Part shown: positions 1 to 64,000 of the stretch, one piece after another
How positions within the stretch are numbered: position 1 is the stretch's first letter
Layout: each line of letters starts with the position of its first letter
Assembly: GCA_963665095.1 (NCBI GenBank)
Contig: OY762069.1
Coordinates: 3,904,001-3,968,000 of the forward strand
Direction of reading: 5' to 3'
Length of the DNA stretch: 64,000 bases
From: an uncultured Desulfobacter sp.
GTDB lineage: Bacteria > Desulfobacterota > Desulfobacteria > Desulfobacterales > Desulfobacteraceae
Made by a program: the position numbers and the translations under genes
Notes under the pieces: model-generated
What the model was told of the DNA's origin: nothing
Seen by the model: the letters and a program-made list of their open reading frames with translations, nothing else
Database searches by the model: none

Positions 1-887
1 CGTTTTCTTGATAATCTGGGCCGAAATGTATACCCTAGAAAATCAAACTTCATAACAGGATAATCTCCTTTTCGATCTTCATCCTTGCAATAAACTATTT
101 TTGTCTTTTCAGGGTGCAGCTCCAACCCACATTCACCAAACCTTAACTCCAAGTCAGCTTTCAACTGTTTGGCTAATGGTTCAGTTCTGCAGTGGCAAAC
201 AGCATCATCGGCATATCGCTCAAAAGGCACATACGAATAGTTTCGCTGCATCCAATGATCGAAAACATAATGCAAAAATAAATTTGCCAGCAAGGGACTA
301 ACCACTCCTCCTTGCGGAGTTCCTTTTTGCGGATAAACAAGTGATCCGTCCGGCATTGCGATTGGGGCCTTTAGCCACCGTTCAACATACAAAAGTACCC
401 AGCGACAATCTGTGTGTTTTACTACAGCTCTCATCAAAAGTTCATGACTGATATTGTCAAAAAATCCTTTGACATCAAGATCCAACACCCAGTCATACCG
501 CCAGCATCTTTTGCGTGCTTCCCCCACGGCATCCAGGGCTGACTTGTTTGGCCGATAACCATACGAGTCCGGATGAAAATGATGCTCTAATAACGGTTCG
601 AGATACTGTTTTACAACCATCTGGGCGACACGATCTCCCACAGTTGGAATACCAAGGGGCCTCATTCGGCCATCCCCTTTTGGTATCTCTATACGCGCTA
701 CCGGAGGAGGGAAATAACTGCCGGAAGACATCCGGTTCCATATTTTGAAAAGGTTATTGGTAATATCCTTTTCAAAATCAACTATGGACTGATTATCTAT
801 TCCAGCCCCACCACGGTTTGCTTTCACGCATTTGTATGCTTCCCAAACTTGACGCTTTGAGATAATAAACGACTTTACTTTTTTCAA
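1..887 (-). CDS. ltrA: Group II intron reverse transcriptase/maturase, class D (RmInt1-like); runs off the window start
   Basis: TTG start at 887 after GGGAAGGA; translates MKKVKSFIISKRQVWEAYKCVKANRGGAGID...RPLGIPTVGDR...LDVKGFFD...GTPQGGVVSPLLANLFLH...FERYADD; no stop seen before base 1. Confidence 0.92.
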   Translation of the reverse strand, partial: MKKVKSFIISKRQVWEAYKCVKANRGGAGIDNQSIVDFEKDITNNLFKIWNRMSSGSYFPPPVARIEIPKGDGRMRPLGIPTVGDRVAQMVVKQYLEPLLEHHFHPDSYGYRPNKSALDAVGEARKRCWRYDWVLDLDVKGFFDNISHELLMRAVVKHTDCRWVLLYVERWLKAPIAMPDGSLVYPQKGTPQGGVVSPLLANLFLHYVFDHWMQRNYSYVPFERYADDAVCHCRTEPLAKQLKADLELRFGECGLELHPEKTKIVYCKDEDRKGDYPVMKFDFLGYTFRPRLSRK

Positions 888-1113
888 CAGAATCCTTCCC
901 TATACGGGTTGTTCTTATGTTAAAAGTTGAACGACGCAACCCCTTCGCTCCAGTCCCATTGCAGCACCTTCTTCACTACTACGAGTTGCTCCGCCCCTGT
1001 GCTCCGCTTCGGTACTCTGATCCTTGTGGTGCTTCCACTTGGATTTCTCCCTTAGCATCGGAACGACAGGTTCCCATGTTCCATAAGAAAGCCTAAGATA
1101 TGTTCATGCCGCC
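1..1113 (-). mobile_element. Class D group II intron copy 1, 5' part of domain I deleted, fused to DV of IIC intron A
   Basis: RT ORF plus upstream ribozyme-like sequence (minus strand GGCGGCATGA...GGAACATGGGAACC); bases 1-470 are near-identical to 11252-11721; ends abruptly at gccgcc/acccggcatacgg. Confidence 0.8.
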
Positions 1114-1777
1114 ACCCGGCATACGGATCTCGTACCAAGGCGGTTCGGCTGGTATGAATAAAATCAGTTGTAGGTTATCCCACCGATTTTATCGGGTTTT
1201 GGGCAAAGTCTTGCTATGGAAATTTCGGCCACTGCCGCATTATTCCCATAAAATCCTTCTACTTACTCACCACAACCATTTACCCAAGCCATTCGGCCCG
1301 GGTACCGTTCAGGCCTTCATCGGGGTGAGGCCTCCGGGTGTACTTCTCCCATGCCAGAGAGGCCCAGCTCGTTTTTTCCGACTACTATGCCCTCTGCTGA
1401 CTTCTCCCATGCGGTCAGGACCAGTTACCCGGCCCTCAGACAATCCGGCACATGGGAGATCTCCCGGGGTAAACACGTGTCTTTCAGTACCTGAATGCCG
1501 GATTTACGGACATACCCTGTAATGGATAGAGGACTTCACCTTGTTGTGCAGGCTCGTCCCGGTATGTGCGTCTTATATCCGATTTCTGTACGTCATCCCG
1601 TACCTTCGTGGTACCTTGCCTCAGCAAGGCGGCTTCCTCCCGAAGCACCGTCACCGGTACCCCGTTGCACTACCACTACACCCTTCGCCTCCATCCGGCT
1701 GGGTCTAAGACTTGCCAAACGCATTGAAATCGTTTACGTTTGACTCACTTTTAAGAACACGTGCCGTGCCCGGCACA
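1112..1777 (-). mobile_element. ORF-less group IIC(-attC) intron, copy A (DVI not seen in window; first G displaced to 2486)
   Basis: Minus strand begins TGTGCCGGGCACGG; has DV GAACCGCCTTGGTACGAGATCCGTATGCCGGGTGG; colinear with copy B; no RT ORF. Confidence 0.85.
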
Positions 1778-2485
1778 ATAGGGATAGGACTCCCCATTAC
1801 TGAGGAGCCCTCCCACACCACCCGGCGTACGGATCTCGTACCAAGGCGGTTCGGCTGGTATGAATAGAATCGGTTGTAGGTTATCCCACCGATTTTATCG
1901 GGCTTTGGGCAAAGTCATGCTATGGAAATTTCGACCACTGCCGCATTATTTCCATAAAATCCTTCTACTTACTCACCACAACCATTTACCCAAGCCATTC
2001 GGCCCGGGTACCGTTCAGGCCTTCATCGGGGTGAGGCCTCCGGGTGTACTTCTCCCATGACAGGGAGGCCCGGCTCGTTTCCTTCCGACTACTATGCCCT
2101 CTGCTGACTTCTCCCATGCGGTCAGGACCGGTTACCCGGCCCTCAGCCAATCCGGCACATGGGAGATCTCCCGGGGTAAACACATGTCTTTCGGTACGTG
2201 AATGCCGGGTTTACGGACATACCCTGTAATGGATAGAGGACTTTGCCTTGTGTGGCAGGCTCGTCCCGGTATGCGCGCCTTATACCCGATTCCTGTACGT
2301 CATCCCGTACCTTCGTGGTGCCTTGCCTCAGCAAAGCGGCTTCCTCCCGAAGCACCGTCACCGGTACCCCGTTGCACTACCACTACACCCTTCGCCTCCA
2401 TCCGGCTGGGTCTAAGACTTGCCAAATGTATTGGAATTCTATACATTTGACTCACTCTTAAGAACATGTGCCGTGCCCGGCACAC
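1778..2485 (-). mobile_element. ORF-less group IIC intron, copy B, complete (708 nt)
   Basis: 5' GTGTGCCGGGCACGG at 2485; DV GAACCGCC...CGTACGCCGGGTGGTG; DVI ends CCTATCCCTAT at 1778; DIV short and non-coding. Confidence 0.9.
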
Positions 2486-2486
2486 C

Positions 2487-2612
2487 ACCAAACGCTGGAG
2501 CGGGACCGGGCTTACTGCGTGGATTTTTGAAAGTTTGTGGTTCAAGAAAATGTAAACTTTTATCTGAGGATACGGCTTCAAAACGCCCGGCCCCTCAGCT
2601 TCCCCGTTATAA
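2487..2612 (+). other. attC site 1 (R'' interrupted by the IIC introns)
   Basis: AC-caaac-GCTGGAG (L'') ... CCCGGCCC-CTCAGC (L')-ttcccc-GTTATAA (R', 2606-2612); same architecture as attC2. Confidence 0.8.
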
Positions 2613-2630
2613 ATTTGAAGGACAAACGAA

Positions 2631-3362
2631 TTGCATCAAGATAATAAAATTGCATTGCTGATTGATTGTGACAATGTTAGTCACAAATCTATTGAAGGTG
2701 TTATCGATGAACTTTCCAAGTATGGGAAAGTCAATATAAGGCATGCCTATGGAAATTGGAAAAACGATAGTATGAAAGGTTGGGAAGAGAAGTTGCACCC
2801 ACATGCCATCAAACCAATTCAGCAATTTGCATATACTAAGGGTAAAAATGCAACTGATGCTGCTATGATAATTGATGCAATGGATATTTTATATACTCAA
2901 AACCTTGATGCTTTTGCATTAATGACGAGTGATAGCGATTTTACACCGCTGGTTATGCGCATTTTATCTAATGGCATTACAGTTTATGGTTTTGGAGAGA
3001 AAAAAACTCCACAGCCTTTCGTCAAAGCCTGTTCTCAATTTATATACACAGAAAATTTAGAGCAAATAGAAGGGGAAGATGAAAAGCCTGATAATAATGT
3101 AAATGCAAAAAAGACAAGGAACGAACTGAGACAAGATGCAGCATTGGTAAAATTATTAAGAACAGCTGTAGAGCATTTTGCAGATGAGAGTGGATGGTCT
3201 CATTTAGGTCTTGTTGGGCAATATATTAGCAACAAAACCTCATTTTCACCCGTAAATTACGGGTATAAAAAATTAGGCGACTTAATAAGAGTTAGTGATC
3301 TTTTTCATATAGAAATGAGAGATGACAACTCTACTATGTACATAAAAGATATAAGAAAATAA
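2631..3362 (+). CDS. NYN (LabA/DUF88 PIN-like) domain protein with C-terminal OST-HTH/LOTUS domain; gene cassette
   Basis: IALLIDCDN, GKNATD, SDSDFTPL motifs; C-terminal GW..L..VG...F.P.NYGYKKL.DLI; AT-rich; bounded by GTTATAA and TTATAAC. Confidence 0.9.
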   Translation: MHQDNKIALLIDCDNVSHKSIEGVIDELSKYGKVNIRHAYGNWKNDSMKGWEEKLHPHAIKPIQQFAYTKGKNATDAAMIIDAMDILYTQNLDAFALMTSDSDFTPLVMRILSNGITVYGFGEKKTPQPFVKACSQFIYTENLEQIEGEDEKPDNNVNAKKTRNELRQDAALVKLLRTAVEHFADESGWSHLGLVGQYISNKTSFSPVNYGYKKLGDLIRVSDLFHIEMRDDNSTMYIKDIRK

Positions 3363-3364
3363 TT

Positions 3365-3493
3365 TTATAACAAAGCCGCTGAACCCGACCGGGCAACCTG
3401 CGCGGCGTTTTGAGGCTGCCTGGTTAATGAAATTTTAAACTTTTACCGGAGCTATTGTGGTTTAAACGCCCGGCCGGTTAGCTCCCCGTTATG
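3365..3493 (+). other. attC site 2
   Basis: R'' TTATAAC 3365-3371 (exact complement of the cassette-start GTTATAA), L'' GCTGAAC, arms CCGACCGGG/CCCGGCCGG, L' GTTAGC, R' GTTATG 3488-3493. Confidence 0.9.
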
Positions 3494-4197
3494 GTGCGAC
3501 ACGAGGTCGCATTATTGGCTGTTTGGCGGACCAGTCGGTCCTGACCAAACCCGGCTCCTGCCGGTACCCTAGGTGGCATGCGGTTACCGGTGCATCCGGC
3601 AACGGTGTGAAGCCCAACCGACAAAGTACCGAATTCCGCAGCTGCGGAAGGGGTGGAAGCCGTGAGGCGGATACCCTCCTGGAAGCCTCAATCCGGGTAA
3701 GGGCAAGGGTTTGGATGATATGGTCAAATTAATTGAATGTTCCGTAAGTACCGTCAGGGAGAGCAAGCTAAAAAGGCTGGTAAGCTTGGACCAAAAGGTG
3801 AGCGGTCAGGTTGCAGGTTTCCTAACTGCCTGCACGGAGATGTTGTGCCGCCGGTGCTTAAGGGCAGACCTAAGTCATCCATAAATTGGCAATAATGCGG
3901 AACGTGGAAACCCCGTATCTTCGCCGGGAGTATTCGGCAGGTGAAACTGTAAGGCACACTGATGGAGGTGCGGGCGTAAGATGCAGGAAAAAGCGAATGC
4001 CGTCTTGTAATGAGATGGATACGGATTGAGGCGTATATCCCCAACATTACCCGGCCCGAAAGGGAGCTGACGTCCGGCGGGTGTGACTACAGACACACCC
4101 GGGCAGGTATTTCGTAAGCGTTTAAAGGACCCCATCTACAACTCATTAAAATGACATGAGAAGATGAGCCAACTTTTAATTAACGGAGGCCCATCAT

Positions 4198-4530
4198 ATG
4201 TCAGAAACAGAGAACAAAAACCAAAAGCTAATCCAGTTCTGGAAATACCATATTAAACAATGGTCTGAATCGAGTATGTCCCAAAATGCATACTGCAGGC
4301 AAAATGATTTAAGACCCAATCAATTTACATACTGGAAAATGAAATTCAAAAGCCAGGCACTTGCCCCAGAATTCGTTCAGGTCCCTTCAACGCAGATCAG
4401 CCAGGCACTAAGTCTTTCTGAACAAAAAGGCTTAACGTTGAATACAGATAACGGATTTCAGATCGAAATACCGGATGGCTTTTCCCAAACAACCCTGGCC
4501 CAGGTGCTTCAAGTATTGAGGCGGTGCTGA
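4198..4530 (+). CDS. tnpA: IS66 accessory protein TnpA
   Basis: W..HI.QW..S.MSQ.AYCR...L....F.YW pattern; first ORF of the IS66. Confidence 0.85.
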   Translation: MSETENKNQKLIQFWKYHIKQWSESSMSQNAYCRQNDLRPNQFTYWKMKFKSQALAPEFVQVPSTQISQALSLSEQKGLTLNTDNGFQIEIPDGFSQTTLAQVLQVLRRC

Positions 4531-4883
4531 TGTTTTCTCCCACCCAGAATTTAAAAATTCATATCGCACTTGGAAACACTGATATGCGCAAGTCCATTGA
4601 TGGGCTATCCATACTTGTGAGCGAAAAGTTAAATTTGGATCCATTTTCAGGACACATGTTTGTATTCTGTAATCGGAAACGGAATATATTGAAAATCCTG
4701 TATTGGGATCGCAATGGATTCTGTCTTTGGCATAAGCGCTTGGAAAGGGATTATTTTCAATGGCCCAAGTCAAAAGAGGAAATTTTGACCATCGGAGCAA
4801 AAGAGCTTTCCTGGCTGATGGACGGACTTTCTATTCGTCAGGAAAAAGCACATAAATCATTAAAATATTCGGCTGTTTTTTGA
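4524..4883 (+). CDS. tnpB: IS66 accessory protein TnpB
   Basis: TDMRKSIDGL, FVFCNRKR..LKILYWD.NGF.LW.KRLE motifs. Confidence 0.95.
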   Translation: MLMFSPTQNLKIHIALGNTDMRKSIDGLSILVSEKLNLDPFSGHMFVFCNRKRNILKILYWDRNGFCLWHKRLERDYFQWPKSKEEILTIGAKELSWLMDGLSIRQEKAHKSLKYSAVF

Positions 4884-4928
4884 TCATAAAAACTGGTGAA
4901 AACCGCGTGGTTATGGTATATACAACGC

Positions 4929-6521
4929 ATGAATAAAGAGGCTTTTGCAGACATAAATGACGTTGAGAAATTAAAAGAAATGATGGCTTGTTTTGTCAAT
5001 GATTTTTCAGATAGAGAGCACAATTATAAAGCCGAAATCAAAATTCTCAACGAACAGATTAAAAGCCTTCGGGACCAGCTTTTTGGTAAAAAGACAGAAA
5101 AAATCCATAAGAATGACGGTCAACTATCCCTTTTTGATACTTTTGAGCCGGATACGCCCATATTGGACGAACCCGAAGAAATCAGCGTGCCTGCCCATAA
5201 TCGAAAGAAGCCAGGGCGTAGACCTTTGCCTGAAAACCTTCCACGGGTTGAAGTGATCCACGATCTGACCGAGGAAGAAAAAATATGTGCCTGTGGCTGC
5301 ATGAAATCCCGTTGCGGCAAAGAAGAATCTGAACAGCTTGAAATTATTCCGGCACAAGTGAGAGTAATCAGAAACATTCGTTATAAATACGCTTGCAAAA
5401 ACTGCGAAGGTGTTGACGATGATGGGCCAACAGTGTCCATTGCCAGAATGCCGGAACAAATGATCCCCAAGAGCATCGCAACCCCAGGGCTTTTGGCCCA
5501 TATCCTGACAGCCAAATTTGCAGATGCTTTACCCTTCTACCGGCAGGAAAAACAGTTTAACCGAATTGGAGTAGACATCCACAGGTCCAATATGTGCAAT
5601 TGGGCTATGAAAGTGGCCCAGGCCTGTGAGATCCTGCTGGAATATATGAAGGATGAAATCCTTAAAGGCCCAGTGATAAATATTGACGAAACAACAGTCC
5701 AGGTTCTCAAAGAACCGAAACGGTCAAAATGCTATATGTGGGTGTTCAAAGGAGGGACACCGGATAATCCCATTATTCTGTTCCAGTATCACCCAACTCG
5801 ATCCGGGGATGTTGCCCGGAATTTTTTGAACGGTTATCAAGGTGTTGTTCAGACGGATGGCTATGCTGGCTATGACTTTCTTGATCATATTGTGGAAATC
5901 ATTCATGTTGCGTGCTGGGCACACGCACGTCGAAAGTTCATGGCTGTGGTCAAAGCTGCCGGAAATAAAACTGGCAACCCAACGGGAACCGCCGGCAAAG
6001 CCCTGAAGTACATCAGCAAATTATACAAAATAGAAAGAGAGGCCAAAGAACTTGGTTTGTCTGCTGATGGACTTTACTGGAAAAGGCAGGAGCTATCCTT
6101 GCCTATCCTTGATGAATTTAAAAAATGGTTGGATGCTCAAGTTGAAAAGGTACCGCCCAAAAGTCTTCTTGGTAAAGCCATTAACTACACCCTTAATCAA
6201 TGGCATAGATTGGTTCTGTATACGGCAAGTGGTCTGGTAATGCCGGATAATAATGTAGTCGAAAATGCCATAAGACCCTTTGTGGTGGGCAGAAAAAATT
6301 GGTTGTTTTCATGTACACCTGCGGGCGCCGATGCCAGTGCCTGCATTTACAGCCTGATCGAAACAGCCAAGGCCAATGGGCTTGAACCTTACTGGTACCT
6401 CAAATTTCTCTTTGAAAATTTACCGGAAGCCATGACGGAAGATGAATTTAAAGCCTTGATGCCACAAAACGTGGATAAACATTTGCTGGAATCCAACTAT
6501 ACAACACCCCGTCAGGCTTAA
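4929..6521 (+). CDS. tnpC: IS66 DDE transposase TnpC (alternative start 4896)
   Basis: LPFYRQ, IDET, QTDGYAGY, CWAHARRKF, DNNVVENAIRP..VGRKNWLF, SLIETAKANG. Confidence 0.97.
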   Translation: MNKEAFADINDVEKLKEMMACFVNDFSDREHNYKAEIKILNEQIKSLRDQLFGKKTEKIHKNDGQLSLFDTFEPDTPILDEPEEISVPAHNRKKPGRRPLPENLPRVEVIHDLTEEEKICACGCMKSRCGKEESEQLEIIPAQVRVIRNIRYKYACKNCEGVDDDGPTVSIARMPEQMIPKSIATPGLLAHILTAKFADALPFYRQEKQFNRIGVDIHRSNMCNWAMKVAQACEILLEYMKDEILKGPVINIDETTVQVLKEPKRSKCYMWVFKGGTPDNPIILFQYHPTRSGDVARNFLNGYQGVVQTDGYAGYDFLDHIVEIIHVACWAHARRKFMAVVKAAGNKTGNPTGTAGKALKYISKLYKIEREAKELGLSADGLYWKRQELSLPILDEFKKWLDAQVEKVPPKSLLGKAINYTLNQWHRLVLYTASGLVMPDNNVVENAIRPFVVGRKNWLFSCTPAGADASACIYSLIETAKANGLEPYWYLKFLFENLPEAMTEDEFKALMPQNVDKHLLESNYTTPRQA

Positions 6522-6781
6522 AAAGGTGCGGTTGATACACCGCTTACGGTATTTCTTTGCAAGAGAGTCTGGAGAATCTTTGAGGATGGTGTAGATTCCC
6601 GAAATAACCTGAACAAAAACCCGCCAAATTTTTCATATTAAATTGACAAAGTTCCATTTTTCTCAAATTATCCTGTACAGGTTCTGATCAAAGCATTCTG
6701 ACAAAAATGAAAAGGGCGAAAAGCTTTGCAGAGCCTCGCCCTTAAGACCGGGATTTATAAAATCCCAAAACAACCATAAAA

Positions 6782-7228
6782 ATGATAATAAAGGTCAAAG
6801 CTGATATCAAGCAAATTTTCAAGCAGGGCAAAAATTTTACATGGCCAAAACCGTCACGATGTCCACATTGCAACGACTCCAGGCTGTGGGGACACGGCTT
6901 TGTACTCTCCTTTTTTGATGGATTTGATCAAGGGGTGTATTTGAAGCGATATCGCTGCCCCTATTGCAAAACCGTATTCAAATTGAAGCCATATGGTTTT
7001 TTCAAGAGGTTCCAGGCCAGTATCTGGCAAATCCTTACCAGCATTATGAGTCGTCTATACACTGACCGGTATCTGCCGGAACTCTCCTGGAACCGACAGC
7101 ATTTTTGGTTTACTGCATTGAAACGAAATATAGCGGCCTACCTGTCCAACAGTTGGGACAAAGGTGTGGTTGCTGGTTTTATCAAGCTAATCGGTATGGG
7201 TAAAATCCCGGTTACCAGTTCAATTTAA
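6782..7228 (+). CDS. Transposon-associated Zn-ribbon protein (DUF6431-like)
   Basis: CPHC...LWGHG...RYRCPYC motifs; first ORF in the element. Confidence 0.75.
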   Translation: MIIKVKADIKQIFKQGKNFTWPKPSRCPHCNDSRLWGHGFVLSFFDGFDQGVYLKRYRCPYCKTVFKLKPYGFFKRFQASIWQILTSIMSRLYTDRYLPELSWNRQHFWFTALKRNIAAYLSNSWDKGVVAGFIKLIGMGKIPVTSSI

Positions 7229-7331
7229 CCATGGGGCTGGATCAGGTTTAAACCACCCTACCGAAGGCTGTGATTTACCGAAGGATCATACTGTCATACA
7301 AGCCCTTAGAACCAAATTTTAAGGAGGAAGT

Positions 7332-8588
7332 ATGACAGAAAATCAGAAAAATGAGGTTGCCGTGTTCAGGTTTGGGGTCATTTGTGAATTTGTGACCGGA
7401 ACAAATTTTGATTACGGTGAAAAAGAACGAATTTTACAGCAGAAGTGCGCCCGCAAATGGTCCATCCCGTATTCTGGAAGGACCAGGCTTTCCAGAAGTA
7501 CGATTCTGGGATGGGTCCGGCAGTATAACGGTCGAATAGAGTCTCTTTACCCCAAAGACCGTTCAGACCAGGGAAAATCAAGGGTATTCGATGACGAGAC
7601 TGCATCTCAACTAATCAAACTCCGGTTAGACCAGCCTGATGCGACAGTCGATACATTGATCTGTTCACTTCAAAAAACTACATGCCAGACATACAGTCCA
7701 TCCAGTGTATACCGTTTTTTACGCGGCCGGGGGCTAATGAACACGGCCCGGCCAGAGGATAGAAGAAAGTTTGAAGCCCCGCACCCCAATGATATGTGGC
7801 AAAGCGACGTCATGCACGGCCCTACAGTCCTGGTTCAGGATAAGCAAAGAAAAACGTACCTGATTGCCATTATGGACGATCATTCCAGGCTGGTTACGGC
7901 TGCAGGTTTTTATTTATCTGAGAATCTGAAGACCTATCTTATGGTGCTGGAGCAGGCTTTTTTGAGCCGTGGGCTTCCCCGCAAGCTGTATGTAGATAAC
8001 GGTCCTGCGTTCAGATCCCATCATTTAAAATATGTAGCAGCGTCTCTGTCCATCGCTTTAATCCATGCAAGGCCATATAAGCCCCAGGGGAAAGGTAAAA
8101 TCGAGCGCTGGTTCAGAACGGTTCGGCTTCAGTTTCTGCAAAGATTTACAGGTAAGACCCTGGATGATCTGAATGGGGCATTTGAGAAGTGGCTTCATAA
8201 TGAGTACCATCAGCGTAAACACAGCTCCACAGGCGAATCACCGTTTAAAAGATTTACCTCGGCCATGGAGTGCATCCGTACCGCCCCACCGGATCTGAAA
8301 GACCACTTCCGCAAAACCGCCCGGCGCAAGGTGGCAAAGGACCGAACCATAACCCTTGACGGCAACATGTTTGAGGCCCCGGTTGCGCTGATCGGCAGAC
8401 ATGTGGATGTAAAGTACCATGAGGACACCCCTTTGCAGGCTGAAGTTATCTATAAAGCAAAGTCTTATGGCTTGTTAACCCCGGTGGACCTTGCTGTGAA
8501 CTGCCGGGTCAAGCGGCACCGCTGGAACGAAAATGATATCCGGATTATGCCTGAACCCTCAAATTACAAGGGAGGGCAACTGTTATGA
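7332..8588 (+). CDS. DDE integrase/transposase (rve core plus Mu-transposase C-terminal domain)
   Basis: WQSD, DDHSR, LYVDNG, GKGKIERWFRT, Y..R.HSST. Confidence 0.93.
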   Translation: MTENQKNEVAVFRFGVICEFVTGTNFDYGEKERILQQKCARKWSIPYSGRTRLSRSTILGWVRQYNGRIESLYPKDRSDQGKSRVFDDETASQLIKLRLDQPDATVDTLICSLQKTTCQTYSPSSVYRFLRGRGLMNTARPEDRRKFEAPHPNDMWQSDVMHGPTVLVQDKQRKTYLIAIMDDHSRLVTAAGFYLSENLKTYLMVLEQAFLSRGLPRKLYVDNGPAFRSHHLKYVAASLSIALIHARPYKPQGKGKIERWFRTVRLQFLQRFTGKTLDDLNGAFEKWLHNEYHQRKHSSTGESPFKRFTSAMECIRTAPPDLKDHFRKTARRKVAKDRTITLDGNMFEAPVALIGRHVDVKYHEDTPLQAEVIYKAKSYGLLTPVDLAVNCRVKRHRWNENDIRIMPEPSNYKGGQLL

Positions 8589-9394
8589 GTGAAATGTATC
8601 GCACCTTTTTTGGCTTATCCAGGGAGGCCTTCCCGGCGCAGATAGAAATTAATGATATCCTGGTTACCCCGGAGGTCTCGGGCGTTAAAAATCGGATTGA
8701 TTATTCCTTAAGACTTGGCTGCAGTGCGGTTATCACAGGGGATGTGGGCAGCGGAAAGTCCACCGCCTTAAGGTATGCCGCCTCATCCCTACACCCTTCG
8801 GAATACAAAGTCTTTTATGTTACGGCCTCAAGCGGTTCCATCATGGAACTTTACCGGCAGATTGTTGAAGAACTGGGCATAGAGCGGACATCGACGTCCC
8901 GCGCTGTTATGATCTCCATTATTAAAAATGAAATACGTGAATTCGTCCTGGGAAAAAAGATCAAAACCGTTTTGATTATAGATGAGGCATCTCTGCTTCG
9001 CATGGAAGTCTTTGCCGAACTTCACACCCTGGTTCAATTTGAAAAAGACGCCATGCCCTGGCTGCCTGTGATCCTTGCAGGTCAGCCGACATTGATAGAT
9101 AAGCTTCAGTACCGGACGTCAATCCCGTTTGCATCCAGGATTGTGGCTAAAAGCCATCTGGATGGTCTGGATGTGGCTGGAATGAAAACTTACCTGATCC
9201 ATCATTTAAAACTATGCGGTGTTGACACCAACTTTTTTTCTGACCAGGCGGTGACTGCGATTCATCAAGGCTCCGGCGGCCTTTTACGAAAGGCGAATAA
9301 TCTTGCCAGAGGCTCATTGATTGCTGCTGCGGCAGAAAAATCAATGACGGTATCTGCAGAGCATGTCCGCATTGCTTCATCGGAGATTTTTTAA
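8585..9394 (+). CDS. ExeA/TnsC-like AAA+ ATPase of the transposon
   Basis: Walker A GDVGSGKST, Walker B LIIDEA, ILAGQP; ATGA overlap with the transposase. Confidence 0.9.
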   Translation: MSEMYRTFFGLSREAFPAQIEINDILVTPEVSGVKNRIDYSLRLGCSAVITGDVGSGKSTALRYAASSLHPSEYKVFYVTASSGSIMELYRQIVEELGIERTSTSRAVMISIIKNEIREFVLGKKIKTVLIIDEASLLRMEVFAELHTLVQFEKDAMPWLPVILAGQPTLIDKLQYRTSIPFASRIVAKSHLDGLDVAGMKTYLIHHLKLCGVDTNFFSDQAVTAIHQGSGGLLRKANNLARGSLIAAAAEKSMTVSAEHVRIASSEIF

Positions 9395-10043
9395 GAAAAA
9401 ACAGCCATAGAGCAGAATATTACGATTTCGGTGAAACGGAGCCGGGCTCTGCTGAGGAGCAACCTGGTAAGGGATAGCCGGAAGCAGGCAGCATTGAATA
9501 ATGCGCCAGGGGAAGTGGGGATTACCTGCTTCCCCTTTCTGCTTTATTCAAGCTGTTCTGCCTATGCCTTAAAAACCTACTGAGAAGGAGCGCAGCGACT
9601 TCTGTAGCTGTCTTAAATAATATGGAAAAGATTTAATCTGTTCAAAATAATTAGAAAATTTAAGTCAGGATAAAATGCGACTCAACAATGGGAAAGCAAA
9701 TGACGGCAATAGCTGGTGCGCCATCAGCAGCTTTACGCTGTTAAAAGACTGTAGATGCGTATCGCAAAGGTTGTTAAAGTAGCACACGGCATATGCGCCA
9801 GAGGTTCTTTCAAAAGGATGCATTTTCTTTTGACTCGGAAAAAGAACAGTGCTTTCCGAGAGAATGCTCAAGGACATATGCTATGAAATAACTGTAAATT
9901 TCATTATTGCTAAAACAACCGGGCGGCCCGCAAGGCTTAGTCTTAGAAATGCTTGAGCCGTATGATGGGAAACTGTCACGTACGGTTCTGAGGGGGCCTG
10001 GGGTAGATAACTACCCCAGGCTACCCGATTTTCAAAAAAATCG

Positions 10044-10080
10044 TTGCACGGATCCAAAAGTAATACTACAATGGTATTAC
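10044..10080 (+). promoter_or_regulatory. Sigma70 promoter and palindromic operator of the AbrB/VapC cassette
   Basis: TTGCAC(10044)-17 nt-TACAAT(10067); inverted repeat GTAATAC-N7-GTATTAC straddles the -10 box. Confidence 0.75.
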
Positions 10081-10100
10081 ATTATCAAAGGAGATTTATT

Positions 10101-10325
10101 ATGCGTGTAACCACAAAAGGCCAAGTCACTATCCCCAAGAATGTAAGGGAAATATTAGGTATTGCTCCAGAGACAGACGTTGATTTTCAAGAAGATAACG
10201 GAAGATTTTATCTGGTCAAAGTATCAAAAAACAAACCGACCTCTAAATTTTCGAAGTTAAGGGGGATTGCTACAGCTAAAATGTCTACAGACGAAATCAT
10301 GAATATGACAAGAAAAATAAAATGA
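10101..10325 (+). CDS. AbrB/MazE/SpoVT-family antitoxin
   Basis: MRVTTKGQVTIPK.VRE.LGI; AAGGAG RBS; overlaps the PIN toxin. Confidence 0.92.
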   Translation: MRVTTKGQVTIPKNVREILGIAPETDVDFQEDNGRFYLVKVSKNKPTSKFSKLRGIATAKMSTDEIMNMTRKIK

Positions 10326-10726
10326 ACGGAATTTTCATTGATTCGTGTGTGTTGCTTGATCTGTTTACGAATGATTCTAAATGGGGAAACTGGTCTGAAG
10401 ACGTATTAAGTCAGTGTAGCCAGACGAATACATTATTCATTAATTCAATTGTGTATACCGAAATATCAATTGGTTTCAACCGTATTGAAGAAGTCGAGGA
10501 AGCTGTTGAACAAGTGGGTGTAAAAGTCCTGGAAATTCCACGCGAAGCTTTGTTTTTGGCTGGAAAGACATTCCTTGAGTATCGAAGAAATAAGGGCACT
10601 AAAAGTTCAACCCTTCCGGATTTCTTCATTGGTGCTCACGCTACAGTATCTTCATTTGACTTAGTCACAAGGGACATTGCAAAATATAGAACGTATTTCC
10701 CAAACATAAAACTTATTTGCCCATGA
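10322..10726 (+). CDS. vapC: PIN-domain toxin VapC
   Basis: IFIDSCVLLD, VYTE, LPDFFIGAHA, LVTRD. Confidence 0.92.
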   Translation: MNGIFIDSCVLLDLFTNDSKWGNWSEDVLSQCSQTNTLFINSIVYTEISIGFNRIEEVEEAVEQVGVKVLEIPREALFLAGKTFLEYRRNKGTKSSTLPDFFIGAHATVSSFDLVTRDIAKYRTYFPNIKLICP

Positions 10727-10814
10727 TTTGCTTCAAGACGTGGTCGCAAACAAATTTTGAACTTTATACCAAGCGAATAGGGATAGGACTCCCCATCACT
10801 GAGGAGCCCTCCCA

Positions 10815-11733
10815 GGTGAGTAGCCCAAAGGAACTTCCCCTTCAGGCTCTCTCAGAACCGGTCGTGAATCTCTCGACTCATCCGGCTCCTATCGTTCAGC
10901 CGTTTTTTTTTCAGGACACGCCAATGTACAAAAAGGTTCGGCTGTCGTTCAGCAATCTGTGTCAACCATCTTGTGGCCTTTTGTTGACGTCCCCTGAGTT
11001 TCTTATATTTACAGGTTGCCCAACGTACTAACCGCCAATTTATATGATGGAGAATCCCAGACATCTCAGAAGGATTGTACCGCCCGTAATAATTAATCCA
11101 GCCTTGAATTATTGGATTACATTCTATAGCCAGATCCTCAAGCGTGTCCCCTGGCCGTAATTGCCAGTTCCAACTGCGTACTTTCTGTCTGATTGCCTTT
11201 GCAGCCTTGTTGCTTATCGCTGGTGTGAAGTTTTCAAAAAATTTTCCTCTGCGATTTCTTGATAATCTGGGCCGAAATGTATACCCTAGAAAATCAAACT
11301 TCATAACAGGATAATCTCCTTTTCGATCTTCATCCTTGCAATAAACTATTTTTGTCTTTTCAGGGTGCAGCTCCAACCCACATTCACCAAACCTTAACTC
11401 CAAGTCAGCTTTCAACTGTTTGGCTAATGGTTCAGTTCTGCAGTGGCAAACAGCATCATCGGCATATCGCTCAAAAGGCACATACGAATAGTTTCGCTGC
11501 ATCCAATGATCGAAAACATAATGCAAAAATAAATTTGCCAGCAAGGGACTAACCACTCCTCCTTGCGGAGTTCCTTTTTGCGGATAAACAAGTGATCCGT
11601 CCGGCATTGCGATTGGGGCCTTTAGCCACCGTTCAACATACAAAAGTACCCAGCGACAATCTGTGTGTTTTACTACAGCTCTCATCAAAAGTTCATGATT
11701 GATATTGTCAAAAAATCCTTTCTCATGGCACAC
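10815..11733 (-). mobile_element. Class D group II intron copy 2, both termini present, large internal deletion
   Basis: 5' GTGTGCCATGAGA joined directly to RT KGFFDN codons; DV GAGCCGGATGAGTCGAGAGATTCACGACCGGTTC; 3' end CTACTCACC; removal restores GGGTGGTG/TGGGAGGG exactly as in copy B. Confidence 0.9.
10852..11720 (-). pseudogene. ltrA: N-terminally truncated class D intron RT/maturase
   Basis: Begins at KGFFDN; retains PQGG, YADD and maturase NPIIQGWINYY; lacks RT0-2. Confidence 0.9.
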
Positions 11734-11786
11734 CACCACCCGGCATACGGATCACGTACCAAGGCGGTTCGGCTGATTTCGAAAAA

Positions 11787-12858
11787 TCAGTTCCCGGGCA
11801 GATACAATCCTTTCTTAACAAAATACATTTCAGGCATGGCAATGGCCACCCACTTGATTTTGCTCATGTGCCAATACTTTTTGCGTGCGTTGCCGCACAG
11901 CATGGCGTCCTGATGAGAAATACCAAGTTTTTCCAGGTTACGGACCCTGGTCCCAGGGTTTTTCCATTGTTTCCAAACAAGACTTCTCAGCCGTCGCAGT
12001 ATCCAGACCTTGAGTTCTTTCAGAAAATAGCGGGTTTCCGTGAGCCGGAAATATCCCCACCACCCTCGGAAATACTGGTTCAAGTCCTGAATCACTTGCC
12101 ACAGACTTTTACCCCGTTTACGGCAGGTTAATTCCCGGACCTTATCCTTGAACCGTTTCATACTCTTGGCATGAATCCGGATCTTGGACTGCCCACACAT
12201 TTGGAAATATGTGAATCCTAAGAATTTACCTATCCACGGTCTGCTTACAGCACTCTTATCCTGGTTTACCTTGAGCTTGAGTTTCACAGTCAGAAACCGG
12301 GTGATACTCTGCATAACCCGCTGGGCTGCTCTCAGGTATGGCCTTCAACCATATACCCCTTCCCCTGTATCACTGCATCGTGTGCGGATCTGCCGGGCCT
12401 GAATCCATAACTGAATTCAGAAAAAGAGGGGTCCCAGACCTGTTCAAGGACCTGGCTCAATTTATCATGACCATCGACACCTGGGATATGGCCTGCTGGA
12501 TAAACCGGTCCAGCACTGTTGGGATTCCAAGTAAACGGACACCGCCATCCGGTTTAGGGATTTCCTTCCTTTTAACCGGCAGCGGTTTGTACCTGCATTC
12601 CAGCAGGTCTTGTTTGATTTCAGGCCAGTGCTTTGCAAGGTAGCTGCCAAGCTGGCTGGTTTTCATGCCATCCACTCCTGGGGCACCCTTGTTTGCACAG
12701 ACATGCTTCCATGCCAGGATAATGTTGTTACGTTCAAGAATCATCTCCATTAAACGGGCATTGTTTCCCAGACGTTCGGCAATCTGTGACGCTGGAAACA
12801 GTTCCAACTGCTGTGGCGATCTGTTCACAAGTACACATCTCCTATTTGTCGTTATCAT
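11787..12858 (-). pseudogene. ltrA: Class C intron RT/maturase pseudogene
   Basis: N-term NKGAPGVDG, R.LGIPTVLDR; then FSEFSYGFRPGRSAHDA; the PQG/YADD region is absent; C-term FLGFT, LNQYFRGWWGYF. Confidence 0.9.
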
Positions 12859-13027
12859 TTACCCGGACCATTCGGCCCGGGCACCGTTCAGGCCTTCACC
12901 GGGGTGAGTCCTCCCTGGTTTGCAGGGCTCGTTTCCTCCGACTACTATGCCCTCTGCTGACTTCTCCCATGCGGCCAGGACCAGTTACCCGGCCCTCAGC
13001 TCCCCATTCGATTTTAAAAACAACCAT

Positions 13028-13051
13028 ACTTGTACAAAATAATGGACAAGT
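13028..13051 (+). promoter_or_regulatory. Probable YefM-YoeB operator
   Basis: ACTTGTACA-N6-TGGACAAGT; TGTACA/TGGACA cores 12 bp apart, as in the E. coli yefM operator. Confidence 0.65.
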
Positions 13052-13104
13052 TTAAAATCAAGTATTATACTTGTGCTATAAAGAGAACAAGTTTGGAGAA
13101 TGTT

Positions 13105-13359
13105 ATGAGAATTATAAATTTTAGTGAAGCACGAAACAATTTAAAAACTGTTTTGAATCAAGTGGCGGACGATGCTGATTATACAATCATCACACGTCGT
13201 GATTCAGAGGACGCTGTTGTCATGTCACTGGAGACTTTCAATAGTTTCATGGAGACTTTTTACCTTCTCAGGTCACCTGCCAACGCGGCACATTTAACAA
13301 AATCTATTCAACAATTTAAAAATGGGAAAGTTCAGGAAAGAGATCTAATAAATGAATAG
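13105..13359 (+). CDS. yefM: YefM/Phd antitoxin
   Basis: INFSEARNNLK.VL, ITRR...AVVMSL, ET.YLLRSPANA.HL. Confidence 0.95.
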   Translation: MRIINFSEARNNLKTVLNQVADDADYTIITRRDSEDAVVMSLETFNSFMETFYLLRSPANAAHLTKSIQQFKNGKVQERDLINE

Positions 13360-13612
13360 AAAACTAACCTGGACCGGGGAAGCATGGAAAGACTATCTCT
13401 ACTGGCAAACACAAGACAAAAAGAAACTGAAAAGAATCAACAAACTCATTAATGACACAATGAGGCAACCATTTGAAGGCATAGGGAAACCTGAGCCATT
13501 GAGAGAAAATCTATCTGGGTTTTGGTCCCGAAGGATTGATGATACAAATCGTTTGGTTTACGCTGCAGATGATGATTTTCTTACAATCATTTCATGTAGA
13601 TATCATTATTAA
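13352..13612 (+). CDS. yoeB: Txe/YoeB toxin
   Basis: AWKDYLYWQ, PFEGIGKPEPL, WSRRID..NRLVY, CRYHY. Confidence 0.97.
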   Translation: MNRKLTWTGEAWKDYLYWQTQDKKKLKRINKLINDTMRQPFEGIGKPEPLRENLSGFWSRRIDDTNRLVYAADDDFLTIISCRYHY

Positions 13613-13625
13613 AACATGGAATCGA

Positions 13626-13656
13626 ATCGTGATAGGACTCCCCCATTACTGAGGAG
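13626..13656 (-). mobile_element. 31-nt relic (DVI only) of a fourth IIC-attC intron
   Basis: ATCGTGATAGGACTCCCCCATTACTGAGGAG matches the 3' end of copies B/C; sits after ATCGA, the expected R'' half for a cassette starting (G)TTCGAT. Confidence 0.8.
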
Positions 13657-13680
13657 ATAATAATGAGCGTCTACAAATAA

Positions 13681-13780
13681 AGTGAACAAAACGCTGCTCG
13701 TACCCGGATAAATCCGAATCGCCCTGTCATTGCAACAATATGCACTTGATTTAGGTCCGCCCGGATAGTAAAGGTTGGAA
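13681..13780 (+). other. Degenerate terminal attC-like site
   Basis: AGTGAAC-aaaac-GCTGCTC ... CCCG-GATAGT-aaag-GTTGGAA; spacing like attC1/2 but L pairing imperfect. Confidence 0.4.
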
Positions 13781-13819
13781 ACGCCGCATATACCAGATGC
13801 AGACAGACAAGAGGAGACC

Positions 13820-14752
13820 ATGACCGGGCTGACCACTTACAAAAAACTGTTCAATAACATTACAAGCGTGATCAAAGGCCAGGACGACACCATCACGCTG
13901 ATGCTGTCAGGATTTGCTGTAGGCGGCCATATTCTGCTGGAAGATGCCCCGGGCAACGGGAAAACCACGCTTGCCAAGGCCTTGGCGTTTTCTGCAGATG
14001 CGGATTTCAAACGCATCCAGTTCACCCCGGACCTTCTACCTTCGGATGTCTGCGGTGTTTCCATCTTTGATCCGTCCAAACAGGAATTCAGACTTCACAA
14101 GGGGCCGGTGTTCACCAATATTCTTCTGGCAGATGAAATCAACCGGGCCTCCCCCAGAACCCAGTCCGCTCTGCTTGAGGCCATGGCGGAATCCCAGGTC
14201 AGCATTGACGGCAACCGTCTGGCGCTGGATGATTTCTTTTTTGTTATTGCCACCCAGAACCCGGTGGAATCCAGGGGCACCTATCCCTTGCCCGAGGCCC
14301 AGATGGACCGGTTTGCCTTGAAGCTCTCCATGGGATATGTGGGGCCGAAAGACGAGGTGGACATCCTCACAAATCAGGAAAAATCAGAGCCGGTTGCCAA
14401 CCTTTCTCCCTGTATATCAAAATCAGATATCATGACCATGAAACAGTGTGTGGATGACGTCTTTATCAGTGAGGAACTCAAATTTTACATTGTCAGCCTG
14501 GTGGGGCAAACACGGACCCATAAGGGCATTACTTTAGGCGCCGGGCACAGGGCATCCATCACCCTGATGAAAACCGCCAAGGCCTGCGCGCTTTTTTCCG
14601 GCAGCGATTTTGTCACGCCCGAACATATCCAAAAGCTGGCCGTGCCGGTGATGGCCCACCGCCTGGTCCTGGATCCGGAATTCTGCTTTTCCGGCAACTC
14701 TTCTGCCGGCGTCATTCATGATATTGTCAGGGCCACCAAAGCCCCGGGTTAA
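13820..14752 (+). CDS. moxR: MoxR-family AAA+ ATPase
   Basis: HILLEDAPGNGKT, RIQFTPDLLPSD, LADEINRA.P.TQSALLE, LPEAQMDRF; GAGGAG RBS before ATG 13820. Confidence 0.95.
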   Translation: MTGLTTYKKLFNNITSVIKGQDDTITLMLSGFAVGGHILLEDAPGNGKTTLAKALAFSADADFKRIQFTPDLLPSDVCGVSIFDPSKQEFRLHKGPVFTNILLADEINRASPRTQSALLEAMAESQVSIDGNRLALDDFFFVIATQNPVESRGTYPLPEAQMDRFALKLSMGYVGPKDEVDILTNQEKSEPVANLSPCISKSDIMTMKQCVDDVFISEELKFYIVSLVGQTRTHKGITLGAGHRASITLMKTAKACALFSGSDFVTPEHIQKLAVPVMAHRLVLDPEFCFSGNSSAGVIHDIVRATKAPG

Positions 14753-14765
14753 GGAAAATTGATCC

Positions 14766-16115
14766 ATGGCAAAGGCGTCAACAAGACTTCTCTACCGCAC
14801 CTATGTCCGTTTTGCCAGGTACGGCTTCTGGAAACAAAACAAGTTCACCGCCACCGGAAACATCTTAATATACGCCGTAATCCTGACCGCCTGCCTTGGC
14901 CTGGACACCTTCAGAAGCATGGTATACCAGTTATTTTCCCTGCTTGTATCCCTGTTTGCCGCATCTGCTCTCCTCTCCTTAAGGCAGGAAAAAGGGCTTT
15001 GTGCTAAACGGATCCTGCCGGAATACGGCAGCGCAGGCATTCCCATTGGCTACACCATCCTTATTGAAAACAGGACAAACCGCCTAAAGCAGGGGTTTGA
15101 AATCCGCGAGCGTTTGGGCAATACAACCCCTTCATTAAAAGATTTTTCCACTGCCAGGGAGCCGTTTGAGCATTTACGCAATGCCTGGGACAGGAAACTC
15201 AAGGTGCAGCGATGGAACTGGCTTGTCCGCAAAAGTGCAAATGCCCGTGTAGCTCGCATTCCTGTTCCGCCGGTCATGCAGGAAAGCAAAATCGAAGTCA
15301 TCGCAGAGCTGGTCCCCTTGAACCGGGGCTACATTTATTTAAAGGGGTTCACCTTTCTTAAAAAAGAGCCCCTGGGTCTCATGCGCGCCGTTTATCACAC
15401 GACCAGAGAAGAAAGGCTTCTGATACTGCCCAGACGGTATAAGGTGCCGGACCTTGTCCTGCCCGGGTCCAGAAAACACCATCGCGGCGGGGTTGCCCTG
15501 ACCTCCAAGGTGGGTAATGCCGATGAGTTCATCTCTTTAAGGGAGTACAGGCCAGGGGATCCCATGCGCCGTATCCACTGGAAAAGTCTTGCGAAAACAG
15601 GAAAACTCATTATCCGGGAAAACCAGGACGAACACTTTGTCAGACATGCCCTGATTCTGGATACCCATGTGCCCCGGGGTGAGGCATCCGACAAATTTGA
15701 AGCGGCCGTAAGCCTTGCAGCCTCCTATGTGTCAAAAATAAATACGAAAGAGTCTTTGCTGGATCTTTTTTTTGCCGGCAGCCGAATTTTTCATTACGCC
15801 TCAGGCAGGGGGCTTTCCGGCAGCAGAAAATTTCTGGAAATCCTGGCATTAATTCAGCCGGCAACCGAGAAGACATTTCAACCGGTGTCCCAGGCTGTAC
15901 TCAAGTATCAGTCGCTTCTAAGCGGCACTATTTTAATTTTCAGCAGCCTGGATCAGGACCGGCTGGAACTGATAAACCGCTTAAAAGCGGGTGGTACTGC
16001 AGTCACTGCGTTTTTGATTACCGATGCAGGCAGTGCAGCACCCTCTGGACGGGTTCATCTTCTCGATTATAAAAATATGCAAACCAGCCTGAACAGATTG
16101 AGACAACCGTCATGA
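14766..16115 (+). CDS. DUF58 domain membrane protein
   Basis: EFISLREYRPGDPMRRIHWKSLAKTGKL; follows moxR. Confidence 0.92.
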   Translation: MAKASTRLLYRTYVRFARYGFWKQNKFTATGNILIYAVILTACLGLDTFRSMVYQLFSLLVSLFAASALLSLRQEKGLCAKRILPEYGSAGIPIGYTILIENRTNRLKQGFEIRERLGNTTPSLKDFSTAREPFEHLRNAWDRKLKVQRWNWLVRKSANARVARIPVPPVMQESKIEVIAELVPLNRGYIYLKGFTFLKKEPLGLMRAVYHTTREERLLILPRRYKVPDLVLPGSRKHHRGGVALTSKVGNADEFISLREYRPGDPMRRIHWKSLAKTGKLIIRENQDEHFVRHALILDTHVPRGEASDKFEAAVSLAASYVSKINTKESLLDLFFAGSRIFHYASGRGLSGSRKFLEILALIQPATEKTFQPVSQAVLKYQSLLSGTILIFSSLDQDRLELINRLKAGGTAVTAFLITDAGSAAPSGRVHLLDYKNMQTSLNRLRQPS

Positions 16116-18169
16116 AAACCTTCCCCCTTACCCTGGCCGCGTCCCTTATTTTCTGGGGGTCTCAAACCGGATATCTGTTCCTTTCCGGAGCCATGGCTGC
16201 GGTTGTGGCGCTTGGCCGTTACTTTAAAAAAAAATGGGACCCCTCAACGGATCAGATCAATAAGGTCAGCGATACCTGTGCAGTCTGTTTTGCCGGCGCC
16301 ATTGTCTATTTTGTTTCTTCGGACCTTGAAACCGCCCTTAAGAATATACTTCGTCTTCTTCCGGTTTTGACCTTCCCTTTGATCGTTATTCAGGAATTCA
16401 GTGTCAACCGGGTCATTGATATCCGGGCGCTGTACCTGTTCAGGAAAAAAATTCCCGATGAAGGAAAAGAGATCAAACTGAACTTGAGCCTTGCGTTCAT
16501 CATCATCTGTCTTATCTCTTCAGGTGCAGTGAATAACCGCCTTTTTCCCTATTACCCCATTATCCTTGGCATTATTGTCCTGGTGCTGTTTTTTCAACAG
16601 CCGCGGCCTTCCGATCTCAGGATATGGCTTGCTGCCGTCATTGCTGCCGCCATAACGGGCATGTTTCTCCACCAAGGCCTCCACCATACCCAGACGGTTA
16701 TGACCCGGCGGGCCATGGACAGGATACTGGATGACAACGCAGACCCGCTCACAGGCCATACCGCCCTGGGCCGGATTGGCCGGCTGAAATTCTCCAACAG
16801 AATCGTTTTCAGGGTAATTCCGCCTGAAAACCATAACGGTGCGCCATATCTTTTAAAAGAAGCGGCCTACAATTTCTTTTCAAACAACCGATGGAGTGCT
16901 GCGAAAAATATATTTGAACCGGTACCGGTTTCACAGAGCAGAACTTTTATTTTCGCCGGGCAACCAGACCCGAACCGGCCATTCTCCGGAGTGACTGCCG
17001 GTGGACAGGGGAGACATCAGTCCGCTCATTTTGTACCGTCCAAAGTCAAGCTGACCATCCTCTCCCGAATGAAAAAGGCCAACGGGGTTTTAAGAGCCCC
17101 GGAAAAAACCGTTTCTCTCTCCTGTAATGCAATTCAGTCTGTTAAAGTAAACAGGTTAGGCACCATTGCCGTTGACGGGGCACCGGGATTCATTACTTAT
17201 GACATCTGGTCGGGTGATCCTGGACCCGACCTCCTGGCGCCCGGAAAAATGGACTGCTACATCCCTGACCAGGAAAAGGAACTGTTTACAAACTTGACCG
17301 CAGCGCTGAATATTGGACCGGACATACCGGTTCAAAAAAAGCTCTCCCGAATCAAGACCTATTTTCTGTCTAATTTCAGGTATTCCCTGGAACTGGAAGC
17401 GGTGGATAAAAAATCGCCCATCACCGGATTCATGACCCGGACCAGAACGGGACACTGTGAATATTTCGCAACAGCCACCGTATTGCTGCTTCGAAGCGCC
17501 GGCATTCCTGCCAGGTATGTATCCGGGTATATGGCTTTTGAAAAGAATCTTTTGGGCGATAAAATAGTTGTGCGCAGAAAACATGCCCACGCCTGGACCC
17601 AGGCTTATGTCAACGGCAAATGGGTCTTTTTTGATACCACCCCGCCCGCATGGGCGGAAGCCGAAAAAAGCCTGTTCCTGAGAACAGCACTGCCGGATCT
17701 GCTTTCCCTGATGGAATACGGATTTGACCTGCTTCGATGGGGACGCCCGGAAACCAAGAAAAAACTGTTGTGGCTTCTGGTTCCCCTGGGCGTTCTGCTG
17801 ATCCGGCGACTGCTTCAGAAAGATCAAAACAGGTCGGGAAAGAAGGGGCCTGAGGAATCGCTTAGGTCCCCTGAAAACCCCGCGGCGGCCTGTGATTTCT
17901 ATATCCGAAGGCTGGAAACACAACTTGCCCGGTCAGGGTTTAGAAAAGCCCCCCACGAAACATATGAACAATTTTTCACGAGGATCAACAACCTGGCGTT
18001 TCCCCAGGAAGAGGTAAAAACACTTGGGACTATCATACAAATTCACAAAAAACTCCGTTTCGGACCAGTGCCTGTTTCCCTTAAAGAGCAGGCAGTGCTG
18101 GAAGCCGGGGTAGACCGGTTAATCCGGACACTGTCCAGACGACAACAGGGCGCGAACGCGCCTGATTGA
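16112..18169 (+). CDS. Membrane transglutaminase-like protein (TgpA-like)
   Basis: N-terminal TM helices; GHCEYFA, GIPARYVSGY, HAHAW, FDTTP catalytic triad motifs. Confidence 0.92.
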   Translation: MKTFPLTLAASLIFWGSQTGYLFLSGAMAAVVALGRYFKKKWDPSTDQINKVSDTCAVCFAGAIVYFVSSDLETALKNILRLLPVLTFPLIVIQEFSVNRVIDIRALYLFRKKIPDEGKEIKLNLSLAFIIICLISSGAVNNRLFPYYPIILGIIVLVLFFQQPRPSDLRIWLAAVIAAAITGMFLHQGLHHTQTVMTRRAMDRILDDNADPLTGHTALGRIGRLKFSNRIVFRVIPPENHNGAPYLLKEAAYNFFSNNRWSAAKNIFEPVPVSQSRTFIFAGQPDPNRPFSGVTAGGQGRHQSAHFVPSKVKLTILSRMKKANGVLRAPEKTVSLSCNAIQSVKVNRLGTIAVDGAPGFITYDIWSGDPGPDLLAPGKMDCYIPDQEKELFTNLTAALNIGPDIPVQKKLSRIKTYFLSNFRYSLELEAVDKKSPITGFMTRTRTGHCEYFATATVLLLRSAGIPARYVSGYMAFEKNLLGDKIVVRRKHAHAWTQAYVNGKWVFFDTTPPAWAEAEKSLFLRTALPDLLSLMEYGFDLLRWGRPETKKKLLWLLVPLGVLLIRRLLQKDQNRSGKKGPEESLRSPENPAAACDFYIRRLETQLARSGFRKAPHETYEQFFTRINNLAFPQEEVKTLGTIIQIHKKLRFGPVPVSLKEQAVLEAGVDRLIRTLSRRQQGANAPD

Positions 18170-18387
18170 TAGCAGAATTAGACAGGGGGTGTCGTCGTTG
18201 AACCTTTTTGCGAAATCCTGCTATTTTTTGCGAACACAGCAGAGCGTGGCCTGCATATCCCCGGACAAACAAACTTAACTATTCCGAATTTATATATATT
18301 TTTCTTTTATATCGCAGCACATTATGTTAAATAAAACTAAGATTCAGTTAAATTCAAAAATTAACTTCATAAAAGAGAGTCGATCCT

Positions 18388-19323
18388 ATGAGCTACACAG
18401 ACGAAGGCGATGCGTTTTCCGGAAACTCTGACGAACAATGGATGTGCAAGGAGGGAATGAGCAGGGCGGATATTGTTGAGAAATTCGCGGAAGAAGAAAC
18501 ATCTGCCCAGGGCCAGAAAAAAGCCCTGGTCATTGAAGAAAAACCTGCAGATGCCGTGGAAATTGCACAGAATCTGGGGATACAGACCGATTCCAGCGGT
18601 TTTTCCATACTGAAAATCTACTGCGATGAAAAAAAATGTTCCGAGTCCCAGGCAAGGACATTTGCCCAGAGAGTTGTCTCTTCAAGCGAGGAATATAACA
18701 ATTTTCTGAAACGACTCTGTGAAAACAGCCAGTTTTCTGCCCAGAATATTATGGACCTGATGCCGTCCGTTAAAAAATTATCAGGAAAGCGGCTTTTGCT
18801 TCTCCACGGGTTTACAGAGTTAAAGGGATTTGATCCCGGACATCTGAATCGTTTTTTTCTGGCAACGCTCCCCCAGATCGACCAGCGCACAGCGACCCGG
18901 GAGGCCCTGGAACTGGAAAAACAGGAAAAGGCCATGACCTCGGTGCAGATTGATCTTTTTTACAATATCTGCCTGAAACTTCCGGATTTAGATGCTGATA
19001 CGGCCCTGACCGTACTTCCGAAACTCAGAATGCTCAAAGAGCAGCACGCAAGGATACTGAATCTTTTTCTGGGTAAAGACACCTGTTTTGACAACAAACC
19101 CATTACCAACAAAAACCTGCCCGGATTGATCAAGCTTTGGGCAGGCCTGCCCGAAATTGAACATAAAGAACTCTTCGAAAAACTGATCAAAAAACTGTCA
19201 CACCAGTCAGATGAAAAAAAGCACGATTTTAAATTTTTAACCCAGGCATTTAAAAATGAAGTGACAAAAGAGACTGAACCCCACTCCAAAATTGGAAACG
19301 TTTTCAGGCACCTGATGCACTGA
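18388..19323 (+). CDS. Hypothetical protein
   Basis: 311-aa ORF after an AT-rich intergenic region; no motif recognised. Confidence 0.75.
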   Translation: MSYTDEGDAFSGNSDEQWMCKEGMSRADIVEKFAEEETSAQGQKKALVIEEKPADAVEIAQNLGIQTDSSGFSILKIYCDEKKCSESQARTFAQRVVSSSEEYNNFLKRLCENSQFSAQNIMDLMPSVKKLSGKRLLLLHGFTELKGFDPGHLNRFFLATLPQIDQRTATREALELEKQEKAMTSVQIDLFYNICLKLPDLDADTALTVLPKLRMLKEQHARILNLFLGKDTCFDNKPITNKNLPGLIKLWAGLPEIEHKELFEKLIKKLSHQSDEKKHDFKFLTQAFKNEVTKETEPHSKIGNVFRHLMH

Positions 19324-19470
19324 CCACCTGCCTGTTCTTTGCCAATGCCGTTTCTGACGAAAGCGCTCCCAGGCCTTCAGCCAGTATGTAATTGCTGTGG
19401 CCCTGCGAAACGCAGGACGTCCGTCCTTTGCACAACCTTTCAATCAAATTTATTCCACTTTTTTATATTT

Positions 19471-19518
19471 CTGTAACTTATCTGTAAGTTTCCTCTGCTT
19501 ATTTTGAGCATACAGCCA
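19471..19518 (+). promoter_or_regulatory. Direct-repeat promoter motif (copy 1)
   Basis: CTGTAAC-ttat-CTGTAAG ... CATACAGCCA; recurs at 45818-45866. Confidence 0.55.
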
Positions 19519-19652
19519 TTTCAATTACGCAGATCCTGTTTCCGGTATCAGGTAATTTCCGGTGTCCGACCAGTTCCTCCTGGGCAGATCCGTTGGGTTG
19601 ATCAATGTGACCGGCTGAATATCAATTATTCCGAAACAAGGAGGAAAGTATC

Positions 19653-20393
19653 ATGGCAAAATTTGTCAAAGAGCTCATTGTATTATTTGCAGCTATATCC
19701 ATTATAGCACAGGCGTCAGCCTTATGGGCCGGCCAGACAGAAAGGCCATTGGCCACAGCGTCCGGTTATTTTGATATCAAAACCGGTCATAAATATATTC
19801 AAAACAGCAATGGCTCTTATACGGAATTTTCAAGAACAGGAAAACTGCTCCGGCAGGACGTTCCCAATACAATGCCGTTACTGGTTTCAAAAAAATTTGT
19901 ACACCCCATTGAAGTCAGCCATCTTATGGTCTACAAAAAACGGGTTTCCGGTACTGTCCAGCACCTGGTTCTGCCCGCGTCCCAACCCCACCCTGAAAAC
20001 TGGCGGTGCAGGGCCATGGTCATCTCCGGGAAGCAGCATCTAAAGTCAAACAGCATCGGCAAGCAAGGTCCAGTGCAAAATGGTCCGTGTAACGATGGGA
20101 ATTCTGCGGCCACAAAAGCAGCCTATTTTGATGTTGCCACAGGCCACCGGTATCAACAAAACAGCGATGGGACATATAATGAATTCTCACGTAAAGGCGC
20201 ACTGCTTAAATCAGGCATTCCCTGCACTGCCACGGTGTTGACAAAGGGACCCTATGTCCGCGAACTCAACGATACGGATTATGTTGTATATGAAAAATAC
20301 CAGGCTGGTAAACCGGTCCGAAAAATTGTCTCTGCCGGCAGAAACCATCCTGACGGCTGGATATCCAGGGATGTGCTGGCTGCGGCCCACTGA
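19653..20393 (+). CDS. Secreted hypothetical protein with two tandem homologous domains
   Basis: AAGGAGG RBS; signal peptide; YFDIKTGHKYIQNSNGSYTEFSRTG vs YFDVATGHRYQQNSDGTYNEFSRKG. Confidence 0.85.
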   Translation: MAKFVKELIVLFAAISIIAQASALWAGQTERPLATASGYFDIKTGHKYIQNSNGSYTEFSRTGKLLRQDVPNTMPLLVSKKFVHPIEVSHLMVYKKRVSGTVQHLVLPASQPHPENWRCRAMVISGKQHLKSNSIGKQGPVQNGPCNDGNSAATKAAYFDVATGHRYQQNSDGTYNEFSRKGALLKSGIPCTATVLTKGPYVRELNDTDYVVYEKYQAGKPVRKIVSAGRNHPDGWISRDVLAAAH

Positions 20394-20519
20394 CCGGAAA
20401 GCCAGCAGGCAAGCCCAGTTGATGCCGGCAGCATGATAGTTCGTGAAACATATTTCCGAGCACCTCCAAAACAATGTTGCCGCCATTGCAAAGCAGGGTG
20501 CATGCCACACGCACCCTGC

Positions 20520-23500
20520 TTATTTTCCGGTTTGTTTGAAAATCTCGTTTTTTAAATCCGTCATGGTTCCGGATAAAACATCTCCTCTTAGTTCCATGTG
20601 ACAGCGGGCCTCATACTGTTTGTACACCCGTGCGGCATCAATGGGCTGTCCCATTTTTAAATAACTCTGTATCATTCCCCGGTAAAAGGACTCTGTCAGC
20701 GGTTCTGCCGACACACCCCGCCGATAGCAGCGAATGGCGGCATGGAAATTCCCGTGCCCGGCAAGGATCTGCCCCGCCTTTTCAAGAATGCCCGTATATC
20801 GGGATCTCAACCGGTCTGCCATGGGAAAAACCCAGGCCTCCTGGTCACCATCCAGAAAAGGCCCCCGGTAAACTGAGAACAACAGGTCCAGGGCAGATGG
20901 CAAGGGGTTTACCGTCTCTATCTCGCCCGAAGACAGGGCCTTGCACACATCTTCAATCCGGGTGCAGCACTGTTCGAACAGGGCCGTATCGGTCCGGACA
21001 ACACGATCATTAAAGGAGAGCCGGCCCTGGGAATGAATCAGCGCGGCGTTATCCCCAAGAAATTTTCTGGCACGGTGAAGGGTTGTTGAGTATGCATTCT
21101 GTGCCGCATCTCCGTCACTGCCAGGCCAGAGTGCATCTTGAATATGATACTCCGGAACACCACGGCCACCCCGGGCAAGAAGATACTTAATCAGCAGAAT
21201 GGGCTGCTTTTTTCCTTTGCCCTTTGGCGCTGCTTTTTCACCGTTAATGCGGACGGAAAACCCGCCAAAGGATGAAATATCCACCGGCCATGGCCAGTCA
21301 GGGATATCCAGGGGCAGAGGGTCCGGTATCAGGTGGTGATGGGTAATCAGCGCCCGGACGTAATCGGTTTCCATATTTTCCTTCAAGGCTGTGGCACAAA
21401 GGGTGGCCATCTCCTTTGGAGCCCAGAATAAACCGTACCTGTAATTTCTTTGCCGCCCCATCTCAAGGGCACGGTGCAATACGGTGCAGGCTTTTTCCTT
21501 GTAGTTCAGGGAAAAATAGAGACCGGCCCGAGTTAAAAGGGCCATGAACGTGTCCTGATTCAGGTTGAATTGATCCGCAATTTTGAGACATCGCTCCAGA
21601 TGGGCGTCTGCAGACCTGAATTTTTTGGCTTTAAAATGTAACCGAGCTATATTCAAATGAGCCCCCGACCGGACCAGGGAATTTCCGGACTCATAATTTT
21701 TTTTAAAACTTTGCACGGCATGGAACCGAAAATTAGCAAAATCGTCCAGCCGGTCATACAGCCACGAAGAGACAATATGATAAAGCCCCTGCATCCAGAT
21801 CCCCTGGTGGGCGAGAAAAGGGGGAATCTCATCCAGAAGCTGCCTGGCTGTATTCAGCCTGCCAAGGCCAATGGCAGCGGCCGCGCCCTGGACCCTGAGC
21901 CCTAAAAAAATCAGACGGATTCCGGTAATTTTTTCCACCTTCATGCCATCCAGGGCGGCCTCAAACCCGGCCTGGAAATCACCGTTCATCCATGAGTGGA
22001 ATATTTTCAGGTCCTGAAGAATGAGATAGGACAAAGGTGCTGTTTTTTTGTGGGAGACATCTGTGAACATTTTGAGAAGATGCCCGGCAGTTTGAAGTTC
22101 GCCTTTGAATATGTTCAGAATAATCAGCGGCGAAAAAATGGATACTGTCTTATTGACATCCTTCACCGTCTGCAGAATTTCCCATCCCAGGCTTTCCCAA
22201 TTTTTGAGCATGGGGGAGTCAGGCCGGCGCAGGACCAGCGCATGTAGCATGGAACTGGTCAGTTTCATACGGATCTCCGGAATATCCACGGGCCCGAACT
22301 GGTTTTCAAGTTCGGTATACCGGTCAACCCAGAGATCCAGTTCCTGGAACAGACTGAACTGAAGGCTGATGGAATCCATAATCCCTGCCAGGGCCATGAA
22401 GCATCCTGCCGGATCCCCGGCCTGTTCAAACAGAGCCAGGGCCTGCTGAAAAAATGGCTTGGCAGATTCAGGGGATTCAGGGATCACACACACACCTTTC
22501 CAGAAAAGCAGCCAGGGCGTTGCATTAACGATGCCGGGGGGCAGGGAATCTATCCACTGCAAAAGGGTCGCCACCCGCCCCTGGATGGAGAAAATCAGTG
22601 CATGGGTTAAAATCAGTGCAACGGCCCGGTCATAATTGTCAGCATCAAGATATAATTCAACAGCTGCTTCAACATTGCCTTCCTGGTTTAATATGTCAGC
22701 ACTCTTTGACAGAATAGCTGTCAGGTCGGATCGGGGAAAAAACTGTACAGAGCGCTTCTGCAAAAATTCACGGAACAGTGGATGGAAATCATACCCGGGT
22801 GAATCTGTGGTTATCCGGTGAACAAACAGGTTCTCTTTATTTAGTTTTTCCAGGAGAACCAGGGCCTGTTTTCCGCAAAGCGCGGCTGCTGCATCCCGGG
22901 AGATCGCCGGAAGATGGCACAATGTTAAAAGGATGGTCTGGTCGGCCGGGTCAAGCGACTGGTATACAACACTGTTCAAATAGTCGAAAATCACCTCAGG
23001 CGTCTTCCGGGTCAGCATGCACGGTTCAATGTTGTCAAACTCTCCCCGCTTTAATAAAAGCAGCAGCCCGGCAACCCATCCACCGGTTTTGGTATGAATA
23101 TCGGCCGTGTTTTTTTCATCAAAGGCTTTGCCTGAGATGCATTGGATAATCCCGCCGGTCTCCCGGATATCCAGTTGAAGATGGTGCCAGCCCAGCATTT
23201 GTATCCTGCATTTGGCACTGGCTGCCACCAGGACGTCAGGGGGTTCCTTCCGGCTCAGGATAATAAACGTCACCTGTTTTTGAAGGCTGTTGATGGCATG
23301 GCACAGCACTTCATGAAGCAGAACATCCTCCCCCGCATCCTGGTAATTATCCAGGACCATCACATACCGGGAAGGTAAAATGGTCGCAAACAGTTCAAAA
23401 AACCGGTTTGTAAACGATGCCACGCCAGGAAAAAATTCCTGGGTCAAAAAGGGTAACTGCGGATATTTTTCAGGGTCGATCTGTTTAGCAACGTTGCCCA

Positions 23501-23756
23501 TATAGTAAAAAAAAGAAGACAGATCCCTGTCCTGCTCATCTATATTATACCAGATGCAGGGGAAATCCTGTGCGTCTATGAAGCTGTTGACAAGGGTTGT
23601 CTTGCCACTTCCCGCAGGGCCGCAAACCCACAACGCACGATGGTGGATATGGGTGGACAAGATATCAAACAAACGGGTACGGGGATAAACTGCCTGCAAC
23701 TCCGGACGGGTCAGTTTTAACGGAAAAACAGATAAAGGAAGGCCTGACATCTCCAT
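20520..23756 (-). CDS. Large MalT-like STAND ATPase regulator with C-terminal wHTH/BTAD (SARP-type) domains
   Basis: RTRL, GPAGSGKTT, VLDNYQ, TGGWVAGL, Y.FHPLFREFL; C-term FGGFSV, DALWP, YRGPFL, PL.ES.YR..I. Confidence 0.88.
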   Translation of the reverse strand: MEMSGLPLSVFPLKLTRPELQAVYPRTRLFDILSTHIHHRALWVCGPAGSGKTTLVNSFIDAQDFPCIWYNIDEQDRDLSSFFYYMGNVAKQIDPEKYPQLPFLTQEFFPGVASFTNRFFELFATILPSRYVMVLDNYQDAGEDVLLHEVLCHAINSLQKQVTFIILSRKEPPDVLVAASAKCRIQMLGWHHLQLDIRETGGIIQCISGKAFDEKNTADIHTKTGGWVAGLLLLLKRGEFDNIEPCMLTRKTPEVIFDYLNSVVYQSLDPADQTILLTLCHLPAISRDAAAALCGKQALVLLEKLNKENLFVHRITTDSPGYDFHPLFREFLQKRSVQFFPRSDLTAILSKSADILNQEGNVEAAVELYLDADNYDRAVALILTHALIFSIQGRVATLLQWIDSLPPGIVNATPWLLFWKGVCVIPESPESAKPFFQQALALFEQAGDPAGCFMALAGIMDSISLQFSLFQELDLWVDRYTELENQFGPVDIPEIRMKLTSSMLHALVLRRPDSPMLKNWESLGWEILQTVKDVNKTVSIFSPLIILNIFKGELQTAGHLLKMFTDVSHKKTAPLSYLILQDLKIFHSWMNGDFQAGFEAALDGMKVEKITGIRLIFLGLRVQGAAAAIGLGRLNTARQLLDEIPPFLAHQGIWMQGLYHIVSSWLYDRLDDFANFRFHAVQSFKKNYESGNSLVRSGAHLNIARLHFKAKKFRSADAHLERCLKIADQFNLNQDTFMALLTRAGLYFSLNYKEKACTVLHRALEMGRQRNYRYGLFWAPKEMATLCATALKENMETDYVRALITHHHLIPDPLPLDIPDWPWPVDISSFGGFSVRINGEKAAPKGKGKKQPILLIKYLLARGGRGVPEYHIQDALWPGSDGDAAQNAYSTTLHRARKFLGDNAALIHSQGRLSFNDRVVRTDTALFEQCCTRIEDVCKALSSGEIETVNPLPSALDLLFSVYRGPFLDGDQEAWVFPMADRLRSRYTGILEKAGQILAGHGNFHAAIRCYRRGVSAEPLTESFYRGMIQSYLKMGQPIDAARVYKQYEARCHMELRGDVLSGTMTDLKNEIFKQTGK

Positions 23757-23987
23757 GACGAATCAACTTCCTTCTATATATTTCAAGATGTTAAACGATT
23801 TTTTCCCTTATACCAGAACATGGATATTGATTCACTAACTTTTTAAAAATAAAAGACAGACTATAAAACCGGGAACCGGTTTAAAAAATCGTCACATTTT
23901 TTTTTGCAACAGATACAGGCCGGGAGCAGCCTGGGCAAGACATCGATAGTGGAAAATATGTCTCACACCTTCCCTTCCAAATTCAGT

Positions 23988-25229
23988 TTATCCGGTGATT
24001 TCTTTGGACGTTCCAGAGTCAGGAATTTCACGCTCATGGATACCTAAAAGAAACAAAAGGCCGTCCAGCCCCATGGTGGAGATGGCATTTGCAGCCTTTT
24101 CACGCACGATGGGTTTGGCATTAAACGCTACGCCCAGGCCGGCAAGTGAAATCATGGGAAGGTCGTTGGCGCCATCCCCCACGGCAATGGTCTGTTCAAT
24201 GGACAGCTTCTCCTTTTCCGCCAGCTGTCGCAAAAGATCCGCCTTTTTCTGTCCATCCACGATCTCTCCGGTGACCCGGCCGGTTACCTCGCCGTTCTCG
24301 ATTTCCAGCGTATTGGCAAACACATAATCAAAGCCCAGGGTCTCTTTGAGATAATTCCCCACAAAGGTGAACCCGCCGGACAGAATGGCCAGTTTATACC
24401 CCAGTTTTTTTAGGGTCCGGGTGACCAGATCTGCCCCGTCCGTCAACGGCAGGGTCCGGGCCAGGCCCTGGATATCCTTCTCCTTGAGGCCCTTGAGCAG
24501 GGCCACCCGCCGCCGGAAACTCTCCTTGAAGTCAATCTCCCCGCGCATGGCTGATTCCGTGATCTGTGCCACCTGGTCCCCGACACCCGCCAGCTTGGCC
24601 AGTTCCACGATCACTTCCGCCTGGATCAGGGTGGAGTCCATGTCAAATACGACCAGTTTGCGGTTCTTGCGGTAGATATTGTCCACATGAAAGGAGATAT
24701 CAATGCCCAGATCCCGGGAGATATGTATGAAGCGGCCCTTCATGTCGGCAATGCTTCTCGGGGTCCCGGAAACGGCAAACTGGATACAGGCCCGTGGGGA
24801 ATTCAGAGGACGCTGAAGGGATCTTCGGCCGGAGAGCCGGGTAATGGAATCAATGTTCAGGTCATGGTCGGCAATCACGCTGCTCACAGCGGAGAGCTGG
24901 GCAGCTGTAATGGTCTGGCCCAGCACGGTAATGATCCGGTGTTCCTTACCCTGGGCCTTGACCCAGGTTTCGTATTCATCAGGATCTACCGGCACCACAT
25001 CCACGGCCAGTCCCATTTTATGCCCTTCAAAAAGCAGGTCCTTGAACATCTGGGAAAAATCGCCGGCACAGGGGATATCCACCAGCATGCCCAGGGAAAT
25101 ATGTTCATGAATCACGGACTGCCCAATATCCAGAATGGTCACCCGATACTGGGAAAGGATACGTGAAAACCGGGCATTAAGCCCTTTTCTGTCTTTGCCC
25201 GTAATGCTGATAAGAACAATATCACCCAT
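23988..25229 (-). CDS. serB: Phosphoserine phosphatase with ACT domains
   Basis: FDMDSTLI, ITESAMRGEIDF.ES, SGGF, VGDGANDL. Confidence 0.95.
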   Translation of the reverse strand: MGDIVLISITGKDRKGLNARFSRILSQYRVTILDIGQSVIHEHISLGMLVDIPCAGDFSQMFKDLLFEGHKMGLAVDVVPVDPDEYETWVKAQGKEHRIITVLGQTITAAQLSAVSSVIADHDLNIDSITRLSGRRSLQRPLNSPRACIQFAVSGTPRSIADMKGRFIHISRDLGIDISFHVDNIYRKNRKLVVFDMDSTLIQAEVIVELAKLAGVGDQVAQITESAMRGEIDFKESFRRRVALLKGLKEKDIQGLARTLPLTDGADLVTRTLKKLGYKLAILSGGFTFVGNYLKETLGFDYVFANTLEIENGEVTGRVTGEIVDGQKKADLLRQLAEKEKLSIEQTIAVGDGANDLPMISLAGLGVAFNAKPIVREKAANAISTMGLDGLLFLLGIHEREIPDSGTSKEITG

Positions 25230-25315
25230 GAGCCGTCCCTTGTGCCTCTGCAATTACTATTTTATTTAACCGGAATTCCCGGCTTATATTTCGCTGCTGT
25301 CCTGTACCGGGTTAA

Positions 25316-26713
25316 CTATATATCGTTGCCGTTCGGATCTGTAAAGCGGTTTTGATCCATTTGCCGCACCAGATTTTCCAGGGATTGTTTCAGGTTCAAG
25401 GAAGGGTCTTCCAGCACCTGCTCAAATAACCAGGCTTTAATCCGGCCGATCTGCGGGCCCTGGGAGAGGCCAAGAATATTTTGAATGTCCAGACCGGAAA
25501 TTTTTAAATCATTGATGTTGAAAGCGGTCTGTCCCTTACGGGCAGAAAGAATTTTATCCAGGCGCAGGCGGATATCGCCAAGGGTATAGGGGGGCTTGGC
25601 CGGATTCCGATTCCCTTTTTTATCGGCAATGCGCATGCGCATAAAATCCTGATAGGAGAGGTTCAGGTCATCCAGCATGGCCAGAAGCCTTCGAACAGCC
25701 TTTGGTGTGGAGTCCGGTTTCAAGGGGCGCATGTGGCCCCGGACCAGGGAATAGATATAGCCGGCGTCCTTCCTGGAAAAGCGAAGGCGCTCAAGATCCG
25801 CCATCATGGAATCTGTACACTTTTGATGCCCGGGAAAGGTGGGATGGCCATCTGTATATTCCAGGGCATCCACCTTTCCCGTGTCATGGAGATACCCTGC
25901 CAGCCTGAGTATGGGCCGGGAGGCGGGCAGGGCATCGCCCACCATAAGATTATGCTCAAATACGGTCTCGCCATGGTGGGGACCGCCGTCAAGACCGTAA
26001 CACCGGTCCAGACTGGGAAGGATCAGGGACAGCAGCCCGGTATCATGCAGGAGAATGAAAAACTCAGATGGGCGCTCCATGGCCATGGCCTTGACCAGCT
26101 CCACCTGAATCCGGTCAGCCGCACCGTCAACCGTAATTTTGTTGGCATGGGTTTGGATGGCATCCAGGGAATCCGGGGTAAGTCTGAACCCGTAACGGGC
26201 GGCAAACCGGCAGGCCCGGACCATGCGTACAGGGTCCTCATCAATCCGGTCATCTGGATTGCGGGTAAACCGGATCACCCGGGCTTCCAGATCTTTCTGT
26301 CCGCCAAAGAAATCAAAAAGCATTTTTCTTTCCGGGTCCCAGGCCATGCTGTTAACGGTGAGATCCCGGCGGCCAAGGTCGGTGGCGGGGAATCTGTGGC
26401 CGGCTATAACCGCCGCCTGATCAGCCGGTCTGCCGGTGGCCACTTCCACCCTGTTCACCAGGGTCACGGCAAAGGATTTCCCCACATACCTGGGCTGCTG
26501 GTCTGTAAATAACCGGGCAAGGGTGTCTGGCGGGGCGTTGGTAAGAATATCCACATCCACAGGGTCAATTCCAAGGATACTGTCCCGCACGGCACCGCCT
26601 GCCAGAAGGGCACGAAATCCCGCCCCGGAAAGGGTGTCAAGAATAAGTGAGATGCTGTCTCTTGCCCGGAGGCTTTCCAAAATGGACAGGGCTGTATTTG
26701 TGGGTGAGCTCAT
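25316..26713 (-). CDS. Class II tRNA nucleotidyltransferase (CCA/poly(A) polymerase family) with HD domain
   Basis: GGAVRD..LG...DVDI.T, DL.RRDLTVNSMA, EDPVRMVRACRF, LHDTGK. Confidence 0.9.
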   Translation of the reverse strand: MSSPTNTALSILESLRARDSISLILDTLSGAGFRALLAGGAVRDSILGIDPVDVDILTNAPPDTLARLFTDQQPRYVGKSFAVTLVNRVEVATGRPADQAAVIAGHRFPATDLGRRDLTVNSMAWDPERKMLFDFFGGQKDLEARVIRFTRNPDDRIDEDPVRMVRACRFAARYGFRLTPDSLDAIQTHANKITVDGAADRIQVELVKAMAMERPSEFFILLHDTGLLSLILPSLDRCYGLDGGPHHGETVFEHNLMVGDALPASRPILRLAGYLHDTGKVDALEYTDGHPTFPGHQKCTDSMMADLERLRFSRKDAGYIYSLVRGHMRPLKPDSTPKAVRRLLAMLDDLNLSYQDFMRMRIADKKGNRNPAKPPYTLGDIRLRLDKILSARKGQTAFNINDLKISGLDIQNILGLSQGPQIGRIKAWLFEQVLEDPSLNLKQSLENLVRQMDQNRFTDPNGNDI

Positions 26714-26725
26714 GAAAACGGATCG

Positions 26726-27751
26726 CTATGAATAAATACCGAACATGCAGGTTCCGCATTTCGGACATTGATTGGCCAATGTTAATAAATTTTCTACATT
26801 ATAGCCAAATCGTTTCACCACTGTTTGACCGCAGGCAGGACAGCAGGTGCTTTCCCTGCCGCCGGGCACATTGCCGGTATACACGTGATGAAGGCCTGCA
26901 GCAAGGGCTATGTCACAGGCATTTTCAAGGGTGGCCACAGGTGTCGGGCCAATCCGGGTCAGTTGATACGCCGGATGAAACCTGGAGAGGTGCCAGGGAG
27001 TGGAAGGGCCTAGCTCCCCTGCGATAAAGGCAGCCATCTCTTTGAGCTCTTCCGGGTCATCATTCAGTCCCGGGATCACAAGGGTGGTCACCTCCACCAT
27101 AATACCCAGATCCACCATGTGTTTCAGGGTCTGCTTGACCGGTTCAAGACGGCCATTGCAATACCGGGTATAAAACTCATTTCTGAACGCTTTCAGATCC
27201 ACATTGGCAGCATCCAGCACCGGGGCCGCCAGCTGCAACAGCTTGGGGCTCATGAACCCGTTGGTGACAAAGATATTGGCAAGCCCCTTTTGCCTGGCAA
27301 CTCGGGCTGTTTCCAGGGCCAGTTCAAAAAACACCGTGGGCTCGGTATAGGTGTAAGAGATGCTTTCACATCCAAGCACCAGGGCCTTTTCCACAATCAT
27401 TTCCGGAGCAAACCGTCTGCCGGAAAGGCGTCCCGGAAACCCGGCAGCAGCCATGTCTCCGGCCTGGGCAATATCGGAATTCTGACAGAACCGGCAACGG
27501 AAATTACACCCGGGCGTGGCAATGGAAAAGGATAAGGAGCCGGGTTTGAAATGGTAAATGGGCTTTTTTTCAATGGGATCAACACTTGCCGCCACCACCC
27601 GGTCATATACAAGGCAGAAAAGCTGCCCCTCTATATTCTGCCTGACCCCGCACAGACCTGTATGGCCCGGCTGGATGGTACAGAAATGGTTGCAGGCCAG
27701 GCATTTCACCACATCCCCGGGCAGGGATTCAAAAAGAAGGGCCTGTTTCAT
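26726..27751 (-). CDS. amrS: AmmeMemoRadiSam system radical SAM enzyme
   Basis: C..C.H.C, G.CGVR, DPIEKKPIYHF, GCNFRCRFCQN, YTYTEP. Confidence 0.92.
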   Translation of the reverse strand: MKQALLFESLPGDVVKCLACNHFCTIQPGHTGLCGVRQNIEGQLFCLVYDRVVAASVDPIEKKPIYHFKPGSLSFSIATPGCNFRCRFCQNSDIAQAGDMAAAGFPGRLSGRRFAPEMIVEKALVLGCESISYTYTEPTVFFELALETARVARQKGLANIFVTNGFMSPKLLQLAAPVLDAANVDLKAFRNEFYTRYCNGRLEPVKQTLKHMVDLGIMVEVTTLVIPGLNDDPEELKEMAAFIAGELGPSTPWHLSRFHPAYQLTRIGPTPVATLENACDIALAAGLHHVYTGNVPGGRESTCCPACGQTVVKRFGYNVENLLTLANQCPKCGTCMFGIYS

Positions 27752-28521
27752 TCTTCCGCCCTGAATCCTGATACCAGGCCGGTGGCGGGTTTGTAAATAT
27801 TCCGGTTCCGGATTTTCAGGGTCATGGGCCGGGTACGAAACTTAGGCACCGGCTTGATACGCATCCCAATAAAGCTGCCCCAATAGGACCACTGGATCAG
27901 GCTGAAATTTTCAACCCGGGACATGAGCGCTCCGGTCATATATGGGAACTGCACTGTGGTCCGCCATTTCACCGGCACTTTCCCCACAATGGCAGTCAGT
28001 ATATTTTTTAACTGCCAGACACTGAAAAAATGGGCATGGGCATACATATCCGGAAAAAAATAGCCTTTGATCCGTCGGCACATATTCTGAGGCGCATACC
28101 GGTTGTGGACGCCTATCACCACCTGTTCCCGGGCCACCCGACAGGCCTCTTCAATGGCTTTGGCCGGCCGGTCGGAAAACTCCAGACTGAAAAACAGTAA
28201 CGCCGTGTCAAAGGTGTTATCATCAAAGGGAAGGTCTTCTGCCGTACCCCGGTGCAGGTCAACCCGGTTTCCCAGCCGGACACCGGCCTTTTCCAGCATA
28301 TAGGGGGACGGATCAATGCCGGTCAGGTTCATGCCCAGGTCCACAAAGGGTTCCAGGCTCAAACCTGTGCCACAGCCAATATCCAGAAGACGCTTGCCCG
28401 GCAGGGGGCGGATCAGGGATTTAATGAGTTTGATTTCAAGGTCGAGGCAGTACCTGTGGCGGCCTTTTTCAAAAAAGGCATCATAGTCCTGGGCTGCCTG
28501 GAAATCAAACTCATATCCCAT
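27748..28521 (-). CDS. Class I SAM-dependent methyltransferase
   Basis: LLDIGCGTG, GIDPS..ML, AEDLPFDDNTFD. Confidence 0.92.
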   Translation of the reverse strand: MGYEFDFQAAQDYDAFFEKGRHRYCLDLEIKLIKSLIRPLPGKRLLDIGCGTGLSLEPFVDLGMNLTGIDPSPYMLEKAGVRLGNRVDLHRGTAEDLPFDDNTFDTALLFFSLEFSDRPAKAIEEACRVAREQVVIGVHNRYAPQNMCRRIKGYFFPDMYAHAHFFSVWQLKNILTAIVGKVPVKWRTTVQFPYMTGALMSRVENFSLIQWSYWGSFIGMRIKPVPKFRTRPMTLKIRNRNIYKPATGLVSGFRAEE

Positions 28522-28523
28522 AT

Positions 28524-29288
28524 TCAGGCCATACTTTCCAATATGTTGTCAATAACCTTATCCACAGCAACCACGGCCGGGGAGTCATCAGGCAAATCCA
28601 TTAAAGAGCGGCGCTCCATATCAAACTCAAGCAGGTTGGTATCATCCGGGATTGTTCCAATAATTGGCAGCCCAATGCTCTCCACCTCATCCAGAAACGC
28701 CTGGCTCAACTTTTCAGGGGCCCGGTTCACCACAAGCCCCTTGGCGGCCACGGTCAGTTTAAGGCCCTCCAGCATCCCGTTGATCCGGCCCACGGCCCGG
28801 AGTCCGCGCAGGGCATAGTCCGTAACCAGAATTAAATAATCCACTTTGCCTTTGGTTCTGCGGCTTAAATGCTCCATGCCGGCTTCATTGTCCACCAGCA
28901 TATATTTATAATTTTTCTCCAGCTCTTCGGCAAACCGATTCAGAATATTGTTGACCATACAGTAACAGCCCTGGCCTTCCTGACGGCCCATGACCAGGAG
29001 ATCATAGGTTTTCTGTTCTATGAGAACCTGGTTCATCAGCATCTCAAGGTACAGAGTCTTATCCATGCCGGAAGGAACGGCCTGGGGATCTTTCATGAAG
29101 TTTTCACGCACATCCCCCACTGTATTTTCAATCTTAAGTCCTAATGTCTCTCCGAGATTGGAATTTGGATCAGCATCAATGGCAAGAAGGGGCGAGCCCC
29201 CCTTTTTTGCGAAATATCGTGTCACCAGCGCGGAAACCGTGGTTTTTCCAACACCGCCTTTTCCGGCCAGGGCAATTACTTTACTCAT
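28524..29288 (-). CDS. cooC: CooC/AcsF-type nickel-insertion ATPase
   Basis: GKGGVGKT, IDADPNSNL, GCYC, VDNEAGMEHLSR. Confidence 0.9.
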   Translation of the reverse strand: MSKVIALAGKGGVGKTTVSALVTRYFAKKGGSPLLAIDADPNSNLGETLGLKIENTVGDVRENFMKDPQAVPSGMDKTLYLEMLMNQVLIEQKTYDLLVMGRQEGQGCYCMVNNILNRFAEELEKNYKYMLVDNEAGMEHLSRRTKGKVDYLILVTDYALRGLRAVGRINGMLEGLKLTVAAKGLVVNRAPEKLSQAFLDEVESIGLPIIGTIPDDTNLLEFDMERRSLMDLPDDSPAVVAVDKVIDNILESMA

Positions 29289-29434
29289 AGCAGCTCCTAA
29301 GGGGTTTAGTTCAATAGACCGGAAAAAGACCGGCCTTTCCATCGTCCATACTTCATCAACGCTATTAACATAACGCAATTGATGGAAAAAGCAATCAATC
29401 CGGAATAAAAAACAAAGAAGGGATTTAAAAGAAA

Positions 29435-30010
29435 TTATTCGTCCGAAACGGTCTGTTTTCTTTTCTTGTACCAGTCATACCCTTTATAAAGTTTATCCAT
29501 GCATTCAGGGCAGATGCCATGGGTAAAGGTCAGGTGGGAATGGGCCTCAAGATACCTGTCCACATCTTTCCAGAAACCTTGATCGTCTCTTATCTTTTTA
29601 CAGTGGGAACACATGGGCAAAAGGGCTCGAAGGGTTTTCAGTTCAATATGTGTCCTGATTCTGGCTAAAAGTTCTGCGGAATGAAAGGGTTTGGTGACAT
29701 AATCCACACCGCCCACATCAAATCCTTTGACAACATCCTGGGGATCGGTTTTGGCGGTCAGAAAAATCACGGGGATATGGCGGGTGGGAAGGATTGCTTT
29801 AAGTCCTTCACAAACCTCATATCCATCCATTTCAGGCATCATGACATCTAAAAGAATGAGATCCGGAATATCATTTCTGGCAAACTTCAACGCCTGTTCG
29901 CCATTCTGTGCCATGGCCACTTCATAACCGTTATTCGACAGCAACTTTCCAAGGAACTGAAGATTCTGAGGTTTATCGTCCACAGTGAGGATGAGGCTTT
30001 TATCGCCCAT
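29435..30010 (-). CDS. Response regulator with C-terminal Cys-rich (CxxC...HGICPEC) domain
   Basis: VDD, DLILLDVMMP.MDG, KPF; LPMCSHCKKIRD...THGICPEC. Confidence 0.92.
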   Translation of the reverse strand: MGDKSLILTVDDKPQNLQFLGKLLSNNGYEVAMAQNGEQALKFARNDIPDLILLDVMMPEMDGYEVCEGLKAILPTRHIPVIFLTAKTDPQDVVKGFDVGGVDYVTKPFHSAELLARIRTHIELKTLRALLPMCSHCKKIRDDQGFWKDVDRYLEAHSHLTFTHGICPECMDKLYKGYDWYKKRKQTVSDE

Positions 30011-30282
30011 GACAGTGCTCCAAATGAAAAAATTATGAAAAAAAAGTTATAATTATATAACGTTTATTTAATTTAAATGGATTTTTGTTCTGTTGCAAGC
30101 TGTTTCTAATCATTTAAATGAAAACATCCATTATAAGCTGGCAATGCATGGAATATAAAGGAGAATGAATGCCTCTCCGGATATTTTCACGCCCTGCGGT
30201 AACTGCGAAAACCAAAAACCAGAAAGCGAATTCTACCCCGGCATGTCTATTTTGTGCCGGATTCGTGCCGGAGCGGATATCC

Positions 30283-30408
30283 GTGTTTGGACGGCTAACT
30301 GCCCAGCTGCAAGGCGTGGGGCATTTTACAATCTGAATAATCTTTACGATGGAGAGGATTGTAAAATGCCCGGCAACGCCGCAGGTGGGTGACTTGCCCC
30401 CCAAACAC
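30283..30408 (-). repeat. ~125-bp palindromic intergenic repeat, copy R1
   Basis: GTGTTTGG...CCAAACAC arms; cores CCCAGCTGCAAGGCG and GCAACGCCGCAGGTGGG. Confidence 0.85.
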
Positions 30409-30411
30409 AAT

Positions 30412-30924
30412 TTAACCGCAGCTGCAGGAGCCGCAGCACCCTGAGTCACATCCACCGCCGCTTCCACATCCGCCTTCAGGCGCAGGGGGCTCAAGCCCGG
30501 TATCGGCAACGGTGATATCAAACACAAGGGTTTTGCCGGCAAGAAAATGGTTCACATCCATGGTTACCGACTCATCGGTCATGGCAGCGACCCGTGCCGG
30601 AACCGGCTGGCCCTGGGGGTTCTGAAGATAAAGCTCAAGCCCTTCGGACAAGGGCATATCATCCGGGAACTGGGCTCTGGGGATTTGCACCATGGCGTTT
30701 TCATCCCTGGGGCCATATCCCATTTCAGGCGGAATGGTAACGGTTTTAGATTCTCCCTTTTTCATACCGACCACGGCCTGGTCAAATCCCTTGATCAGCA
30801 TGCCGGCGCCAACCGTAAAGGTCAGCGGTTGTTTGCCTTCGGAAGAATCAAACACATCTCCGTCTTCAATTTTTCCCGTGTAGTCCACGGCAATGGTGTC
30901 CCCTGATTTAATTGCTTCTGTCAT
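30412..30924 (-). CDS. slyD: FKBP-type peptidyl-prolyl isomerase, SlyD-like, with Cys-rich tail
   Basis: VDYTG..EDG.VFDSS, PL.F.VG.G.LI.GF, D.NH.LAGKTLVF. Confidence 0.92.
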   Translation of the reverse strand: MTEAIKSGDTIAVDYTGKIEDGDVFDSSEGKQPLTFTVGAGMLIKGFDQAVVGMKKGESKTVTIPPEMGYGPRDENAMVQIPRAQFPDDMPLSEGLELYLQNPQGQPVPARVAAMTDESVTMDVNHFLAGKTLVFDITVADTGLEPPAPEGGCGSGGGCDSGCCGSCSCG

Positions 30925-31177
30925 AAACGTTTTTCCTTCCGGCCCGGTCCGATTTATATCGCCATGTCCCATATGAATCAGGTCCATATTGCTCCGGCCC
31001 GTTCCGTTGGTTCCGGGGGTACCCGGAAATTTTTGTATTTATCCCGGTCAGGGATATGCGCTACACCAAAACGCTAAACATAGGTCATAAACCGGGTGTT
31101 GTCCAAATATATTTATATTTTTTGATAATTAGGCTATGGTGCGTCAAAGAAAATTTATATTGATAAGGAGCATCATA

Positions 31178-31339
31178 ATGGAACTTTTAAAAATTATTGC
31201 AGCGATTATCCTGCCGCCTGTGGGGGTCTTTTTTCAGGTGGGTCTGGGAAAGCATTTCTGGCTTAATATAATCCTCACTATTCTTGGTTATATCCCAGGA
31301 ATAGTCCACGCAATCTGGGTAATAGCCAAAAACAAATAG
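31178..31339 (+). CDS. YqaE/Pmp3-family small membrane protein
   Basis: IILPPVGVF...FWLNIILTILGYIPGIVHA; AAGGAG RBS. Confidence 0.93.
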   Translation: MELLKIIAAIILPPVGVFFQVGLGKHFWLNIILTILGYIPGIVHAIWVIAKNK

Positions 31340-31462
31340 CGTTGCTTAAAAATCCACCCACCTGCGGCGTTACAAAAAAAATTACAATCCTCACAACCGA
31401 GAAGGTTGCTCCGATTGTAATTTTTTTTGTGCCTTGCATCTGGGCAGATTTTTAAGCAACGC
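31339..31462 (+). repeat. Palindromic repeat copy R2
   Basis: Arms GCGTTGCTTAAAAATC/GATTTTTAAGCAACGC; cores CCCACCTGCGGCGTT and GCCTTGCATCTGGG. Confidence 0.85.
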
Positions 31463-31487
31463 CCACTATTGTGACGTCAAACTAAAG

Positions 31488-31530
31488 CAGGGCAGATACC
31501 GGTTTTCCCGGTATCTGCCCTGTTGTTATT
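31488..31530. terminator. Probable intrinsic terminator between convergent genes
   Basis: 15-bp stem CAGGGCAGATACCGG/CCGGTATCTGCCCTG followed by T-rich sequence. Confidence 0.7.
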
Positions 31531-31612
31531 AGCCTTCAGATTTTTGTAGGATCCTTATTCTCTATAGACATTCATGTTTCTTGACGGCTAATTCATGCCT
31601 CAACGAGGATCC

Positions 31613-31739
31613 GTGTTTGGACGGCAAGTTGCCCAGATGCAAGGCGCAAGCAAAGCTGCAACCGCAAGCGTACTTCAGTACGTGAGGATTGCAGCTTTGT
31701 GCAGCAACGCCGCAGGTGGGTGACTTGCCGTCCAAACAC
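31613..31739 (-). repeat. Palindromic repeat copy R3
   Basis: Arms GTGTTTGGACGGCAAGT/ACTTGCCGTCCAAACAC; same conserved cores. Confidence 0.88.
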
Positions 31740-31742
31740 CGG

Positions 31743-33368
31743 TTAGCCCATGAACGGATAGGGGTAGTTCCGTGGTGGAACAAAGGTTTCTTTGATGGTT
31801 CTTGGAGAAGCCCAGCGGATCAGGTTCAGGTAGGAACCTGCTTTGTCGTTGGTGCCGGATTTGCGGGCGCCGCCAAAGGGCTGCTGACCGACCACTGCGC
31901 CGGTGGGCTTGTCGTTGATATAAAAATTGCCGGCTGTGTGCGTGAGGCGTGCCATCAGTTTGTTAACCACCTTGCGGTCTCTGGCAAAGATAGCGCCGGT
32001 CAGGGCGTATTCGCTGGTGTTGTCCAGGATGTCCAACGCAGCGTCCAGGTCTTTATCTTCATATACGTAGACGGTTACCACCGGGCCGAAAATCTCCTCG
32101 GCCATGGACTCATAGTCCGGGACCTTTGCCAGGATCACTGTGGGGTTCACAAAATAGCCTTTGGATTTATCCCTTTCTCCGCCGATGATCACCTCGGCAT
32201 CCTCAGAGGCTTTTGCCCTTGAGATATAGCCGTCAATGGTGTCAAAGGATTTTTCATCAATGACAGCATTGACGAAGTTGGTGAAATCGTTCACCGGACC
32301 CACTTTGATTTCGGCAATCTTTTCTTTGAGCTGGTCCTGAACCGCCGGCCACAAAGATGCGGGCATATAGACCCTGGAGCAGGCAGAACATTTCTGGCCC
32401 TGGAACTCAAAGGCCCCGCGCACAATACCTGTAACAAGCTCATCCACATCGGCTGTGTTATGGGCGAAGATGTAATCCTTGCCGCCGGTTTCACCCACTA
32501 TTCTGGGATAGGAAACATAGGTTTCAATATTTTCAGCCGCTTTTTTCCACAAATTCTGGAATACGGCGGTGGACCCGGTGAAATGCATGCCTGCGAAATC
32601 CTTGTGGGAAAACAGGATATCACCCATCTGGGAACCCCGGCCCGGGATGAAGTTGATGACCCCGGCAGGAAGCCCTGCTTCCCCAAGGATCTGCATCACA
32701 TAGTAGTTGGAAAGCACTGCGGTGGTGGCGGGTTTCCACACAATGGTGTTGCCCATCATGGCAGGCGTGGTGGGCAGGTTACCGGCGATGGCGGTAAAGT
32801 TAAACGGCGTCAATGCAAAGATAAACCCTTCCAGGGGGCGGTATTCCACACGATTGTATATGCCTCTTTCAGACATGGGCTGATTGGCGTAAATCTCTTC
32901 CATATAGGAGACGTTGAACCGCAGGAAGTCCACCAGTTCGCAGGTGGAGTCGATCTCGGCCTGAAACGCATTTTTAGACTGGCCCAGCATGGTGGCGGCA
33001 TTGATTTTTGCCGTATATTTGCCGGAAATCAGGTCAGCAGCCTTCAGGAAGATGGACGCTCTCTCCTGCCAGTCCATGGTTTCCCAGTCCGCCTTTGCGG
33101 CCAGGGACGCGTCCACGGCAGCCTTAATCTCCTTTTCCCCTGCCATGTGAACCTGGCCAAGGACATGGCCGTGGTCATGGGGGCAGACCACATTGCGGAC
33201 ATCGCCGGTTTTAATCTCTTCACCGTTGATAATCACCGGAATTTCCACCTGGGTGGCCATCTGGCGGCCCAGTTCAGCGGACAGAGCGCCTCTTTCCGGG
33301 CTGCCCGGCGCATAGGTTTTCACAGGCTCGTTATAAGGTTTGGGTAAGGTATATATGCTGTTTGCCAT
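31743..33368 (-). CDS. pruA: L-glutamate gamma-semialdehyde (P5C) dehydrogenase
   Basis: NEPV..YAPGS, TMLGQSKN..QAEID, PFNFTAI, GETGGK, FEFQGQKCSA, YINDKPTGAVVGQQPFGG. Confidence 0.95.
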   Translation of the reverse strand: MANSIYTLPKPYNEPVKTYAPGSPERGALSAELGRQMATQVEIPVIINGEEIKTGDVRNVVCPHDHGHVLGQVHMAGEKEIKAAVDASLAAKADWETMDWQERASIFLKAADLISGKYTAKINAATMLGQSKNAFQAEIDSTCELVDFLRFNVSYMEEIYANQPMSERGIYNRVEYRPLEGFIFALTPFNFTAIAGNLPTTPAMMGNTIVWKPATTAVLSNYYVMQILGEAGLPAGVINFIPGRGSQMGDILFSHKDFAGMHFTGSTAVFQNLWKKAAENIETYVSYPRIVGETGGKDYIFAHNTADVDELVTGIVRGAFEFQGQKCSACSRVYMPASLWPAVQDQLKEKIAEIKVGPVNDFTNFVNAVIDEKSFDTIDGYISRAKASEDAEVIIGGERDKSKGYFVNPTVILAKVPDYESMAEEIFGPVVTVYVYEDKDLDAALDILDNTSEYALTGAIFARDRKVVNKLMARLTHTAGNFYINDKPTGAVVGQQPFGGARKSGTNDKAGSYLNLIRWASPRTIKETFVPPRNYPYPFMG

Positions 33369-33450
33369 TTTTTTAATCCTCTTTATTCCAGGCCCGTGAT
33401 CAAAGATTTTGTCGTCCTTTGATCACGGACCTTGTTGTTGCGGGTTGCGG

Positions 33451-35016
33451 CTATCCGATGTTGAATTCAATCCCCTGGGCCAGCGGCAGTTCCTTGCCCC
33501 AGTTGATGGTGTTGGTCTGGCGTCTCATATAGGCTTTCCAGGCATCGGAACCTGATTCGCGGCCGCCGCCGGTCTCTTTTTCACCGCCAAAGGCTCCGCC
33601 GATCTCCGCACCGGAGGTGCCGATGTTGACGTTGGCAATACCGCAGTCAGAGCCCCTGTGGGAAAGGAACCCTTCCTGGTACTGCATGGAGGTGGTGAAT
33701 ACGGCGGAAGACAGCCCCTGGGGCACGCCGTTGTGCAGGGCAATGGCTTCGTCAAAATCACTGTATTCAATGATGTAAAGAATAGGCGCAAAGGTCTCTT
33801 CCTGGACAATGGAGAAGTCATTTTTCACTTCCGCCACGGCAGGCGTTACATAAAAACCGCCTTCGCAGCCTTCAACCATAGTGCGTTCCCCGCCGCAAAG
33901 TACGGTGCCGCCCAGTTTTTTAACCTCTTCCAGGGCCTGTTCCATGGCAAGGACAGCGCCTTCGTCAATGAGCGGACCCATGAGCGTCCCCTCATCCAGG
34001 GGATTGCCCACCTGCACCTGTTTGTATGCACTGACCAGATTTTCCACAAACGCCTCTTTTACGGAGGCGTGAACGATAATCCTCCGGGTGGAGGTACAGC
34101 GCTGGCCTGCAGTGCCCACAGCACCGAACAGGGTGGCCCGGATGGCCATATCCATGTCGGCATCTTCGGTCACAATAATGGCGTTGTTGCCGCCAAGTTC
34201 CAGGATGGTGCGTCCAAGACGACCGCCCACCACTTCACCCACCCGTTTGCCCATGGCTGTGGATCCGGTGGCGGAAATCAGTGGAATCCGGGTGTCGTGG
34301 AGCAAAGGTTCGCCCACATCGGTACGGGAACCGATCACCATGTTGAAAATGCCTTCAACACCGTATTTATCCACAACCGGTGCAAGAATATTCTGGATGG
34401 CAATGCCGGTGAGAGGGGTTTTTGAAGAAGGTTTGAACACGATGGCATCACCGCAGACCGCTGCAAGCAATGAATTCCAGGACCAGACAGCCACAGGAAA
34501 GTTAAATGCGGTAACCACGCCTACGATTCCTAAGGGATGCCATTGCTCGTACATCCGGTGCTCGGGCCGTTCAGAGTGCATGGTAAGCCCGTAAAGCTGG
34601 CGGCTTAAGCCCACGGCAAAATCAGCAATATCGATCATCTCCTGGACCTCACCCTCGCCTTCAGCCCGGATCTTGCCGACCTCAAGGGAAACCAGGGCAC
34701 CTAAAGCCTTTTTGTTCTCCCGCAGGGCATCCCCAATCTCCCGGACCATCTCGCCGCGCCGGGGGGCGGGCATCATGCGGAACGCTTTGAAAGCCTCTTC
34801 GGCTTTGGCCATCACAGCATCATAGTCTTTTCTTTCAGCCATCAGTACGCTGGCAATGGGTTTGCCGTTAATGGGGGAGTAGGAAACCAGCTCTTTGCCC
34901 TTGGTTTCAATCCAGCCCTTGGAACCGCCGGTGCAGGCACCGGAATTCACAGGCTTAATCCCTAAAGAGTCAAGAATTTGTTTTACTTCGGTATCAAATG
35001 TGTCACTCATGGTCAC
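33451..35016 (-). CDS. amaB: ALDH7-like aldehyde dehydrogenase (piperideine-6-carboxylate/aminoadipate semialdehyde)
   Basis: GEVQEMIDI.DFAVGLSRQLYG, AFNFPVAVW, ELGGNNA, GTAGQRCT, GTSGAEIGGAFGGEKETGGGRESGSD. Confidence 0.9.
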   Translation of the reverse strand: MTMSDTFDTEVKQILDSLGIKPVNSGACTGGSKGWIETKGKELVSYSPINGKPIASVLMAERKDYDAVMAKAEEAFKAFRMMPAPRRGEMVREIGDALRENKKALGALVSLEVGKIRAEGEGEVQEMIDIADFAVGLSRQLYGLTMHSERPEHRMYEQWHPLGIVGVVTAFNFPVAVWSWNSLLAAVCGDAIVFKPSSKTPLTGIAIQNILAPVVDKYGVEGIFNMVIGSRTDVGEPLLHDTRIPLISATGSTAMGKRVGEVVGGRLGRTILELGGNNAIIVTEDADMDMAIRATLFGAVGTAGQRCTSTRRIIVHASVKEAFVENLVSAYKQVQVGNPLDEGTLMGPLIDEGAVLAMEQALEEVKKLGGTVLCGGERTMVEGCEGGFYVTPAVAEVKNDFSIVQEETFAPILYIIEYSDFDEAIALHNGVPQGLSSAVFTTSMQYQEGFLSHRGSDCGIANVNIGTSGAEIGGAFGGEKETGGGRESGSDAWKAYMRRQTNTINWGKELPLAQGIEFNIG

Positions 35017-35144
35017 CTCCTGATTAAGTTATTTATAATGATAATTAATAGTTGAGATATATTATTGTAATATACCCATAAAAAGATTAAAGTAAAATTC
35101 ATAATACTTGTTGTTAATATGAAAATGATTCATACTTCAACATT

Positions 35145-36041
35145 ATGGACCTTTACCATCTAAAGACCTTTTACATCCTGGCCAGGGAAAAGAACTTTAC
35201 CCAGGCTGCCCAGCGGCTGTTCGTTACCCAGTCGGCGGTCAGCCACGCCATTAAAAAACTTGAAGCGTCCCTGGATACCTCCCTGATCACACGTCAGGGC
35301 AGAACCCTGGACCTGACCCCGGCCGGCCGTACATTGTTCCGCTCCTGCGAAAAAATTTTTTATGAGATTGAAAAGGCAGATCAGGATATCTCCATCTACC
35401 GGGAAAAGGCGGCGTTCACCATCCGCATCGGCTCCACTGTGGAATTCGGCACTTCCATTCTGATCAACCACATCAGACCGTTTCTCGATACCCATCCGGA
35501 GATCCATCTGGACTTTCATCTCTCTTCAAAACTTGACATGCCGCTGAGCCGGGACGAGGTGGACCTGATTATTGACTGCAAGGCCCATGATCTGCCCAAC
35601 CTTGAAACCATTTACCTGTTCCAGGAGCAGTATGTCACCATTGCCTCCCCGGACTTTCTTGCGGCCAACCAGATCACCGGCATTGACGACCTGGCCAAAG
35701 TAAATCTTTTGTCCAATGACAAGCAGCTGGCATGGTGGCGCAACTTTATTACGGCCATCCCGCCGGAAAAAAGCTTTGACCTTAAAAATGTCACCCAGAT
35801 CAACCATATCAGGGGCATTATCAACGGCGCCATGTCAGGCCTGGGGATCGGATTTGTGCCAAAATACACAGTGATAAAAGAACTGGAGCAGGGCAGTCTG
35901 GTAGATCCGTTTCCGGATATCCAGCCCAATGCAGACCATTTCAATATTTTTATAAAGAAAGAAAAACTGGAATTTAAAAAAAACAAGGCCCTTATTGAAT
36001 ATCTGACCAGAATCAAGCCAGAGGAATTTGGTGTGGGCTGA
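35145..36041 (+). CDS. LysR-family regulator, divergent from amaB-pruA
   Basis: NFTQAA.RLFVTQSAVSHAIKKLE, LTPAG. Confidence 0.95.
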   Translation: MDLYHLKTFYILAREKNFTQAAQRLFVTQSAVSHAIKKLEASLDTSLITRQGRTLDLTPAGRTLFRSCEKIFYEIEKADQDISIYREKAAFTIRIGSTVEFGTSILINHIRPFLDTHPEIHLDFHLSSKLDMPLSRDEVDLIIDCKAHDLPNLETIYLFQEQYVTIASPDFLAANQITGIDDLAKVNLLSNDKQLAWWRNFITAIPPEKSFDLKNVTQINHIRGIINGAMSGLGIGFVPKYTVIKELEQGSLVDPFPDIQPNADHFNIFIKKEKLEFKKNKALIEYLTRIKPEEFGVG

Positions 36042-36056
36042 GAATGGAATGAACGC

Positions 36057-36524
36057 ATGCAAATATATAATGATATAAAAAACCACGGCCTGCTCAACCA
36101 GCTGGCCCGGTACATTGAAGAAAGAAATGCCATATTTATTGTAGCCCATGGCAAAATTGAGAATCGGGCATACGCAGATTTTACCACTGAGGCTTTTTCG
36201 CAGATCATACAGGATCTTGGCGGCTGCAGCCTCTTTCTTGTCAACCAGGCAGGACTTTCACTGTCATCGCCTTTTCTGGCGGCAGAGGTGGAAACAGCCA
36301 CCCGGACCGCATCGCTTAAGTTCCTTGTGGATCTGACTCCCCAGGCGGAAAACGGGCATGCAAGTCCATTTTATTCCAAATTGACCGGGGCTGTGGCCAC
36401 CCAGTTTTTTGCCGGCACAGACCAGGCAGACCGGCTGTGGGTACCATTTTCCCTTGAAAAGACCGTGGGCAGGGGCGTCCTGCTGGAACCGGCTGAAAAC
36501 GGCCACTTTCTGGTAAGGGCATAA
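36057..36524 (+). CDS. Hypothetical protein
   Basis: 155-aa ORF directly after the LysR gene. Confidence 0.65.
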   Translation: MQIYNDIKNHGLLNQLARYIEERNAIFIVAHGKIENRAYADFTTEAFSQIIQDLGGCSLFLVNQAGLSLSSPFLAAEVETATRTASLKFLVDLTPQAENGHASPFYSKLTGAVATQFFAGTDQADRLWVPFSLEKTVGRGVLLEPAENGHFLVRA

Positions 36525-36644
36525 AGAAAAATAACCGGTTGTCCGTCACCATTTCTTTATAAGAGTGTCCCTGGGAGCTGAATTATTTTCATGCGTTACT
36601 GCAGATCAGGCCTGGAGTGTAACCGTTACATGGAAAAAAAATGT

Positions 36645-37574
36645 ATGGAAAAAATAGGACTTCTCAATCTTCGTTCAAGTTCAGACGGCCCCGGCGGAAA
36701 ACCCGGGAGCTCAGAGGCGTATGCGGTTTCGGCATGGTTCCGGTTCAGCCGGAATATTGAATTTCTGTTCCCTTATCTAAATGCCGTGGTGCCCCATTGC
36801 GAATTCCATCCCAAATTAAGGTTTCTCAGGCTTGAAATGGAGAAAGTCCTTTGCGTGCTTTACCCGGACAAGTGCATCATGTCCCCATTGAAAGACCATG
36901 GGCATGCCAAAGTATTTTCAGAAAAACTGGTGTCGGTTTTAAATGGAATTCTGGGAAAAAAGGAGGAAATCCGCCCCAGGTTCATACCGTTTGAGCAAAT
37001 TCCAGTTACCAGAATTATCAAGATCCTGCCCGGGACCAATTGCGGAAAGTGCGGGTTCAAAACCTGCTTGGCCTTTGCTGCGATGCTCTCAAAACTGAAA
37101 GTCCGGCCTGAAAAGTGCCCCGGTTTAGGCCAGCCGGTCCGGGAACAGGTAACATACCCGGTAATGGATGAACATGGCCGGCCCATGTCCCATGTTACGT
37201 TTCATGTAAACACCTGCAAGGACGCCTTTGACCATGACAGCCGGAATATAAGTGCCATGGAAAAACCAGCCCTGCGTCCTGAGTACGGGCCTTTGTCCGT
37301 GCCGTTTTTTCCCGGGCAAAATTCATCAGAAATTAAGGATTCGCAAACCAGCCCTGAGAATATGAATCACCCAGTGATTCCGGACCCTTTAAGCCCAAGG
37401 GAACTGGAAGTTCTCGGGCAAATGGGCCAGGGCCTGACCAACAGGGAGATCGCCGAAACCCTTTGCATCAGCCCCCATACAGTAAAAAGCCATGTGATCA
37501 ATATCTTCAACAAACTCGGTGTCAACCACAGAACCCAGGCAGTTGTCTGGGCTGCCCGCCAGGGCATTATATAG
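36645..37574 (+). CDS. LuxR-HTH regulator with putative Fe-S-binding domain (start uncertain, 36591-36645)
   Basis: LPGTNCGKCGFKTCLAFA...CP; C-term LSPRELEVL..MGQGLTNREIAE.L.IS.HTVKSH. Confidence 0.85.
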   Translation: MEKIGLLNLRSSSDGPGGKPGSSEAYAVSAWFRFSRNIEFLFPYLNAVVPHCEFHPKLRFLRLEMEKVLCVLYPDKCIMSPLKDHGHAKVFSEKLVSVLNGILGKKEEIRPRFIPFEQIPVTRIIKILPGTNCGKCGFKTCLAFAAMLSKLKVRPEKCPGLGQPVREQVTYPVMDEHGRPMSHVTFHVNTCKDAFDHDSRNISAMEKPALRPEYGPLSVPFFPGQNSSEIKDSQTSPENMNHPVIPDPLSPRELEVLGQMGQGLTNREIAETLCISPHTVKSHVINIFNKLGVNHRTQAVVWAARQGII

Positions 37575-37676
37575 GGTTAGAACGACTCGTCAGCGCGGAA
37601 AAAACAGCATCGCTTTTGTAAAAAGCAAATCAGATTCAACAGGACTTGACTCACGGAGATAGCTGAGAGGCTCAAA

Positions 37677-39091
37677 CTCCTGTTCGACAGTCATAGGTTT
37701 ACAAAAACTCAAAAACAGCGCCAATAAAGGGATACGGCGATCGGCAAAAATGGCGTAGTGTCTACAAATTTAGGGGGTGGTTTGAATGGATGTGACCATT
37801 TTAGGAGGTGATATCTTCAATTTTTTGAATATGTTACGCTGATTTTGAGTCAATTCTGTGTACTGTAGTATACGTCCATCTTTATGCAAAAATTTCCCCA
37901 GATGCAGGCGCTCAAGCTCGGCCCGCACCCGCGGCCAGGTCATGCCGGCCTCAAGTTCCGCGATCCTTACCAGCAGCAGGGCAAGCCAGCATAGCAGGAC
38001 ATGGGATCTGATGCGGTCGTCCTTGGTATGGTAGACCGGCCTGAGGGACAGGGTTGATTTCAGTGTACGGAAAGCCCGCTCAACCTCCATTAGCTGTTTA
38101 TAGCCAAGGGCTACGTCTTCATCAGACAAACTTTGGTCGCTGTGCTTAAAAGATACTTGCCATCCAGCTTTTCGCATTGCCTGACCTTGGCTTTGTCCAC
38201 AGCGAGCTTCCCGGATTTCAACTCCTTGAGATACCTGCCCATGGACCGGTGGGCAAGCAGGGCATATTTTGCCTTGAGAAAGGATTTTTCCTGTAGCTTA
38301 CCCATAGCTTCCAGTTCAACCTTGATCCGTTCCAGATTTCTTTCACGGACATGCTTGTCGTGTTCAGCCTGCTCTGGATTGTACGCAACAACAAATCGGC
38401 GTTTCCCGCTACCCTCTCCGACATAGACCTCTTTAATATGAAGGTTCTCTTTGATCACCTTAAAGCGTCCACCCCGGTTCAGGGCTACTTCGTTCAGATT
38501 AGGCCCCCTGAGCTTTTCCCCCAGGATATACTGCCCGCCGGCTTTCTGCAGAATTTTACGGTTCTCTTCGCTGGTCATCCCCCGATCCATGGCCCAGATT
38601 ACATGACCCAGTCTCCAGTCATTCATATCACGCTGGATCTGCTCCACGCATTTTGCATCGTTCTGATTGCCGGGCATTGCCCGGCATCGTACCGGAATGC
38701 CTTCCCGTGTTACGGCTAAACCGATGGTGACCTGAGGACAGTCCTCCCGTTTATGTTTGGATTTCCCGAATGCCAGTAACTCCGAGTCTCCAGGATCATC
38801 CATCTCAAAATAGGTATTTGTGGTGTCAAAAAAAATCAGATCAACCGTAAGGTTGAGCAAATTGGCAGTCGCCCGGAAAACCTTTTCCTGAATGACAGCT
38901 TCATGCTTGAGCAGGAAATCCATGCTGCGGTAGAGATGCTGAACCTGAAGAGGGTCTTCAATGCCCAGGTGCACGTCCTTGGCTGCCCATTCTTCAACCA
39001 CGTTTGGGCGCCGAGAACTACATTTTTGCTGAAATTATTGGAAATCCTGACAAAATTTCGAAAAAATGAACCTACAACTGTCGAACAGGAG
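37677..39091 (-). mobile_element. IS1634-like element, internally deleted
   Basis: IRs CTCCTGTTCGACAGTCATAGGTT and (rc) CTCCTGTTCGACAGTTGTAGGTT; no matching target duplication. Confidence 0.8.
37770..39001 (-). pseudogene. IS1634-family transposase, 5'-truncated and frameshifted near 38150
   Basis: FFDTTNTYFE, G.SK.KR.D.PQV, MDRGM, Y.QL.EVERAFR.LKS.L.LRPVYH, split over two frames. Confidence 0.88.
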
Positions 39092-39558
39092 CTAACGTAT
39101 TGAATAAAATTCCCAAATCAATTCAGCCGAAAGCCAAAACAGATTTACATGAAATATGGCAGGCACCGACCAAGGCTGATGCACAGAAAGCGTTAACAGC
39201 TTTATAAACACATACAAAGCCAACTACCCCAATGCGGTTAAATGTTTGGTAAAGGATCATGAAGCGTTGCTGAATTTTTATGATTTCCCGGCAGAGCATT
39301 GGCGACATATCCGCACCAGCAACCCAATTGAGTCCACGTTTGCCACCGTCCGGTTGAGGACTGCAAAGGTCAGGGGCTGTTTTTCCTCAACAAGCGTGCT
39401 TTCGATGGCGTTCAAGTTGTGTCGATCTGCAGAAAAACGATGGATCAGGCTTCACCACTATGAAAAATTGGGATTATTGATTGAGGGGGTCAAGTTTATA
39501 GATGGAGTGGAAGATAGGAACGCCGCTTGATTTCAAACACAACATTTGACAATAACTC
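39092..39558 (+). pseudogene. IS256-family transposase 3' fragment with right end
   Basis: NVLNKIPKSIQPKAK..LHEIW, frameshift, then FYDFPAEHWRHIRTSNPIESTFATVRLRT; end CAACATTTGACAATAACTC. Confidence 0.88.
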
Positions 39559-39963
39559 CAACGCCGTTGCCTTCGGCTGGATTGAAACCCGACTAACTGC
39601 CGCCAAGGAGAAGGGGGGGGTGCAAGTAGGAAAACAGCTATCCCCCTTTTAACAGTCACGGGCGTTTGACTGAAACAACCGGCGAGTTACCAAGGTACGA
39701 CATTTAAAAATAGAATTTATCAGTCCGAAGCTGACACCATGTTGACACATACAACCTTGTGAAATCCTGAAACCATTTCCCGCAAACAAAATGGAAATAA
39801 AATCAATCGGATTTGACGTCCGAGTGCCCACCAGTGAGCCGCGTGCTTCCGTGATCGGCAGCAAAGTAGCTATACCAGGCCTTGTTGCCAATTTGTTTTA
39901 AAATGCAGAAAGAAATTGATAGGGATGACCATTCAACCGGTTATTTTACAATCTAAGAGATCA

Positions 39964-40653
39964 TCATGCAGGTTCCCGGCAGATCTCTTCATTGGCCAGA
40001 GAAAAGACCTCTTCCCAGGATGTACAGCGGGTCATTCTGTTATGCCCTGAACATGCTCGATTCCAGGGTTTGTGGATCAATGCAGTGGAAACGCCCATCT
40101 CTTTTGCAAGAAACATTGCCATCTCAGGGGAATCCTCAACTGCCAGGTCATATGGCATCATGGCCAGCTCATCTTTTGTAATGGCCAGGGCCATATTATT
40201 TCCGGGGCGGTTGTATTTATCCACCATAATAAATCCTCTGAAGGGAACTCCATGCTTTTCAAGCCAGGTCAGCGTCGCATCATGGGCCGATGTTGGGCGG
40301 CCAGTTACGATGTCTATGGTATGTCCTGCTTCAACCCATGCCTGAAGAGACTGGACAGCGCCGCTTACCGGTTTAAACCCGAGAAGGAAATCGGGCTGGT
40401 GAACCAGGCCAAAAAAGTAGCGAAACTCGGCATCTGTCAGATTAAAACAGGTCTTAAGATCAAAGCAGGTCAAATCGTCAAAGGATACGATTTTGCCAAA
40501 CTCCTGTTCGATAACGTCCGGATAGGTTTCTGTGGTTATGGATACCACATCATCCATATCCACATAAATGGTTTTTGGCTGCACGCTCACCCGGCTTCCT
40601 GGCTCCTTTTCCCCTGAATCAACACACCCGGCAGCTTTCAGGCTTTCCATCAC
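39964..40653 (-). CDS. HAD-superfamily 5'(3')-nucleotidase-like protein (start uncertain)
   Basis: IYVDMDDVV, IVTGRP, AVEDS, PWNR. Confidence 0.8.
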   Translation of the reverse strand: MMESLKAAGCVDSGEKEPGSRVSVQPKTIYVDMDDVVSITTETYPDVIEQEFGKIVSFDDLTCFDLKTCFNLTDAEFRYFFGLVHQPDFLLGFKPVSGAVQSLQAWVEAGHTIDIVTGRPTSAHDATLTWLEKHGVPFRGFIMVDKYNRPGNNMALAITKDELAMMPYDLAVEDSPEMAMFLAKEMGVSTALIHKPWNRACSGHNRMTRCTSWEEVFSLANEEICREPA

Positions 40654-40701
40654 CCTGCGCAGCCGCCGGCATCATCTCCACAACGTGCTTTTAGCAGAAT
40701 A

Positions 40702-42255
40702 TCAGGAACTTTGCAAAACCAATTGTTCAAATGCGGTTAAAGCGGCCTTGGCCCCTTCTCCCATGCTGATGATAATCTGCTTATAGGGAACAGTGGTGAC
40801 ATCGCCAGCGGCCAGAATCCCTGGCACTGAAGTCCTGCATTTTTCGTCTACTACGATCTCACCAAGCCGGTTGGTTTCCACCAGATCTTTGACACAGTCG
40901 CTGTTGGGCAGAAGGCCGATCTGCACAAATATACCGTCCAGGCTGAACAATTTCTCCTCCTGGTTTTCCCGGTCTTTGTATTTAATCCCTGTGACCTTTT
41001 CCCCGTTGCCCGCGACTTCAAGGACCTGAACATTTTTTTGAATGGTGACATTGGGCAAAGATTCTGCCTTTTCCACCAGAACCCGGTCAGCCTTCAGTTC
41101 AGGCAGAAACTCAAATACGGTGACAGACCCGACCATACCGGCCAGGTCAATGGCAGCTTCAATGCCGGAATTGCCGCCGCCGATAACCGCCACGTCACGC
41201 CCCTTGTAAAACGGACCATCGCAATGGGGGCAAAATGCCACGCCGCGGCCGATATACTCTTTTTCACCGGGCACGCCCAGCTGCCGCCATTTGGCACCAG
41301 TGGCCAGAATCAGTGCTCTGACATTAAAATGCTCACCGGAATCCAGGGTCAGGTGTCTGACTTCACCATTTTCGATTTCTGTCAGCCGCCTATGTTCCAG
41401 CACCTTAATATCATAGACACTGACATGCTCACTGAGTTTTTGTGCAAGCTGCGGGCCTTCGGTATAGGGCACGGATATCAGATTTTCGATGCCTTTGGTA
41501 TCCTTGACCTGACCACCGATTCTTTCAGCCACAAGAATCGTTTTCAGCCCTTTTCGAGCTGAATAAATCGCTGCGGAGGCCCCGGCAGGGCCGCCCCCCA
41601 CAACCGCCACATCCCAGAGACCAAGATCCACGGGCTCCCTGGGGCCTGCCTCCTCGATCCCAAAATAATCCTCAAGTTTGGCCAACAGCCCTGGCAGATC
41701 GTTTTTCCCGGAGCTTATCAGACTTTTTTCATGGATAACGCTGGGCACGCCCTGAATGCCAAGGGCCTGGACATCATCCTGGAAAAAGGCGCCGTCCACC
41801 ATTTCATGGGTTATTCCGGGATGAAATACCGCCATCAGATTTAAAGCCTGGATCACTTCCGGGCAGTTTTCACAGGAGAGGGAAACATAGGTTTTCAGAT
41901 CTATGGGGCCATTGAGCCGGCAGATACGGTCAATAATGGCCTGGTCCGGCAACTTCCCTTTTCGGTCTGCATTAAGGACGGCCAGCACCAGGGAGGTAAA
42001 CTCGTGTCCCCCGGGAATACCTGAAAAAGCAATCCCTGTATCCTCTCCTTCATGTCTCAGACAGAAACGGGGCACCACAGATGTCTGTCCTGACTCCGAG
42101 ACCCGTATTTTCTCCGAAGTTTCTGCCACCTGGGTCAGCATCTCAGTGAGTTCACTCTGCTTGTCGTGGCTGCTGACATCCACAACCAGGTCAATGTGTC
42201 CTTCCAGCTTTTGAAATACAGTTTTCAATTGGTCAACTATTTCAGGATCTATCAT
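40702..42255 (-). CDS. ahpF: Alkyl hydroperoxide reductase subunit F
   Basis: [49 protein letters not shown]. Confidence 0.96.
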
Positions 42256-42336
42256 GGTGCACCTCTGTATGAAAAAGGGGGGAAGTGTCTAATTCCCCCC
42301 GGATTTATGTTTATTCGGTCTCTTTATTAAATTGGA

Positions 42337-42903
42337 TTAAATTTTACCAACCAGATCCAGACCAGGTTTAAGCGTCGCAGCCCCTTCTTTCCACTTTGCC
42401 GGGCAGACTTCATTGGGATTGGCAGCAATATACTGGGCAGCTTTTACCTTTCTGAGCAGCTCATCTGCGTTCCTGCCGATCCCGTTGTCATTAACCTCGG
42501 CAAGCTTAATCTGTCCTTCGGGATTCACAAGAAAGGTACCCCGGTAGGCAAGGCCTTCTTCTTCAATATAGACCCCGAAATCCCGGGACAGTTTCCCTGT
42601 GGGATCTGCCAGCATGGGAAAATTGATCTTTTTAATGGTGTCGGACGCGTCATGCCATGCTTTGTGGGTAAAGTGGGTGTCGGTGCTGACACTGTATACT
42701 TCAACTCCCATTTCTTTGAACGCTGCATAGTTGTCAGCCATATCACCCAGCTCCGTGGGGCATACAAAGGTAAAGTCTGCCGGGTAAAAGAAAAAGATCC
42801 CCCATTTGCCTTGCAGATCGTCCCGGGTCACTTCCCTGAATTCACCATTGTGATAGGCCTGAACTTTGAAATCCTGAATCTGAGTGTTGATTAAAGTCTG
42901 CAT
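42337..42903 (-). CDS. ahpC: Alkyl hydroperoxide reductase subunit C
   Basis: FYPADFTFVCPTEL, STDTHFTHKAWH, EVCPAKW. Confidence 0.98.
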   Translation of the reverse strand: MQTLINTQIQDFKVQAYHNGEFREVTRDDLQGKWGIFFFYPADFTFVCPTELGDMADNYAAFKEMGVEVYSVSTDTHFTHKAWHDASDTIKKINFPMLADPTGKLSRDFGVYIEEEGLAYRGTFLVNPEGQIKLAEVNDNGIGRNADELLRKVKAAQYIAANPNEVCPAKWKEGAATLKPGLDLVGKI

Positions 42904-42987
42904 TGTTGTCTCCTTTAAATAATTAATTGGTTGCTATCAAATTAAGCTCTCTTTGTGGAAAGCGTTTAACCCTGGAGACAATATGTC

Positions 42988-43044
42988 ATAGGACTTGATA
43001 ATTTAAAAATATTAAAAAGCTATCTATTGATAGCCTTGTCCTAT
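42988..43044 (-). promoter_or_regulatory. Possible OxyR-type site upstream of ahpC
   Basis: Exact ATAG-N7-CTAT at 43030-43044, plus CTAT at 43020 and ATAG at 42988. Confidence 0.45.
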
Positions 43045-43204
43045 CGTATGCAGCATACTGATATTTCTCGTGTTTTAAATCCTGCCACCTGTAAAATTGG
43101 GCTTGCCTGAAACCAAAGGAGCTGATTCAATACCTGAAAAACTACCATGCATCCGGAACAGAAATATCCGTATGAAAATAACTTAAAAGCAGGATGGACA
43201 AAAT

Positions 43205-44254
43205 ATGAGACAAAGAGCATTGGAGCTTGGCTTGACGTTTGGATCTTTCAGCAGGGGGGCATGCAATGCCATTACAGATGTACCTGGTGTACAAGTCGGC
43301 CATGCAACACTTATCTGTGATACCCCCTGCACCATCCGCACCGGCGTTACCGCCATCATTCCGGCACCAGATAATTTATTTTCCCATCCTGTCCGGGCCG
43401 GGGCGTTTGTGGTCAACGGTTTTGGTAAAACCGCCGGACTGGTCCAGGTACAGGAGCTGGGCCGGATAGAAACCCCTATTGTCCTGACCAATACGCTTTC
43501 TGTGGGCACTGCCATGGAAGCGGTTGTCCGATATAAAATATCTCGGAATCCGGGCCTTCGAAGTGTCAACCCGGTTATCGGAGAGTGCAATGACGGACTG
43601 CTCAATGATATCCGCAAACTGTCCGTTGAGGTAAGGGATGTGCTACACGCGTTGAAAACAGCCAAAAGCGGCCATATTGAAACCGGAACTGTTGGCGCAG
43701 GCACCGGCATGGTCTGTTTTGGATACAAGGGCGGAATCGGCACCGCGTCCAGGATTATTCCTGTGGATGGTAAAAAATTTACTCTTGGCGTTCTTGTTCT
43801 GTCTAATTATGGCAGCATGGACCAACTGACCGTGTGCGGAAGAAAATTTCCCGTGTCAAAACCTTCGGGAAAAGATCATCAGGATGGTTCCATTATGGTG
43901 ATCATGGGAACAGATCTGCCTCTGTCCAGCCGGCAGCTGACCCGGGTGGCAAAACGGGCGGCATTTGGCGTTGCCCGTACCGGTGGCACCTGCAGCCACG
44001 GGTCCGGAGAAATAGCCATTGCCTTTTCAACGGCCGGCCGCATGCCAAAAGAGAAATCCGCAACGGTGTTTGATGTGCAGATCCTCAATGAAAACCATCC
44101 TGTTATTTCCCAAATATTTGAAGCATCCATTGACTGTGTTGAAGAGGCTGTTATTGATTCAATGCTCACTGCCACCACTTTAAAAGGAATTCACCAAAAC
44201 ACCATCTATGAATTGCCGGTTGAAAACTTTATAGATGTACTGTCTGAAATTTAG
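43205..44254 (+). CDS. dmpA: DmpA-like aminopeptidase (peptidase S58/P1)
   Basis: NAITDVPGV.VGH, RTGVT, NGFGK..G, ECNDG, GAGTGM, DGSI. Confidence 0.9.
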   Translation: MRQRALELGLTFGSFSRGACNAITDVPGVQVGHATLICDTPCTIRTGVTAIIPAPDNLFSHPVRAGAFVVNGFGKTAGLVQVQELGRIETPIVLTNTLSVGTAMEAVVRYKISRNPGLRSVNPVIGECNDGLLNDIRKLSVEVRDVLHALKTAKSGHIETGTVGAGTGMVCFGYKGGIGTASRIIPVDGKKFTLGVLVLSNYGSMDQLTVCGRKFPVSKPSGKDHQDGSIMVIMGTDLPLSSRQLTRVAKRAAFGVARTGGTCSHGSGEIAIAFSTAGRMPKEKSATVFDVQILNENHPVISQIFEASIDCVEEAVIDSMLTATTLKGIHQNTIYELPVENFIDVLSEI

Positions 44255-44291
44255 CTTGCCTGACAGGTTTGAAACTGATTGAATACCGGCC

Positions 44292-45698
44292 ATGAAATTT
44301 AAGAATGTAACATATGACGGCCTGAAAATTCCTTTGTTTGATGCAGCACCCGGCCAGTTCTGGTGCATATTGGGCCGCAACCGGTCCGGCATTGACACCT
44401 TTTTTAATCTTTTGTCCCATGACGACCTGAAAGGCGACCTGGCATCGTCTTTCCAGCCCGAAGAGACAGGCGTTTTTTCATTTGCTGACCAACAGGCGGT
44501 GTTTGAACAGGAACTAAAAAAAGATGACACCGATTTCATGGATCGCCTGGATCCGGGCACGCCGGCCAGGGAGTTTCTCCATGACCCGCAGGCCCACATG
44601 GAGATGATCCGGGCCTTTGACATGGAACAGGTACTGGACCAGGGATATCGACAGCTCTCCACAGGCCAGGCCAGAAAATTGTTGCTGCTGTCCCATATCA
44701 CCCGTGGCAGTAAATGGCTGGTAATCCAGTCGCCCTTTGACGGGCTGGACACCCGTGCATGCACCCGGCTGGACCTGGCCTTAAGCCACTGCAGGGCCAA
44801 TGGAATAGGAATTCTTGTTTTTGTACACAACCCTGAAGATATCCCGCCAAGCGCCACTCATCTGGGCATCATTGAAAACAGTCAGCTGCGCCACGCCGGA
44901 CCCCGTATGAACATTCAGACCCTGCTGCCGGAATTCCAGGGCCGGGCTCATTTTATTGCCGACCTGAAAGATCTGGTGCCCCACCCTTCACGCCAGGCCC
45001 GGAAACCTGATACCCAGAATCACCATGCCCGCCTGGAACTGGTTCGACTTGAGGACGGGCATGCCGGTTATGGAAACAAAACTATTTTCTCACATCTTGA
45101 TCTGAAAATAGCGGCGGGCGACCATACGCTGGTATCAGGACCAAACGGCTGCGGTAAATCCACCTTGCTCCATGTGATCACCGGAGACCATCCCGCCTGC
45201 TACCAGAACCGGCTGTGGCTGTTTGGCACCCGCAGGGGAACCGGTGAATCAATCTGGGATTTAAAGAAAAGGATGGGCATTGTCAGCACGGATCTTCACC
45301 GCAACTACCGGGTGCCGGGAAGCGCCCTGGACTGCGTTCTCTCCGGCCTGTATGATTCCATCGGCCTTTACCAGAGACCCAGTGCCGAAGAGGAGCAGGC
45401 AGCCTTGGCCTGGCTTGAACGTATCAGCCTGTCAGACAAGGCTGATATCCCGTTCCGCGCCCTCTCCTATGCAGACCAGCGACTGGTTCTCATTGCCCGT
45501 GCCCTGATCAAGCTGCCGGATCTTCTTGTGCTGGATGAACCCACACACGGCCTTGACCGGGTCAACCGCAACGCCATTCTGGATTTCCTGGGCCAGGTCG
45601 CCAATGACAACCTGAGCACCATTTTATATGTCAGCCACAGGGAAGATGAGTTCAGGGATTTTTTTGTCTCTCATCTCCGCCTGGATAACGCAGGCTGA
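44292..45698 (+). CDS. modF: ModF-like duplicated ABC ATPase
   Basis: Degenerate first ABC domain (LSTGQ.RK, PFDGLD); GPNGCGKST, GDHP..Y.N, RRGTGESIWD.K. Confidence 0.85.
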   Translation: MKFKNVTYDGLKIPLFDAAPGQFWCILGRNRSGIDTFFNLLSHDDLKGDLASSFQPEETGVFSFADQQAVFEQELKKDDTDFMDRLDPGTPAREFLHDPQAHMEMIRAFDMEQVLDQGYRQLSTGQARKLLLLSHITRGSKWLVIQSPFDGLDTRACTRLDLALSHCRANGIGILVFVHNPEDIPPSATHLGIIENSQLRHAGPRMNIQTLLPEFQGRAHFIADLKDLVPHPSRQARKPDTQNHHARLELVRLEDGHAGYGNKTIFSHLDLKIAAGDHTLVSGPNGCGKSTLLHVITGDHPACYQNRLWLFGTRRGTGESIWDLKKRMGIVSTDLHRNYRVPGSALDCVLSGLYDSIGLYQRPSAEEEQAALAWLERISLSDKADIPFRALSYADQRLVLIARALIKLPDLLVLDEPTHGLDRVNRNAILDFLGQVANDNLSTILYVSHREDEFRDFFVSHLRLDNAG

Positions 45699-45817
45699 AT
45701 TCCTTGCCGTCTCATGCCCATCCCCAACTAATCTGACATATTGTTTTCCCCCCCACCTTTGATGAATGCTGCCGGTTCTGTCTCTTTTTTGTTTCCGGCA
45801 TTTCTTTCGATCTCAAC

Positions 45818-45866
45818 CTGTAACCTATCTGTAACATTAGATAGTTTAATCAAAGCCATACAGCCA
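45818..45866 (+). promoter_or_regulatory. Direct-repeat promoter motif (copy 2)
   Basis: CTGTAAC-ctat-CTGTAAC ... CATACAGCCA. Confidence 0.55.
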
Positions 45867-45972
45867 GAATCATAAAGCCACCTTCCGGGTTTCATCCTCA
45901 CTGCGATAGTCCTGCCCACCTTATCCGTTAAACAGAGTCTGGCATTTATACTATTAAGTTCAGAGAGGTTAC

Positions 45973-46698
45973 ATGAAGCAACCGAAACGAAAACTGCGCA
46001 ATTTGAGTCGCGTTATTCTGATTTTTGTTTTAACGGGGATAACCAGTGGTGAAATCACCGGCACAGAGACCACCTGCCCAGGCCGGGTCACCATATCCGG
46101 AGAAGCGCCCGCCTTTCTCTTTAAGGCAGAAAACACCTCCCTGCTCCAAATTATCAATGAACTGGAATGGCGGTTTGCAGTAACCTTTGCAGGCCTGGAA
46201 GGTCAGATGGATGACAGGATTTCCATGTCCTGCTCAGGCTCTGTGCCAAACATTATTGAGAAACTGTTAAAAACAGCAAATATAAAAAATTGTGCGTTCA
46301 TCTTTAACTGGGAACGCCTGACCCAGGTGATTGTTATCTCCTATACAGGGCCAGGTCCAGGCCCTGCAGCTGTAACGACACCCCATCCTGCCGGCCGGTT
46401 CAGGGGGACTGCAGTAGAGATCAGGTCGGTGAACCAAGGCTCCCAGGCTGAAAGAGTCGGTCTTGAACCCGATGACATCATTATTACCTACAACGGCCAC
46501 AAAATCACCCACGCAAGGGACCTGATCTCCCAGGTAAAAAAAGACGCGTCTGACGCATCTGCACATATCGTGATCCTTCGGGAGGGCAATCTTCACAAAT
46601 TAAATCTGGAGTCCGGCTCGATAGGCATCTGGGTCTTCACTATCCCCATGGATATTCGTGAATTGAAAGCATATTATAATAAAATAGAATCCGGATAA
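45973..46698 (+). CDS. Exported PDZ-domain protein
   Basis: Basic-hydrophobic N-terminus; V..GSQAE.VGL.PDDIIITYNG...I.ILREG. Confidence 0.8.
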   Translation: MKQPKRKLRNLSRVILIFVLTGITSGEITGTETTCPGRVTISGEAPAFLFKAENTSLLQIINELEWRFAVTFAGLEGQMDDRISMSCSGSVPNIIEKLLKTANIKNCAFIFNWERLTQVIVISYTGPGPGPAAVTTPHPAGRFRGTAVEIRSVNQGSQAERVGLEPDDIIITYNGHKITHARDLISQVKKDASDASAHIVILREGNLHKLNLESGSIGIWVFTIPMDIRELKAYYNKIESG

Positions 46699-46853
46699 TC
46701 TATATTCGATCCAGCACACATTATTCCTATCAAATCCGCACAGGCAAAATAATAAATTGCATTGCATACCTGCCTATCTTATTAATCTGTCTATAGTGTT
46801 GTGTATTTTAATGGCAGAGAGCCATTCACTTAAAAAACATCAGACAGGTTCAT

Positions 46854-47675
46854 ATGACACAAAATTTTTTAATGGCGTTTCTTCTTACGGTATTTGCCGG
46901 GCTCTCAACGGGTATCGGCAGCTCACTGGCCTTTTTTGCCAAACGGACAAACACCCGGATGCTCTCCTATGTGCTGGGCTTTTCTGCCGGTGTGATGATC
47001 TATGTCTCTTTTGTTGAACTATTCCCGTCTGCGGTTTCTGAATTTTCAACCCAGATGGGTGAAAAGCGAGCGCTTTTTTACACCATTCTCTCTTTTTTTG
47101 GCGGAATGCTGGTCATTGCACTGATAGATAAATTTATTCCATCCATGGAAAATCCCCATGAAGCCCGCAAAATTGAAGATATGGACGATAAGTCAAAGGA
47201 AGAGCGGTTCAACAGACTTTACCGCATGGGCATCCTGACGGCCGTGGCCCTGGCCATCCATAATTTCCCCGAAGGCATTGCCGCCTTTATGTCGGCGCTT
47301 TCCAATCCTGAAGTCGGAGTTGCCATTGCCATTGCCATTGCCATACACAATATTCCCGAAGGTATTGCCGTATCTGTCCCCATCTATTATGCCACGGGCA
47401 GTCGCTGGAAAGCGTTCTGGCTCTCGTTTCTTTCCGGACTGGCAGAACCCCTGGGCGCGCTGATCGCCTATGTTGCGCTGCTGCCGTTTCTTAAAGACGA
47501 CGGGGCAGGCGCGGCTGTGGGTGCCATCCTGGCCGCTGTTGCCGGAATTATGGTATTTATCTCCCTGGATGAGCTTCTTCCCAGTGCGGAAGAGTACGGA
47601 GAGCACCACATCGCAATTTATGGGGTTATCAGCGGGATGATACTGATGGCGTTCAGCCTGCTTATGCTTGCCTGA
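46854..47675 (+). CDS. zupT: ZIP-family zinc transporter
   Basis: FSAGVMIYVSFVE, AIHNFPEG, AIHNIPEG, SGLAEP.GA, DELLP. Confidence 0.96.
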   Translation: MTQNFLMAFLLTVFAGLSTGIGSSLAFFAKRTNTRMLSYVLGFSAGVMIYVSFVELFPSAVSEFSTQMGEKRALFYTILSFFGGMLVIALIDKFIPSMENPHEARKIEDMDDKSKEERFNRLYRMGILTAVALAIHNFPEGIAAFMSALSNPEVGVAIAIAIAIHNIPEGIAVSVPIYYATGSRWKAFWLSFLSGLAEPLGALIAYVALLPFLKDDGAGAAVGAILAAVAGIMVFISLDELLPSAEEYGEHHIAIYGVISGMILMAFSLLMLA

Positions 47676-47720
47676 GTCCTGCCCCGGCCATCTGGCCGGG
47701 GCTTGAGATCTTTTCTTCTG

Positions 47721-49922
47721 TTATGATGGACTGCGTTGCAGGGCGTACACCACCGCAGCCCGGAGCGCCCGTTCCCGAAAACACCCGGGCGCTTCAAGCT
47801 TCATTCTTGCCAGCATGGGCTGGATGGCAGCCGGCGGCCGGAAAAGAAACTGGCGGACAATGCCTGCCACGGTTTTGTACCTGCAGGTGGAGATACTGTC
47901 CTTCAGGCCTTTCAGGGCCTTGGCCAGGACGACCTCTTCCTGGGTATAGTCCGTGCCAAAGGGGAAATCCTTGAAAAATCCCTGGGCAATCAGCGGCTGG
48001 ATCAATTTCCGGATCCGGGCGGGCGTGTTGTTCCGGTAGAGTTCGGGAATCTGGTAATCTGCAGCAATTTTTCCTGCTTTTTTCGCCTGGGACAGAAGCT
48101 CTTCCTGGAATCTGGAATCGGTGATGTTCAGCATGGCCTTAATTACATCCTGGTCGCTTTTTCCGCGGAGATCGGCAATGCCGTACTCCGTAACCACGAT
48201 ATCCCTTAAGTGCCTGGGAATGGTGGTGTGACCGTAGTTGAACACGATATTGGAAGAAAGTTTCCCCTTTGATTTTTTGGTGCTTCTGACCATCATGATC
48301 AACCGGCCGTCATCCAGGGCGTGGGCCATGGATACGAAATTGTACTGACCGCCTACCCCGGAAACAATATTACCGCTTTCAAGTCCGTCTGACACCACGG
48401 CACCTAAAAGCGTCACCATCATGCCGGCATTGACAAAACGTCCCTGCCTGCGCTGCAGGGATTTGAGTTCCTCCCCACCGTAAAGCTGATTCACAAAGTC
48501 CACCCCGGTCATGGAGAACAACTTACGCTCTGTTGCAGGCATGTCATTCAGGACCTGGTAAAAATCCCTGGGGCCGATGAAAAATGCCCCGTGGCAGACC
48601 ACACCTTCCTTCAAGCGGACGCCTAAGCTGCGTTCGAGAACCGATCGGGTTTCCGGGTTGTCAAGATCCGCTGCCAGCGTATAACCGTCATGGATAATGC
48701 AGCCGTCCATGTACTCAAAGGGCCCTTGGATAATGCCATATTTCATCAAAAGCCGGAAATCTCCCCGGGTCAGGCGGGTGCTGATAATCTTCTGCGCCAA
48801 AAGGATATCCAGGATATTGGCGGGAATCTCATCGCTGATGACATTACTGTTGAGCAGTTCCTGGATGCCGGCGTGATCGTAAACCCGTCGCTTGAGAATG
48901 CCGTTTTTATACAGCTGGACAAAAACATCCACCAGCATCTCTGTGGCGCCGTATAATCCTTTTTCAAAGGTACCGGTGCCTCCGATTTTCTCAATCAGGC
49001 CTGAATAGTGTTCTTTTATATTAAACGCTTTTAAGGCCTGGTTATACGCCTCGTTATTTTTGTGGCGCATGATCAGGCTTGAGGCAATGGCATCCCCCAG
49101 CGACCCTATGCCAATCTGAAGGGTCCCGTTATCCTTGATCAGACTGGAGACATGCAGGCCGATGAGATGGTCTGCCGGTGCCACAGCCCCCTTGGGTACG
49201 GAAAACAAAGGGAAATCATATTTGGGATCATCAAGGATCAGGTCGTATTCACCGGCTTCCATGACCGCATCCCCGTACATATAGGGCAGGTTTGAGTTCA
49301 TCTGCCCGATGATCATATTTTTATGTCCCTGTTTCCGGACCTCCTTGAGCTTTGCCACCCCCTCCACGGTGAGATCGGGGTTACAGCTCATGGAGATATA
49401 CCGTTTGTCGCCGTTGGGATTGGGCGCCACCAGATTGCCGATGACATTGAGCCCGTTGTCGATAAGATCCCGGATGGCATGGGTATAATTGCTGGAGATA
49501 TAGTTCTGCTGGGCATAGGGAGAATTGAGATATCCCCCGGCCTTGGTGAAAAATTCGCTGATTTTCACATTGGGGGGCAGGTTGTTTTTTCGCAAATCCT
49601 TGACGTATTCAAACTCCACGAAACCGTCCCAGATACGCTTGACTATGGGATCCAGCAACCGGGCCTCAAGGGTGGAGGAAGCCGCCGGTTTTTCAAGGGA
49701 AAGTGCCGTGATAATGGTCAGATCAATAGAAGGATCGTTTTTAGCCCTTTGATACAGGGCATTGGCCAGGTGATTGGGCTTACCCAGCGCCAGGGGCATG
49801 CCAAATACGATTTTGCGCCCCACCTTGTCCAGAATCTGATCAACACACGCCTCAACATCGTTTACGTAAGTACCCTGTGCCGCTGCCATCACTCCCCCTT
49901 TTACGGTTGTCATGAATGCCAC
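47721..49922 (-). CDS. Acetyl-CoA hydrolase/transferase family protein (start uncertain)
   Basis: PLALGKPN, SCNPD, GTLQIGIG, VSGVGGQYNFV.MAH, VVTEYGIADLRGK. Confidence 0.9.
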   Translation of the reverse strand: MAFMTTVKGGVMAAAQGTYVNDVEACVDQILDKVGRKIVFGMPLALGKPNHLANALYQRAKNDPSIDLTIITALSLEKPAASSTLEARLLDPIVKRIWDGFVEFEYVKDLRKNNLPPNVKISEFFTKAGGYLNSPYAQQNYISSNYTHAIRDLIDNGLNVIGNLVAPNPNGDKRYISMSCNPDLTVEGVAKLKEVRKQGHKNMIIGQMNSNLPYMYGDAVMEAGEYDLILDDPKYDFPLFSVPKGAVAPADHLIGLHVSSLIKDNGTLQIGIGSLGDAIASSLIMRHKNNEAYNQALKAFNIKEHYSGLIEKIGGTGTFEKGLYGATEMLVDVFVQLYKNGILKRRVYDHAGIQELLNSNVISDEIPANILDILLAQKIISTRLTRGDFRLLMKYGIIQGPFEYMDGCIIHDGYTLAADLDNPETRSVLERSLGVRLKEGVVCHGAFFIGPRDFYQVLNDMPATERKLFSMTGVDFVNQLYGGEELKSLQRRQGRFVNAGMMVTLLGAVVSDGLESGNIVSGVGGQYNFVSMAHALDDGRLIMMVRSTKKSKGKLSSNIVFNYGHTTIPRHLRDIVVTEYGIADLRGKSDQDVIKAMLNITDSRFQEELLSQAKKAGKIAADYQIPELYRNNTPARIRKLIQPLIAQGFFKDFPFGTDYTQEEVVLAKALKGLKDSISTCRYKTVAGIVRQFLFRPPAAIQPMLARMKLEAPGCFRERALRAAVVYALQRSPS

Positions 49923-50067
49923 GAATTAACCATATTCTAATACAAACGGCCATGTTGTATAGCATAGGGAAACGGGACACAATCAATGTAGAACCGATTA
50001 TAAAAAAGGCGGGAAAATTATTTAGGCATAGGTAAAACACCTATAGCCGAAGACCCCGGTTCCAGGG

Positions 50068-50733
50068 TCAGGACTGATCAGAATTAAGACTTTGAATCCA
50101 GGTCACGGCATACTTCATCAACTCGGCGGCAGAGGCCAGGTTCATCTTCTTTTTTATGCTTTCATGATAGGTTCCAATGGTTTTCACGCTCAGGTTGAGC
50201 ATGTCCGCGATTTCCCGGCGGGTAAATCCCCTGCCAATGAGCTGGAACACTTCAAGCTCCCGGTTGGATAAGGCATCCACACAGGTGTCACTGGTGGCGG
50301 GGCTGCCAGATACCATTTTTCCTAAAAGCGCATCCACCATTTTGGCCGACAGAAAGCGCTTGCCTCCCAGCACCTGGCGTACGGCAGAGACCACATCAAC
50401 CGTCATCTCCTGTTTGGTGATATAGCCCAGGGCACCTGCCCGCAGCACCCGTTCCGCGTACAGGGATTCATCATGCATGGAGATCACAAGCACCGGCAGA
50501 TCCGGGGCGTGTTCCCTGAGGTAATCAATCAGTTCCATGCCGGACCGGTCTTTAAGCGTAATGTCCACGATGGCAAGGTCAGGAGCGGCGGCATCAATCA
50601 GGGTAATGGCCTGGTCCACGCTTTCCGCCTCACCCACCACCTTGAGATCATTTTCCTCATCAATGAGCTGGGCCAGCCCCTTTCTGAAAACAGGATGGTC
50701 ATCTACAATAAATATTTTTTTTCTATCCTGCAC
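50068..50733 (-). CDS. NarL/FixJ-family response regulator
   Basis: IVDDHPVFR.GL, LSNRELEVF.LIG.G. Confidence 0.95.
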   Translation of the reverse strand: MQDRKKIFIVDDHPVFRKGLAQLIDEENDLKVVGEAESVDQAITLIDAAAPDLAIVDITLKDRSGMELIDYLREHAPDLPVLVISMHDESLYAERVLRAGALGYITKQEMTVDVVSAVRQVLGGKRFLSAKMVDALLGKMVSGSPATSDTCVDALSNRELEVFQLIGRGFTRREIADMLNLSVKTIGTYHESIKKKMNLASAAELMKYAVTWIQSLNSDQS

Positions 50734-51707
50734 CGGACAATGATCCCCCCTGAAGGATTTTCACCAATGGACAGCCCGGCACCAATGAGGTCTGCCCTGT
50801 GCTGCATGATCAGAAGACCGGTCCCTTTACCGCCGTTTCTTCCTTCATCCATGCCGCAGCCGTTGTCCGCCACTTCAATTATGAAATCGGGTGTTTTGGC
50901 CATCACACGGATCTGTATCTCATCTGCCTTTCCATGCCGGGCTGCATTATTCACGGCTTCGCGTACAATATAGTACATATGCGTGAGGACCTCAACGTTG
51001 CCGAACCCCTGATCCTGAACATCCGAGACCACCCGGCATTTCAGCCCGAAGGCCTTTTGCACATCTGCGGCATACCGGCCCAGGGCCGCCATAAACCCAG
51101 TGTCGGCCAGGTCCACAGACAAAAGCCCTCTGACCATGGCCCGGGTTTTGGAGATGGCCTGGTTGATCAGCTCCCGGATTTCCCGGGCCAGCGGGGCATC
51201 ACTGTGCCCCTGCTTTTCAAGGCGGGCGGACAACAGGGATGACATGGCCTCCACTCCGGCCAGATGAGACCCTAAATCGTCATGCAGCACCCGGCCCATC
51301 TGGCGGCGTTCGTTTTCTGAAATTTCTGCGATCTGCCGCTCCAGCTGCTTCTGCCGGGAAATGTCCGTGATGGATGCCACACTCTGCCGGGTACCGGCAA
51401 TCATGGCTACGGTGAGGATACATTCCCGGATGTTGCCGGCACCGTCTCTGACACGGCAGGGATAGTTGCGCGGGGCAAGATCAGGATACCGGCGACGCAA
51501 CCGGTGGTTGGCCATCACCTTTTCCCGGTCCGCATCCGCCAGCAATTCAGTAATTTTTATTTTGCCCTCAATTTGGGATTTCTCAATGCCGGCCATGCGT
51601 TCAAGCTCTGTATTGACCATGGAGATAGTCATGTCCTCTTCAATGAGGATCGTGGCTGTGCCGGTATTTTCAAAAATAGTTTTATAACGGACAAGGAAGT
51701 CTTCCAT
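50703..51707 (-). CDS. PAS sensor histidine kinase (HisKA_3 type)
   Basis: ERRQMGRVLHDDLG, EAVNNA.RH, V.DNG.G, G.GL..M..RA. Confidence 0.92.
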   Translation of the reverse strand: MEDFLVRYKTIFENTGTATILIEEDMTISMVNTELERMAGIEKSQIEGKIKITELLADADREKVMANHRLRRRYPDLAPRNYPCRVRDGAGNIRECILTVAMIAGTRQSVASITDISRQKQLERQIAEISENERRQMGRVLHDDLGSHLAGVEAMSSLLSARLEKQGHSDAPLAREIRELINQAISKTRAMVRGLLSVDLADTGFMAALGRYAADVQKAFGLKCRVVSDVQDQGFGNVEVLTHMYYIVREAVNNAARHGKADEIQIRVMAKTPDFIIEVADNGCGMDEGRNGGKGTGLLIMQHRADLIGAGLSIGENPSGGIIVRCRIEKKYLL

Positions 51708-51708
51708 A

Positions 51709-52989
51709 TCAAGGCCCCAGAAGTTTTGCCAACCACATGGTTAAAGGCGGATAAAAGGTGATCAGGGCAAGATCCACAATCAGCACCAGCAGAAAAGGCA
51801 GAACCCGGCGGCTCACGGCACCAATGCTGCGCCCGGAAATGGATGAGGAGACAATCAGGCAGATGCCCATGGGCGGGGTGAGCATGCCAATGGAAAGATT
51901 GGCCACCACAATGACGCCCAACTGGACCAGATCAATGTGCAGGGCAGGCACCATGGCCGTGATCATGGGCACCAGCAGGATCAGCGCGGCCGTTGTCTCC
52001 ACAAAAATGCCGGTTGCCAGCAGCACCAGATTGATGAGCAGCAGCAGGCAGGCCGGGTTGTCGGTGATGCCAAGAAGGCCGCCGGCCAGATTTTCCGGAA
52101 TCTGTTCAATGGCTGCGATCCAGGAGAAGACATAGGCTGTGGAAATGATGAACATAACCACGGAAGCGGTAATGCCTGCCTGGCCGAATATGGGAACGAT
52201 ATCTTTTAAAGAGATCTGTCTGTATACCGCCATGGATATAAACAGGGCGTAGACTACGGCCACAGCTGCCGATTCCGTGGCCGTGAACATGCCGGAAAGG
52301 ATCCCGCCCAGGATGATCACAGGTGCGCCCAGCGCAAGCCCCCCTCTTTTAAAGGTGTACCACAGCCGGCCCCGGGAAAATTTCTCCCCGGGCGCAAATC
52401 CGTTTTTCCATGAGATGAAGGTGGCCACAGCGATCAAAGAAAGGGCTATGAGCAGGCCCGGCAGAATGCCTGCGGCAAACAATCGGGAGATGGAAGCCCC
52501 GGTGAGAAATCCAAAAATAATCATGGGAATGGACGGGGGGATAACCACCCCTAACGATCCGCCCGCTGCCTGGACAGCCGCTGAAAAATCAGACGGGTAT
52601 CCGGCCCGCTTCATGGCAGGAATAAGGATGGCCCCCACAGCAGCGGTGTCTGCGGCGGCAGATCCTGAAATTCCGGCAAAAAACATGGCTGACACAATGG
52701 ACACAGCGGCAAGTCCGCCGGGAAGCCAGCCTGTCAGGGCATTGGCAAAATCAATGAGCCGCTGGGACATGCCCCCTTTTTCCATGATAGTGCCGGCATA
52801 CATGAACAAAGGAACTGCCATGAGATGAAAGGAGTCGCAGCCTGCCACCATCCGCTGGACCACCACCATCAAAGGGAAATCCCCCTGAACGGCAATGGTA
52901 ACAAGGGAAGCGGTGCCAATGGCAATGGCAATGGGTGTGTTGATTACAAACAGAAAAAACAGGGTGAGAATTAGCAGTTCAGTGGTCAT
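51709..52989 (-). CDS. dctM: TRAP transporter large permease
   Basis: AVPLF..AG.IM, FAGISGSA.AD, IPPSIPMI, TATESA, TPPMG. Confidence 0.95.
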   Translation of the reverse strand: MTTELLILTLFFLFVINTPIAIAIGTASLVTIAVQGDFPLMVVVQRMVAGCDSFHLMAVPLFMYAGTIMEKGGMSQRLIDFANALTGWLPGGLAAVSIVSAMFFAGISGSAAADTAAVGAILIPAMKRAGYPSDFSAAVQAAGGSLGVVIPPSIPMIIFGFLTGASISRLFAAGILPGLLIALSLIAVATFISWKNGFAPGEKFSRGRLWYTFKRGGLALGAPVIILGGILSGMFTATESAAVAVVYALFISMAVYRQISLKDIVPIFGQAGITASVVMFIISTAYVFSWIAAIEQIPENLAGGLLGITDNPACLLLLINLVLLATGIFVETTAALILLVPMITAMVPALHIDLVQLGVIVVANLSIGMLTPPMGICLIVSSSISGRSIGAVSRRVLPFLLVLIVDLALITFYPPLTMWLAKLLGP

Positions 52990-53470
52990 GGGAATTCCTG
53001 CTGCCGGAAAGAACCGAACCCATCCCGGCCAGGGCATGAACCATGAAAATAACACCTGCCACAGGCACCACAGCCATGACTATCCACTTGGGAAGGTTTA
53101 AGGCCGGGGTGATCTGAAGCCGCACAAACCAGGCAAACTTAATACCCCAGATAATCATAACGACAAACAGAACCAGCCCTGCCAGCCAGGAAATAACAGC
53201 AGCCGTCTTTTTCACGGGTCCGGGCAGACGCTGAAAAATGGTGTCCACACCGGGATGGACCTGATGATAATAGGCCACCGTAGCAGCAAAAAAGGTCAGC
53301 CAGACCAGAATAATTCTTGCCAGCTCTTCGGACCAGAACAACGAGTGGTTAAGCACATACCTTGAAAATACCTGGGACGCCACAATCACTGTCATGGCAA
53401 TTCCCATCAGGCTTATCAGGCGCTGCATCCACAGGTTCAGGTGCCGGCTCAGATGTATCAGGGCTTTCAT
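52979..53470 (-). CDS. dctQ: TRAP transporter small permease
   Basis: QVFSRYV....FWSEELAR...VW.TF. Confidence 0.93.
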   Translation of the reverse strand: MKALIHLSRHLNLWMQRLISLMGIAMTVIVASQVFSRYVLNHSLFWSEELARIILVWLTFFAATVAYYHQVHPGVDTIFQRLPGPVKKTAAVISWLAGLVLFVVMIIWGIKFAWFVRLQITPALNLPKWIVMAVVPVAGVIFMVHALAGMGSVLSGSRNSHDH

Positions 53471-53490
53471 TCAGAATAGAAACGCTTTGA

Positions 53491-54474
53491 TTACTTTACG
53501 GCATTGAGCATTCTGTATAAAAGGGCCTGAACCCTGCGTTGGGCATAGAGGTCCATATTTCTCAACTCCGTTACCTTGTGCCTGAAGGCATCAATGTCTG
53601 GATGCTCATTGACCTGCATCCCCTTTTCCTTGAGCAGGGCAAGGCGGGCATTGTTTTTCATACGGTTGTCTTCACGCTGATAGTTTGCCGCCTGGGTCAT
53701 GGCGTTTGAAATCATGTCCCGGTCTTTTTCAGAAAGGCTGTTAAACCAGTTCAGGCTTGCCACATTGATGTGGGGGGAGTAAACATGACGGGTTAAAGTC
53801 ATATACTTTTGAATTTCATAGAATTTATACACTTCCATGACCCAGAGGGGATTTTCCTGGCCGTCAATGACGCCCTGCTCCAGTTCCGTATATATGGGCC
53901 AGGGCATGGGCGTAGGATTGGCGCCCAGGGTCTGCCAGATTGATTTGTGCAGGGCTGAGGACATGACCCTGATCTTAAGGCCCTTGATATCATCCGGGCT
54001 GTTGACAGGCCGCTTGTTGTTGGTCAGATTCCGGAATCCGTTTTCAGAAAAGCAGAGCCCCTTGAACCCCGATGTTTCAAGGCTTTTTAAAATTTCCCGG
54101 CCCAGGGGGCCGTCCAGGATCTCATCTGCCTGGGCATGGTCTTTGAACAGGAACGGATAATTGATTACGCGGACAATGGGGTCAAAGGTATCAAATGGAC
54201 CACCTGTGACAGAGCCCATCTGGATGGAGCCCATCTGGATCTGCTGGAGAATTTCAGTCTCATTTCCCACGGATGCAGAATGGTAAAGCTTTACCTGCCA
54301 GCTGTGGCCTGACTGGTTTTCTATCAAAGATTTAAACTTTTCAGCCACAATATATTGTGCAGAGCCGGGTTTGGTCACCACGGCAAACTTGATGGTTCCG
54401 GATGCCAGCGCGCCCTGAGTGCACCAGACCATCAGAACCGCCACTGCCAGAATTGTAATCCCCGTGTTTCTCAT
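53491..54474 (-). CDS. dctP: TRAP transporter substrate-binding protein
   Basis: Signal peptide; ENGFRNLT, D.KGLKIR, GA.PTPM, IDGQENP. Confidence 0.95.
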   Translation of the reverse strand: MRNTGITILAVAVLMVWCTQGALASGTIKFAVVTKPGSAQYIVAEKFKSLIENQSGHSWQVKLYHSASVGNETEILQQIQMGSIQMGSVTGGPFDTFDPIVRVINYPFLFKDHAQADEILDGPLGREILKSLETSGFKGLCFSENGFRNLTNNKRPVNSPDDIKGLKIRVMSSALHKSIWQTLGANPTPMPWPIYTELEQGVIDGQENPLWVMEVYKFYEIQKYMTLTRHVYSPHINVASLNWFNSLSEKDRDMISNAMTQAANYQREDNRMKNNARLALLKEKGMQVNEHPDIDAFRHKVTELRNMDLYAQRRVQALLYRMLNAVK

Positions 54475-54794
54475 GCTGCCCTCCCTATAATCCATTGTGA
54501 TTTAAAGCTGTTTTATTAAAAAGCGTTAACATTTCACCGAATTCTTCTACGTCTTGAAGCAGCCGCACCACTGTCGAAAAGACCAGTGGCGGTCCGTGAC
54601 CGTTTTATTGAAAACACAGCATGAAGTCAAGGTTTTCACATCTGCTCACAGCACCTGGTTGCATGGCTTATGTATAAATTACATTATAGTTAAAGAAGAG
54701 AGTTCCTTTAGCTTTTACTGTTCTTTTCCCGGCACCTATGGTAAAAAATCGTCGGTTTCTTTTAATTCACGGTAACATAAAAAGGACGAAAAAA

Positions 54795-55154
54795 ATGAAC
54801 AGAAAAGCACTGATGATCAGCTTATCCGTTTTCATTACCGTTGCAGGACTCTGTTTTATCCCTGCATCCCAGGTTACAGCTCAGAATGCCGGGCGCCCTG
54901 AATTAACCCTGGCCGGCGGGAAAAAAGGCCCTGTCCCGTTTAACCATGCCCTCCACCAGCGTGTGACGGGCGACTGCGCTGTCTGCCATAAAGATTTCAG
55001 CAAAGAACCAGGGGCCCTGGAAAAGGCCAAGGCAGCCGGCAAGCTTAAAGCCAGACAGGTTATGAACAAAACCTGTATTGACTGCCACAGAACAAAACAG
55101 AAAGCCGGTGAAAAATCAGGCCCTGTCGGTTGCAATGCCTGTCACTCAGGATAG
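54795..55154 (+). CDS. Periplasmic class III triheme cytochrome c (c7-like)
   Basis: Signal peptide; V.FNHALH; CAVCH, CIDCH, CNACH. Confidence 0.9.
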   Translation: MNRKALMISLSVFITVAGLCFIPASQVTAQNAGRPELTLAGGKKGPVPFNHALHQRVTGDCAVCHKDFSKEPGALEKAKAAGKLKARQVMNKTCIDCHRTKQKAGEKSGPVGCNACHSG

Positions 55155-55213
55155 ATTTTCTGGCAGTCAGCAGTGTAATCTTGAAAGAATTAATTTTAGT
55201 GGAGACGTTTCAG

Positions 55214-55786
55214 ATGAAAAAATTTTCAATAATAGGGCTGACCGTTTTTTTTGCCCTGTTCTTTGCCTCGCTGGCAATTGCTGACACATACGTCAATGCC
55301 ATTGACCAGTTTAAAAAGTCTGAACAGGTTCGGCCCTTTTTCAATAATTGCTATGGGTATGCCGTCTTTCCCACAGTGGGCAAGGGCGCTATTGTTGTGG
55401 GCGCCGCTTTTGGTAAAGGCCGTGTATATCAGGCCGGGCAGATCACCGGCATAGCCACCATCAGCAAGATTTCTGTGGGGTTCCAGCTGGGAGGACAGGC
55501 CTTTTCTGAAATTATCTTTTTTCAGGATAAAAGGGCGTATGATGAATTTACCAGAGGATCATTTGAATTTGACGCCACCGTGTCTGCGGTGGTAGTGACC
55601 GCAGGAGCCCAGGCCAAGGCCGGAAGCCAGGGGGGGACGGCCGGGGCCAGTGCCGGTCCGGCTACGGATGTCCAGGCTGAAACCAACTATTTTAAAGGTA
55701 TGGCTGTTTTTATTAAAGCCAAAGGTGGCTTGATGTATGAGGCTGCTATTGGCGGACAGGTATTCGATTTCACCCCAGTTAAATAG
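55214..55786 (+). CDS. Ysc84/SYLF lipid-binding domain exported protein
   Basis: GYAVFP.VGKG...VG...G.G, S.GFQLGGQ, GGLMYEAAIGGQ.F. Confidence 0.88.
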   Translation: MKKFSIIGLTVFFALFFASLAIADTYVNAIDQFKKSEQVRPFFNNCYGYAVFPTVGKGAIVVGAAFGKGRVYQAGQITGIATISKISVGFQLGGQAFSEIIFFQDKRAYDEFTRGSFEFDATVSAVVVTAGAQAKAGSQGGTAGASAGPATDVQAETNYFKGMAVFIKAKGGLMYEAAIGGQVFDFTPVK

Positions 55787-55859
55787 TGTTTGGGCAAAGA
55801 GTCACCCACCTGCGGCGTTGCGGGGAAATTTGCATCTGGGCAACTCTTCACCCAAACAC
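55786..55859 (+). repeat. Palindromic repeat copy R4 (internally deleted)
   Basis: GTGTTTGGG...CCCAAACAC arms; CCCACCTGCGGCGTTGC and TTGCATCTGGG cores. Confidence 0.85.
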
Positions 55860-55877
55860 CCCTTTGGGGGGCAGATA

Positions 55878-55972
55878 TTTAATTTAAAAACCATTCAAAA
55901 AACTTTTTGAATGGTTTTTAAATTAAACACAGGCGGGTCATAAGATATCGAGGATATCATTTGATCCGCCTG
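55878..55972. terminator. Two hairpins between convergent genes (24-bp perfect palindrome plus GC-rich stem)
   Basis: TTTAATTTAAAAACCATTCAAAAA-ac-TTTTTGAATGGTTTTTAAATTAAA; then ACAGGCGGGTCA...TGATCCGCCTGT followed by a T-tract. Confidence 0.65.
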
Positions 55973-56006
55973 TTTTGTTTTTGTCGGTCTTTTAAAGGGG
56001 TGAGTG

Positions 56007-56729
56007 TTATTCTCCGAGGTAGGCCTCTCTGATTTTTGGGTTTTCCAGAAGTGCGGAGGCCTTGTCTTCCAGGGTCACTTCCCCTGTCTCCATGACGTAT
56101 CCGCGGGACGCTGTCTGCAGTGCCAGGTTGGCGTTCTGCTCAACAACCAGGATGGTGGTTCCCTCTTTTTTGTTAATATCTTTAATGATGTCAAAAATCT
56201 GCTGGATAATGATGGGGGCAAGCCCGAGAGAGGGTTCGTCAAGGAGCAGCACTTTGGGTTTGGTCATAAGTGCTCTGGCAATGGCCAGCATCTGCTGCTC
56301 ACCGCCGGACAGGGTGCCGCCCTGCTGCCTGCGCCGTTCCCCAAGCCTTGGGAACAGGTCATAACCATGCTGGATATCTTTGGCGATCTGTTCTTTGTCA
56401 TTTCTGTGAAAGGCGCCAAGAATCAGATTTTCCTCCACTGTGAGCCTGGGAAAAATTCTTCTGCCTTCGGGCACCTGGCAAAGCCCCATGGTGGGCAGCT
56501 TTTCCGGATTCATTTTGTTGATCATTTTGCCGTCGTACCAGACTTCTCCGGCAGTGGCGTTGACAATCCCGCAAATGGTCATCAAGGTTGTGGATTTGCC
56601 CGCGCCATTGGCGCCGATCATGGCCACAATCTCACCGGGCATGACTTTTATGGACACCCCTTTAAGGGCCTTGATGGACCCGTATCCGGAGTGGACGTTT
56701 TTCATTTCAAGTATTGGCTGATCACTCAT
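56007..56729 (-). CDS. livF: Branched-chain amino acid ABC ATPase
   Basis: GANGAGKST, VPEGRRIF, LSGGEQQMLA, LDEPSLGLAP. Confidence 0.96.
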   Translation of the reverse strand: MSDQPILEMKNVHSGYGSIKALKGVSIKVMPGEIVAMIGANGAGKSTTLMTICGIVNATAGEVWYDGKMINKMNPEKLPTMGLCQVPEGRRIFPRLTVEENLILGAFHRNDKEQIAKDIQHGYDLFPRLGERRRQQGGTLSGGEQQMLAIARALMTKPKVLLLDEPSLGLAPIIIQQIFDIIKDINKKEGTTILVVEQNANLALQTASRGYVMETGEVTLEDKASALLENPKIREAYLGE

Positions 56730-56733
56730 GGAC

Positions 56734-57960
56734 CTACCCCTCCTTTTCTTCAGAGCGCTGGCCCATGCGCTTGGCAGGAATCAAGCCGGCCGGGCGGAAC
56801 AGCATCATCAGGATCATGGTCAAACCGAAAACCAGCATACGGTAGGATTCAAACTGGCGGAAAGCCTCAGGCAGGGCAATCAGGGCAATAACACCCAGGA
56901 TAACACCCGGAATCGAACCCATGCCGCCCAGAACCACCATACACAGCACCATGGCAGACTCTAGGAAGGTAAAGCTTTCAGGCGATACAAATTTCATTCG
57001 TGCGGCAAAAAAAGCACCCGCCAGGCCAGCCAGAAAGGCACCCATGCCGTAGGCCATGAGCTTGTAAATAAAGGTATTTACACCCATGAGTTCAGCAGCA
57101 GTCTCATCCTCACGGATGGATTCCCAGGCCCGGCCCACCCGGGAAAAGTTCAGGCGGTGGACCACAATGATCACCACAATGGCCAGACCTAAGGCAAAAT
57201 AGTAAAACATCTGCAGTTTTTTCACCCAGATGGTTTCAAAACTGACGCCCCCTTCGAAAAGGAAACGGAACCACCCGATACGGTCAAGCCCGAGAATACC
57301 ATTGGGGCCGTTGGTCAGATCCATCCAGTTGTTGAGAATCAGACGGATGATCTCTCCAAACCCCAGGGTAACAATGGCCAGGTAATCCCCGCGCATCCGC
57401 AAGGTGGGATACCCGACAATACAGCCGGCAATGGCCGCAAAAACGGCAGCAAAGGGCAGGCAGACCCAGAAGGCCATGCCATAGGTGGTATTTAAGAGGG
57501 CATAAGTATAGGCACCTACACCATAGAATGCGATATACCCAAGGTCCAGCATGCCGGCAAGGCCCACCACAATATTCAGGCCAAGGCCAAGGCAGATATA
57601 AAACAATACACTGATGGCCACATCCGTACCATACCGTCCGGCAAACTGGGGATAGGCCAGCGCAAAGATAAAAAGCGCTGCCATCCAGATCCAGGCTGGC
57701 ATGGCTGCAGCACCGCTTTTTGCCCCCTGAACCGCCTTTGAAACAGGTCCTGTTATAAATGACGCTGTCCCGCTGGCATGCAGCACATACCCTGCCAGGA
57801 TGACAAGGGACCCGGCTGCAATATACCCCCACACCGTAAATGTCTGTCCAAAGGAAAGCGTACCGTCCGGATGAATTCCGAGCATGGGCCACAGCAGCCC
57901 CAGCAGCCACAGCATGCCCATGGCATAGGGCTTTATTACTTTTTTAAACTCTTGTATCAT
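56734..57960 (-). CDS. livM: Branched-chain amino acid ABC permease
   Basis: GLNIVVGLAG.LDLGY, LRMRGDYLAIVTLGFGEI, IREDE.AA. Confidence 0.95.
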   Translation of the reverse strand: MIQEFKKVIKPYAMGMLWLLGLLWPMLGIHPDGTLSFGQTFTVWGYIAAGSLVILAGYVLHASGTASFITGPVSKAVQGAKSGAAAMPAWIWMAALFIFALAYPQFAGRYGTDVAISVLFYICLGLGLNIVVGLAGMLDLGYIAFYGVGAYTYALLNTTYGMAFWVCLPFAAVFAAIAGCIVGYPTLRMRGDYLAIVTLGFGEIIRLILNNWMDLTNGPNGILGLDRIGWFRFLFEGGVSFETIWVKKLQMFYYFALGLAIVVIIVVHRLNFSRVGRAWESIREDETAAELMGVNTFIYKLMAYGMGAFLAGLAGAFFAARMKFVSPESFTFLESAMVLCMVVLGGMGSIPGVILGVIALIALPEAFRQFESYRMLVFGLTMILMMLFRPAGLIPAKRMGQRSEEKEG

Positions 57961-58855
57961 CGATATTCTCGCCCATAATTCCAGTAGGTTTAAAATAAAG
58001 CACCCCGATCAGGATGATAAAGGCATACACATCTTTGTATTCACCGGAAAGGTATCCGGCCCCGAAGATCTCCACCATGCCGATGATAAGCCCCCCGATC
58101 ATGGCGCCGGTAATATTGCCGATTCCGCCGAGAACCGCTGCGGAAAATGCCTTGATACCAGGGACAAAGCCCATGTCATACTTGACAGAGCCGTAATACA
58201 GGCCGTACATGATGCCGGCGGCTGCCGCCAGGCCCGCACCAATGGCAAAGGTCAGCGAGATAATCCTGTTGGAACCGATGGCCACCAGAGCCGACATGGT
58301 CTTGTCCTGGGCTGTGGCCCGCATGGCCATACCGATCTTGGTTTTGAAAACCAGCAGGTTCAGAGCAATAAGCAGACCGGCTGTCAGAGAGACAATGGTG
58401 ATCTGAAGGTAGGAAACGGTCACGGCCCCGAAATTGAATCCGCCCTGGAACAGTTCGGACGGATAGACCGCATCGTACACCCCCCGGGTGAGCATCATGC
58501 CGTTGGACAGAAAAATGGACATGCCCAGGGCAGAAAGCAGAACAGAGAGGCGTGAGGCTTTTCTCAAAGGTTTATAGGCGATCTTTTCCACGCCAATGGC
58601 AAGATAGGCGGTATAGCCCATGGACACGACAAAGGCAAAGGTCAGGCAAAGTATCGGATGGGTATCCATATATCCGGATCCCGCCAGAAACGCCAAGACA
58701 ATAGCCCCGATGTAGCCGCCGGCGGTAAAAAATTCACCATGGGCAAAGTTGATAAGCTGGATGACGCCATAGACCATGGTGTACCCCAGCGCAATCAATG
58801 CATACATTCCGCCAAGGGTCAACCCGTTAATCAGCTGCTGAATAAAGTATTCCAT
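57944..58855 (-). CDS. livH: Branched-chain amino acid ABC permease
   Basis: QQLINGLTLG..YALIALGYTMVYGV..LINFAHGE. Confidence 0.96.
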   Translation of the reverse strand: MEYFIQQLINGLTLGGMYALIALGYTMVYGVIQLINFAHGEFFTAGGYIGAIVLAFLAGSGYMDTHPILCLTFAFVVSMGYTAYLAIGVEKIAYKPLRKASRLSVLLSALGMSIFLSNGMMLTRGVYDAVYPSELFQGGFNFGAVTVSYLQITIVSLTAGLLIALNLLVFKTKIGMAMRATAQDKTMSALVAIGSNRIISLTFAIGAGLAAAAGIMYGLYYGSVKYDMGFVPGIKAFSAAVLGGIGNITGAMIGGLIIGMVEIFGAGYLSGEYKDVYAFIILIGVLYFKPTGIMGENIDDTRV

Positions 58856-58968
58856 GCTTTAATTTTTTTCTTATGGCTTGTGTGTAAAAACTTAAGGTAC
58901 AGCCGGTGGAAAAGATCCGATCATCCTCACGACCGGCTGTACTTCAACCTTCAATAGATATTTAGCGT

Positions 58969-60105
58969 CTATTTAAGCAGGCCTTTTTCAGGATCCCAGT
59001 AGGGAACAAACTTGTCGCCCACAACCTTGAAGGCAATGTAAGAGGAACCGGAATCACCTTTCTGGTTGAATTTTACGCGTTTGGAAACACCCTGGTAGTC
59101 AAGCTTGAGCAGTTCTGCTTTTACTTTGGCAGGCTCTGTGGTGCCGGCTGCTTTAACTGCTTTCAGATATGCCATGGCAGAGTCATAGGCATAGGTGGCA
59201 TAGGCGGCAATCTTACCATATTTGGGCACATAGCGGTCTGCAAATGCTTTATATTCAGGGGTATTGGGGTCGGTGAAACCGTATGTCAGGAAGACACCGT
59301 CAGATGCTTCTTTGGCAACTTCCATGTATCTGGGCTGGAACACGGCATCCTGGGTGACGATCTGGGATTTCATACCCAGACGTTTGGCTTGCAGCGTCAT
59401 CATGGCAGCCGGAGAAAATCCCTGCAAAGACATGTAGAATACGTCTGCGTCAGCCTGTTTCGCCTTGGTCAGAATGGCGGAGAAGTCTTTATCACCCTGG
59501 TTCACATGCTCATGGGCCACAACGTCCATGCCCATCTCCTTGGCAGATTTTTCAACGCCGTCAGCCAGGCCCTGGGAATAGGTGGTTTTATCGTCAACAA
59601 TAAAAATGGTTTTTGCCTTGAGTTCTTCTTTGATGAATTTAGCAGCGGAAGGCGCCTGGTCATCGTCACGTCCGCACATACGGAACATATAGGGAAGTCC
59701 GCGGTCTGTTACTTTTTCGTTGGTGGAGGCAGGGGTGATCATAATGATCTCTTCCTCATCCAGGGTTTCAGAGGCAGGGATGGTGGAAGAGGAGCAGTAA
59801 GCACCGATAACGCCGGTCACTTCTTCGTTGATCAGCTTGTTGGCAGAAGCAACTGCCTGGCGGGGGTCACATGCGGTATCCTGGGGGAACAGCTGAATTT
59901 TGTCGTAACCCGGCATGCCGCCCTGTTCTTCAAAGACTTCAATGGCGGTGAGAACACCGTTTTTGATGTCTGTGCCGTCAGAGGCGTAGGGACCTGTCAA
60001 CGGGCTCATGGATCCGATTTTCAGGGTTTTTGCATACGCACCGCCCAAAAGAAACGGAACAAGTACCGCGCCCAACACTAATGCAGAAACAACTCTTTTT
60101 TTCAT
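58969..60105 (-). CDS. livK: Branched-chain amino acid ABC substrate-binding protein
   Basis: Signal peptide; PLTGPYA, D.ACDP.QAV, G.YCSS.TIP, DDKTTY.QGLA. Confidence 0.92.
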   Translation of the reverse strand: MKKRVVSALVLGAVLVPFLLGGAYAKTLKIGSMSPLTGPYASDGTDIKNGVLTAIEVFEEQGGMPGYDKIQLFPQDTACDPRQAVASANKLINEEVTGVIGAYCSSSTIPASETLDEEEIIMITPASTNEKVTDRGLPYMFRMCGRDDDQAPSAAKFIKEELKAKTIFIVDDKTTYSQGLADGVEKSAKEMGMDVVAHEHVNQGDKDFSAILTKAKQADADVFYMSLQGFSPAAMMTLQAKRLGMKSQIVTQDAVFQPRYMEVAKEASDGVFLTYGFTDPNTPEYKAFADRYVPKYGKIAAYATYAYDSAMAYLKAVKAAGTTEPAKVKAELLKLDYQGVSKRVKFNQKGDSGSSYIAFKVVGDKFVPYWDPEKGLLK

Positions 60106-60206
60106 TTTTCCCTCCTAGGATTTGTATGGAACCTTACACCTCAAAATTCCATATTTTGTTGTGGACGACCCTGGGCTAAAGTTCCCTGAGCTGCCCGTAA
60201 TTTTTA

Positions 60207-60974
60207 TCAGGTTTCAGCCGGCTGACCAAGATACGCCTCAATGACTTTAGGATCATTCTGAATCTCAGAAGGAGTGCCTTCGGCAATTTTCACACCATGG
60301 TCAACACAAACAATATGATCACACACACCCATGACCACCTTCATATCGTGCTCCACCAGCAGCACGTCAATGCCCAGATCCCTGATACGCGAAATATCAC
60401 GCATCAGGTCTGAGGATTCACTGGGGTTCATGCCGGCGGCGGGTTCGTCTAAAAGCAGGACCTGGGGTTCTGATGCAATGGCCCTGGCGATTTCAAGACG
60501 ACGCTGGAGGCCATAGGGCAGACTTGCGGCCACATCATCGGCGTACTTATCCACACCCATGAATTTAAGGGCTTCCAGGGCTTTTTCTTTTATCTTTGCT
60601 TCTTCCCGTTTCTGGGAAGGGGTTCGCAGAATGGAGCCCACAAGACCCTTGCCGGTTCTGCAGTGCCTGGCCACCATGGCATTTTCAACAGCAGTCATGG
60701 CTGAAAACAGGCGAATGTTCTGAAACGTTCTGGCAATCCCTTTTTCAAAAATGACGTAGGGGCGTCTCCCCTTGATACTCTTGCCGTTGAAGAGCACATC
60801 CCCTTCCGACGCCTGGTACACACCGGTAAGCACATTAAACACCGTTGTTTTCCCGGCACCATTGGGTCCGATGAGTCCGACAACACGGCCGTTGCCGATG
60901 GTAAAACTCAACTTGGATAACGCAAGGAGACCGCCAAACCGTACACTGATCTTTTTTAATTCTAATTGAGCCAT
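60207..60974 (-). CDS. livG: Branched-chain amino acid ABC ATPase
   Basis: FGGL.AL, GPNGAGKTT.FN, ARTFQNIRLF, LPYG.QRRLEIARA. Confidence 0.96.
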   Translation of the reverse strand: MAQLELKKISVRFGGLLALSKLSFTIGNGRVVGLIGPNGAGKTTVFNVLTGVYQASEGDVLFNGKSIKGRRPYVIFEKGIARTFQNIRLFSAMTAVENAMVARHCRTGKGLVGSILRTPSQKREEAKIKEKALEALKFMGVDKYADDVAASLPYGLQRRLEIARAIASEPQVLLLDEPAAGMNPSESSDLMRDISRIRDLGIDVLLVEHDMKVVMGVCDHIVCVDHGVKIAEGTPSEIQNDPKVIEAYLGQPAET

Positions 60975-61297
60975 CGCAAATCCACTAAGTTTTAATTATA
61001 TGGAAGTAATTCAATAACATACTGGATTTCTTCCATGTTTTGTTTTAGACCGGCCCCGATATATGTCCGGGTCAGCCCATGGCTGTGATTATCTTAAAAA
61101 TATTTCTAAAATTGCATACCTGCCGAAGTTAGTTTTCTGTAGCCCATTGAATCCTGGTTTGTCAACATTTAACAACATTGGATCATCACCTATACATAAA
61201 TTCACAAGCATTTACAAAAAGCTTTACATTTTCATTGACATTGAATTGTGCTTCTGCCACACTGACAAAAAAACAATGGGATAATCTAAAAGCAAAA

Positions 61298-61936
61298 ATG
61301 AGACCACAACTCACGGAAAAACAAAAAAAGGTATTGGATTTTCTACGGACAGAAGCCGGCAGATCCGGTGAGAATCCCAGCCTGCGTCATATGGCCAAAA
61401 GCCTTGACATCAGCCATGCGGCTGTGGCCCAGACATTAAAACTACTTGAATCCAAAGGATATATCCGCAGGCAGGGCCGATACAGCCGGACCATCGACAT
61501 TCTGGATGATACAGAAGGTATTGAGACAGACAGCCGGCAAAAGATCATCCCCATTGTGGGCCGGATCACGGCCGGACTGCCCATCTATGCCAGCCAGGAG
61601 TGGGATGGCAGTCTGGTGGTGGACAGCGCCCTATATCCCGGAGATAATCTGTTTGCCTTAAGGGTCCTTGGCCAGTCCATGAGAGATGCCGGCATTCTGG
61701 ACCGGGACATCGCCATCTGCAGGCCCCGGCAGTATGCCTGTGACAGGGAGATTGTGGTGGCCCTGATCAACGGAGAGGAAGCCACTGTCAAGCGGTTCTT
61801 CCTGCATGCCGACCACATTGAACTGCGCCCTGAAAATCCCGATTTCACGTCCCAGACCTATGGATTTGACGATGTTTTGATCCAGGGCAGGGTCATTGGT
61901 ATCATCCGGCCGGCAGACGCCATGATTGCGGAGTGA
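61298..61936 (+). CDS. lexA: SOS repressor LexA
   Basis: LT.KQ..VL.F, PS...MA, IVGRITAGLP (Ala-Gly cleavage site), GQSM..AGI, EEATVKR. Confidence 0.93.
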   Translation: MRPQLTEKQKKVLDFLRTEAGRSGENPSLRHMAKSLDISHAAVAQTLKLLESKGYIRRQGRYSRTIDILDDTEGIETDSRQKIIPIVGRITAGLPIYASQEWDGSLVVDSALYPGDNLFALRVLGQSMRDAGILDRDIAICRPRQYACDREIVVALINGEEATVKRFFLHADHIELRPENPDFTSQTYGFDDVLIQGRVIGIIRPADAMIAE

Positions 61937-62732
61937 TCCTGTGGAAGCACTGTATGCAGGTACCAGCGGCTACTCCTATGCCGAATGGGTGGATGCCGGT
62001 ATTTATCCGGCCGGAACCCATGCCGCCAGCATGCTGCCGGCCTATGCAGGCCTTTTCAGAACCACGGAACTGAACTACACCTGGTATCAGATGCCCAAAG
62101 CCCGGTCCCTGGAACGAATGGTTGACCTGGTACCGGCCGGGTTCAAGTTCAGTGTCAAACTCACCCGAACCATGACCCATGAGGTGGACAAAGCCGGATG
62201 GATACGTGAGGTGCTTTTGTTCCGCCAGGGTATTGCCCCCCTGGAGACCCATGGCTGCCTGTTGTGCATTCTGGTTCAGCTGCCCCCCTATTTCACCCGC
62301 ACGCCGGACCGGCGCATCTATCTGGCAGCCCTCCTGGACGAACTGGCAGGGCTGCCTGTGGCCGTGGAGTTCCGCCATCCCTCCTGGGTCCATGACAAGG
62401 TTTTCTATGATTTCCAGCGGCGTAAAATCACCCTGGTAACCGTGGATGGCCCGGACCTGCCGTATCTGTTTCCCCGGCTGGATATTGTGACAAATCCGCT
62501 GCTTTTCTATCTGCGCCTGCATGGCCGGAACAGCCAGGGCTGGCGGTCCGGCAACATGCAGAAGCAGTTTGACTACAGCTACAGTGAAACAGAACTGAAA
62601 GCCCTGGCGGAAACCATTCAAAAAAACATGATACCGGCGGCAGACACAGGGGCTCTCTTTTTCAACAACCATGTCCGGGGCCAGGCCCCTAAAAATTGTT
62701 TAAGACTGATTGATATTCTTGCAGCCCGGTAA
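61926..62732 (+). CDS. DUF72 domain protein
   Basis: GTSGYSY.EW, ELN.T.Y, F.VK, QLPP.F, AVEFRH.SW, Y.RLHGRN, FFNNH..G.A. Confidence 0.93.
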   Translation: MRSDPVEALYAGTSGYSYAEWVDAGIYPAGTHAASMLPAYAGLFRTTELNYTWYQMPKARSLERMVDLVPAGFKFSVKLTRTMTHEVDKAGWIREVLLFRQGIAPLETHGCLLCILVQLPPYFTRTPDRRIYLAALLDELAGLPVAVEFRHPSWVHDKVFYDFQRRKITLVTVDGPDLPYLFPRLDIVTNPLLFYLRLHGRNSQGWRSGNMQKQFDYSYSETELKALAETIQKNMIPAADTGALFFNNHVRGQAPKNCLRLIDILAAR

Positions 62733-62835
62733 CAGCCCCCGGCACCGGAGCGTGGAATTTTCGGCAGTGGCCCAGACGGAGATCTCGATCGGTGGTGGCG
62801 AGGTGCTATTGTTTTACGTAAGGTCTTAAAATATC

Positions 62836-64000
62836 ATGAAACCCAGATCTATCGTCCATATAAATATTGCGGATTTCGCCGCCCGGATAGAGGCAGGCAG
62901 CAGCCCGTCCCTGCAGGACCGTCCCGTGGTCATTGCCCCTGCAGATGCGCCCAGGGCCGTGGTCTATGATATGAATGAAACCGCCTTTCAGGAAGGCATC
63001 TGCAAAGGCATGCCGCTGTCACAGGTCAGATCCCGGCACCGGGGCATCGTTATTCTGCCCCCCCGGTTCAACCGGTATGAGCGGGTCATGACGGAGATCC
63101 AGAAGCATGGCCTGGCCTTTACACCCGCTGTGGAATCCGGCCGTGGCGACGGGCACCTGTTCCTGGATATCACAGGTACAGGCCGGCTTTACGGACCACC
63201 CCCGGACGTGGCCTTCCGGCTGAAAAAAAGGATCAAAAAATATCTGAGCCTGGATCCCATATGGTCTTTGGCCACGAATAAACTGGTGGCCAAGGCAGCA
63301 TCAAGAATGGTCAAACCCCTGGGGGAATATATTGTGGGGCCCGGGGATGAAGAAAATTTCCTAACCCCTCTTCCTTTAAGCCTTTTGCCCGGATTGACCG
63401 GGCAGGAAGTAAACACTGCGGCCCGGTTCAACCTGGAAACCGTATGCCAGCTCAGACAGTTAACAGCAGCCCAGCTGGCCATCCCTTTTTCAGAACGGGC
63501 CGGCACCATCCTTGGCATGGCCCGGGGCCTGGATATGGAGCCGGTCAGACCGGGGCCGGCTCCCGGACTGACAGCTGATCATGAATTTGCCACAGACACC
63601 AATGACGCAGATGAACTTAAAGCCTGCATGGCCGGTTTGGCCCAGCAGATCTGTCGGGACCTGGACCGCCGTCAATGCCGGGCCAAGATGCTGGAGGTGT
63701 GCATTTCTTACTCTGACGGAATTCAACACCAGGCAAGGCTGACCCAGGTAAAGGAGGAGGGGCTGTTCCTGTTCAGCCAGGTGTGGGGGCTTTTTGAACG
63801 CGTCTGGAAACGCCGGGTCCGTATTCGCCATATCCGGCTGGGCTGTCATACAGCTGCGGCTCAGCCGGTCCAGGCCGACCTGTTCAGGCCCTTGGGTCAG
63901 ACGGGGAAAACCGCCAGATACAGCAGGGTCCAGACCGCTGCCAACCAGGTCCGGGAGCGGTTTGGCAATGCCGCTTTGACCCTTGCCACCGCACTGCAGC
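62836..64000 (+). CDS. imuB: ImuB/DinB-like Y-family polymerase, probably catalytically inactive; runs off the window end
   Basis: MKPRSIVHINIADF...DRPVVI...GI.KGM.L...ESGRGDGHLFLDITG...NKLVAK.AS...KP; canonical D.D and SIDE motifs are altered. Confidence 0.8.
   Translation, partial: MKPRSIVHINIADFAARIEAGSSPSLQDRPVVIAPADAPRAVVYDMNETAFQEGICKGMPLSQVRSRHRGIVILPPRFNRYERVMTEIQKHGLAFTPAVESGRGDGHLFLDITGTGRLYGPPPDVAFRLKKRIKKYLSLDPIWSLATNKLVAKAASRMVKPLGEYIVGPGDEENFLTPLPLSLLPGLTGQEVNTAARFNLETVCQLRQLTAAQLAIPFSERAGTILGMARGLDMEPVRPGPAPGLTADHEFATDTNDADELKACMAGLAQQICRDLDRRQCRAKMLEVCISYSDGIQHQARLTQVKEEGLFLFSQVWGLFERVWKRRVRIRHIRLGCHTAAAQPVQADLFRPLGQTGKTARYSRVQTAANQVRERFGNAALTLATALQ

What the first reader, a model, noticed from the sequence alone, without database searches (positions are those of the whole stretch)
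1..13780. Integron cassette array hosting a layered community of three group II intron classes
Seen: + strand cassettes bounded by complementary core sites (GTTATAA/TTATAAC; (A)TTCGAT/ATCGA), with intron sequence at every internal cassette junction. There are four IIC copies on the bottom strand at R'', one IIB copy on the top strand at R', and two class D copies inside the IIC introns. Established: IIC-attC introns target TTGT/T on the attC bottom strand. Inference: this array is a niche with a targeting hierarchy (attC, then IIC, then IIC variant and class D; attC, then IIB, then IS elements). The integrase, if any, lies left of the window.
Basis: partly seen in the sequence, partly recalled or inferred. 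Interest (0 to 1): 0.85.

Follow-up and report, generated by a model that had tools for sequence, protein, structure and literature searches.

The report
Introns parasitising introns in integron sites
The recombination sites of a gene-cassette array are crowded with several kinds of self-splicing mobile introns, each reading its own spot by RNA-DNA pairing, and two of them appear to be aimed not at the host DNA but at introns that were already sitting there.

Summary
Real, and richer than reported. The window holds the 3' half of an integrase-less cassette array: an attI-like site lies 11.6 kb to the left, and the only intact intI is 3 Mb away. Both attC sites were confirmed.

Layers:
(1) IIC-attC introns at R'' on the bottom strand (known).
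(2) A IIB1/CL1 intron at R' GTT+3 on the top strand, from a cross-phylum clade whose EBS1 tracks its target (69 of 78 pairs); in print once.
(3) A class D-type intron at the domain V/VI junction of the IIC introns. All 16 closest relatives sit at that junction in other introns, and congeneric copies carry an EBS1 retuned to the IIC junction.
(4) An ORF-less IIC variant whose EBS1 is shifted one base (CACA, not ACAA), fitting an already occupied attC. This explains the tandem with an extra and a missing G, seen directly once.

The IS elements are opportunists. All window copies are broken or ORF-less. This scan noted (2) and V/VI-junction homing before on other DNA; I found neither (3) nor (4) in print.

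The parts
1..1112 (-). Class D-type intron, copy 1; continues 436 nt left of the window. First ~310 nt (domain I with EBS1/EBS2) deleted; RT ORF from 887 open (422 aa)
   Evidence: RT 70.8% identical to Sinorhizobium/Rhizobium plasmid RTs
1112..1777 (-). Resident ORF-less IIC-attC intron (a-type, EBS1 ACAA at 1547-1544). Lacks its first G; cut at the domain V/VI junction by the class D copy; its 38-nt tail lies left of the window
1778..2485 (-). ORF-less IIC variant (b-type, 708 nt) with EBS1 CACA at 2254-2251, inserted one base inside the resident copy
2486..2486 (-). Extra G between attC and the b-type intron; read as the first base of the resident intron
   Evidence: base seen; its origin is inferred
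2487..2613 (+). attC split at R'' by the IIC pair; R' GTTATAA at 2606-2612
2631..3362 (+). Cassette gene: NYN plus OST-HTH/LOTUS domain protein
3364..3493 (+). Intact attC; its R' GTTATG is the 5' exon of the top-strand intron
3494..10029 (+). IIB1/CL1-type intron, RT mostly deleted, about 1.0 kb without the IS elements; EBS2 AGGGAG at 3756-3761, EBS1 CCTAAC at 3821-3826; domains V-VI at 9953-10029
   Evidence: the full-length relative at genome 928454 has 6ME0 as best solved relative
4114..6547 (+). IS66-family element (tnpA, tnpB, tnpC), 8-bp target duplication
6590..9687 (+). IS481-like DDE transposase (just under the family cut-off) plus AAA ATPase element, 4-bp duplication; 14 copies in the genome
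10030..10776 (+). AbrB-like antitoxin / VapC-like PIN cassette; native head GTTCGC|TT in 5 congeners, R'' half AAGCGA
10777..13000 (-). IIC-attC intron with RT deletions, 5'-truncated and fused to an attC L'/R' remnant (12991-13013); split at the domain V/VI junction
10815..11733 (-). Class D-type intron, copy 2: exact 5' and 3' junctions, internal deletion from about nt 13 to mid-RT
13006..13625 (+). YefM/YoeB toxin-antitoxin cassette with cores ATTCGATT / AATCGA
13626..13656 (-). 31-nt 3' remnant of a IIC intron at R''
13682..13721 (+). Left arm of the last attC (R'', spacer, L'' to 13697) and a 24-nt 5' remnant (13698-13721) of a fourth, top-strand intron lineage that inserts in the L'' box
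   Evidence: same register in Desulfosarcina sp. BuS5 plasmid NZ_CP087953.1

Best explanation
An integrase-less cassette array whose attC sites have been colonised by several retrohoming group II intron lineages that divide up the site by base pairing. IIC-attC introns reverse-splice into TTGT|T at R'' on the bottom strand. A IIB1/CL1 clade reads the R' core GTTNNN with EBS1 on the top strand, and this subfamily also reads the CTCCCC spacer with EBS2. A fourth lineage reads L''. A second tier is aimed at resident introns: a class D-type clade homes to the domain V/VI junction of other group II introns and is retuned here to the IIC junction, and an ORF-less IIC variant with EBS1 shifted by one base inserts after the first G of a resident IIC. 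Later deletions, recombination between intron copies and untargeted IS insertions left the broken copies seen now. Shown: positions, boundaries, clades, guide-target complementarity. Inferred: homing as the cause, order of events, RT supplied in trans, recombination.
For: attC hits; 14 of 25 long attC hits in the genome carry an intron (crossed with 17, 30, 32).

IIC: EBS1 ACAA with a TTGT exon in 8 of 8 readable ordinary copies; EBS1 CACA with an extra G in 2 of 2 b-type copies. With relatives: extra G in 4 of 5 CACA copies against 1 of 43 others. The resident lacks exactly that G. The second b copy is b-type up to domain V and then carries the a-type class D junction, as a collapsed tandem would.

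CL1: clade of 11 rows, SH-aLRT 100, several phyla. 9 of 10 with a readable 5' end follow GTT by 2-3 nt. EBS1-IBS1 69 of 78 pairs in 13 introns, shuffle mean 44.7. Empty sites in 5 congeners fix the register.

Class D: clade 100/100 of 18 rows. 16 of 16 closest metagenome relatives lie at a domain V/VI junction by at least one flank. EBS1 pairs 5-6 of 6 in 13 of 13. Five congeneric copies sit in IIC, with EBS1 CGCCAC pairing GTGGTG 6 of 6 in the 4 readable ones. Identical RTs L183 and L184 sit in different hosts.
Against: No splicing or mobility data. No class D copy in this genome keeps EBS1; its guide is inferred from a 98.5% identical congeneric copy.

The b-in-a tandem is seen once, and no listed contig piece from 4 other runs spans that junction. 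In G490 two neighbouring copies show the reverse pattern (extra G with ACAA; no extra G with CACA). In the window the CACA guide pairs only 3 of 4 with its exon GGTG.

Two own CL1 copies lie 7 nt from GTT, not 6, and were left out of the 13. One clade member (L042) has no GTT. attC status of several CL1 relatives was judged by eye or is cut by a contig end. EBS2 pairing outside the short subfamily is weak (2-4 of 6).

Related sequences inflate all the counts. 11 of 25 long attC hits are free of introns.
Confidence: 0.75

Rival explanations
1. Intron graveyard by survivorship. Introns and IS land loosely, survive only in dispensable array DNA, and the repeated nested arrangements are copies of one or two old events spread by homologous recombination.
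For: All window copies are broken or ORF-less. The two class D copies are 99.4% identical. The CL1 copy has flanks from two different sites, so recombination does reshape the array. IS copies lie mostly elsewhere. The review PMC4424553 (passages) describes insertion balanced by deletion in nested arrays.
Against: Registers are base-exact across unrelated attC sequences, host introns and phyla, and EBS1 changes with the target. Survivorship would not produce either.
Confidence: 0.12
2. The upper tiers are real homing, but the b-type IIC is only a drifted copy. The extra and missing G come from a sloppy second insertion or a local rearrangement, and the CACA loop is incidental or a later compensation.
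For: One direct tandem only. Reverse pattern in G490. Ordinary same-register tandems occur in a relative (L319) and are in print for a IIB1 intron (PMC12584367, passages).
Against: CACA and the extra G go together in 4 of 5 copies over 4 genomes against 1 of 43. The change is exactly a one-base shift of the guide.
Confidence: 0.25
3. The top-strand intron finds attC mainly by the DNA hairpin, as IIC introns do, with base pairing secondary (suggested by Sonbol and Siam for UHB.I2).
For: 5' exons differ in the three bases after GTT. EBS2 pairing is weak in most clade members.
Against: EBS1 follows those variable bases and the 2 versus 3 nt register. Both routes may act together.
Confidence: 0.15
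4. Mis-assembly of repeats created the tandem and duplicated pieces.
For: Many 94-99% repeats within 14 kb and just left of it. The tandem junction is not spanned.
Against: Single-contig genome. The copies differ at about 40 diagnostic sites. Contigs of two runs match 2459-3521 with no difference, reaching 27-28 nt into both introns; that is short of the 31 needed to count as bridging, and either run may be the source sample. The same nestings occur in other genomes.
Confidence: 0.04

Closest known systems
Group IIC-attC introns (S.ma.I2, Ge.s.I1 type). PMC3001079, passages; PMC7923331, parts 1-4 of 7
   Same: Class C RT (best solved relative GsI-IIC, E 3e-143); bottom strand, opposite to the cassettes; TTGT|T at R''; found in CALINs.
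   Different: High occupancy, ORF-less derivatives, and a variant whose EBS1 fits the occupied junction one base in; not found in searches.
UHB.I2, IIB1/CL1 intron after an attC (Sonbol and Siam 2021, PMC7923331, parts 1-4 of 7 read; supplements not opened)
   Same: CL1 RT without an endonuclease match, cassette orientation, directly at an attC. One sub-lineage here has the same unusual UUGCG...GU ends.
   Different: That paper has one copy, finds no exon conservation and suggests a structural role. Here a cross-phylum clade shows EBS1 pairing with R'. UHB.I2 itself was not in my tree.
Class E fragments H.ha.F1/F2 in a CALIN, and the top-strand IIC intron of Enterobacter cloacae (both as described in PMC7923331; the E. 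cloacae paper not read)
   Same: Non-standard introns in cassette orientation at attC.
   Different: The fourth lineage here inserts inside the L'' box; its class was not tested.
YADD-homing twintron makers M.a.I5, UA.I3, P.l.I2, B.th.I3 (PMC2504315, passages; PMC4424553, passages)
   Same: A lineage specialised on a conserved spot of other retroelements. 15 of 35 readable outgroup relatives here sit at a YADD/YVDD codon run, and a mostly-YADD group branches next to the V/VI clade.
   Different: The target here is the ribozyme's domain V/VI junction, not the RT gene, across at least four host types.
Thermosynechococcus TeI3-in-TeI4 (PMC2882425, passages), Trichodesmium T.e.I8-in-I7 (PMC4649490, passages), Euglena psbF twintron (as summarised in PMC8393795, passage)
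   Same: Intron inside intron; psbF has the inner intron in domain V; ORF-less copies moved in trans.
   Different: The bacterial cases lie at the ORF start or in domain I; psbF is one organellar event, not a mobile clade.
Tandem integration of EcKTE56.groEL (PMC12584367, passages)
   Same: A second copy enters an occupied site.
   Different: Same register, through an EBS3 wobble. Here the register moves one base and EBS1 moves with it.

Membership tests
Integron array / CALIN | attC sites with R''/L''/L'/R' boxes bounding cassettes in one orientation | tested here: met
   (own model; IntegronFinder not available)
Complete integron | intI next to attI at the head of the array | tested here: not met
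   attI-like site at genome 3892400-39 (37 of 40 identical to the one beside the intact intI), but TIGR02249 passes its cut-off only at 910169-911113
Group IIC-attC | Class C RT and IIC ribozyme | tested here: met
   Full-length copy: best solved relatives are IIC RTs; Rfam D1-D4 hits; window copies 87-95% identical to it over aligned parts
Group IIC-attC | Bottom-strand insertion at TTGT|T of R'' | tested here: met
   9 of 12 5' ends have TTGT, 2 have an extra G, 1 is the invaded copy
Group IIC-attC | RT inside the monophyletic IIC-attC subclade | not tested
   No named IIC-attC RT was placed in a tree
IIB1 / CL1 | CL1-type RT | tested here: met
   Full-length relative: 6ME0 E 3e-163 against 1e-36 to 1e-40 for IIC and LtrA, RVT_N domain, groEL-stop introns among the relatives. 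The window copy keeps only RT scraps; 6ME0 being CL1 is recalled
IIB1 / CL1 | EBS1 and EBS2 pairing with the 5' exon | tested here: met
   Window copy EBS1 5 of 6, EBS2 5 of 6; EBS3 not located
Bacterial class D | RT groups with RmInt1-type proteins | tested here: inconclusive
   Best plasmid hits are Sinorhizobium/Rhizobium at about 70%, annotated only as ltrA; the class label is recalled and no named reference is in the trees
YADD-homing twintron introns | Insertion at the RT active-site codons | tested here: not met
   0 of 16 clade relatives; all lie at the domain V/VI junction. It works like them but has another target
Active mobile intron / functional twintron | Splicing and retrohoming | not testable with these tools
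   Only contigs were laid; RNA runs held 0.06-0.07 of the words

The most novel reading that the evidence does not exclude
attC arrays support a food chain of retroelements. At least four intron lineages split the attC by strand and box. A class D clade, perhaps derived from YADD-homing ancestors, homes to the conserved domain V/VI junction of any group II intron and spares itself, because its own junction has A at +1 where all 13 readable targets have T. An ORF-less IIC variant with a one-base guide shift can invade only attC sites already occupied by its own kin.
Probability: 0.5. Interest if true: 0.85.

Novelty: new variant of a known kind. Interest (0 to 1): 0.72.

Why it matters
The reviews I read list one intron lineage that specialises on attC (IIC) and twintron makers that aim at RT genes. 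This locus puts several more address labels in one place, each readable from sequence and testable by guide swaps. An intron that homes between domains V and VI separates its host's catalytic domain from the branch point and 3' splice site, so it could limit intron spread. A guide shifted to the occupied site would be a natural case of superinfection by a defective retroelement. Recombination between intron copies has also joined an attC to a foreign cassette here (native head GTTCGC, window GTTATG), which bears on the old proposal that attC introns help build or reshuffle cassettes without IntI.

Tried and rejected
1. First attC script was too strict and missed every long site; replaced by profile and covariance models. 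The genome-wide model search scored 150 of 3240 candidates and covers only the long attC family, so 25 is a lower bound.
2. I first read the IIC sites at genome 646334 and 707688 as terminators. They have paired L boxes and are short attC sites (by eye; fold z -2.13 and -3.24).
3. First EBS1 assignment for the CL1 clade used the wrong hairpin and then a fixed GTT register (variable positions 20 of 36, p 0.09). Corrected. The outgroup EBS control is therefore uninformative.
4. Structure-only targeting by the top-strand intron was my first idea; dropped.
5. A replication-strand bias (skew extremes near 4.68 and 1.07 Mb): IIC copies fall on both template strands, no pattern.
6. Promoter/terminator scan of 1-4200 was at chance level.
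7. Phylum and order searches for class D relatives gave only 57-72% matches, in other targets in the loci I looked at; the close clade came from metagenomes (best 80 of 501).
8. The origin of 13650-13700 was not found elsewhere in the genome.
9. RNA runs held too little of the stretch to test splicing.
10. Trees left out duplicates, rows with short matches and loci without a readable 5' end.
11. Literature searches found no bacterial V/VI-junction clade and no guide-shifted IIC. Most subscription papers are not in the library, among them Leon and Roy 2009, Quiroga 2008/2009, Dai and Zimmerly 2003 and Michel 2007 (none read); supplements of PMC7923331 and PMC8919778 were not opened and could list such cases.
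Full report
Setting. The window is G000:C1:3904001-3968000 of a single-contig 6.9-Mb genome. The array begins about 11.6 kb left of the window at an attI-like site, 37 of 40 identical to the site beside the genome's only intact intI at 910-911 kb. No IntI lies near it. The tyrosine recombinase at 3894.3-3895.1 kb is below the IntI cut-off and is paired with an IS91-family transposase. So this is an integrase-less array that IntI could at most serve in trans (inference). A model built from 10 long attC sites outside this array finds 2482-2614 and 3365-3496 in the window and three more sites in the left part, and 25 in the genome. Crossing those with intron ends, 14 of 25 carry an intron. A different intron family with five copies lies at sites that do not look like attC by eye, so introns in this genome do not all end up at attC.

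Tier 1, IIC at R''. The full-length RT elsewhere in the genome is class C. Of 12 IIC 5' ends, 9 follow TTGT at an attC R'' on the bottom strand, as described for IIC-attC introns (PMC7923331, parts 1-4 read; PMC3001079, passages). Two follow an extra G, and one lacks its first G and lies directly behind the 3' end of another copy, at window 1777/1778. Four of the nine sites are short or interrupted attC sites judged by eye.

Tier 2a, the IIC variant. The four-base loop at intron position about 232 is ACAA in all 9 readable ordinary copies and CACA in the two extra-G copies. That this loop is EBS1 rests on its match to TTGT and on recalled IIC anatomy. CACA pairs with TGTG, which is the attC's TGT plus G1 of a resident intron, and the next base is T, as the IIC site requires. 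This accounts for both the extra G at 2486 and the missing G at 1777. The second CACA copy, 1.3 kb left of the window, is b-type up to domain V and then has the a-type class D junction, as expected if a tandem collapsed by recombination. In family members (65 loci chosen from the matches), 38 5' ends had a readable loop. CACA occurred 3 times, twice with the extra G; one ACAA copy had the extra G. Both exceptions are neighbours in G490. Pooled with this genome: 4 of 5 against 1 of 43 (the copies are related, so the p value overstates). Only the window shows the tandem itself, its guide pairs 3 of 4 there, and no contig piece listed spans the junction.

Tier 2b, the class D-type intron. Both window copies sit between domain V and domain VI of a IIC intron (GTGGTG|TGGGAG). 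Copy 2 has both junctions exact; copy 1 lost its first ~310 nt. The RT is about 70% identical to rhizobial plasmid RTs; the class name is recalled. The 16 closest metagenome relatives (87-91%, of 80 kept from 501) all lie at the same junction of another group II intron by at least one flank, in at least four host types. EBS1 pairs 5-6 of 6 with the end of host domain V in 13 of 13; a best EBS2 match of 5-6 of 6 was searched over offsets and is inflated. They form a 100/100 clade with the window copy, next to a group that mostly homes to YADD codons (99/96 split, midpoint root). Among 35 more distant relatives with a readable 5' end, 15 sit at YADD/YVDD, 19 elsewhere, and one (L251, outside the clade) at a IIC V/VI junction with EBS1 CACCAC. 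No copy in this genome keeps EBS1. In congeners, 5 of 25 IIC junctions seen hold the same element; the 4 readable ones have EBS1 CGCCAC, pairing 6 of 6 with GTGGTG, and one is 98.5% identical to the window copy. All 13 readable 3' exons start with T, while the clade's own junction has A in 9 of 9 clean reads; this may prevent self-insertion (inference, EBS3 not located). Twintron makers in print aim at YADD (PMC2504315), the ORF start (PMC2882425) or domain I (PMC4649490); the Euglena psbF inner intron lies in domain V (PMC8393795); all seen as passages only. Earlier notes of this scan report V/VI-junction homing in other genomes (e1-6656361, e1-5627068); I did not test whether those are this clade.

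Tier 1b, the top-strand intron. The window copy is a deleted IIB1/CL1 derivative. All 6 5' ends of this kind in the genome follow an R' core. The full-length relative falls in an 11-row clade (SH-aLRT 100) spanning several phyla, among 89 rows whose other members go to groEL stops, gene bodies, IS or tRNA-like sites (targets read by eye). Nine of 10 clade members with a 5' end follow GTT by 2 or 3 nt; a script confirmed the attC L box for 3 of them and the rest were judged by eye. EBS1 pairs with the last six exon bases at 69 of 78 positions in 13 introns, against a shuffle mean of 44.7; two own copies with 7-nt spacing were left out, and 4 congeneric copies pair 5-6 of 6. Sonbol and Siam describe one such intron (UHB.I2); this scan has noted the lineage many times (48 notes), once in this genome (e1-4224790). 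Five congeners carry the downstream VapC cassette with the head GTTCGC|TT, matching its R'', whereas the window has GTTATG. The two halves of the window copy therefore come from different sites, most simply by recombination between intron copies (inference).

Fourth lineage. Five 5' ends in the genome, one the 24-nt remnant at 13698-13721, follow the R''-spacer-L'' arm on the top strand. A loop in two longer copies pairs 6-7 of 7 with that arm (read by eye), and a Desulfosarcina sp. BuS5 plasmid copy has the same register. Its class was not tested.

IS elements. IS66 and the IS481-like element have clean target duplications inside the CL1 copy, but most copies of the latter lie elsewhere. They are passengers.

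Verdict. The targeting hierarchy is supported for the introns, with guide sequences as the mechanism, and not for the IS tier or the integrase position. Each part extends a known kind (IIC-attC, UHB.I2, twintron makers). The V/VI-junction clade and the guide-shifted IIC were not found in searches, which miss most subscription papers and the unopened supplements. The guide-shifted IIC rests on the thinnest data.

Noticed in passing
G000:C1:905000-966000 (L004-L006): Complete integron (intact intI, attI) whose array holds IIC, CL1 and fourth-lineage introns, IS91-like elements and many toxin-antitoxin cassettes; one attC carries both a IIC at R'' and a CL1 at R'.
   Followed up: partly
L028, L031, L033, L034 (G206): A separate CL1 lineage (49% RT identity) inserted inside the R' core, at GT|T, at four different attC sites of one genome.
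   Followed up: partly
G000:C1:115675-117803 (L032): Another CL1-type intron with UUGCG start inside the apical loop of a short attC; a fifth register.
   Followed up: partly
L001:8870-11281; G000 920745, 925960, 3315923, 3325666: IS91-family elements with a tyrosine recombinase gene lie directly in front of GAAC, at or near an attC R'' in most copies; at 923155 a IIC then entered the same site.
   Followed up: partly
L193 about 2900; L145 about 2790: Class D-type introns whose own domain VI start is interrupted by yet another intron, about 5-6 nt past the V/VI junction.
   Followed up: no
L292:876-1520; L307: 645-nt ORF-less derivatives of the V/VI-homing intron inside ORF-less IIC introns in two congeners.
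   Followed up: partly
L319 (G559); L154/L157; L152/L156: Same-register head-to-tail tandems of IIC and class D introns in relatives.
   Followed up: no
G000:C1:2928822-2928842: attC left arm with five extra bases that look like a footprint left by loss of the fourth-lineage intron.
   Followed up: partly
L001:12345-13718: dGTPase cassette (NF002205 above cut-off; anti-phage dGTPase models below cut-off) in the left part of this array.
   Followed up: no
G000:C1:3348672-3354683: Second, broken intI (about 50% identical to the intact one) split by IS elements, with its own array.
   Followed up: no
G000:C1:337334, 4195749, 4246713, 6016334, 6051084: A further intron family with five copies at similar short non-attC sites.
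   Followed up: partly
window 13775-18169: Host genes right of the array look like a MoxR-type ATPase, a DUF58-like protein and a transglutaminase-like protein (labels recalled from the translations, not searched).
   Followed up: no

Follow-up and report, generated by a model that had tools for sequence, protein, structure and literature searches.

The window analysed here is a stretch of 64,000 nt from the forward strand of contig OY762069.1 (positions 3,904,001-3,968,000; assembly GCA_963665095.1), belonging to an uncultured Desulfobacter sp. whose genome we label G000. Read along the minus strand, the bottom strand of an integron attC site (2612-2487; R' TTATAAC at 2612-2606, an L-box hairpin and a GTTTG spacer) ends in TTTGGT (2492-2487, preceded by ...CAGCG), the last two letters of which (2488-2487) are the GT of its R'' box. 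There follow a lone G (2486), a complete ORF-less group IIC intron of 708 nt, ‘B’ (2485-1778), and then a sibling, ‘A’, which starts at 1777 without its own first nucleotide. The attC is the 5' exon of A, the resident intron, and we read the lone G as G1 of A, stranded 5' of B, where it doubles as the last base of B's IBS1 (GGTG). Intron A, also ORF-less and of class IIC, runs from its nt 2 to nt 667 (1777-1112), through domain V (DV), and is interrupted at the DV/DVI junction by a 5'-truncated, RT-encoding group II intron of non-IIC type (1111-1, minus strand), whose ORF starts at 887, spans 428 aa and runs past the window edge. The DVI of A and its 3' exon TGGCC lie beyond the window (G000:3903563-3903521), with TGGCC, the remainder of R'', adjoining the 3' end of A at G000:3903525; joined to the 5' exon it gives an R'' of GTTGGCC, which follows the point where the cassette gene upstream ends in its stop codon.

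Both A and B are antisense to the integron cassettes. The next cassette gene (2631-3362, plus strand) encodes 243 aa with a weak NYN-domain match, below the curated cut-off, and the neighbouring attC (3494-3364, minus strand), 0.9 kb from the tandem, is an empty, canonical TTGT|T site (3370|3369). A top-strand group II intron (3495-10029, plus strand) begins directly after the R' of this next attC, and is itself interrupted by transposase-like ORFs (4198-6521 and 6782-9394). Further along, 10044-10726 and 10777-12999 hold a small cassette, toxin-antitoxin-like, which lies behind a further IIC copy in a decayed state. In G002 and G022 the same 3' exon, TCGCTTGG, is attached to attC sites that differ, both G-preceded, as would be consistent with intron-mediated reshuffling of cassettes. 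A full-length integron integrase is encoded at G000:910169, about 3 Mb from the locus. Within domain I (DI) of B, TTGCCA-17-TACATT (2419-2447, plus strand) faces the next cassette, in the manner of the Pout elements tabulated in PMC3001079; a promoter scan gave 5 matches against 3.4 +/- 1.9 expected, which is not above chance.

Over 667 nt the identity between the two introns is 94.3%, and both match the Rfam group II DI models. The termini and domains expected of a group IIC intron are present in B, with a GUGYG 5' end and an AY 3' end (GTGTGCC...CCCTAT), a recognisable DI, and an intact DV (about 1850-1817) and DVI (about 1814-1781, with the bulged A at 1785; together 1850-1781, minus strand); the CGC in DV we take to be the triad of IIC introns. 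Its longest stop-free stretch is just 77 aa. G000 does encode two intact ORF-bearing siblings (446 aa, with a YADD RT), whose best PDB match is the GsI-IIC RT (E 3e-143, as against about 1e-41 for Ll.LtrB and other non-IIC maturases). Lying in the attC bottom strand, at R'' and against the direction of the cassettes, B is placed as a group IIC-attC intron should be, but the TTGT/T consensus of such introns is found neither at B (GGTG/T) nor at A (TGGT/T); other copies in G000 that share the ACAA loop of A (see below) have TTGT in 8/8 cases. As the consensus describes a majority, its absence marks a variant. The DNA hairpin expected upstream of IBS1 is present, the L-box stem being recovered both in folds and by complementarity of its arms, although folding of the site as a whole is not significant (z -0.47).

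The original prediction described this order of exon, G, B and A, and held that removing B would restore TGGT/GTGTGCC exactly; both points hold at the level of the sequence, and cutting out B regenerates the outer junction as nesting in a twintron demands. It also held that the result was a precisely removable twintron, and here just the inner half stands. A twintron further calls for an outer intron able to splice, and A, judged by its sequence, is a dead outer intron, since the 5'-truncated third intron splits its DV from its DVI; the twintron therefore cannot fully resolve, and B alone would be precisely removable. The non-IIC intron responsible homes into these IIC introns where DV meets DVI (GGTGGTG|TGGGAG), being found at 4/9 DV motifs in G000, with further copies in other genomes of the genus (sites at window 1-1111 and 10815-11732, at G000:647002 and 3902025, and in L006, L025 and L028); its RT presumably resembles class D. 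In the IIC copies L129 (in G022) and L005 (in G020), another group II intron, carried on the opposite strand, has entered DV or the boundary between DV and DVI.

Before any biological meaning is attached to the tandem, it has to be asked whether two separate loci might have been joined in assembly via the repeat. Contigs from two read sets of different studies (X1 and X2, either of which may be the source sample of the assembly) match the window over 2459-3493 with 0 differences and cross the junction between exon, G and B, albeit with 27 letters on the B side, which falls under our 31-letter rule. Among the matches listed for read contigs, none bridges the B|A junction (1778/1777), and even the best-matching read sets depart from the window at several places in A, both of which an artefact would accommodate; that X1 has no read depth over 2205-2378 carries no weight. 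Against this, the genome is a single contig, A and B are distinct haplotypes, and the G absent from A is exactly the extra G found 708 nt upstream; moreover, a second, near-identical copy of B (99.85%) is also preceded by a G, and the covariation of targeting letters in other genomes, described below, predicts this very junction. On this indirect evidence we regard the junction as genuine and a misassembly as highly improbable. The second copy of B (L001:9700-12694; G000:3902693) occupies a perfect TGTG site and is interrupted like A, the sequence 3' of it having been lost because an IS-associated deletion cut it off. In a further run, X7, contig depth is high on B-type sequence including the extra G (window 2205-2488), as might be expected of an organism in which several copies are G-preceded.

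A and B differ in the loop that should select their targets. The loop of A reads ACAA on the minus strand (1547-1544; TTGT on the plus strand) and that of B reads CACA (2254-2251; TGTG on the plus strand), each preceded by a C, at 2255 in B, which is the predicted delta nucleotide in the geometry described for another IIC intron (PMC10190682). Both loops occupy the same DI hairpin, in the RF02001 alignment as well as in local folds (z -2.7 and -3.3), and each pairing with the exon carries a single mismatch, at the same base (G2489), just as was first proposed. Relatives were gathered within the genus and the order, as well as from two collections, giving 70 distinct copies with a readable start and loop; copies lacking either were dropped, including A itself and the degraded L051 and L133. 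The loop and the 5' exon change together in this set: ACAA copies (n=50) follow TTGT (40), TGGT (7), ATGT (1) or TGTG (2); ACCA copies (n=4) follow TGGT (2), GGGT (1) or TTGT (1); AACA/AACT copies (n=8) all follow exons ending in GTT, which corresponds to +1 on an empty attC; and CACA copies (n=8) follow TGTG (5), GGTG (2) or TTGT (1). Across the 70 copies, the mean number of Watson-Crick pairs between loop and exon is 3.64 of 4, compared with 2.86 after shuffling, and none of 10,000 shuffles scored as high, a test that overstates the signal since kin are not independent. The four-way covariation (ACAA/TTGT, ACCA/TGGT, AACA/TGTT, CACA/TGTG) identifies the loop as EBS1, as the original prediction had supposed.

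A second position behaves likewise. About 40 nt 3' of the loop, the 5 readable AACA/AACT rows all have T (CGTATA) and the 59 readable others all have A; the base after the intron is A in 6/7 AACA/AACT copies with a visible 3' end and nearly always T in the rest. This position, at 2211 in B (the A of CGTAAA, which pairs with the T at +1) and 1504 in A (also an A), is thus identified as EBS3 from its covariation with the first base of the 3' exon. CGTAAA is present in 7/7 readable CACA rows and is shared with the ACAA and ACCA types. With CACA as EBS1 and A as EBS3, B should read TGTG|T. The AACA/AACT variant, with U as EBS3, enters empty attC sites at a point one base further on (GTT|A), and does so in several families of the order (L018, L148, L151, L157, L158, L161, L164, L153 and L168-L179); CACA is one substitution away from AACA, yet is combined with the ACAA-type EBS3.

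What, then, does this code fit? At a canonical empty attC, CACA makes 1/4 pairs in the usual position and 3/4 at +1, with a purine as the base that follows; at a canonical occupied attC it makes 4/4 pairs with a T next, at both +1 and +3. At the window site itself, +3 would pair 4/4 and +1 pairs 3/4, but the insertion is at +1, as it is in all G-preceded relatives, from which we infer that the distance from the hairpin sets the register of insertion. It might be argued that the hairpin does almost everything, with about 1 nt of slack and a minor role for EBS1, so that B came to lie at +1 by tolerance; a CACA copy at an ordinary TTGT|T site (L027) and the tolerated mismatch at 2489 would suit such a scheme. 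The tight covariation of EBS1 and of EBS3 with the exons is not what slack would produce, however, and 0/50 ACAA copies lie inside the 5' end of a sibling (junction searches of genus and order), such that we give this explanation hardly any credence.

We favour nested retrohoming of B into an attC already occupied by A, to which we assign a probability of roughly three in four. On this model, B is an ORF-less IIC-attC intron that would depend for both splicing and mobility on its ORF-bearing siblings, whose intact RT/maturase would act in trans. The RNP would dock on the bottom-strand attC hairpin, which survives a first insertion, and B would then reverse-splice one base beyond the normal position, between G1 and U2 of the resident (the junction that is observed), with exon TGT and the resident G1 together forming TGTG and U2 supplying the T. 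Given its EBS1 and EBS3, B fits an occupied attC at +1 and fits an ordinary empty attC poorly. The product would be a direct repeat of about 670 nt, about 94% identical, which we suggest usually collapses by homologous recombination; in the window the tandem persists, with a dead outer intron. That such a collapse leaves one mosaic intron behind an extra G, carrying CACA or ACAA depending on the crossover point, we hold to have somewhat better than an even chance of being correct.

The distribution of the extra G among relatives bears on this directly. It precedes 7/8 CACA copies and 2/50 ACAA copies of the 70-copy set, a result that supports the interpretation first offered. Fourteen G-preceded copies are known in all (7 CACA; 3 ACAA, namely L078, L088 and L133; and 4 with unknown loop), and the added base is G in 14/14, never A or C. 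The 3' end is visible in 6 of these: one is the window twintron, and five are single introns followed by plain attC exon (TCGC in two, then TGGG, TAGA and TATG), which are probably collapsed twintrons. Leaving B aside, G-preceded copies divide 6 CACA to 3 ACAA, which comes close to how the homology is apportioned 3' and 5' of the loop, though the numbers are small. One copy, L052, is plainly mosaic, matching L027 over nt 1-250 (246/250) and a copy of another lineage, L098, over nt 331-708 (354/375).

The same data can be read in another way, whereby the extra G came from an imprecise 5' junction or duplication of G1, CACA being a compensatory change that restored splicing, and the twintron a rare by-product. 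In its favour, there are the three G-preceded ACAA copies, CACA copies do not form one clade (4 changes, AU p 0.001; 37 rows, loop removed), and singles outnumber twintrons by 5 to 1. Against it, the added base is always G, never A or C, while CACA with an EBS3 of A, once present, would still need TGTG|T to move, and scatter of CACA over the tree is equally expected from recombination after nesting; we judge this account distinctly unlikely.

Nested retrohoming at this locus does not make a rule, and it is as a rule that the original prediction went too far. It expected CACA copies always to sit at +1 of another intron, and this is so for just 1/4 attC-type CACA copies that are undegraded and show their 3' end. 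It named CACA copies at TTGT|T among the findings that would refute it, and there is one, L027; this copy is 698/706 identical to an ACAA copy (L009), with a G-preceded ACAA copy 2.2 kb away. Exchange through recombination is thereby suggested though not proved, and L027 is probably a recombinant. The claim that B is suited to occupied attC sites is borne out by the fit of EBS1 and EBS3 at +1, but TGTG|T is not exclusive to such sites, since an intron-free attC with a G scar, L196, reads TTGT-G-TGTGCC. Taken together, the earlier interpretation is partly supported, being largely right for this locus and too strong in its generality.

L196 also opens a different route to the tandem. Its cassette occurs with an intron at G000:953239 (154/160), and its sequence is exactly what would be left by intron loss between TGTGCC repeats, or by precise loss of a CACA intron; a scarred empty attC is therefore a possible second target, at which the G would again trace to a former resident. 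If B had homed into an attC scarred by such an earlier loss, a later TGTGCC-mediated deletion could have fused B's 3' exon to a downstream A, making the tandem a deletion product with no nested insertion at all. Suitable microhomology does occur, with 3/35 other distinct 3' exons starting TGTGC and 1 of them TGTGCC, but the exons of the five G-preceded singles lack it, and three events are needed where nesting needs one; we consider this course of events unlikely. Two intron-free attC sites have a damaged R'' (L196:1772-1790, GT-G-TGTGCC; L001:6190-6200, GTGCAAA) that resembles the scars of intron loss at TGTG(CC) microhomologies. Besides L196, a census found 9 intron-free attC sites (7 GTT, 1 GTG-C and 1 GTA). 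In G000, 3 of the 8 sites found are empty and canonical, so that saturation of attC sites is not an obvious driver of nesting. A search for an empty allele of the window site, with the upstream PIN-like cassette, gave a single match (L189), which has no attC.

Intact nests are rare. The attC-type twintron occurs in 1/25 genomes of the genus and 1/401 of the order, in both cases G000. The junction pattern matches 7/401 genomes of the same phylum, with introns in G000 and G524 only; 0/401 genomes of another phylum have a general IIC-in-IIC junction, viral contigs gave 1 junction match that is not an intron and 0 CACA loops, and a plasmid search returned short distant matches only. In G524, an ORF-bearing IIC intron (predicted EBS1 CCAU, from an alignment made by eye) follows a terminator and TTTTG-G, and is itself followed at +1 by TGCGCCC, the start of a resident without G1 (TGCGCCCGGCATG). 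At L064, an ORF-less CACA intron, whose 5' junction is off the contig, is followed at +3 by TGCCCGG, the start of an RT-bearing sibling without its GTG (TGCCCGGCATG). These two unrelated IIC-in-IIC insertions at terminator-type sites suggest recurrence; CACA is a common EBS1 among terminator-type IIC introns, and no intron follows 13/14 distinct copies whose 3' exon can be seen.

We also speculate, with slightly more doubt than confidence, that hairpin-guided IIC introns run a recurrent cycle of site takeover, at attC sites and terminators alike, in which EBS1 and EBS3 changes would shift the register, the variant would read the exon together with the 5' GUG that is conserved in whatever IIC intron is resident, and nesting would lead to mosaic replacement. 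An occupied homing site is ordinarily regarded as spent; were such a cycle to operate, occupied sites would be permanent targets, ribozyme halves would be shuffled between lineages, and the leftover G would spoil the GTT core of the attC even after intron loss. The altered targeting letters suggest how such elements can re-use, and probably take over, occupied sites, and in this way introns might contend for sites, swap domains with one another and lock integron cassettes in place. In practical terms, the two-part code of EBS1 and EBS3 gives three specificities on one attC hairpin (normal, +1 empty and +1 occupied). How far hairpin distance and base-pairing each contribute to IIC target choice is still poorly defined, and these natural variants are ready constructs for separating the two. 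The reach of the finding is modest: one intact example, in non-coding antisense DNA, and one bacterial order for the attC case.

Known IIC-attC introns occupy R'' on the bottom strand of attC and run against the cassettes, with a TTGT/T consensus (PMC3001079 and PMC7923331). Like S.ma.I2 and Ge.s.I1, the introns described here have this placement and a short EBS1-IBS1 plus EBS3-IBS3 pairing, and the TTGT/T consensus is what most siblings, and A through its EBS1, read; unlike them, B reads TGTG/T one base on, in a site made of exon plus resident G1. The available parts of these two papers describe neither nested IIC-attC introns nor EBS variants. A further likeness is to the E.r. IIC intron that targets terminators through a DNA stem, a short spacer, a 4-nt IBS1 and a 1-nt IBS3 (PMC10190682); in its complex a delta C directly precedes EBS1, and EBS3 is an A about 40-44 nt downstream; A and B share this geometry of a delta C, four EBS1 bases and, at the same distance, the A of EBS3. 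That an occupied hairpin can serve again is not described in the part of that paper available. Neither an insertion behind the first nucleotide of a sibling nor the AACA variant with its shifted site is described in the literature searched, which left several primary IIC papers outside its coverage.

In Methanosarcina acetivorans, group II introns have homed repeatedly into one another and copies have been lost by homologous recombination (reviewed in PMC4424553); our locus would share both features, the loss being conjectural here, but as far as those nests are reviewed there, B differs in being guided by a hairpin to nt 1 of its sibling, and in an integron context. In the TeI3/TeI4 twintrons of Thermosynechococcus elongatus, which are of class IIB, the inner intron sits between the first and second ATGs of the DIV ORF (PMC2882425). 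As there, we see an ORF-less family with a changed EBS and a fixed site in a related intron, with the RT for B presumably supplied in trans by a sibling; the site of B, by contrast, straddles the exon/intron boundary and depends on the attC hairpin of its host, and the two introns therefore compete for one and the same site.

Follow-up and report, generated by a model that had tools for sequence, protein, structure and literature searches.

A IIB/CL1-type group II intron behind an integron attC site of Desulfobacter and its relatives at the attC sites of other cassette arrays

The intron and its flanking cassettes

The window analysed here is a 64,000-nucleotide stretch of the genome of an uncultured Desulfobacter sp. 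(contig OY762069.1, positions 3,904,001 to 3,968,000). It contains a cassette array without an adjacent integrase gene (CALIN); the sole intI gene above the cut-off in this genome lies 3 Mb away, at C1:910169-911113, beside another array. IntI adjoins the main array of this genome, and it also adjoins the array of genome G112. In the first site of interest, attC1 (2486..2612, top strand), the 5' end of an IIC-attC intron on the bottom strand, with its junction at C1:3906483, divides R''; R' (GTTATAA, 2606-2612) matches the R'' of the next cassette. That cassette encodes a 243-aa protein with NYN and OST-HTH domains (2631..3362, top strand) and its start, GTTATAA, agrees with its own R''. No close intron-free allele of the NYN/OST-HTH cassette was found, the best match reaching 82%.

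The cassette is closed by attC2 (3365..3493, top strand), which occupies the 129 bases before the intron and is kept intact by it. R'' (TTATAAC, 3365-3371) and R' (GTT, 3488-3490), like L'' (3378-3385) and L' (3476-3482), form inverted repeats with extrahelical bases and spacers of 5-6 nt. The L boxes pair 7/7 with an extrahelical base (read on the bottom strand, a C, a feature shared by most members of the family), and a second bulge is present. The rule score of attC2 is 14.5, a score of 13 being reached by 0.07% of 3000 genomic GTT sites. The bottom strand folds as a canonical rod whose folding energy is unremarkable (z -0.44), for which reason folding energy was dropped as a test of attC identity.

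The intron spans positions 3494-10029 of the top strand, as delimited by Rfam matches and by its junctions. Its 5' part (3494..4113; domains DI-DIII and the start of DIV, placed by Rfam and homologue comparison) begins with GTGCG and includes a match to the Rfam group II D1-D4-7 model (3550-3704, top strand, E 9e-15). An IS66-family element, of which the genome has four copies, follows in domain IV (4114..6547, top strand), bounded by an 8-bp target duplication, GGTATTTC, at 4106-4113 and 6548-6555. A 34-nt piece of the intron that ends in the start codon of a relic ORF (6556..6589, top strand) separates it from a second IS (6590..9687, top strand). The latter has TGT..ACA ends and a 4-bp duplication, ATGG, located at the start codon of the intron ORF; its three ORFs encode a 148-aa product without a Pfam match, an rve transposase and an AAA ATPase, and there are 14 near-identical copies in the genome. 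The relic ORF, of CL1 type, continues at 9692..9954 (top strand) as decayed N- and C-terminal stubs around a deletion, being short by ~1.35 kb compared with full-length relatives. The 3' part (9955..10029, top strand) comprises DV, with its AGC triad at 9956-9958, DVI, with a bulged A at 10023, and the 3' end CCCGAT; the Rfam DV-DVI match covers 9953-10029 (top strand, E 4e-11). With a 5' GUGYG, the DV triad, the bulged A and a 3' AY in place, the sequence identifies the element as a real group II intron.

Together the two IS occupy 5.5 kb, and subtraction of both leaves 992 nt by coordinates (620+34+338), to which an IS-free copy at C1:2927565 is ~96% identical. Contigs of run X3 span both intron junctions with no differences, and run X1 covers the 5' junction as well; a spliced exon joint was not found in the contig sets of four runs. 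In characterised introns, domain IVa is where the intron protein binds. Since both IS sit in this region, mobility of the window copy has probably been abolished. The first-pass annotation had proposed a homing intron at this position, a proposal that suits the lineage to which the copy belongs and does not suit the copy itself, a relic that has lost its ORF and carries both IS in domain IV.

The next cassette (10030..10776, top strand) encodes an AbrB/MazE antitoxin and a PIN toxin and retains its own upstream region. It ends in an R'' remnant, AGCGA, followed by the 3' end of a IIC intron; this intron interrupts the attC of the PIN-toxin cassette, whose 5' arm has been deleted. Because that attC is destroyed, the window intron cannot be excised with its cassette. 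The earlier expectation that the intron leaves the upstream attC intact and lands within the next cassette was borne out, and the further suggestion that it can travel with this cassette fails for the window copy.

Other intruders of the array were also recorded. Bottom-strand IIC-attC introns and their remnants lie at 1100-2486, 10777-13000 and 13620-13655, with a tandem pair ahead of attC1, and the copy after the PIN-toxin cassette holds a second group II intron (DV-DVI at 10815-10890) near its 3' end. At 12985-13012, a IIC remnant is joined to an attC 3' arm via a shared 11-nt motif (CCGGCCCTCAG), a fusion that removed the 5' part of the intron and the 5' arm of the attC; the R' at this point, ATTCGAT, matches the R'' of the following YefM-YoeB cassette. 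IS91-like elements end at the R'' position (CTTGAAC) of several attC sites (G000:C1:923155, 928333 and 3895284) and make up a third group of parasites of attC here.

Target choice and exon-binding sequences

All six copies of the intron in this genome are found at the R' position of an attC, one of them behind ATT instead of GTT. Homologous loci were gathered by protein or intron similarity and not by attC context, and their comparison is the basis of what is said below on target choice, on the identity and register of EBS1, on the register of EBS2, on the absence of an endonuclease (En), on the ORF-less subfamily and on exon exchange. The search yielded 127 distinct 5' junctions; domain I is complete in 107 of these, and 103 have enough exon for analysis. 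Named hosts are mostly Desulfobacterota, joined by Thiotrichaceae and Aminicenantes; beyond Desulfobacterota, the breadth of the lineage is documented by metagenome contigs and by three records with a named host. A comparison with 72,556 plasmids revealed no close member, the highest full-length identity being 54.5%, and so gives no indication of a role in clinical class 1 integrons.

GTT was found at positions -5, -6 or -7 in 90 of the 103 junctions, against a background of 4.7%; the GTT of L181, counted among the 90, is a coincidence. The other 13 junctions consist of six retargeted sisters, two insertions behind the 3' end of another intron, two variant cores and three unexplained cases. 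An attC rule score of at least 12 was obtained for 37 of 86 testable exons versus 0.8% of control GTT sites, and a score of at least 10 for 58 of the 86 versus 9-11% of controls. Some of the 28 exons scoring below 10 are visibly attC sites; others (such as L057, L059, L112 and L119) are not clearly so. A test of fold symmetry was set aside, as it missed obvious sites in spite of a count of 52/86 versus 13/150. The insertions of the homologues are overwhelmingly at attC sites, so that a check which could have overturned the attC-homing claim did not do so.

The proteins of both subclades into which the lineage falls contain the RVT_N, RVT_1 and GIIM domains and no HNH domain. The intact relative in this genome, at C1:928454, encodes 497 aa with a YADD motif and is 56% identical to the protein of the window subclade. 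The intron proteins are 51-55% identical to those of plasmid group II introns and ~31% identical to the IIC proteins of this genome; judged by eye, they share a motif with UHB.I2, which PMC7923331 calls CL1. This likeness and RVT_N make them putative CL1 proteins, the trees having been built from sequences without class labels. In a 52-row tree the window subclade and the larger subclade each received 100/100 support and met in a multifurcating fork with a non-attC pair (89/96). Within the larger subclade nest retargeted sisters. Seven metagenome introns are of this kind (L178, L179, L181, L185, L186, L189 and L192), and their placement inside the attC clade indicates a secondary loss of attC specificity.

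All positions given in the first-pass annotation proved correct: GTTATG at 3488-3493, the intron from GTGCG at 3494, the stem TGCAGGT (3812-3818)/GCCTGCA (3828-3834) displaying CCTAAC at 3821-3826, GGAGAGC at 3758-3764 and GCTCCCC at 3481-3487. The likeness of the L'-spacer region in attC1 was also confirmed, with GCTTCCCC at 2598-2605 just before the R' GTTATAA.

CCTAAC lies in the loop of the Id3 hairpin (3812..3834, top strand) and faces GTTATG (3488..3493, top strand), which occupies positions -6 to -1, GTT being the conserved part. In the predicted fold of domain I, six of the seven stem pairs have probabilities of 0.94-0.97 and the EBS1 bases are unpaired with a probability of 0.98. Compensatory changes support the stem across 99 distinct homologues: pair 3814/3832 is C-G in 80 and T-A in 10, and pair 3816/3830 is G-C in 78 and A-T in 17. 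A 5/6 match of one 6-mer has a chance probability of about 0.005; the weight of the argument comes from the homologues. In insertions two bases past GTT, EBS1 reads ..AACG in 28 of 28 cases; three bases past GTT, it reads ..AAC in 51 of 53 and ..GAC in the other two. EBS1 covaries with the exon across the lineage, with 32/52 matches at -1 (18.3 when shuffled) and 22/52 at -2 (14.1 when shuffled), although the rows are related and significance is therefore overstated; no covariation was seen inside the window subclade (n=20, p 0.26-0.38). In each of the seven sisters that lie outside attC, EBS1 is fully complementary (6/6) to the exon at its own insertion site, and two of them differ by a compensatory base. 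A 6-nt EBS1 in an Id3 loop that pairs with -6 to -1 is what is expected of a IIB intron, and the domain I fold, the stem covariation and the retargeted sisters all argue that the CCTAAC loop is the true EBS1 and not some other loop.

A candidate 7/7 alpha-alpha' pairing of the window copy (CCTGACC 3540-3546/GGTCAGG 3804-3810) was not relied upon, being just 43-80% paired across the 99 rows, and an all-against-all pair scan of domain I was buried in G-U noise.

EBS2 was located where the first-pass annotation had put it, in a register shifted by one: GGGAG (3757..3761, top strand) pairs with CTCCC at -12 to -8 (3482..3486, top strand), that is, with the last base of L' and four spacer bases. 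This register, in which the second base of the junction faces -8 and which is fixed by covariation and homologue pairing, yields, in the two groups other than the window subclade, 2.84 pairs versus 1.78 after shuffling in 32 rows and 2.54 versus 1.34 in 28 rows (p<0.001 in our rows, which include kin and near-copies, so that p values are overstated); other registers remain at the shuffle level in the same two groups. GGGAG pairs 5/5 with CTCCC in 15 of 19 window-subclade copies, so an EBS2-IBS2 pairing in register -8 to -12, another IIB trait, is present. The 6/7 pairing noticed earlier exists in the window copy; its register was rejected, as it does not covary (0.94 versus 1.01 in the 32 rows) and its seven bases need G3763, a position that is A in 25 and G in 2 of 27 subclade copies. 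A pyrimidine (C or T) occupies the first position of the 3' exon (+1) in 29 of 32 cases, compatible with a G as EBS3; no position covarying as EBS3-IBS3 was found among the homologues.

These results support, at the level of sequence comparison, the view that EBS pairing directs a non-IIC lineage to the top strand of the attC core, through insertion site, register and covariation alike. The main competing account, to which we give appreciably less credence without regarding it as negligible, is that a protein or RNA recognises the top-strand attC hairpin and that EBS pairing merely sets the position of the cut. It draws on the looseness of the pairing: EBS1 is often matched only 5/6 (24/52 and 16/28), and EBS2 averages about 2.5-2.8 of 5 pairs outside the window subclade, which looks like scant information for a genome-wide preference. 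Moreover, the targets, 45-130 nt long, all fold, IBS2 covers the spacer that is left unpaired in the hairpin, and Sonbol and Siam have speculated on a role of the hairpin (PMC7923331). On the other hand, the sisters nested in the clade left attC, as far as seen, by changes of EBS1 and EBS2 only, some GTT insertions have no detectable hairpin, and EBS2 covaries with its target.

Mismatched cassette starts and short intron copies

The R' of a cassette is expected to mirror its own R''. This was so in 15 of 18 intron-free cassettes versus 1 of 11 intron-bearing ones (Fisher p 2.6e-4), after the removal of 9/20 occupied and 6/24 free rows with no R'' within 1.6 kb or with an IS91-like end. If cassette identity is used as the criterion, another two occupied cassettes look concordant, which would bring the count to 3/13. 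The first base of the 3' exon, by comparison, matches R'' in 9 of the 11 intron-bearing cassettes (p 0.002). In the window, the R'' remnant AGCGA predicts a native start GTTCGC, and five intron-free alleles in relatives start exactly so. GTTATG, named as R' in the first-pass annotation, is therefore not the start of the following cassette, and the 5/6 match to EBS1, real as it is, is probably not the original target pairing, since GTTATG is foreign to that cassette.

IntI cuts at G/TT and so cannot part the three bases after GTT from their cassette; recombination between intron copies can. Copies are 96-97% identical over 0.6-1 kb and number up to 13 per genome. One orthologous copy differs between two genomes at 50 positions clustered around EBS1, the neighbouring copy having one difference, and reciprocal-looking combinations of exon and cassette occur. 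The two halves of the window copy would accordingly derive from insertions in different cassettes, joined by homologous recombination between near-identical copies. Such recombination would delete or swap cassettes without IntI and would also exchange EBS1.

Co-conversion could produce the same mismatch during mobility itself if cDNA of an unspliced precursor carried donor 5'-exon bases into the new site. The discordance rate is high (10 of 11 scored occupied cassettes), and a fourth base after GTT in 9 of 103 junctions, a G in eight of them (L003, L054, L094, L106, L109, L113 and L114 are among these junctions), hints at imprecise 5' junctions. These GTT+4 junctions may equally reflect slippage that satisfies the C-G pair of EBS1, or the addition of a G, and an extra G is likewise seen at two of this genome's IIC junctions. 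Co-conversion nevertheless seems to us improbable: the patchy exchange within orthologous copies demonstrates that recombination does happen, the 13 copies that a genome may hold offer ample homology for it, and the reciprocal-looking combinations also speak against it. Still harder to sustain is the idea that discordant junctions are assembly chimeras across repeated introns. Near-identity of the copies would favour such errors and no single contig spans the whole element, yet G112 and G098, which are independent genomes, have identical discordant combinations of 5' and 3' junctions. Finally, the suggestion that these are ordinary site-specific CL1 introns carried on cassettes or gathering in neutral arrays finds a foothold in the cassettes that carry the intron in several genomes, where spread is partly by cassette inheritance, and is refuted to the point of being barely conceivable by the constant offset from GTT at dozens of different cassettes and attC types, an offset predicted by the register of EBS1.

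Bacterial group II introns without an ORF are known that keep intact ribozyme domains, occur in several copies at different sites and are mobilised in trans. Copies of 900-1010 nt account for 14 of 42 intron 5' ends in 21 stretches, and ten of the 14 share the ORF deletion, in six genomes of three genera and ahead of different cassettes. Since the same ~1.35-kb deletion, with the ribozyme domains kept, recurs at different sites, the sequences place the window copy in an established ORF-less subfamily, which differs from the known ORF-less introns in that its targets are attC sites across three genera. Short copies would depend on protein supplied in trans by a full-length relative; an intact protein of the window subclade is absent from this genome, and full-length members of the subclade exist in relatives. 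A 1005-nt copy at C1:942207-943211 has a different deletion; what it keeps of a full-length member is a fragment covering RT3-5 and the 3' end.

Proposed mode of insertion and relation to known introns

We consider it highly probable that the window copy descends from an attC-specialised IIB/CL1 lineage which reads its target through EBS1 and EBS2, has given rise to an ORF-less subfamily and recombines between copies. On this reading, members of this endonuclease-less lineage insert into the top (cassette-sense) strand just beyond the G/TT crossover. The invariant AAC of EBS1 reads the GTT of R', its remaining bases face cassette-specific bases with one mismatch tolerated, and EBS2 reads the L'-R' spacer together with the end of L'. 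Insertion takes place two or three bases past GTT, or sometimes four, with a final G; the upstream attC therefore stays intact and the intron comes to lie in front of the gene, where the next cassette begins. Since attC remains usable and the intron lies in sense direction, cassettes could carry it and splicing could remove it from their transcripts.

By analogy with the RmInt1 paradigm, reverse splicing would occur into the single-stranded top strand at the replication fork, where a nascent strand would serve as primer. Of 30 sedentary integrons in a published survey (PMC5371416), 25 have their bottom strand on the leading template, so that the top strand would be exposed. The predicted lagging-strand template carries four of the six copies in this genome, three of them in one array, if GC skew and KOPS are taken to place the origin near 4.68 Mb, despite the location of dnaA at 1.34 Mb; the window copy does not belong to these four, and no local inversion was seen around it. 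As an observation on this chromosome, dnaA is close to the GC-skew maximum and the KOPS switch (about 1.07 Mb) and not to the skew minimum at 4.68 Mb, and one of four rRNA operons opposes the predicted replichore. RmInt1 resembles the lineage as an En-minus IIB intron with EBS-based homing and a fork-dependent insertion model (PMC8914252); it differs in being a class D intron with a single IS target, and with four of six copies a lagging-template bias is only putative here.

IIC-attC introns of the S.ma.I2 type, which use the bottom strand and the hairpin (PMC3001079, PMC8876359, PMC4424553), likewise target attC in integrons and CALINs, are En-minus and accumulate in arrays. They occur in the window array too, and both kinds of intron are present at 2 of 42 attC sites. 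As described in these sources, however, they encode a class C protein, lie antisense, insert at TTGT/T in R'', use the hairpin in place of IBS2 and part the gene from its attC, whereas the lineage studied here is inserted in sense orientation past R', uses EBS1 and EBS2 and leaves attC whole. Membership in the IIC-attC group was rejected on the low identity of the proteins, the presence of EBS2, the AGC triad and the top-strand position after R'. By these sequence traits it is a IIB/CL1-type lineage that works like an attC-homing element and yet does not belong to IIC-attC.

The sections of reviews that deal with attC targeting treat it as a specialty of class C (PMC4424553, PMC8876359). One IIB1/CL1 intron behind an attC, UHB.I2, is in print (Sonbol and Siam 2021, Mob DNA 12:8, PMC7923331); the first-pass annotation had reserved judgement on the novelty of IIB introns in cassette arrays, and such an intron is thus not new, while the lineage and its mechanism do not appear in the accessible text of that article. 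UHB.I2 has a IIB1 RNA and an En-minus CL1 protein and lies in cassette orientation directly behind attC. According to our own reading of the supplement, its Id3 loop has ..AACG, and the first two bases of the intron fall within the attC call, which is the GTT+2 register. In contrast, it is a single copy for which the authors saw no exon conservation, the article's accessible text proposing neither a lineage nor a pairing of EBS1 with GTT (PMC7923331), and its domain I sequence clearly differs from both subclades. CL1 and class E introns, non-IIC like those described here, are mentioned in the variable regions of Shewanella integrons, in a passage that gives no insertion site or mechanism (PMC9229058). 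In the openly accessible literature, to which our search extended and which leaves subscription papers aside, we found no account of the lineage, of GTT being read by an EBS or of intron-mediated exon exchange.

A widespread IIB lineage that recognises attC on the opposite strand amounts to a clear instance of convergence on a safe-harbour target. It suggests a route from a site-specific to a family-specific intron, in which the EBS1 bases facing GTT are fixed and the others relaxed. R'/R'' discordance could serve as a simple sequence signature of IntI-independent array rearrangement in genomes with several copies, and intact members may constitute a natural, reprogrammable tool for targeting attC.

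A distant CL-type intron bearing an HNH domain (570 aa) inserts into the top strand inside the GT/T of attC-like sites at four loci (L226:895, L229, L231 in G136 and L072:1255 in G008). It follows ..ACGT or ..GCGT, has GCGTTT or GCGCTT as EBS1 and would split R'. Its origin is likely separate from that of the En-minus lineage; its placement inside the attC group is not rejected (p-AU 0.114). A single origin of all attC-targeting CL1 introns was abandoned, as the value of 97 that joined the two subclades in a quick tree (with nine rows left out by name and others for want of a known exon) had no counterpart in the careful 52-row tree. The label "non" given to some rows means no more than that GTT is missing. 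We hold, tentatively and with a shade more doubt than conviction, a combined view in which CL1 introns reached attC by base pairing more than once, in the En-minus GTT+2/+3 clades and in the HNH-bearing GT/T lineage; in which intron copies and their 1-kb derivatives would act as portable homology for IntI-independent deletion and re-joining of cassettes; and in which gene conversion would refit the three variable EBS1 bases to cassette starts.

More distant CL-type introns were also noticed at L007 (G000:C1:115-118 kb), L024 and L025, where the 5' exon resembles the R'' and L'' of a short attC, as if insertion had taken place in the apical portion of such a site. The insertions at L007 and L024 may lie in the 5' arm or the loop of short attC sites.

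Follow-up and report, generated by a model that had tools for sequence, protein, structure and literature searches.

A class D group II intron that appears to home to the domain V/domain VI junction of other group II introns

Why does a group II intron of one class lie inside introns of another class at one and the same position, and is that position its homing site? These questions are raised by a 64,000-nt stretch of DNA from an uncultured Desulfobacter sp. (contig OY762069.1, positions 3,904,001 to 3,968,000, forward strand), which we analysed as a whole and call the window; its own genome of 6.9 Mb is referred to as G000. An initial annotation had proposed that a class D intron homes into the junction of domains V and VI (DV/DVI) of IIC introns and in this way follows IIC-attC introns into integrons. 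From sequence comparisons, we put at about 0.9 the probability that the invader is an RmInt1-like intron of class D that lacks an endonuclease and homes to the DV 3' strand together with the DV/DVI junction of other group II introns.

Invader copies in the window and their host introns

On the minus strand of the window, where all features of this section lie unless stated otherwise, we found three IIC-type introns of one family. One of them, copy B (1778..2485), is a whole, ORF-less intron whose site is empty at 1816|1815, where the strand reads ...GCCGGGTGGTG|TGGGAGGGCTCC. Its DV and DVI take the expected fold, with the site GGGTGGTG|TGGGAGGG inside the two-base linker between them. This fold and matches to RF02001 and RF01998 identify an IIC-type ribozyme that has a short DV with a CGC triad, and these two features are marks of class C. 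Copy B appears to be inserted one base inside the 5' end of a neighbouring host intron, host A (TTGGT G|GTGTG...CCCTAT|TGTGCC; 2486-2485 and 1778-1776), and the same extra G is found at the host of a further invader copy outside the window, copy D (G000 3902694).

In copy C of the invader (10815..11733), a class D-type insert of 919 nt with an internal deletion lies in an RT-bearing host. The host sequence GGGTGGTG ends at 11734, the insert runs from GTGTGCCATGAG (11733) to GGGCTACTCACC (10815), and the host resumes with TGGGAGGG from 10814, with zero duplication and with a single register that fits. Contigs from three of four public runs carry the empty allele, with a skip of exactly 919 between 10814 and 11734. 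The insertion exactly at the DV/DVI boundary that the initial annotation had described is confirmed. The deleted copy is also present in run X17, which is labelled as another organism and in which a 171-nt contig spans both junctions; the dead copy is therefore common to more than one strain. The 5' end of copy C (GTGTGCCATGAG, 11722..11733) is identical to that of the full-length L004, L020, L021, L026 and L003 and is the sole remnant of domain I. The internal deletion, of about 938 bases (from intron nt 13/14 to 950/951), takes away all EBS elements and the RT start, and the 3' part of the RT/maturase ORF (10891..11721) restarts at intron nt 951/952. It is followed by the invader's own DV and DVI (10815..10890; RF00029, 47.1 bits; fold z -5.2), which end in CTACTCACC and have the junction GGTTCTG|A. 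A poly-A tract right before the RT stop (window ~10900-10912) varies in length, with 9 in the window, 10-11 in genome G021, 18 in G024 and 5 in L032 and L112; a change in its length alters the final RT codons, and in G000 the frame continues into DV.

The host of copy C flanks the insert with its DV (11734..11770), whose 3' strand gives IBS2 (TATGC, -14..-10) and IBS1 (GGTGGTG, -7..-1), and with its DVI and 3' end (10777..10814), whose first base, T, is IBS3. The body of this RT-bearing, IIC-type intron (11771..13000) lacks the 5' end, and its RT ORF, recognised by TIGR04416, is in two pieces with the core deleted, so that only TIGR04416 positions 2-85 and 230-353 are covered.

Host A, an ORF-less IIC-type intron, is present with domains I-V (1112..1777), and its DVI is found beyond the left edge of the window. 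Copy A of the invader (1..1111) starts at intron nt 308/310, with intron nt 1-307/309 deleted together with EBS1, EBS2, EBS3 and the last host bases, and its class D sequence adjoins the end of the host DV at 1113-1112, where GG is common to both sides. Past the left edge of the window, the last bases of copy A are CTACTCACC, which is followed by TGGGAGGGCTCC (G000 3903564|3903563), and this 3' flank is host DVI, as the initial annotation had anticipated; its statement that an ORF-less host (A) and an RT-bearing host (C) were invaded at the same site and in the same orientation agrees with the junction sequences of both. The RT ORF of copy A is open from 887 and runs past the window edge. We considered whether copy A could be a working chimera in which an ORF-less host gains an RT, and dropped this candidate, for which the open ORF was the only support.

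Two more copies lie elsewhere in G000. Copy D (3902025-3901221) has the same 5' deletion as copy A and is cut by an IS, and copy E (647002) consists of the first 209 nt only. All four invader copies (A, C, D and E) are thus at the same site and broken, and of nine DV copies of the host family in G000, four are invaded and five are empty. The hosts of copies A and D differ by ~6%, and the host of copy D is 99.7% like copy B. Because copies A and D share their deletion and because of this likeness of the copy D host to copy B, the two probably represent one event that was copied by recombination and are not independent. To judge from their sequences, the window copies cannot splice as complete introns because their EBS elements are deleted.

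The window also contains a third kind of group II intron on the plus strand (3535-10029; RF02012 at 3550-3704, DV/DVI at 9953-10029), which is apparently split by two IS-like elements (4198-6521 and 6782-9394) and whose junction, GGTTCTG|A, is uninvaded. Between the introns there are cassette-like units on the plus strand that consist of two toxin-antitoxin-like gene pairs (10044-10726 and 13030-13612), which we take from their translations to be AbrB/VapC-like and YefM/YoeB-like.

Identity and relatives of the invader

To place the invader, we compared it with RmInt1, which in our collection is locus L197 and was identified by flanks that match primers given in PMC4496777. The best plasmid match, L192 (66%), was ruled out as RmInt1; it sits after YADD codons. 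The invader RT is 55% identical to that of RmInt1 over 379 aa, the other intron RTs of G000 are 26-39% alike to it, and it matches TIGR04416 with 430 bits (cut-off 300). In the full-length L004, the ORF of 417 aa stops just before DV, which leaves no room for an endonuclease domain. Intact relatives have a IIB-type domain I with EBS1, EBS2 and EBS3, the elements deleted in the window copies, and RF01999 matches domain I with 113.1 bits in relative L211 and 113.7 bits in RmInt1; the invader and RmInt1 both terminate in CTACTCACC. Because of the RT identity, the RF01999 score, the lack of room for an endonuclease and the common 3' end, we file the invader as an endonuclease-less class D (IIB, RmInt1-like) group II intron; our trees covered RmInt1 and its relatives. 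The nests are twintrons in that a group II intron lies within another on the same strand and its exact excision restores the outer intron.

When we searched 61 related genomes, we found full-length copies of 1,861 nt that are 99% identical in G021 and G024, and when 25 genomes of the genus were searched at the DNA level, partial copies came to light in G006, G021, G022 and G024. Beyond G000 there are 10 copies in 4 genomes of the genus, all located after GGGTGGTG or, in a second ORF-less host, after GGGTGTTG. Three hosts in G024, ~50% alike over their last 500 nt, carry invaders that are 100% identical over 1,600 nt, and since an identical invader sits in unlike hosts, we infer that these copies are recent separate homing events. 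Viral contigs gave one distant match of 39% and no relative. In the RT-bearing IIC-type hosts of L004, L020 and L021 (from G021 and G024), and also in that of L027, there is a second class D invader right after the YADD codons, so that one host carries two different intron parasites.

Target recognition and host range

For a survey of flanks, we took the best 80 of 162 genome-contig loci and the best 80 of at least 548 metagenome-contig loci, fetched by RT likeness and blind to flanks. We then worked with a set of 34 loci, 30 of which are in RT clade 1 (all loci at 82% or more and the frameshifted L142, with the G000 copies left out; 24 distinct proteins, many loci being near-copies), while 4 more loci (60-62%) were chosen by their flanks and then shown to form clade 2. 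In this set, 28 of 28 readable 5' flanks are the DV 3' strand of another intron, and all of the 28 readable 3' flanks have T as their first base and resemble DVI, 2 of them over a short stretch only. YADD codons were found in none of the 28 readable 5' flanks, and the RYADD-coding motif of an RT gene, which is the target of YADD-homing introns, is not that of the invader. The remaining relatives (55-70%) sit in many cases after YADD codons of RT genes and in others in IS-like genes. In L126, the 5' and 3' flanks look like two different hosts, and the contig is possibly chimeric.

Several kinds of intron serve as hosts. Among the host RTs there are at least five groups, 26-45% alike, and host domain I matches RF02005 in L123, L080 and L050 and RF02001 in the window. 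Within the window's genus, the hosts of all 14 copies are IIC-type introns with GGGTGGTG or GGGTGTTG; among the metagenome relatives (87-92% RT identity), most have EBS1 CAGATCT and hosts of other kinds. The site is the same DV/DVI junction in one orientation, and the target, as read from these flanks, is wider than IIC-attC introns. In G000, the intron families with GGATCTG or GGTTCTG junctions are uninvaded, which is what the EBS1 variant of the window's sub-lineage, CGCCACT, predicts. A pattern scan of 400 genomes of the phylum gave 4 matches as compared to 5 in a control, and each of the 4 arose by chance in an ordinary gene; the spacing of the pattern suited GGATCTG-type hosts, the window's own copies were missed, and the scan is uninformative.

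Other class D relatives were seen elsewhere in group II introns, with L108 located 13 nt into a 5' end and L102 and L166 directly after a group II 3' end, and there is a tandem in L192. The invader's own DVI is interrupted by the 5' ends of other group II introns after GGGCTA in L117 and after GAGAGA in L118, a hint that other lineages target DVI as well.

To identify how the target is read, we placed the EBS elements by alignment with RmInt1. EBS1 pairs with host positions -7..-1, EBS2 with -14..-10, and EBS3 (A) with the T at +1. The EBS2 register is one base off that of RmInt1 (-13..-9), and L113 is without pairing at -14..-10. The initial annotation had predicted an EBS1 of about CACCACC, and we found CGCCACT in the 99% relatives that form the window's sub-lineage and CACCACT in L032 and L127, close to that prediction. 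Further EBS1 variants are CAACACT in L189, CAGCACT in L076 and CAGATCT or CAGACCT in most metagenome members, and each variant fits the -7..-1 sequence of its own host; EBS2 occurs as GCATA, GCATG, GCGTG and ACGTG. EBS-IBS pairing holds in 95.3% of 276 cells (23 rows). Double-sided changes number 31 as compared to 10.4 in shuffles (reached in 0 of 500; slid registers give at most 6), and the own-target scores are 6.0 vs 4.75 for EBS1 and 4.18 vs 3.67 for EBS2 (0 of 20,000 shuffles; 17 distinct sets), although these shuffle counts are not probabilities, because the loci are related and partly redundant and kinship inflates the counts. EBS/IBS changes are seen repeatedly, in clade 1 as well as in clade 2. 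Of 40 distinct class D loci, 35 have an EBS3 candidate complementary to the +1 base and 5 have a mismatch, and the EBS1 hairpin alone folds no better than shuffles. At the level of base complementarity, EBS1 is shown to be re-tuned, to GGTGGTG for IIC-type hosts and to GGATCTG and similar sequences for others. A full match to EBS1, EBS2 and EBS3 of an intact relative occurs at 3 places in G000 (both strands), all of them unoccupied DV/DVI junctions that belong to the same host family, and IBS1 plus T alone has 744 matches in that genome.

In members of the CAGATCT type, EBS1 and EBS2 fit the invader's own DV no worse than they fit real GGTTCTG hosts, and only the +1 base differs. Among 27 parsed clade-1 loci the own +1 base is A in 26 and G in 1, and it is A in 4 of 4 clade-2 loci, whereas in 38 other class D loci it is T in 23, G in 8, C in 5 and A in 2. 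No self-insertion junction was found among the 240 loci examined. According to the available text of PMC4075523, RmInt1 needs a Watson-Crick EBS3/IBS3 pair, which was present in 88 of 88 selected targets. A or G at the own +1 would mismatch EBS3 and might in this way prevent insertion of the intron into itself, and we lean towards such a mechanical effect of the mismatch. That self-avoidance is an adaptation seems doubtful to us: 6 of 6 class D loci that end in ACC and are not at DV also have a non-T base at their own +1, so that self-avoidance may be a structural by-product.

For the origin of the habit, we built a tree of 154 distinct proteins with FastTree and then, with IQ-TREE, one of 43 rows that were picked in the light of the first. 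In the 43-row tree the two clades are supported at 100/100 and 100/98, with a backbone that is without resolution. A topology in which the two clades are held together was rejected at p-AU 0.032, a test that is weaker than its p value suggests given that the rows were pre-chosen. DV/DVI homing possibly arose independently in these two RT clades.

Alternative explanations, known systems and significance

The mobility of the invader is inferred from its relatives, all G000 copies being defective. By analogy with RmInt1, the invader would be transcribed together with its host and would splice out as an RNP, which would then reverse-splice into single-stranded DNA at replication forks, where RmInt1 homes according to the available text of PMC3035460. 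From intron anatomy, the 1.86-kb insert would separate the host DV from its DVI, and the host should then be able to branch and to ligate its exons only once the invader has spliced out. An invader that has lost domain I, as has happened in part to all four G000 copies, would inactivate its host permanently. Hydrolysis of its own 5' splice site may still be open to a IIC core. The spliced junction of a nest has the same sequence as the empty DNA allele; in RNA-labelled runs, contigs share 0.04-0.17 of words, and X4 covers 8 of 30 bins and is uninformative about splicing.

The invader could instead be a specialist of IIC-attC introns that evolved to ride into integron arrays, which is close to what the initial annotation had proposed. 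The exclusive use of IIC-type hosts by the copies of this genus fits this account, as do the uninvaded GGATCTG and GGTTCTG families of G000 and the setting of the window hosts, which lie opposite to cassette-like ORFs and follow TTGT-like ends of long hairpins bounded by TAAC...GTT, although these attC-like hairpins fold no better than shuffles (z -0.35 and -0.68) and the only integron integrase of G000 over the cut-off is 3 Mb from the window. Across the lineage, the CAGATCT type of most metagenome relatives, their hosts that are not IIC-attC introns, the 26-45% likeness among host RT groups and the presence of RF02005 rather than RF02001 all contradict it. Specialism for IIC-attC introns is refuted as a general account, to which we give very little credence, and stands for the CGCCACT sub-lineage of this genus. 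Most relatives are found in other kinds of intron, so that transport into integron arrays along with IIC introns is a consequence of the target and does not define it.

It is equally improbable that insertion is loose at many sites and that only harmless insertions within introns survive. Purifying selection against insertions in genes is to be expected and the 744 matches to IBS1 plus T would offer such sites, but neutral intergenic sites and other sites within introns would then retain copies too, yet every readable flank of the 34-locus set falls at one structural position and the EBS letters change along with the host. Least credible of all, neighbouring introns with similar DV/DVI regions could have recombined, or been misassembled, to give the nests. 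In favour of this, the region is rich in repeats, the deletion common to copies A and D in diverged hosts points to recombination after insertion, and L126 may be chimeric. Against this, the host is joined to the 5' end of the invader (GTGTG), which is unlike DV, the joins are exact at either end, contigs of separate runs contain the empty form as well as the copy C junctions, and the same site recurs across many unrelated assemblies. We therefore retain homing to the DV/DVI junction as the preferred reading.

Homing of introns into introns is already known, at the YADD motif and in domain IV. The YADD-homing introns M.a.I5 (Methanosarcina acetivorans), UA.I3, P.l.I2 and B.th.I3 are described in PMC2504315 and nested intron arrays of Methanosarcina in PMC4424553. 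As far as the available text of these papers goes, YADD-homing introns resemble the invader in being endonuclease-less, ~1.8 kb long and IIB-like, in homing to a conserved motif of group II introns and in forming twintrons; in contrast, they target the RT active-site codons in the ORF, whereas the invader targets the ribozyme at the DV/DVI junction. Many of the nearest RT relatives of the invader sit after YADD codons. The DV/DVI junction is present in ORF-less introns too and cannot be bypassed. In the Euglena psbF twintron, an inner group II intron lies in domain V. In the Trichodesmium Tr.e.I7/I8 twintron, the inner intron likewise interrupts a structural domain (domain I), with sequential splicing (PMC4649490); as described in the available sources, the Trichodesmium and Euglena twintrons are single loci and not a mobile lineage that homes to DV/DVI across intron kinds. 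RmInt1 of Sinorhizobium meliloti (class D, IIB3; PMC3035460, PMC4075523, PMC4496777) has EBS1, EBS2 and EBS3 at homologous places and, like the invader, no endonuclease domain; the available text describes homing into the insertion sequence ISRm2011-2, its EBS letters are unrelated to those of the invader, and its EBS3 is G where that of the invader is A. In Thermosynechococcus elongatus, TeI3-in-TeI4 shows identical inner introns in diverged outer ones, as in G024, a pattern that the available text of PMC2882425 interprets as separate recent insertions; the inner TeI3 is ORF-less, of its host's own family and located at the ORF start in DIV, and the invader differs in these respects.

In the literature searched, mostly the main text of non-subscription papers, we found no lineage that homes at the DV/DVI junction, and the available text of PMC12584367, PMC7306698, PMC7049729, PMC7923331 and PMC5572947 gives no DV/DVI homing case. 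Published annotation pipelines drop or miss nested introns (PMC4028801 and PMC8919778, in their available text), which may be why the DV/DVI site seems undescribed, and the annotation of nested introns is affected by the present finding.

By these data, the parasitism of introns by introns is extended beyond the RT gene, to the catalytic core of the RNA, which ORF-bearing and ORF-less introns of several kinds have in common and which the host can hardly mutate away. The natural series of EBS/IBS pairs is a ready test of how homing specificity moves between hosts and of whether a single base at +1 can tell self from non-self, and the nests offer natural material with which to ask if a ribozyme whose DV and DVI are separated has to wait for its inner intron. 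As a tentative view of the whole, which we hold to be less likely than not, class D introns may at least twice have become general parasites of group II introns by reading a sequence that is kept near-universally, with a host shift requiring 2-3 changes in EBS1/EBS2 and the self spared by one base, at the start of its own DVI, and such introns might act as natural brakes on intron spread.
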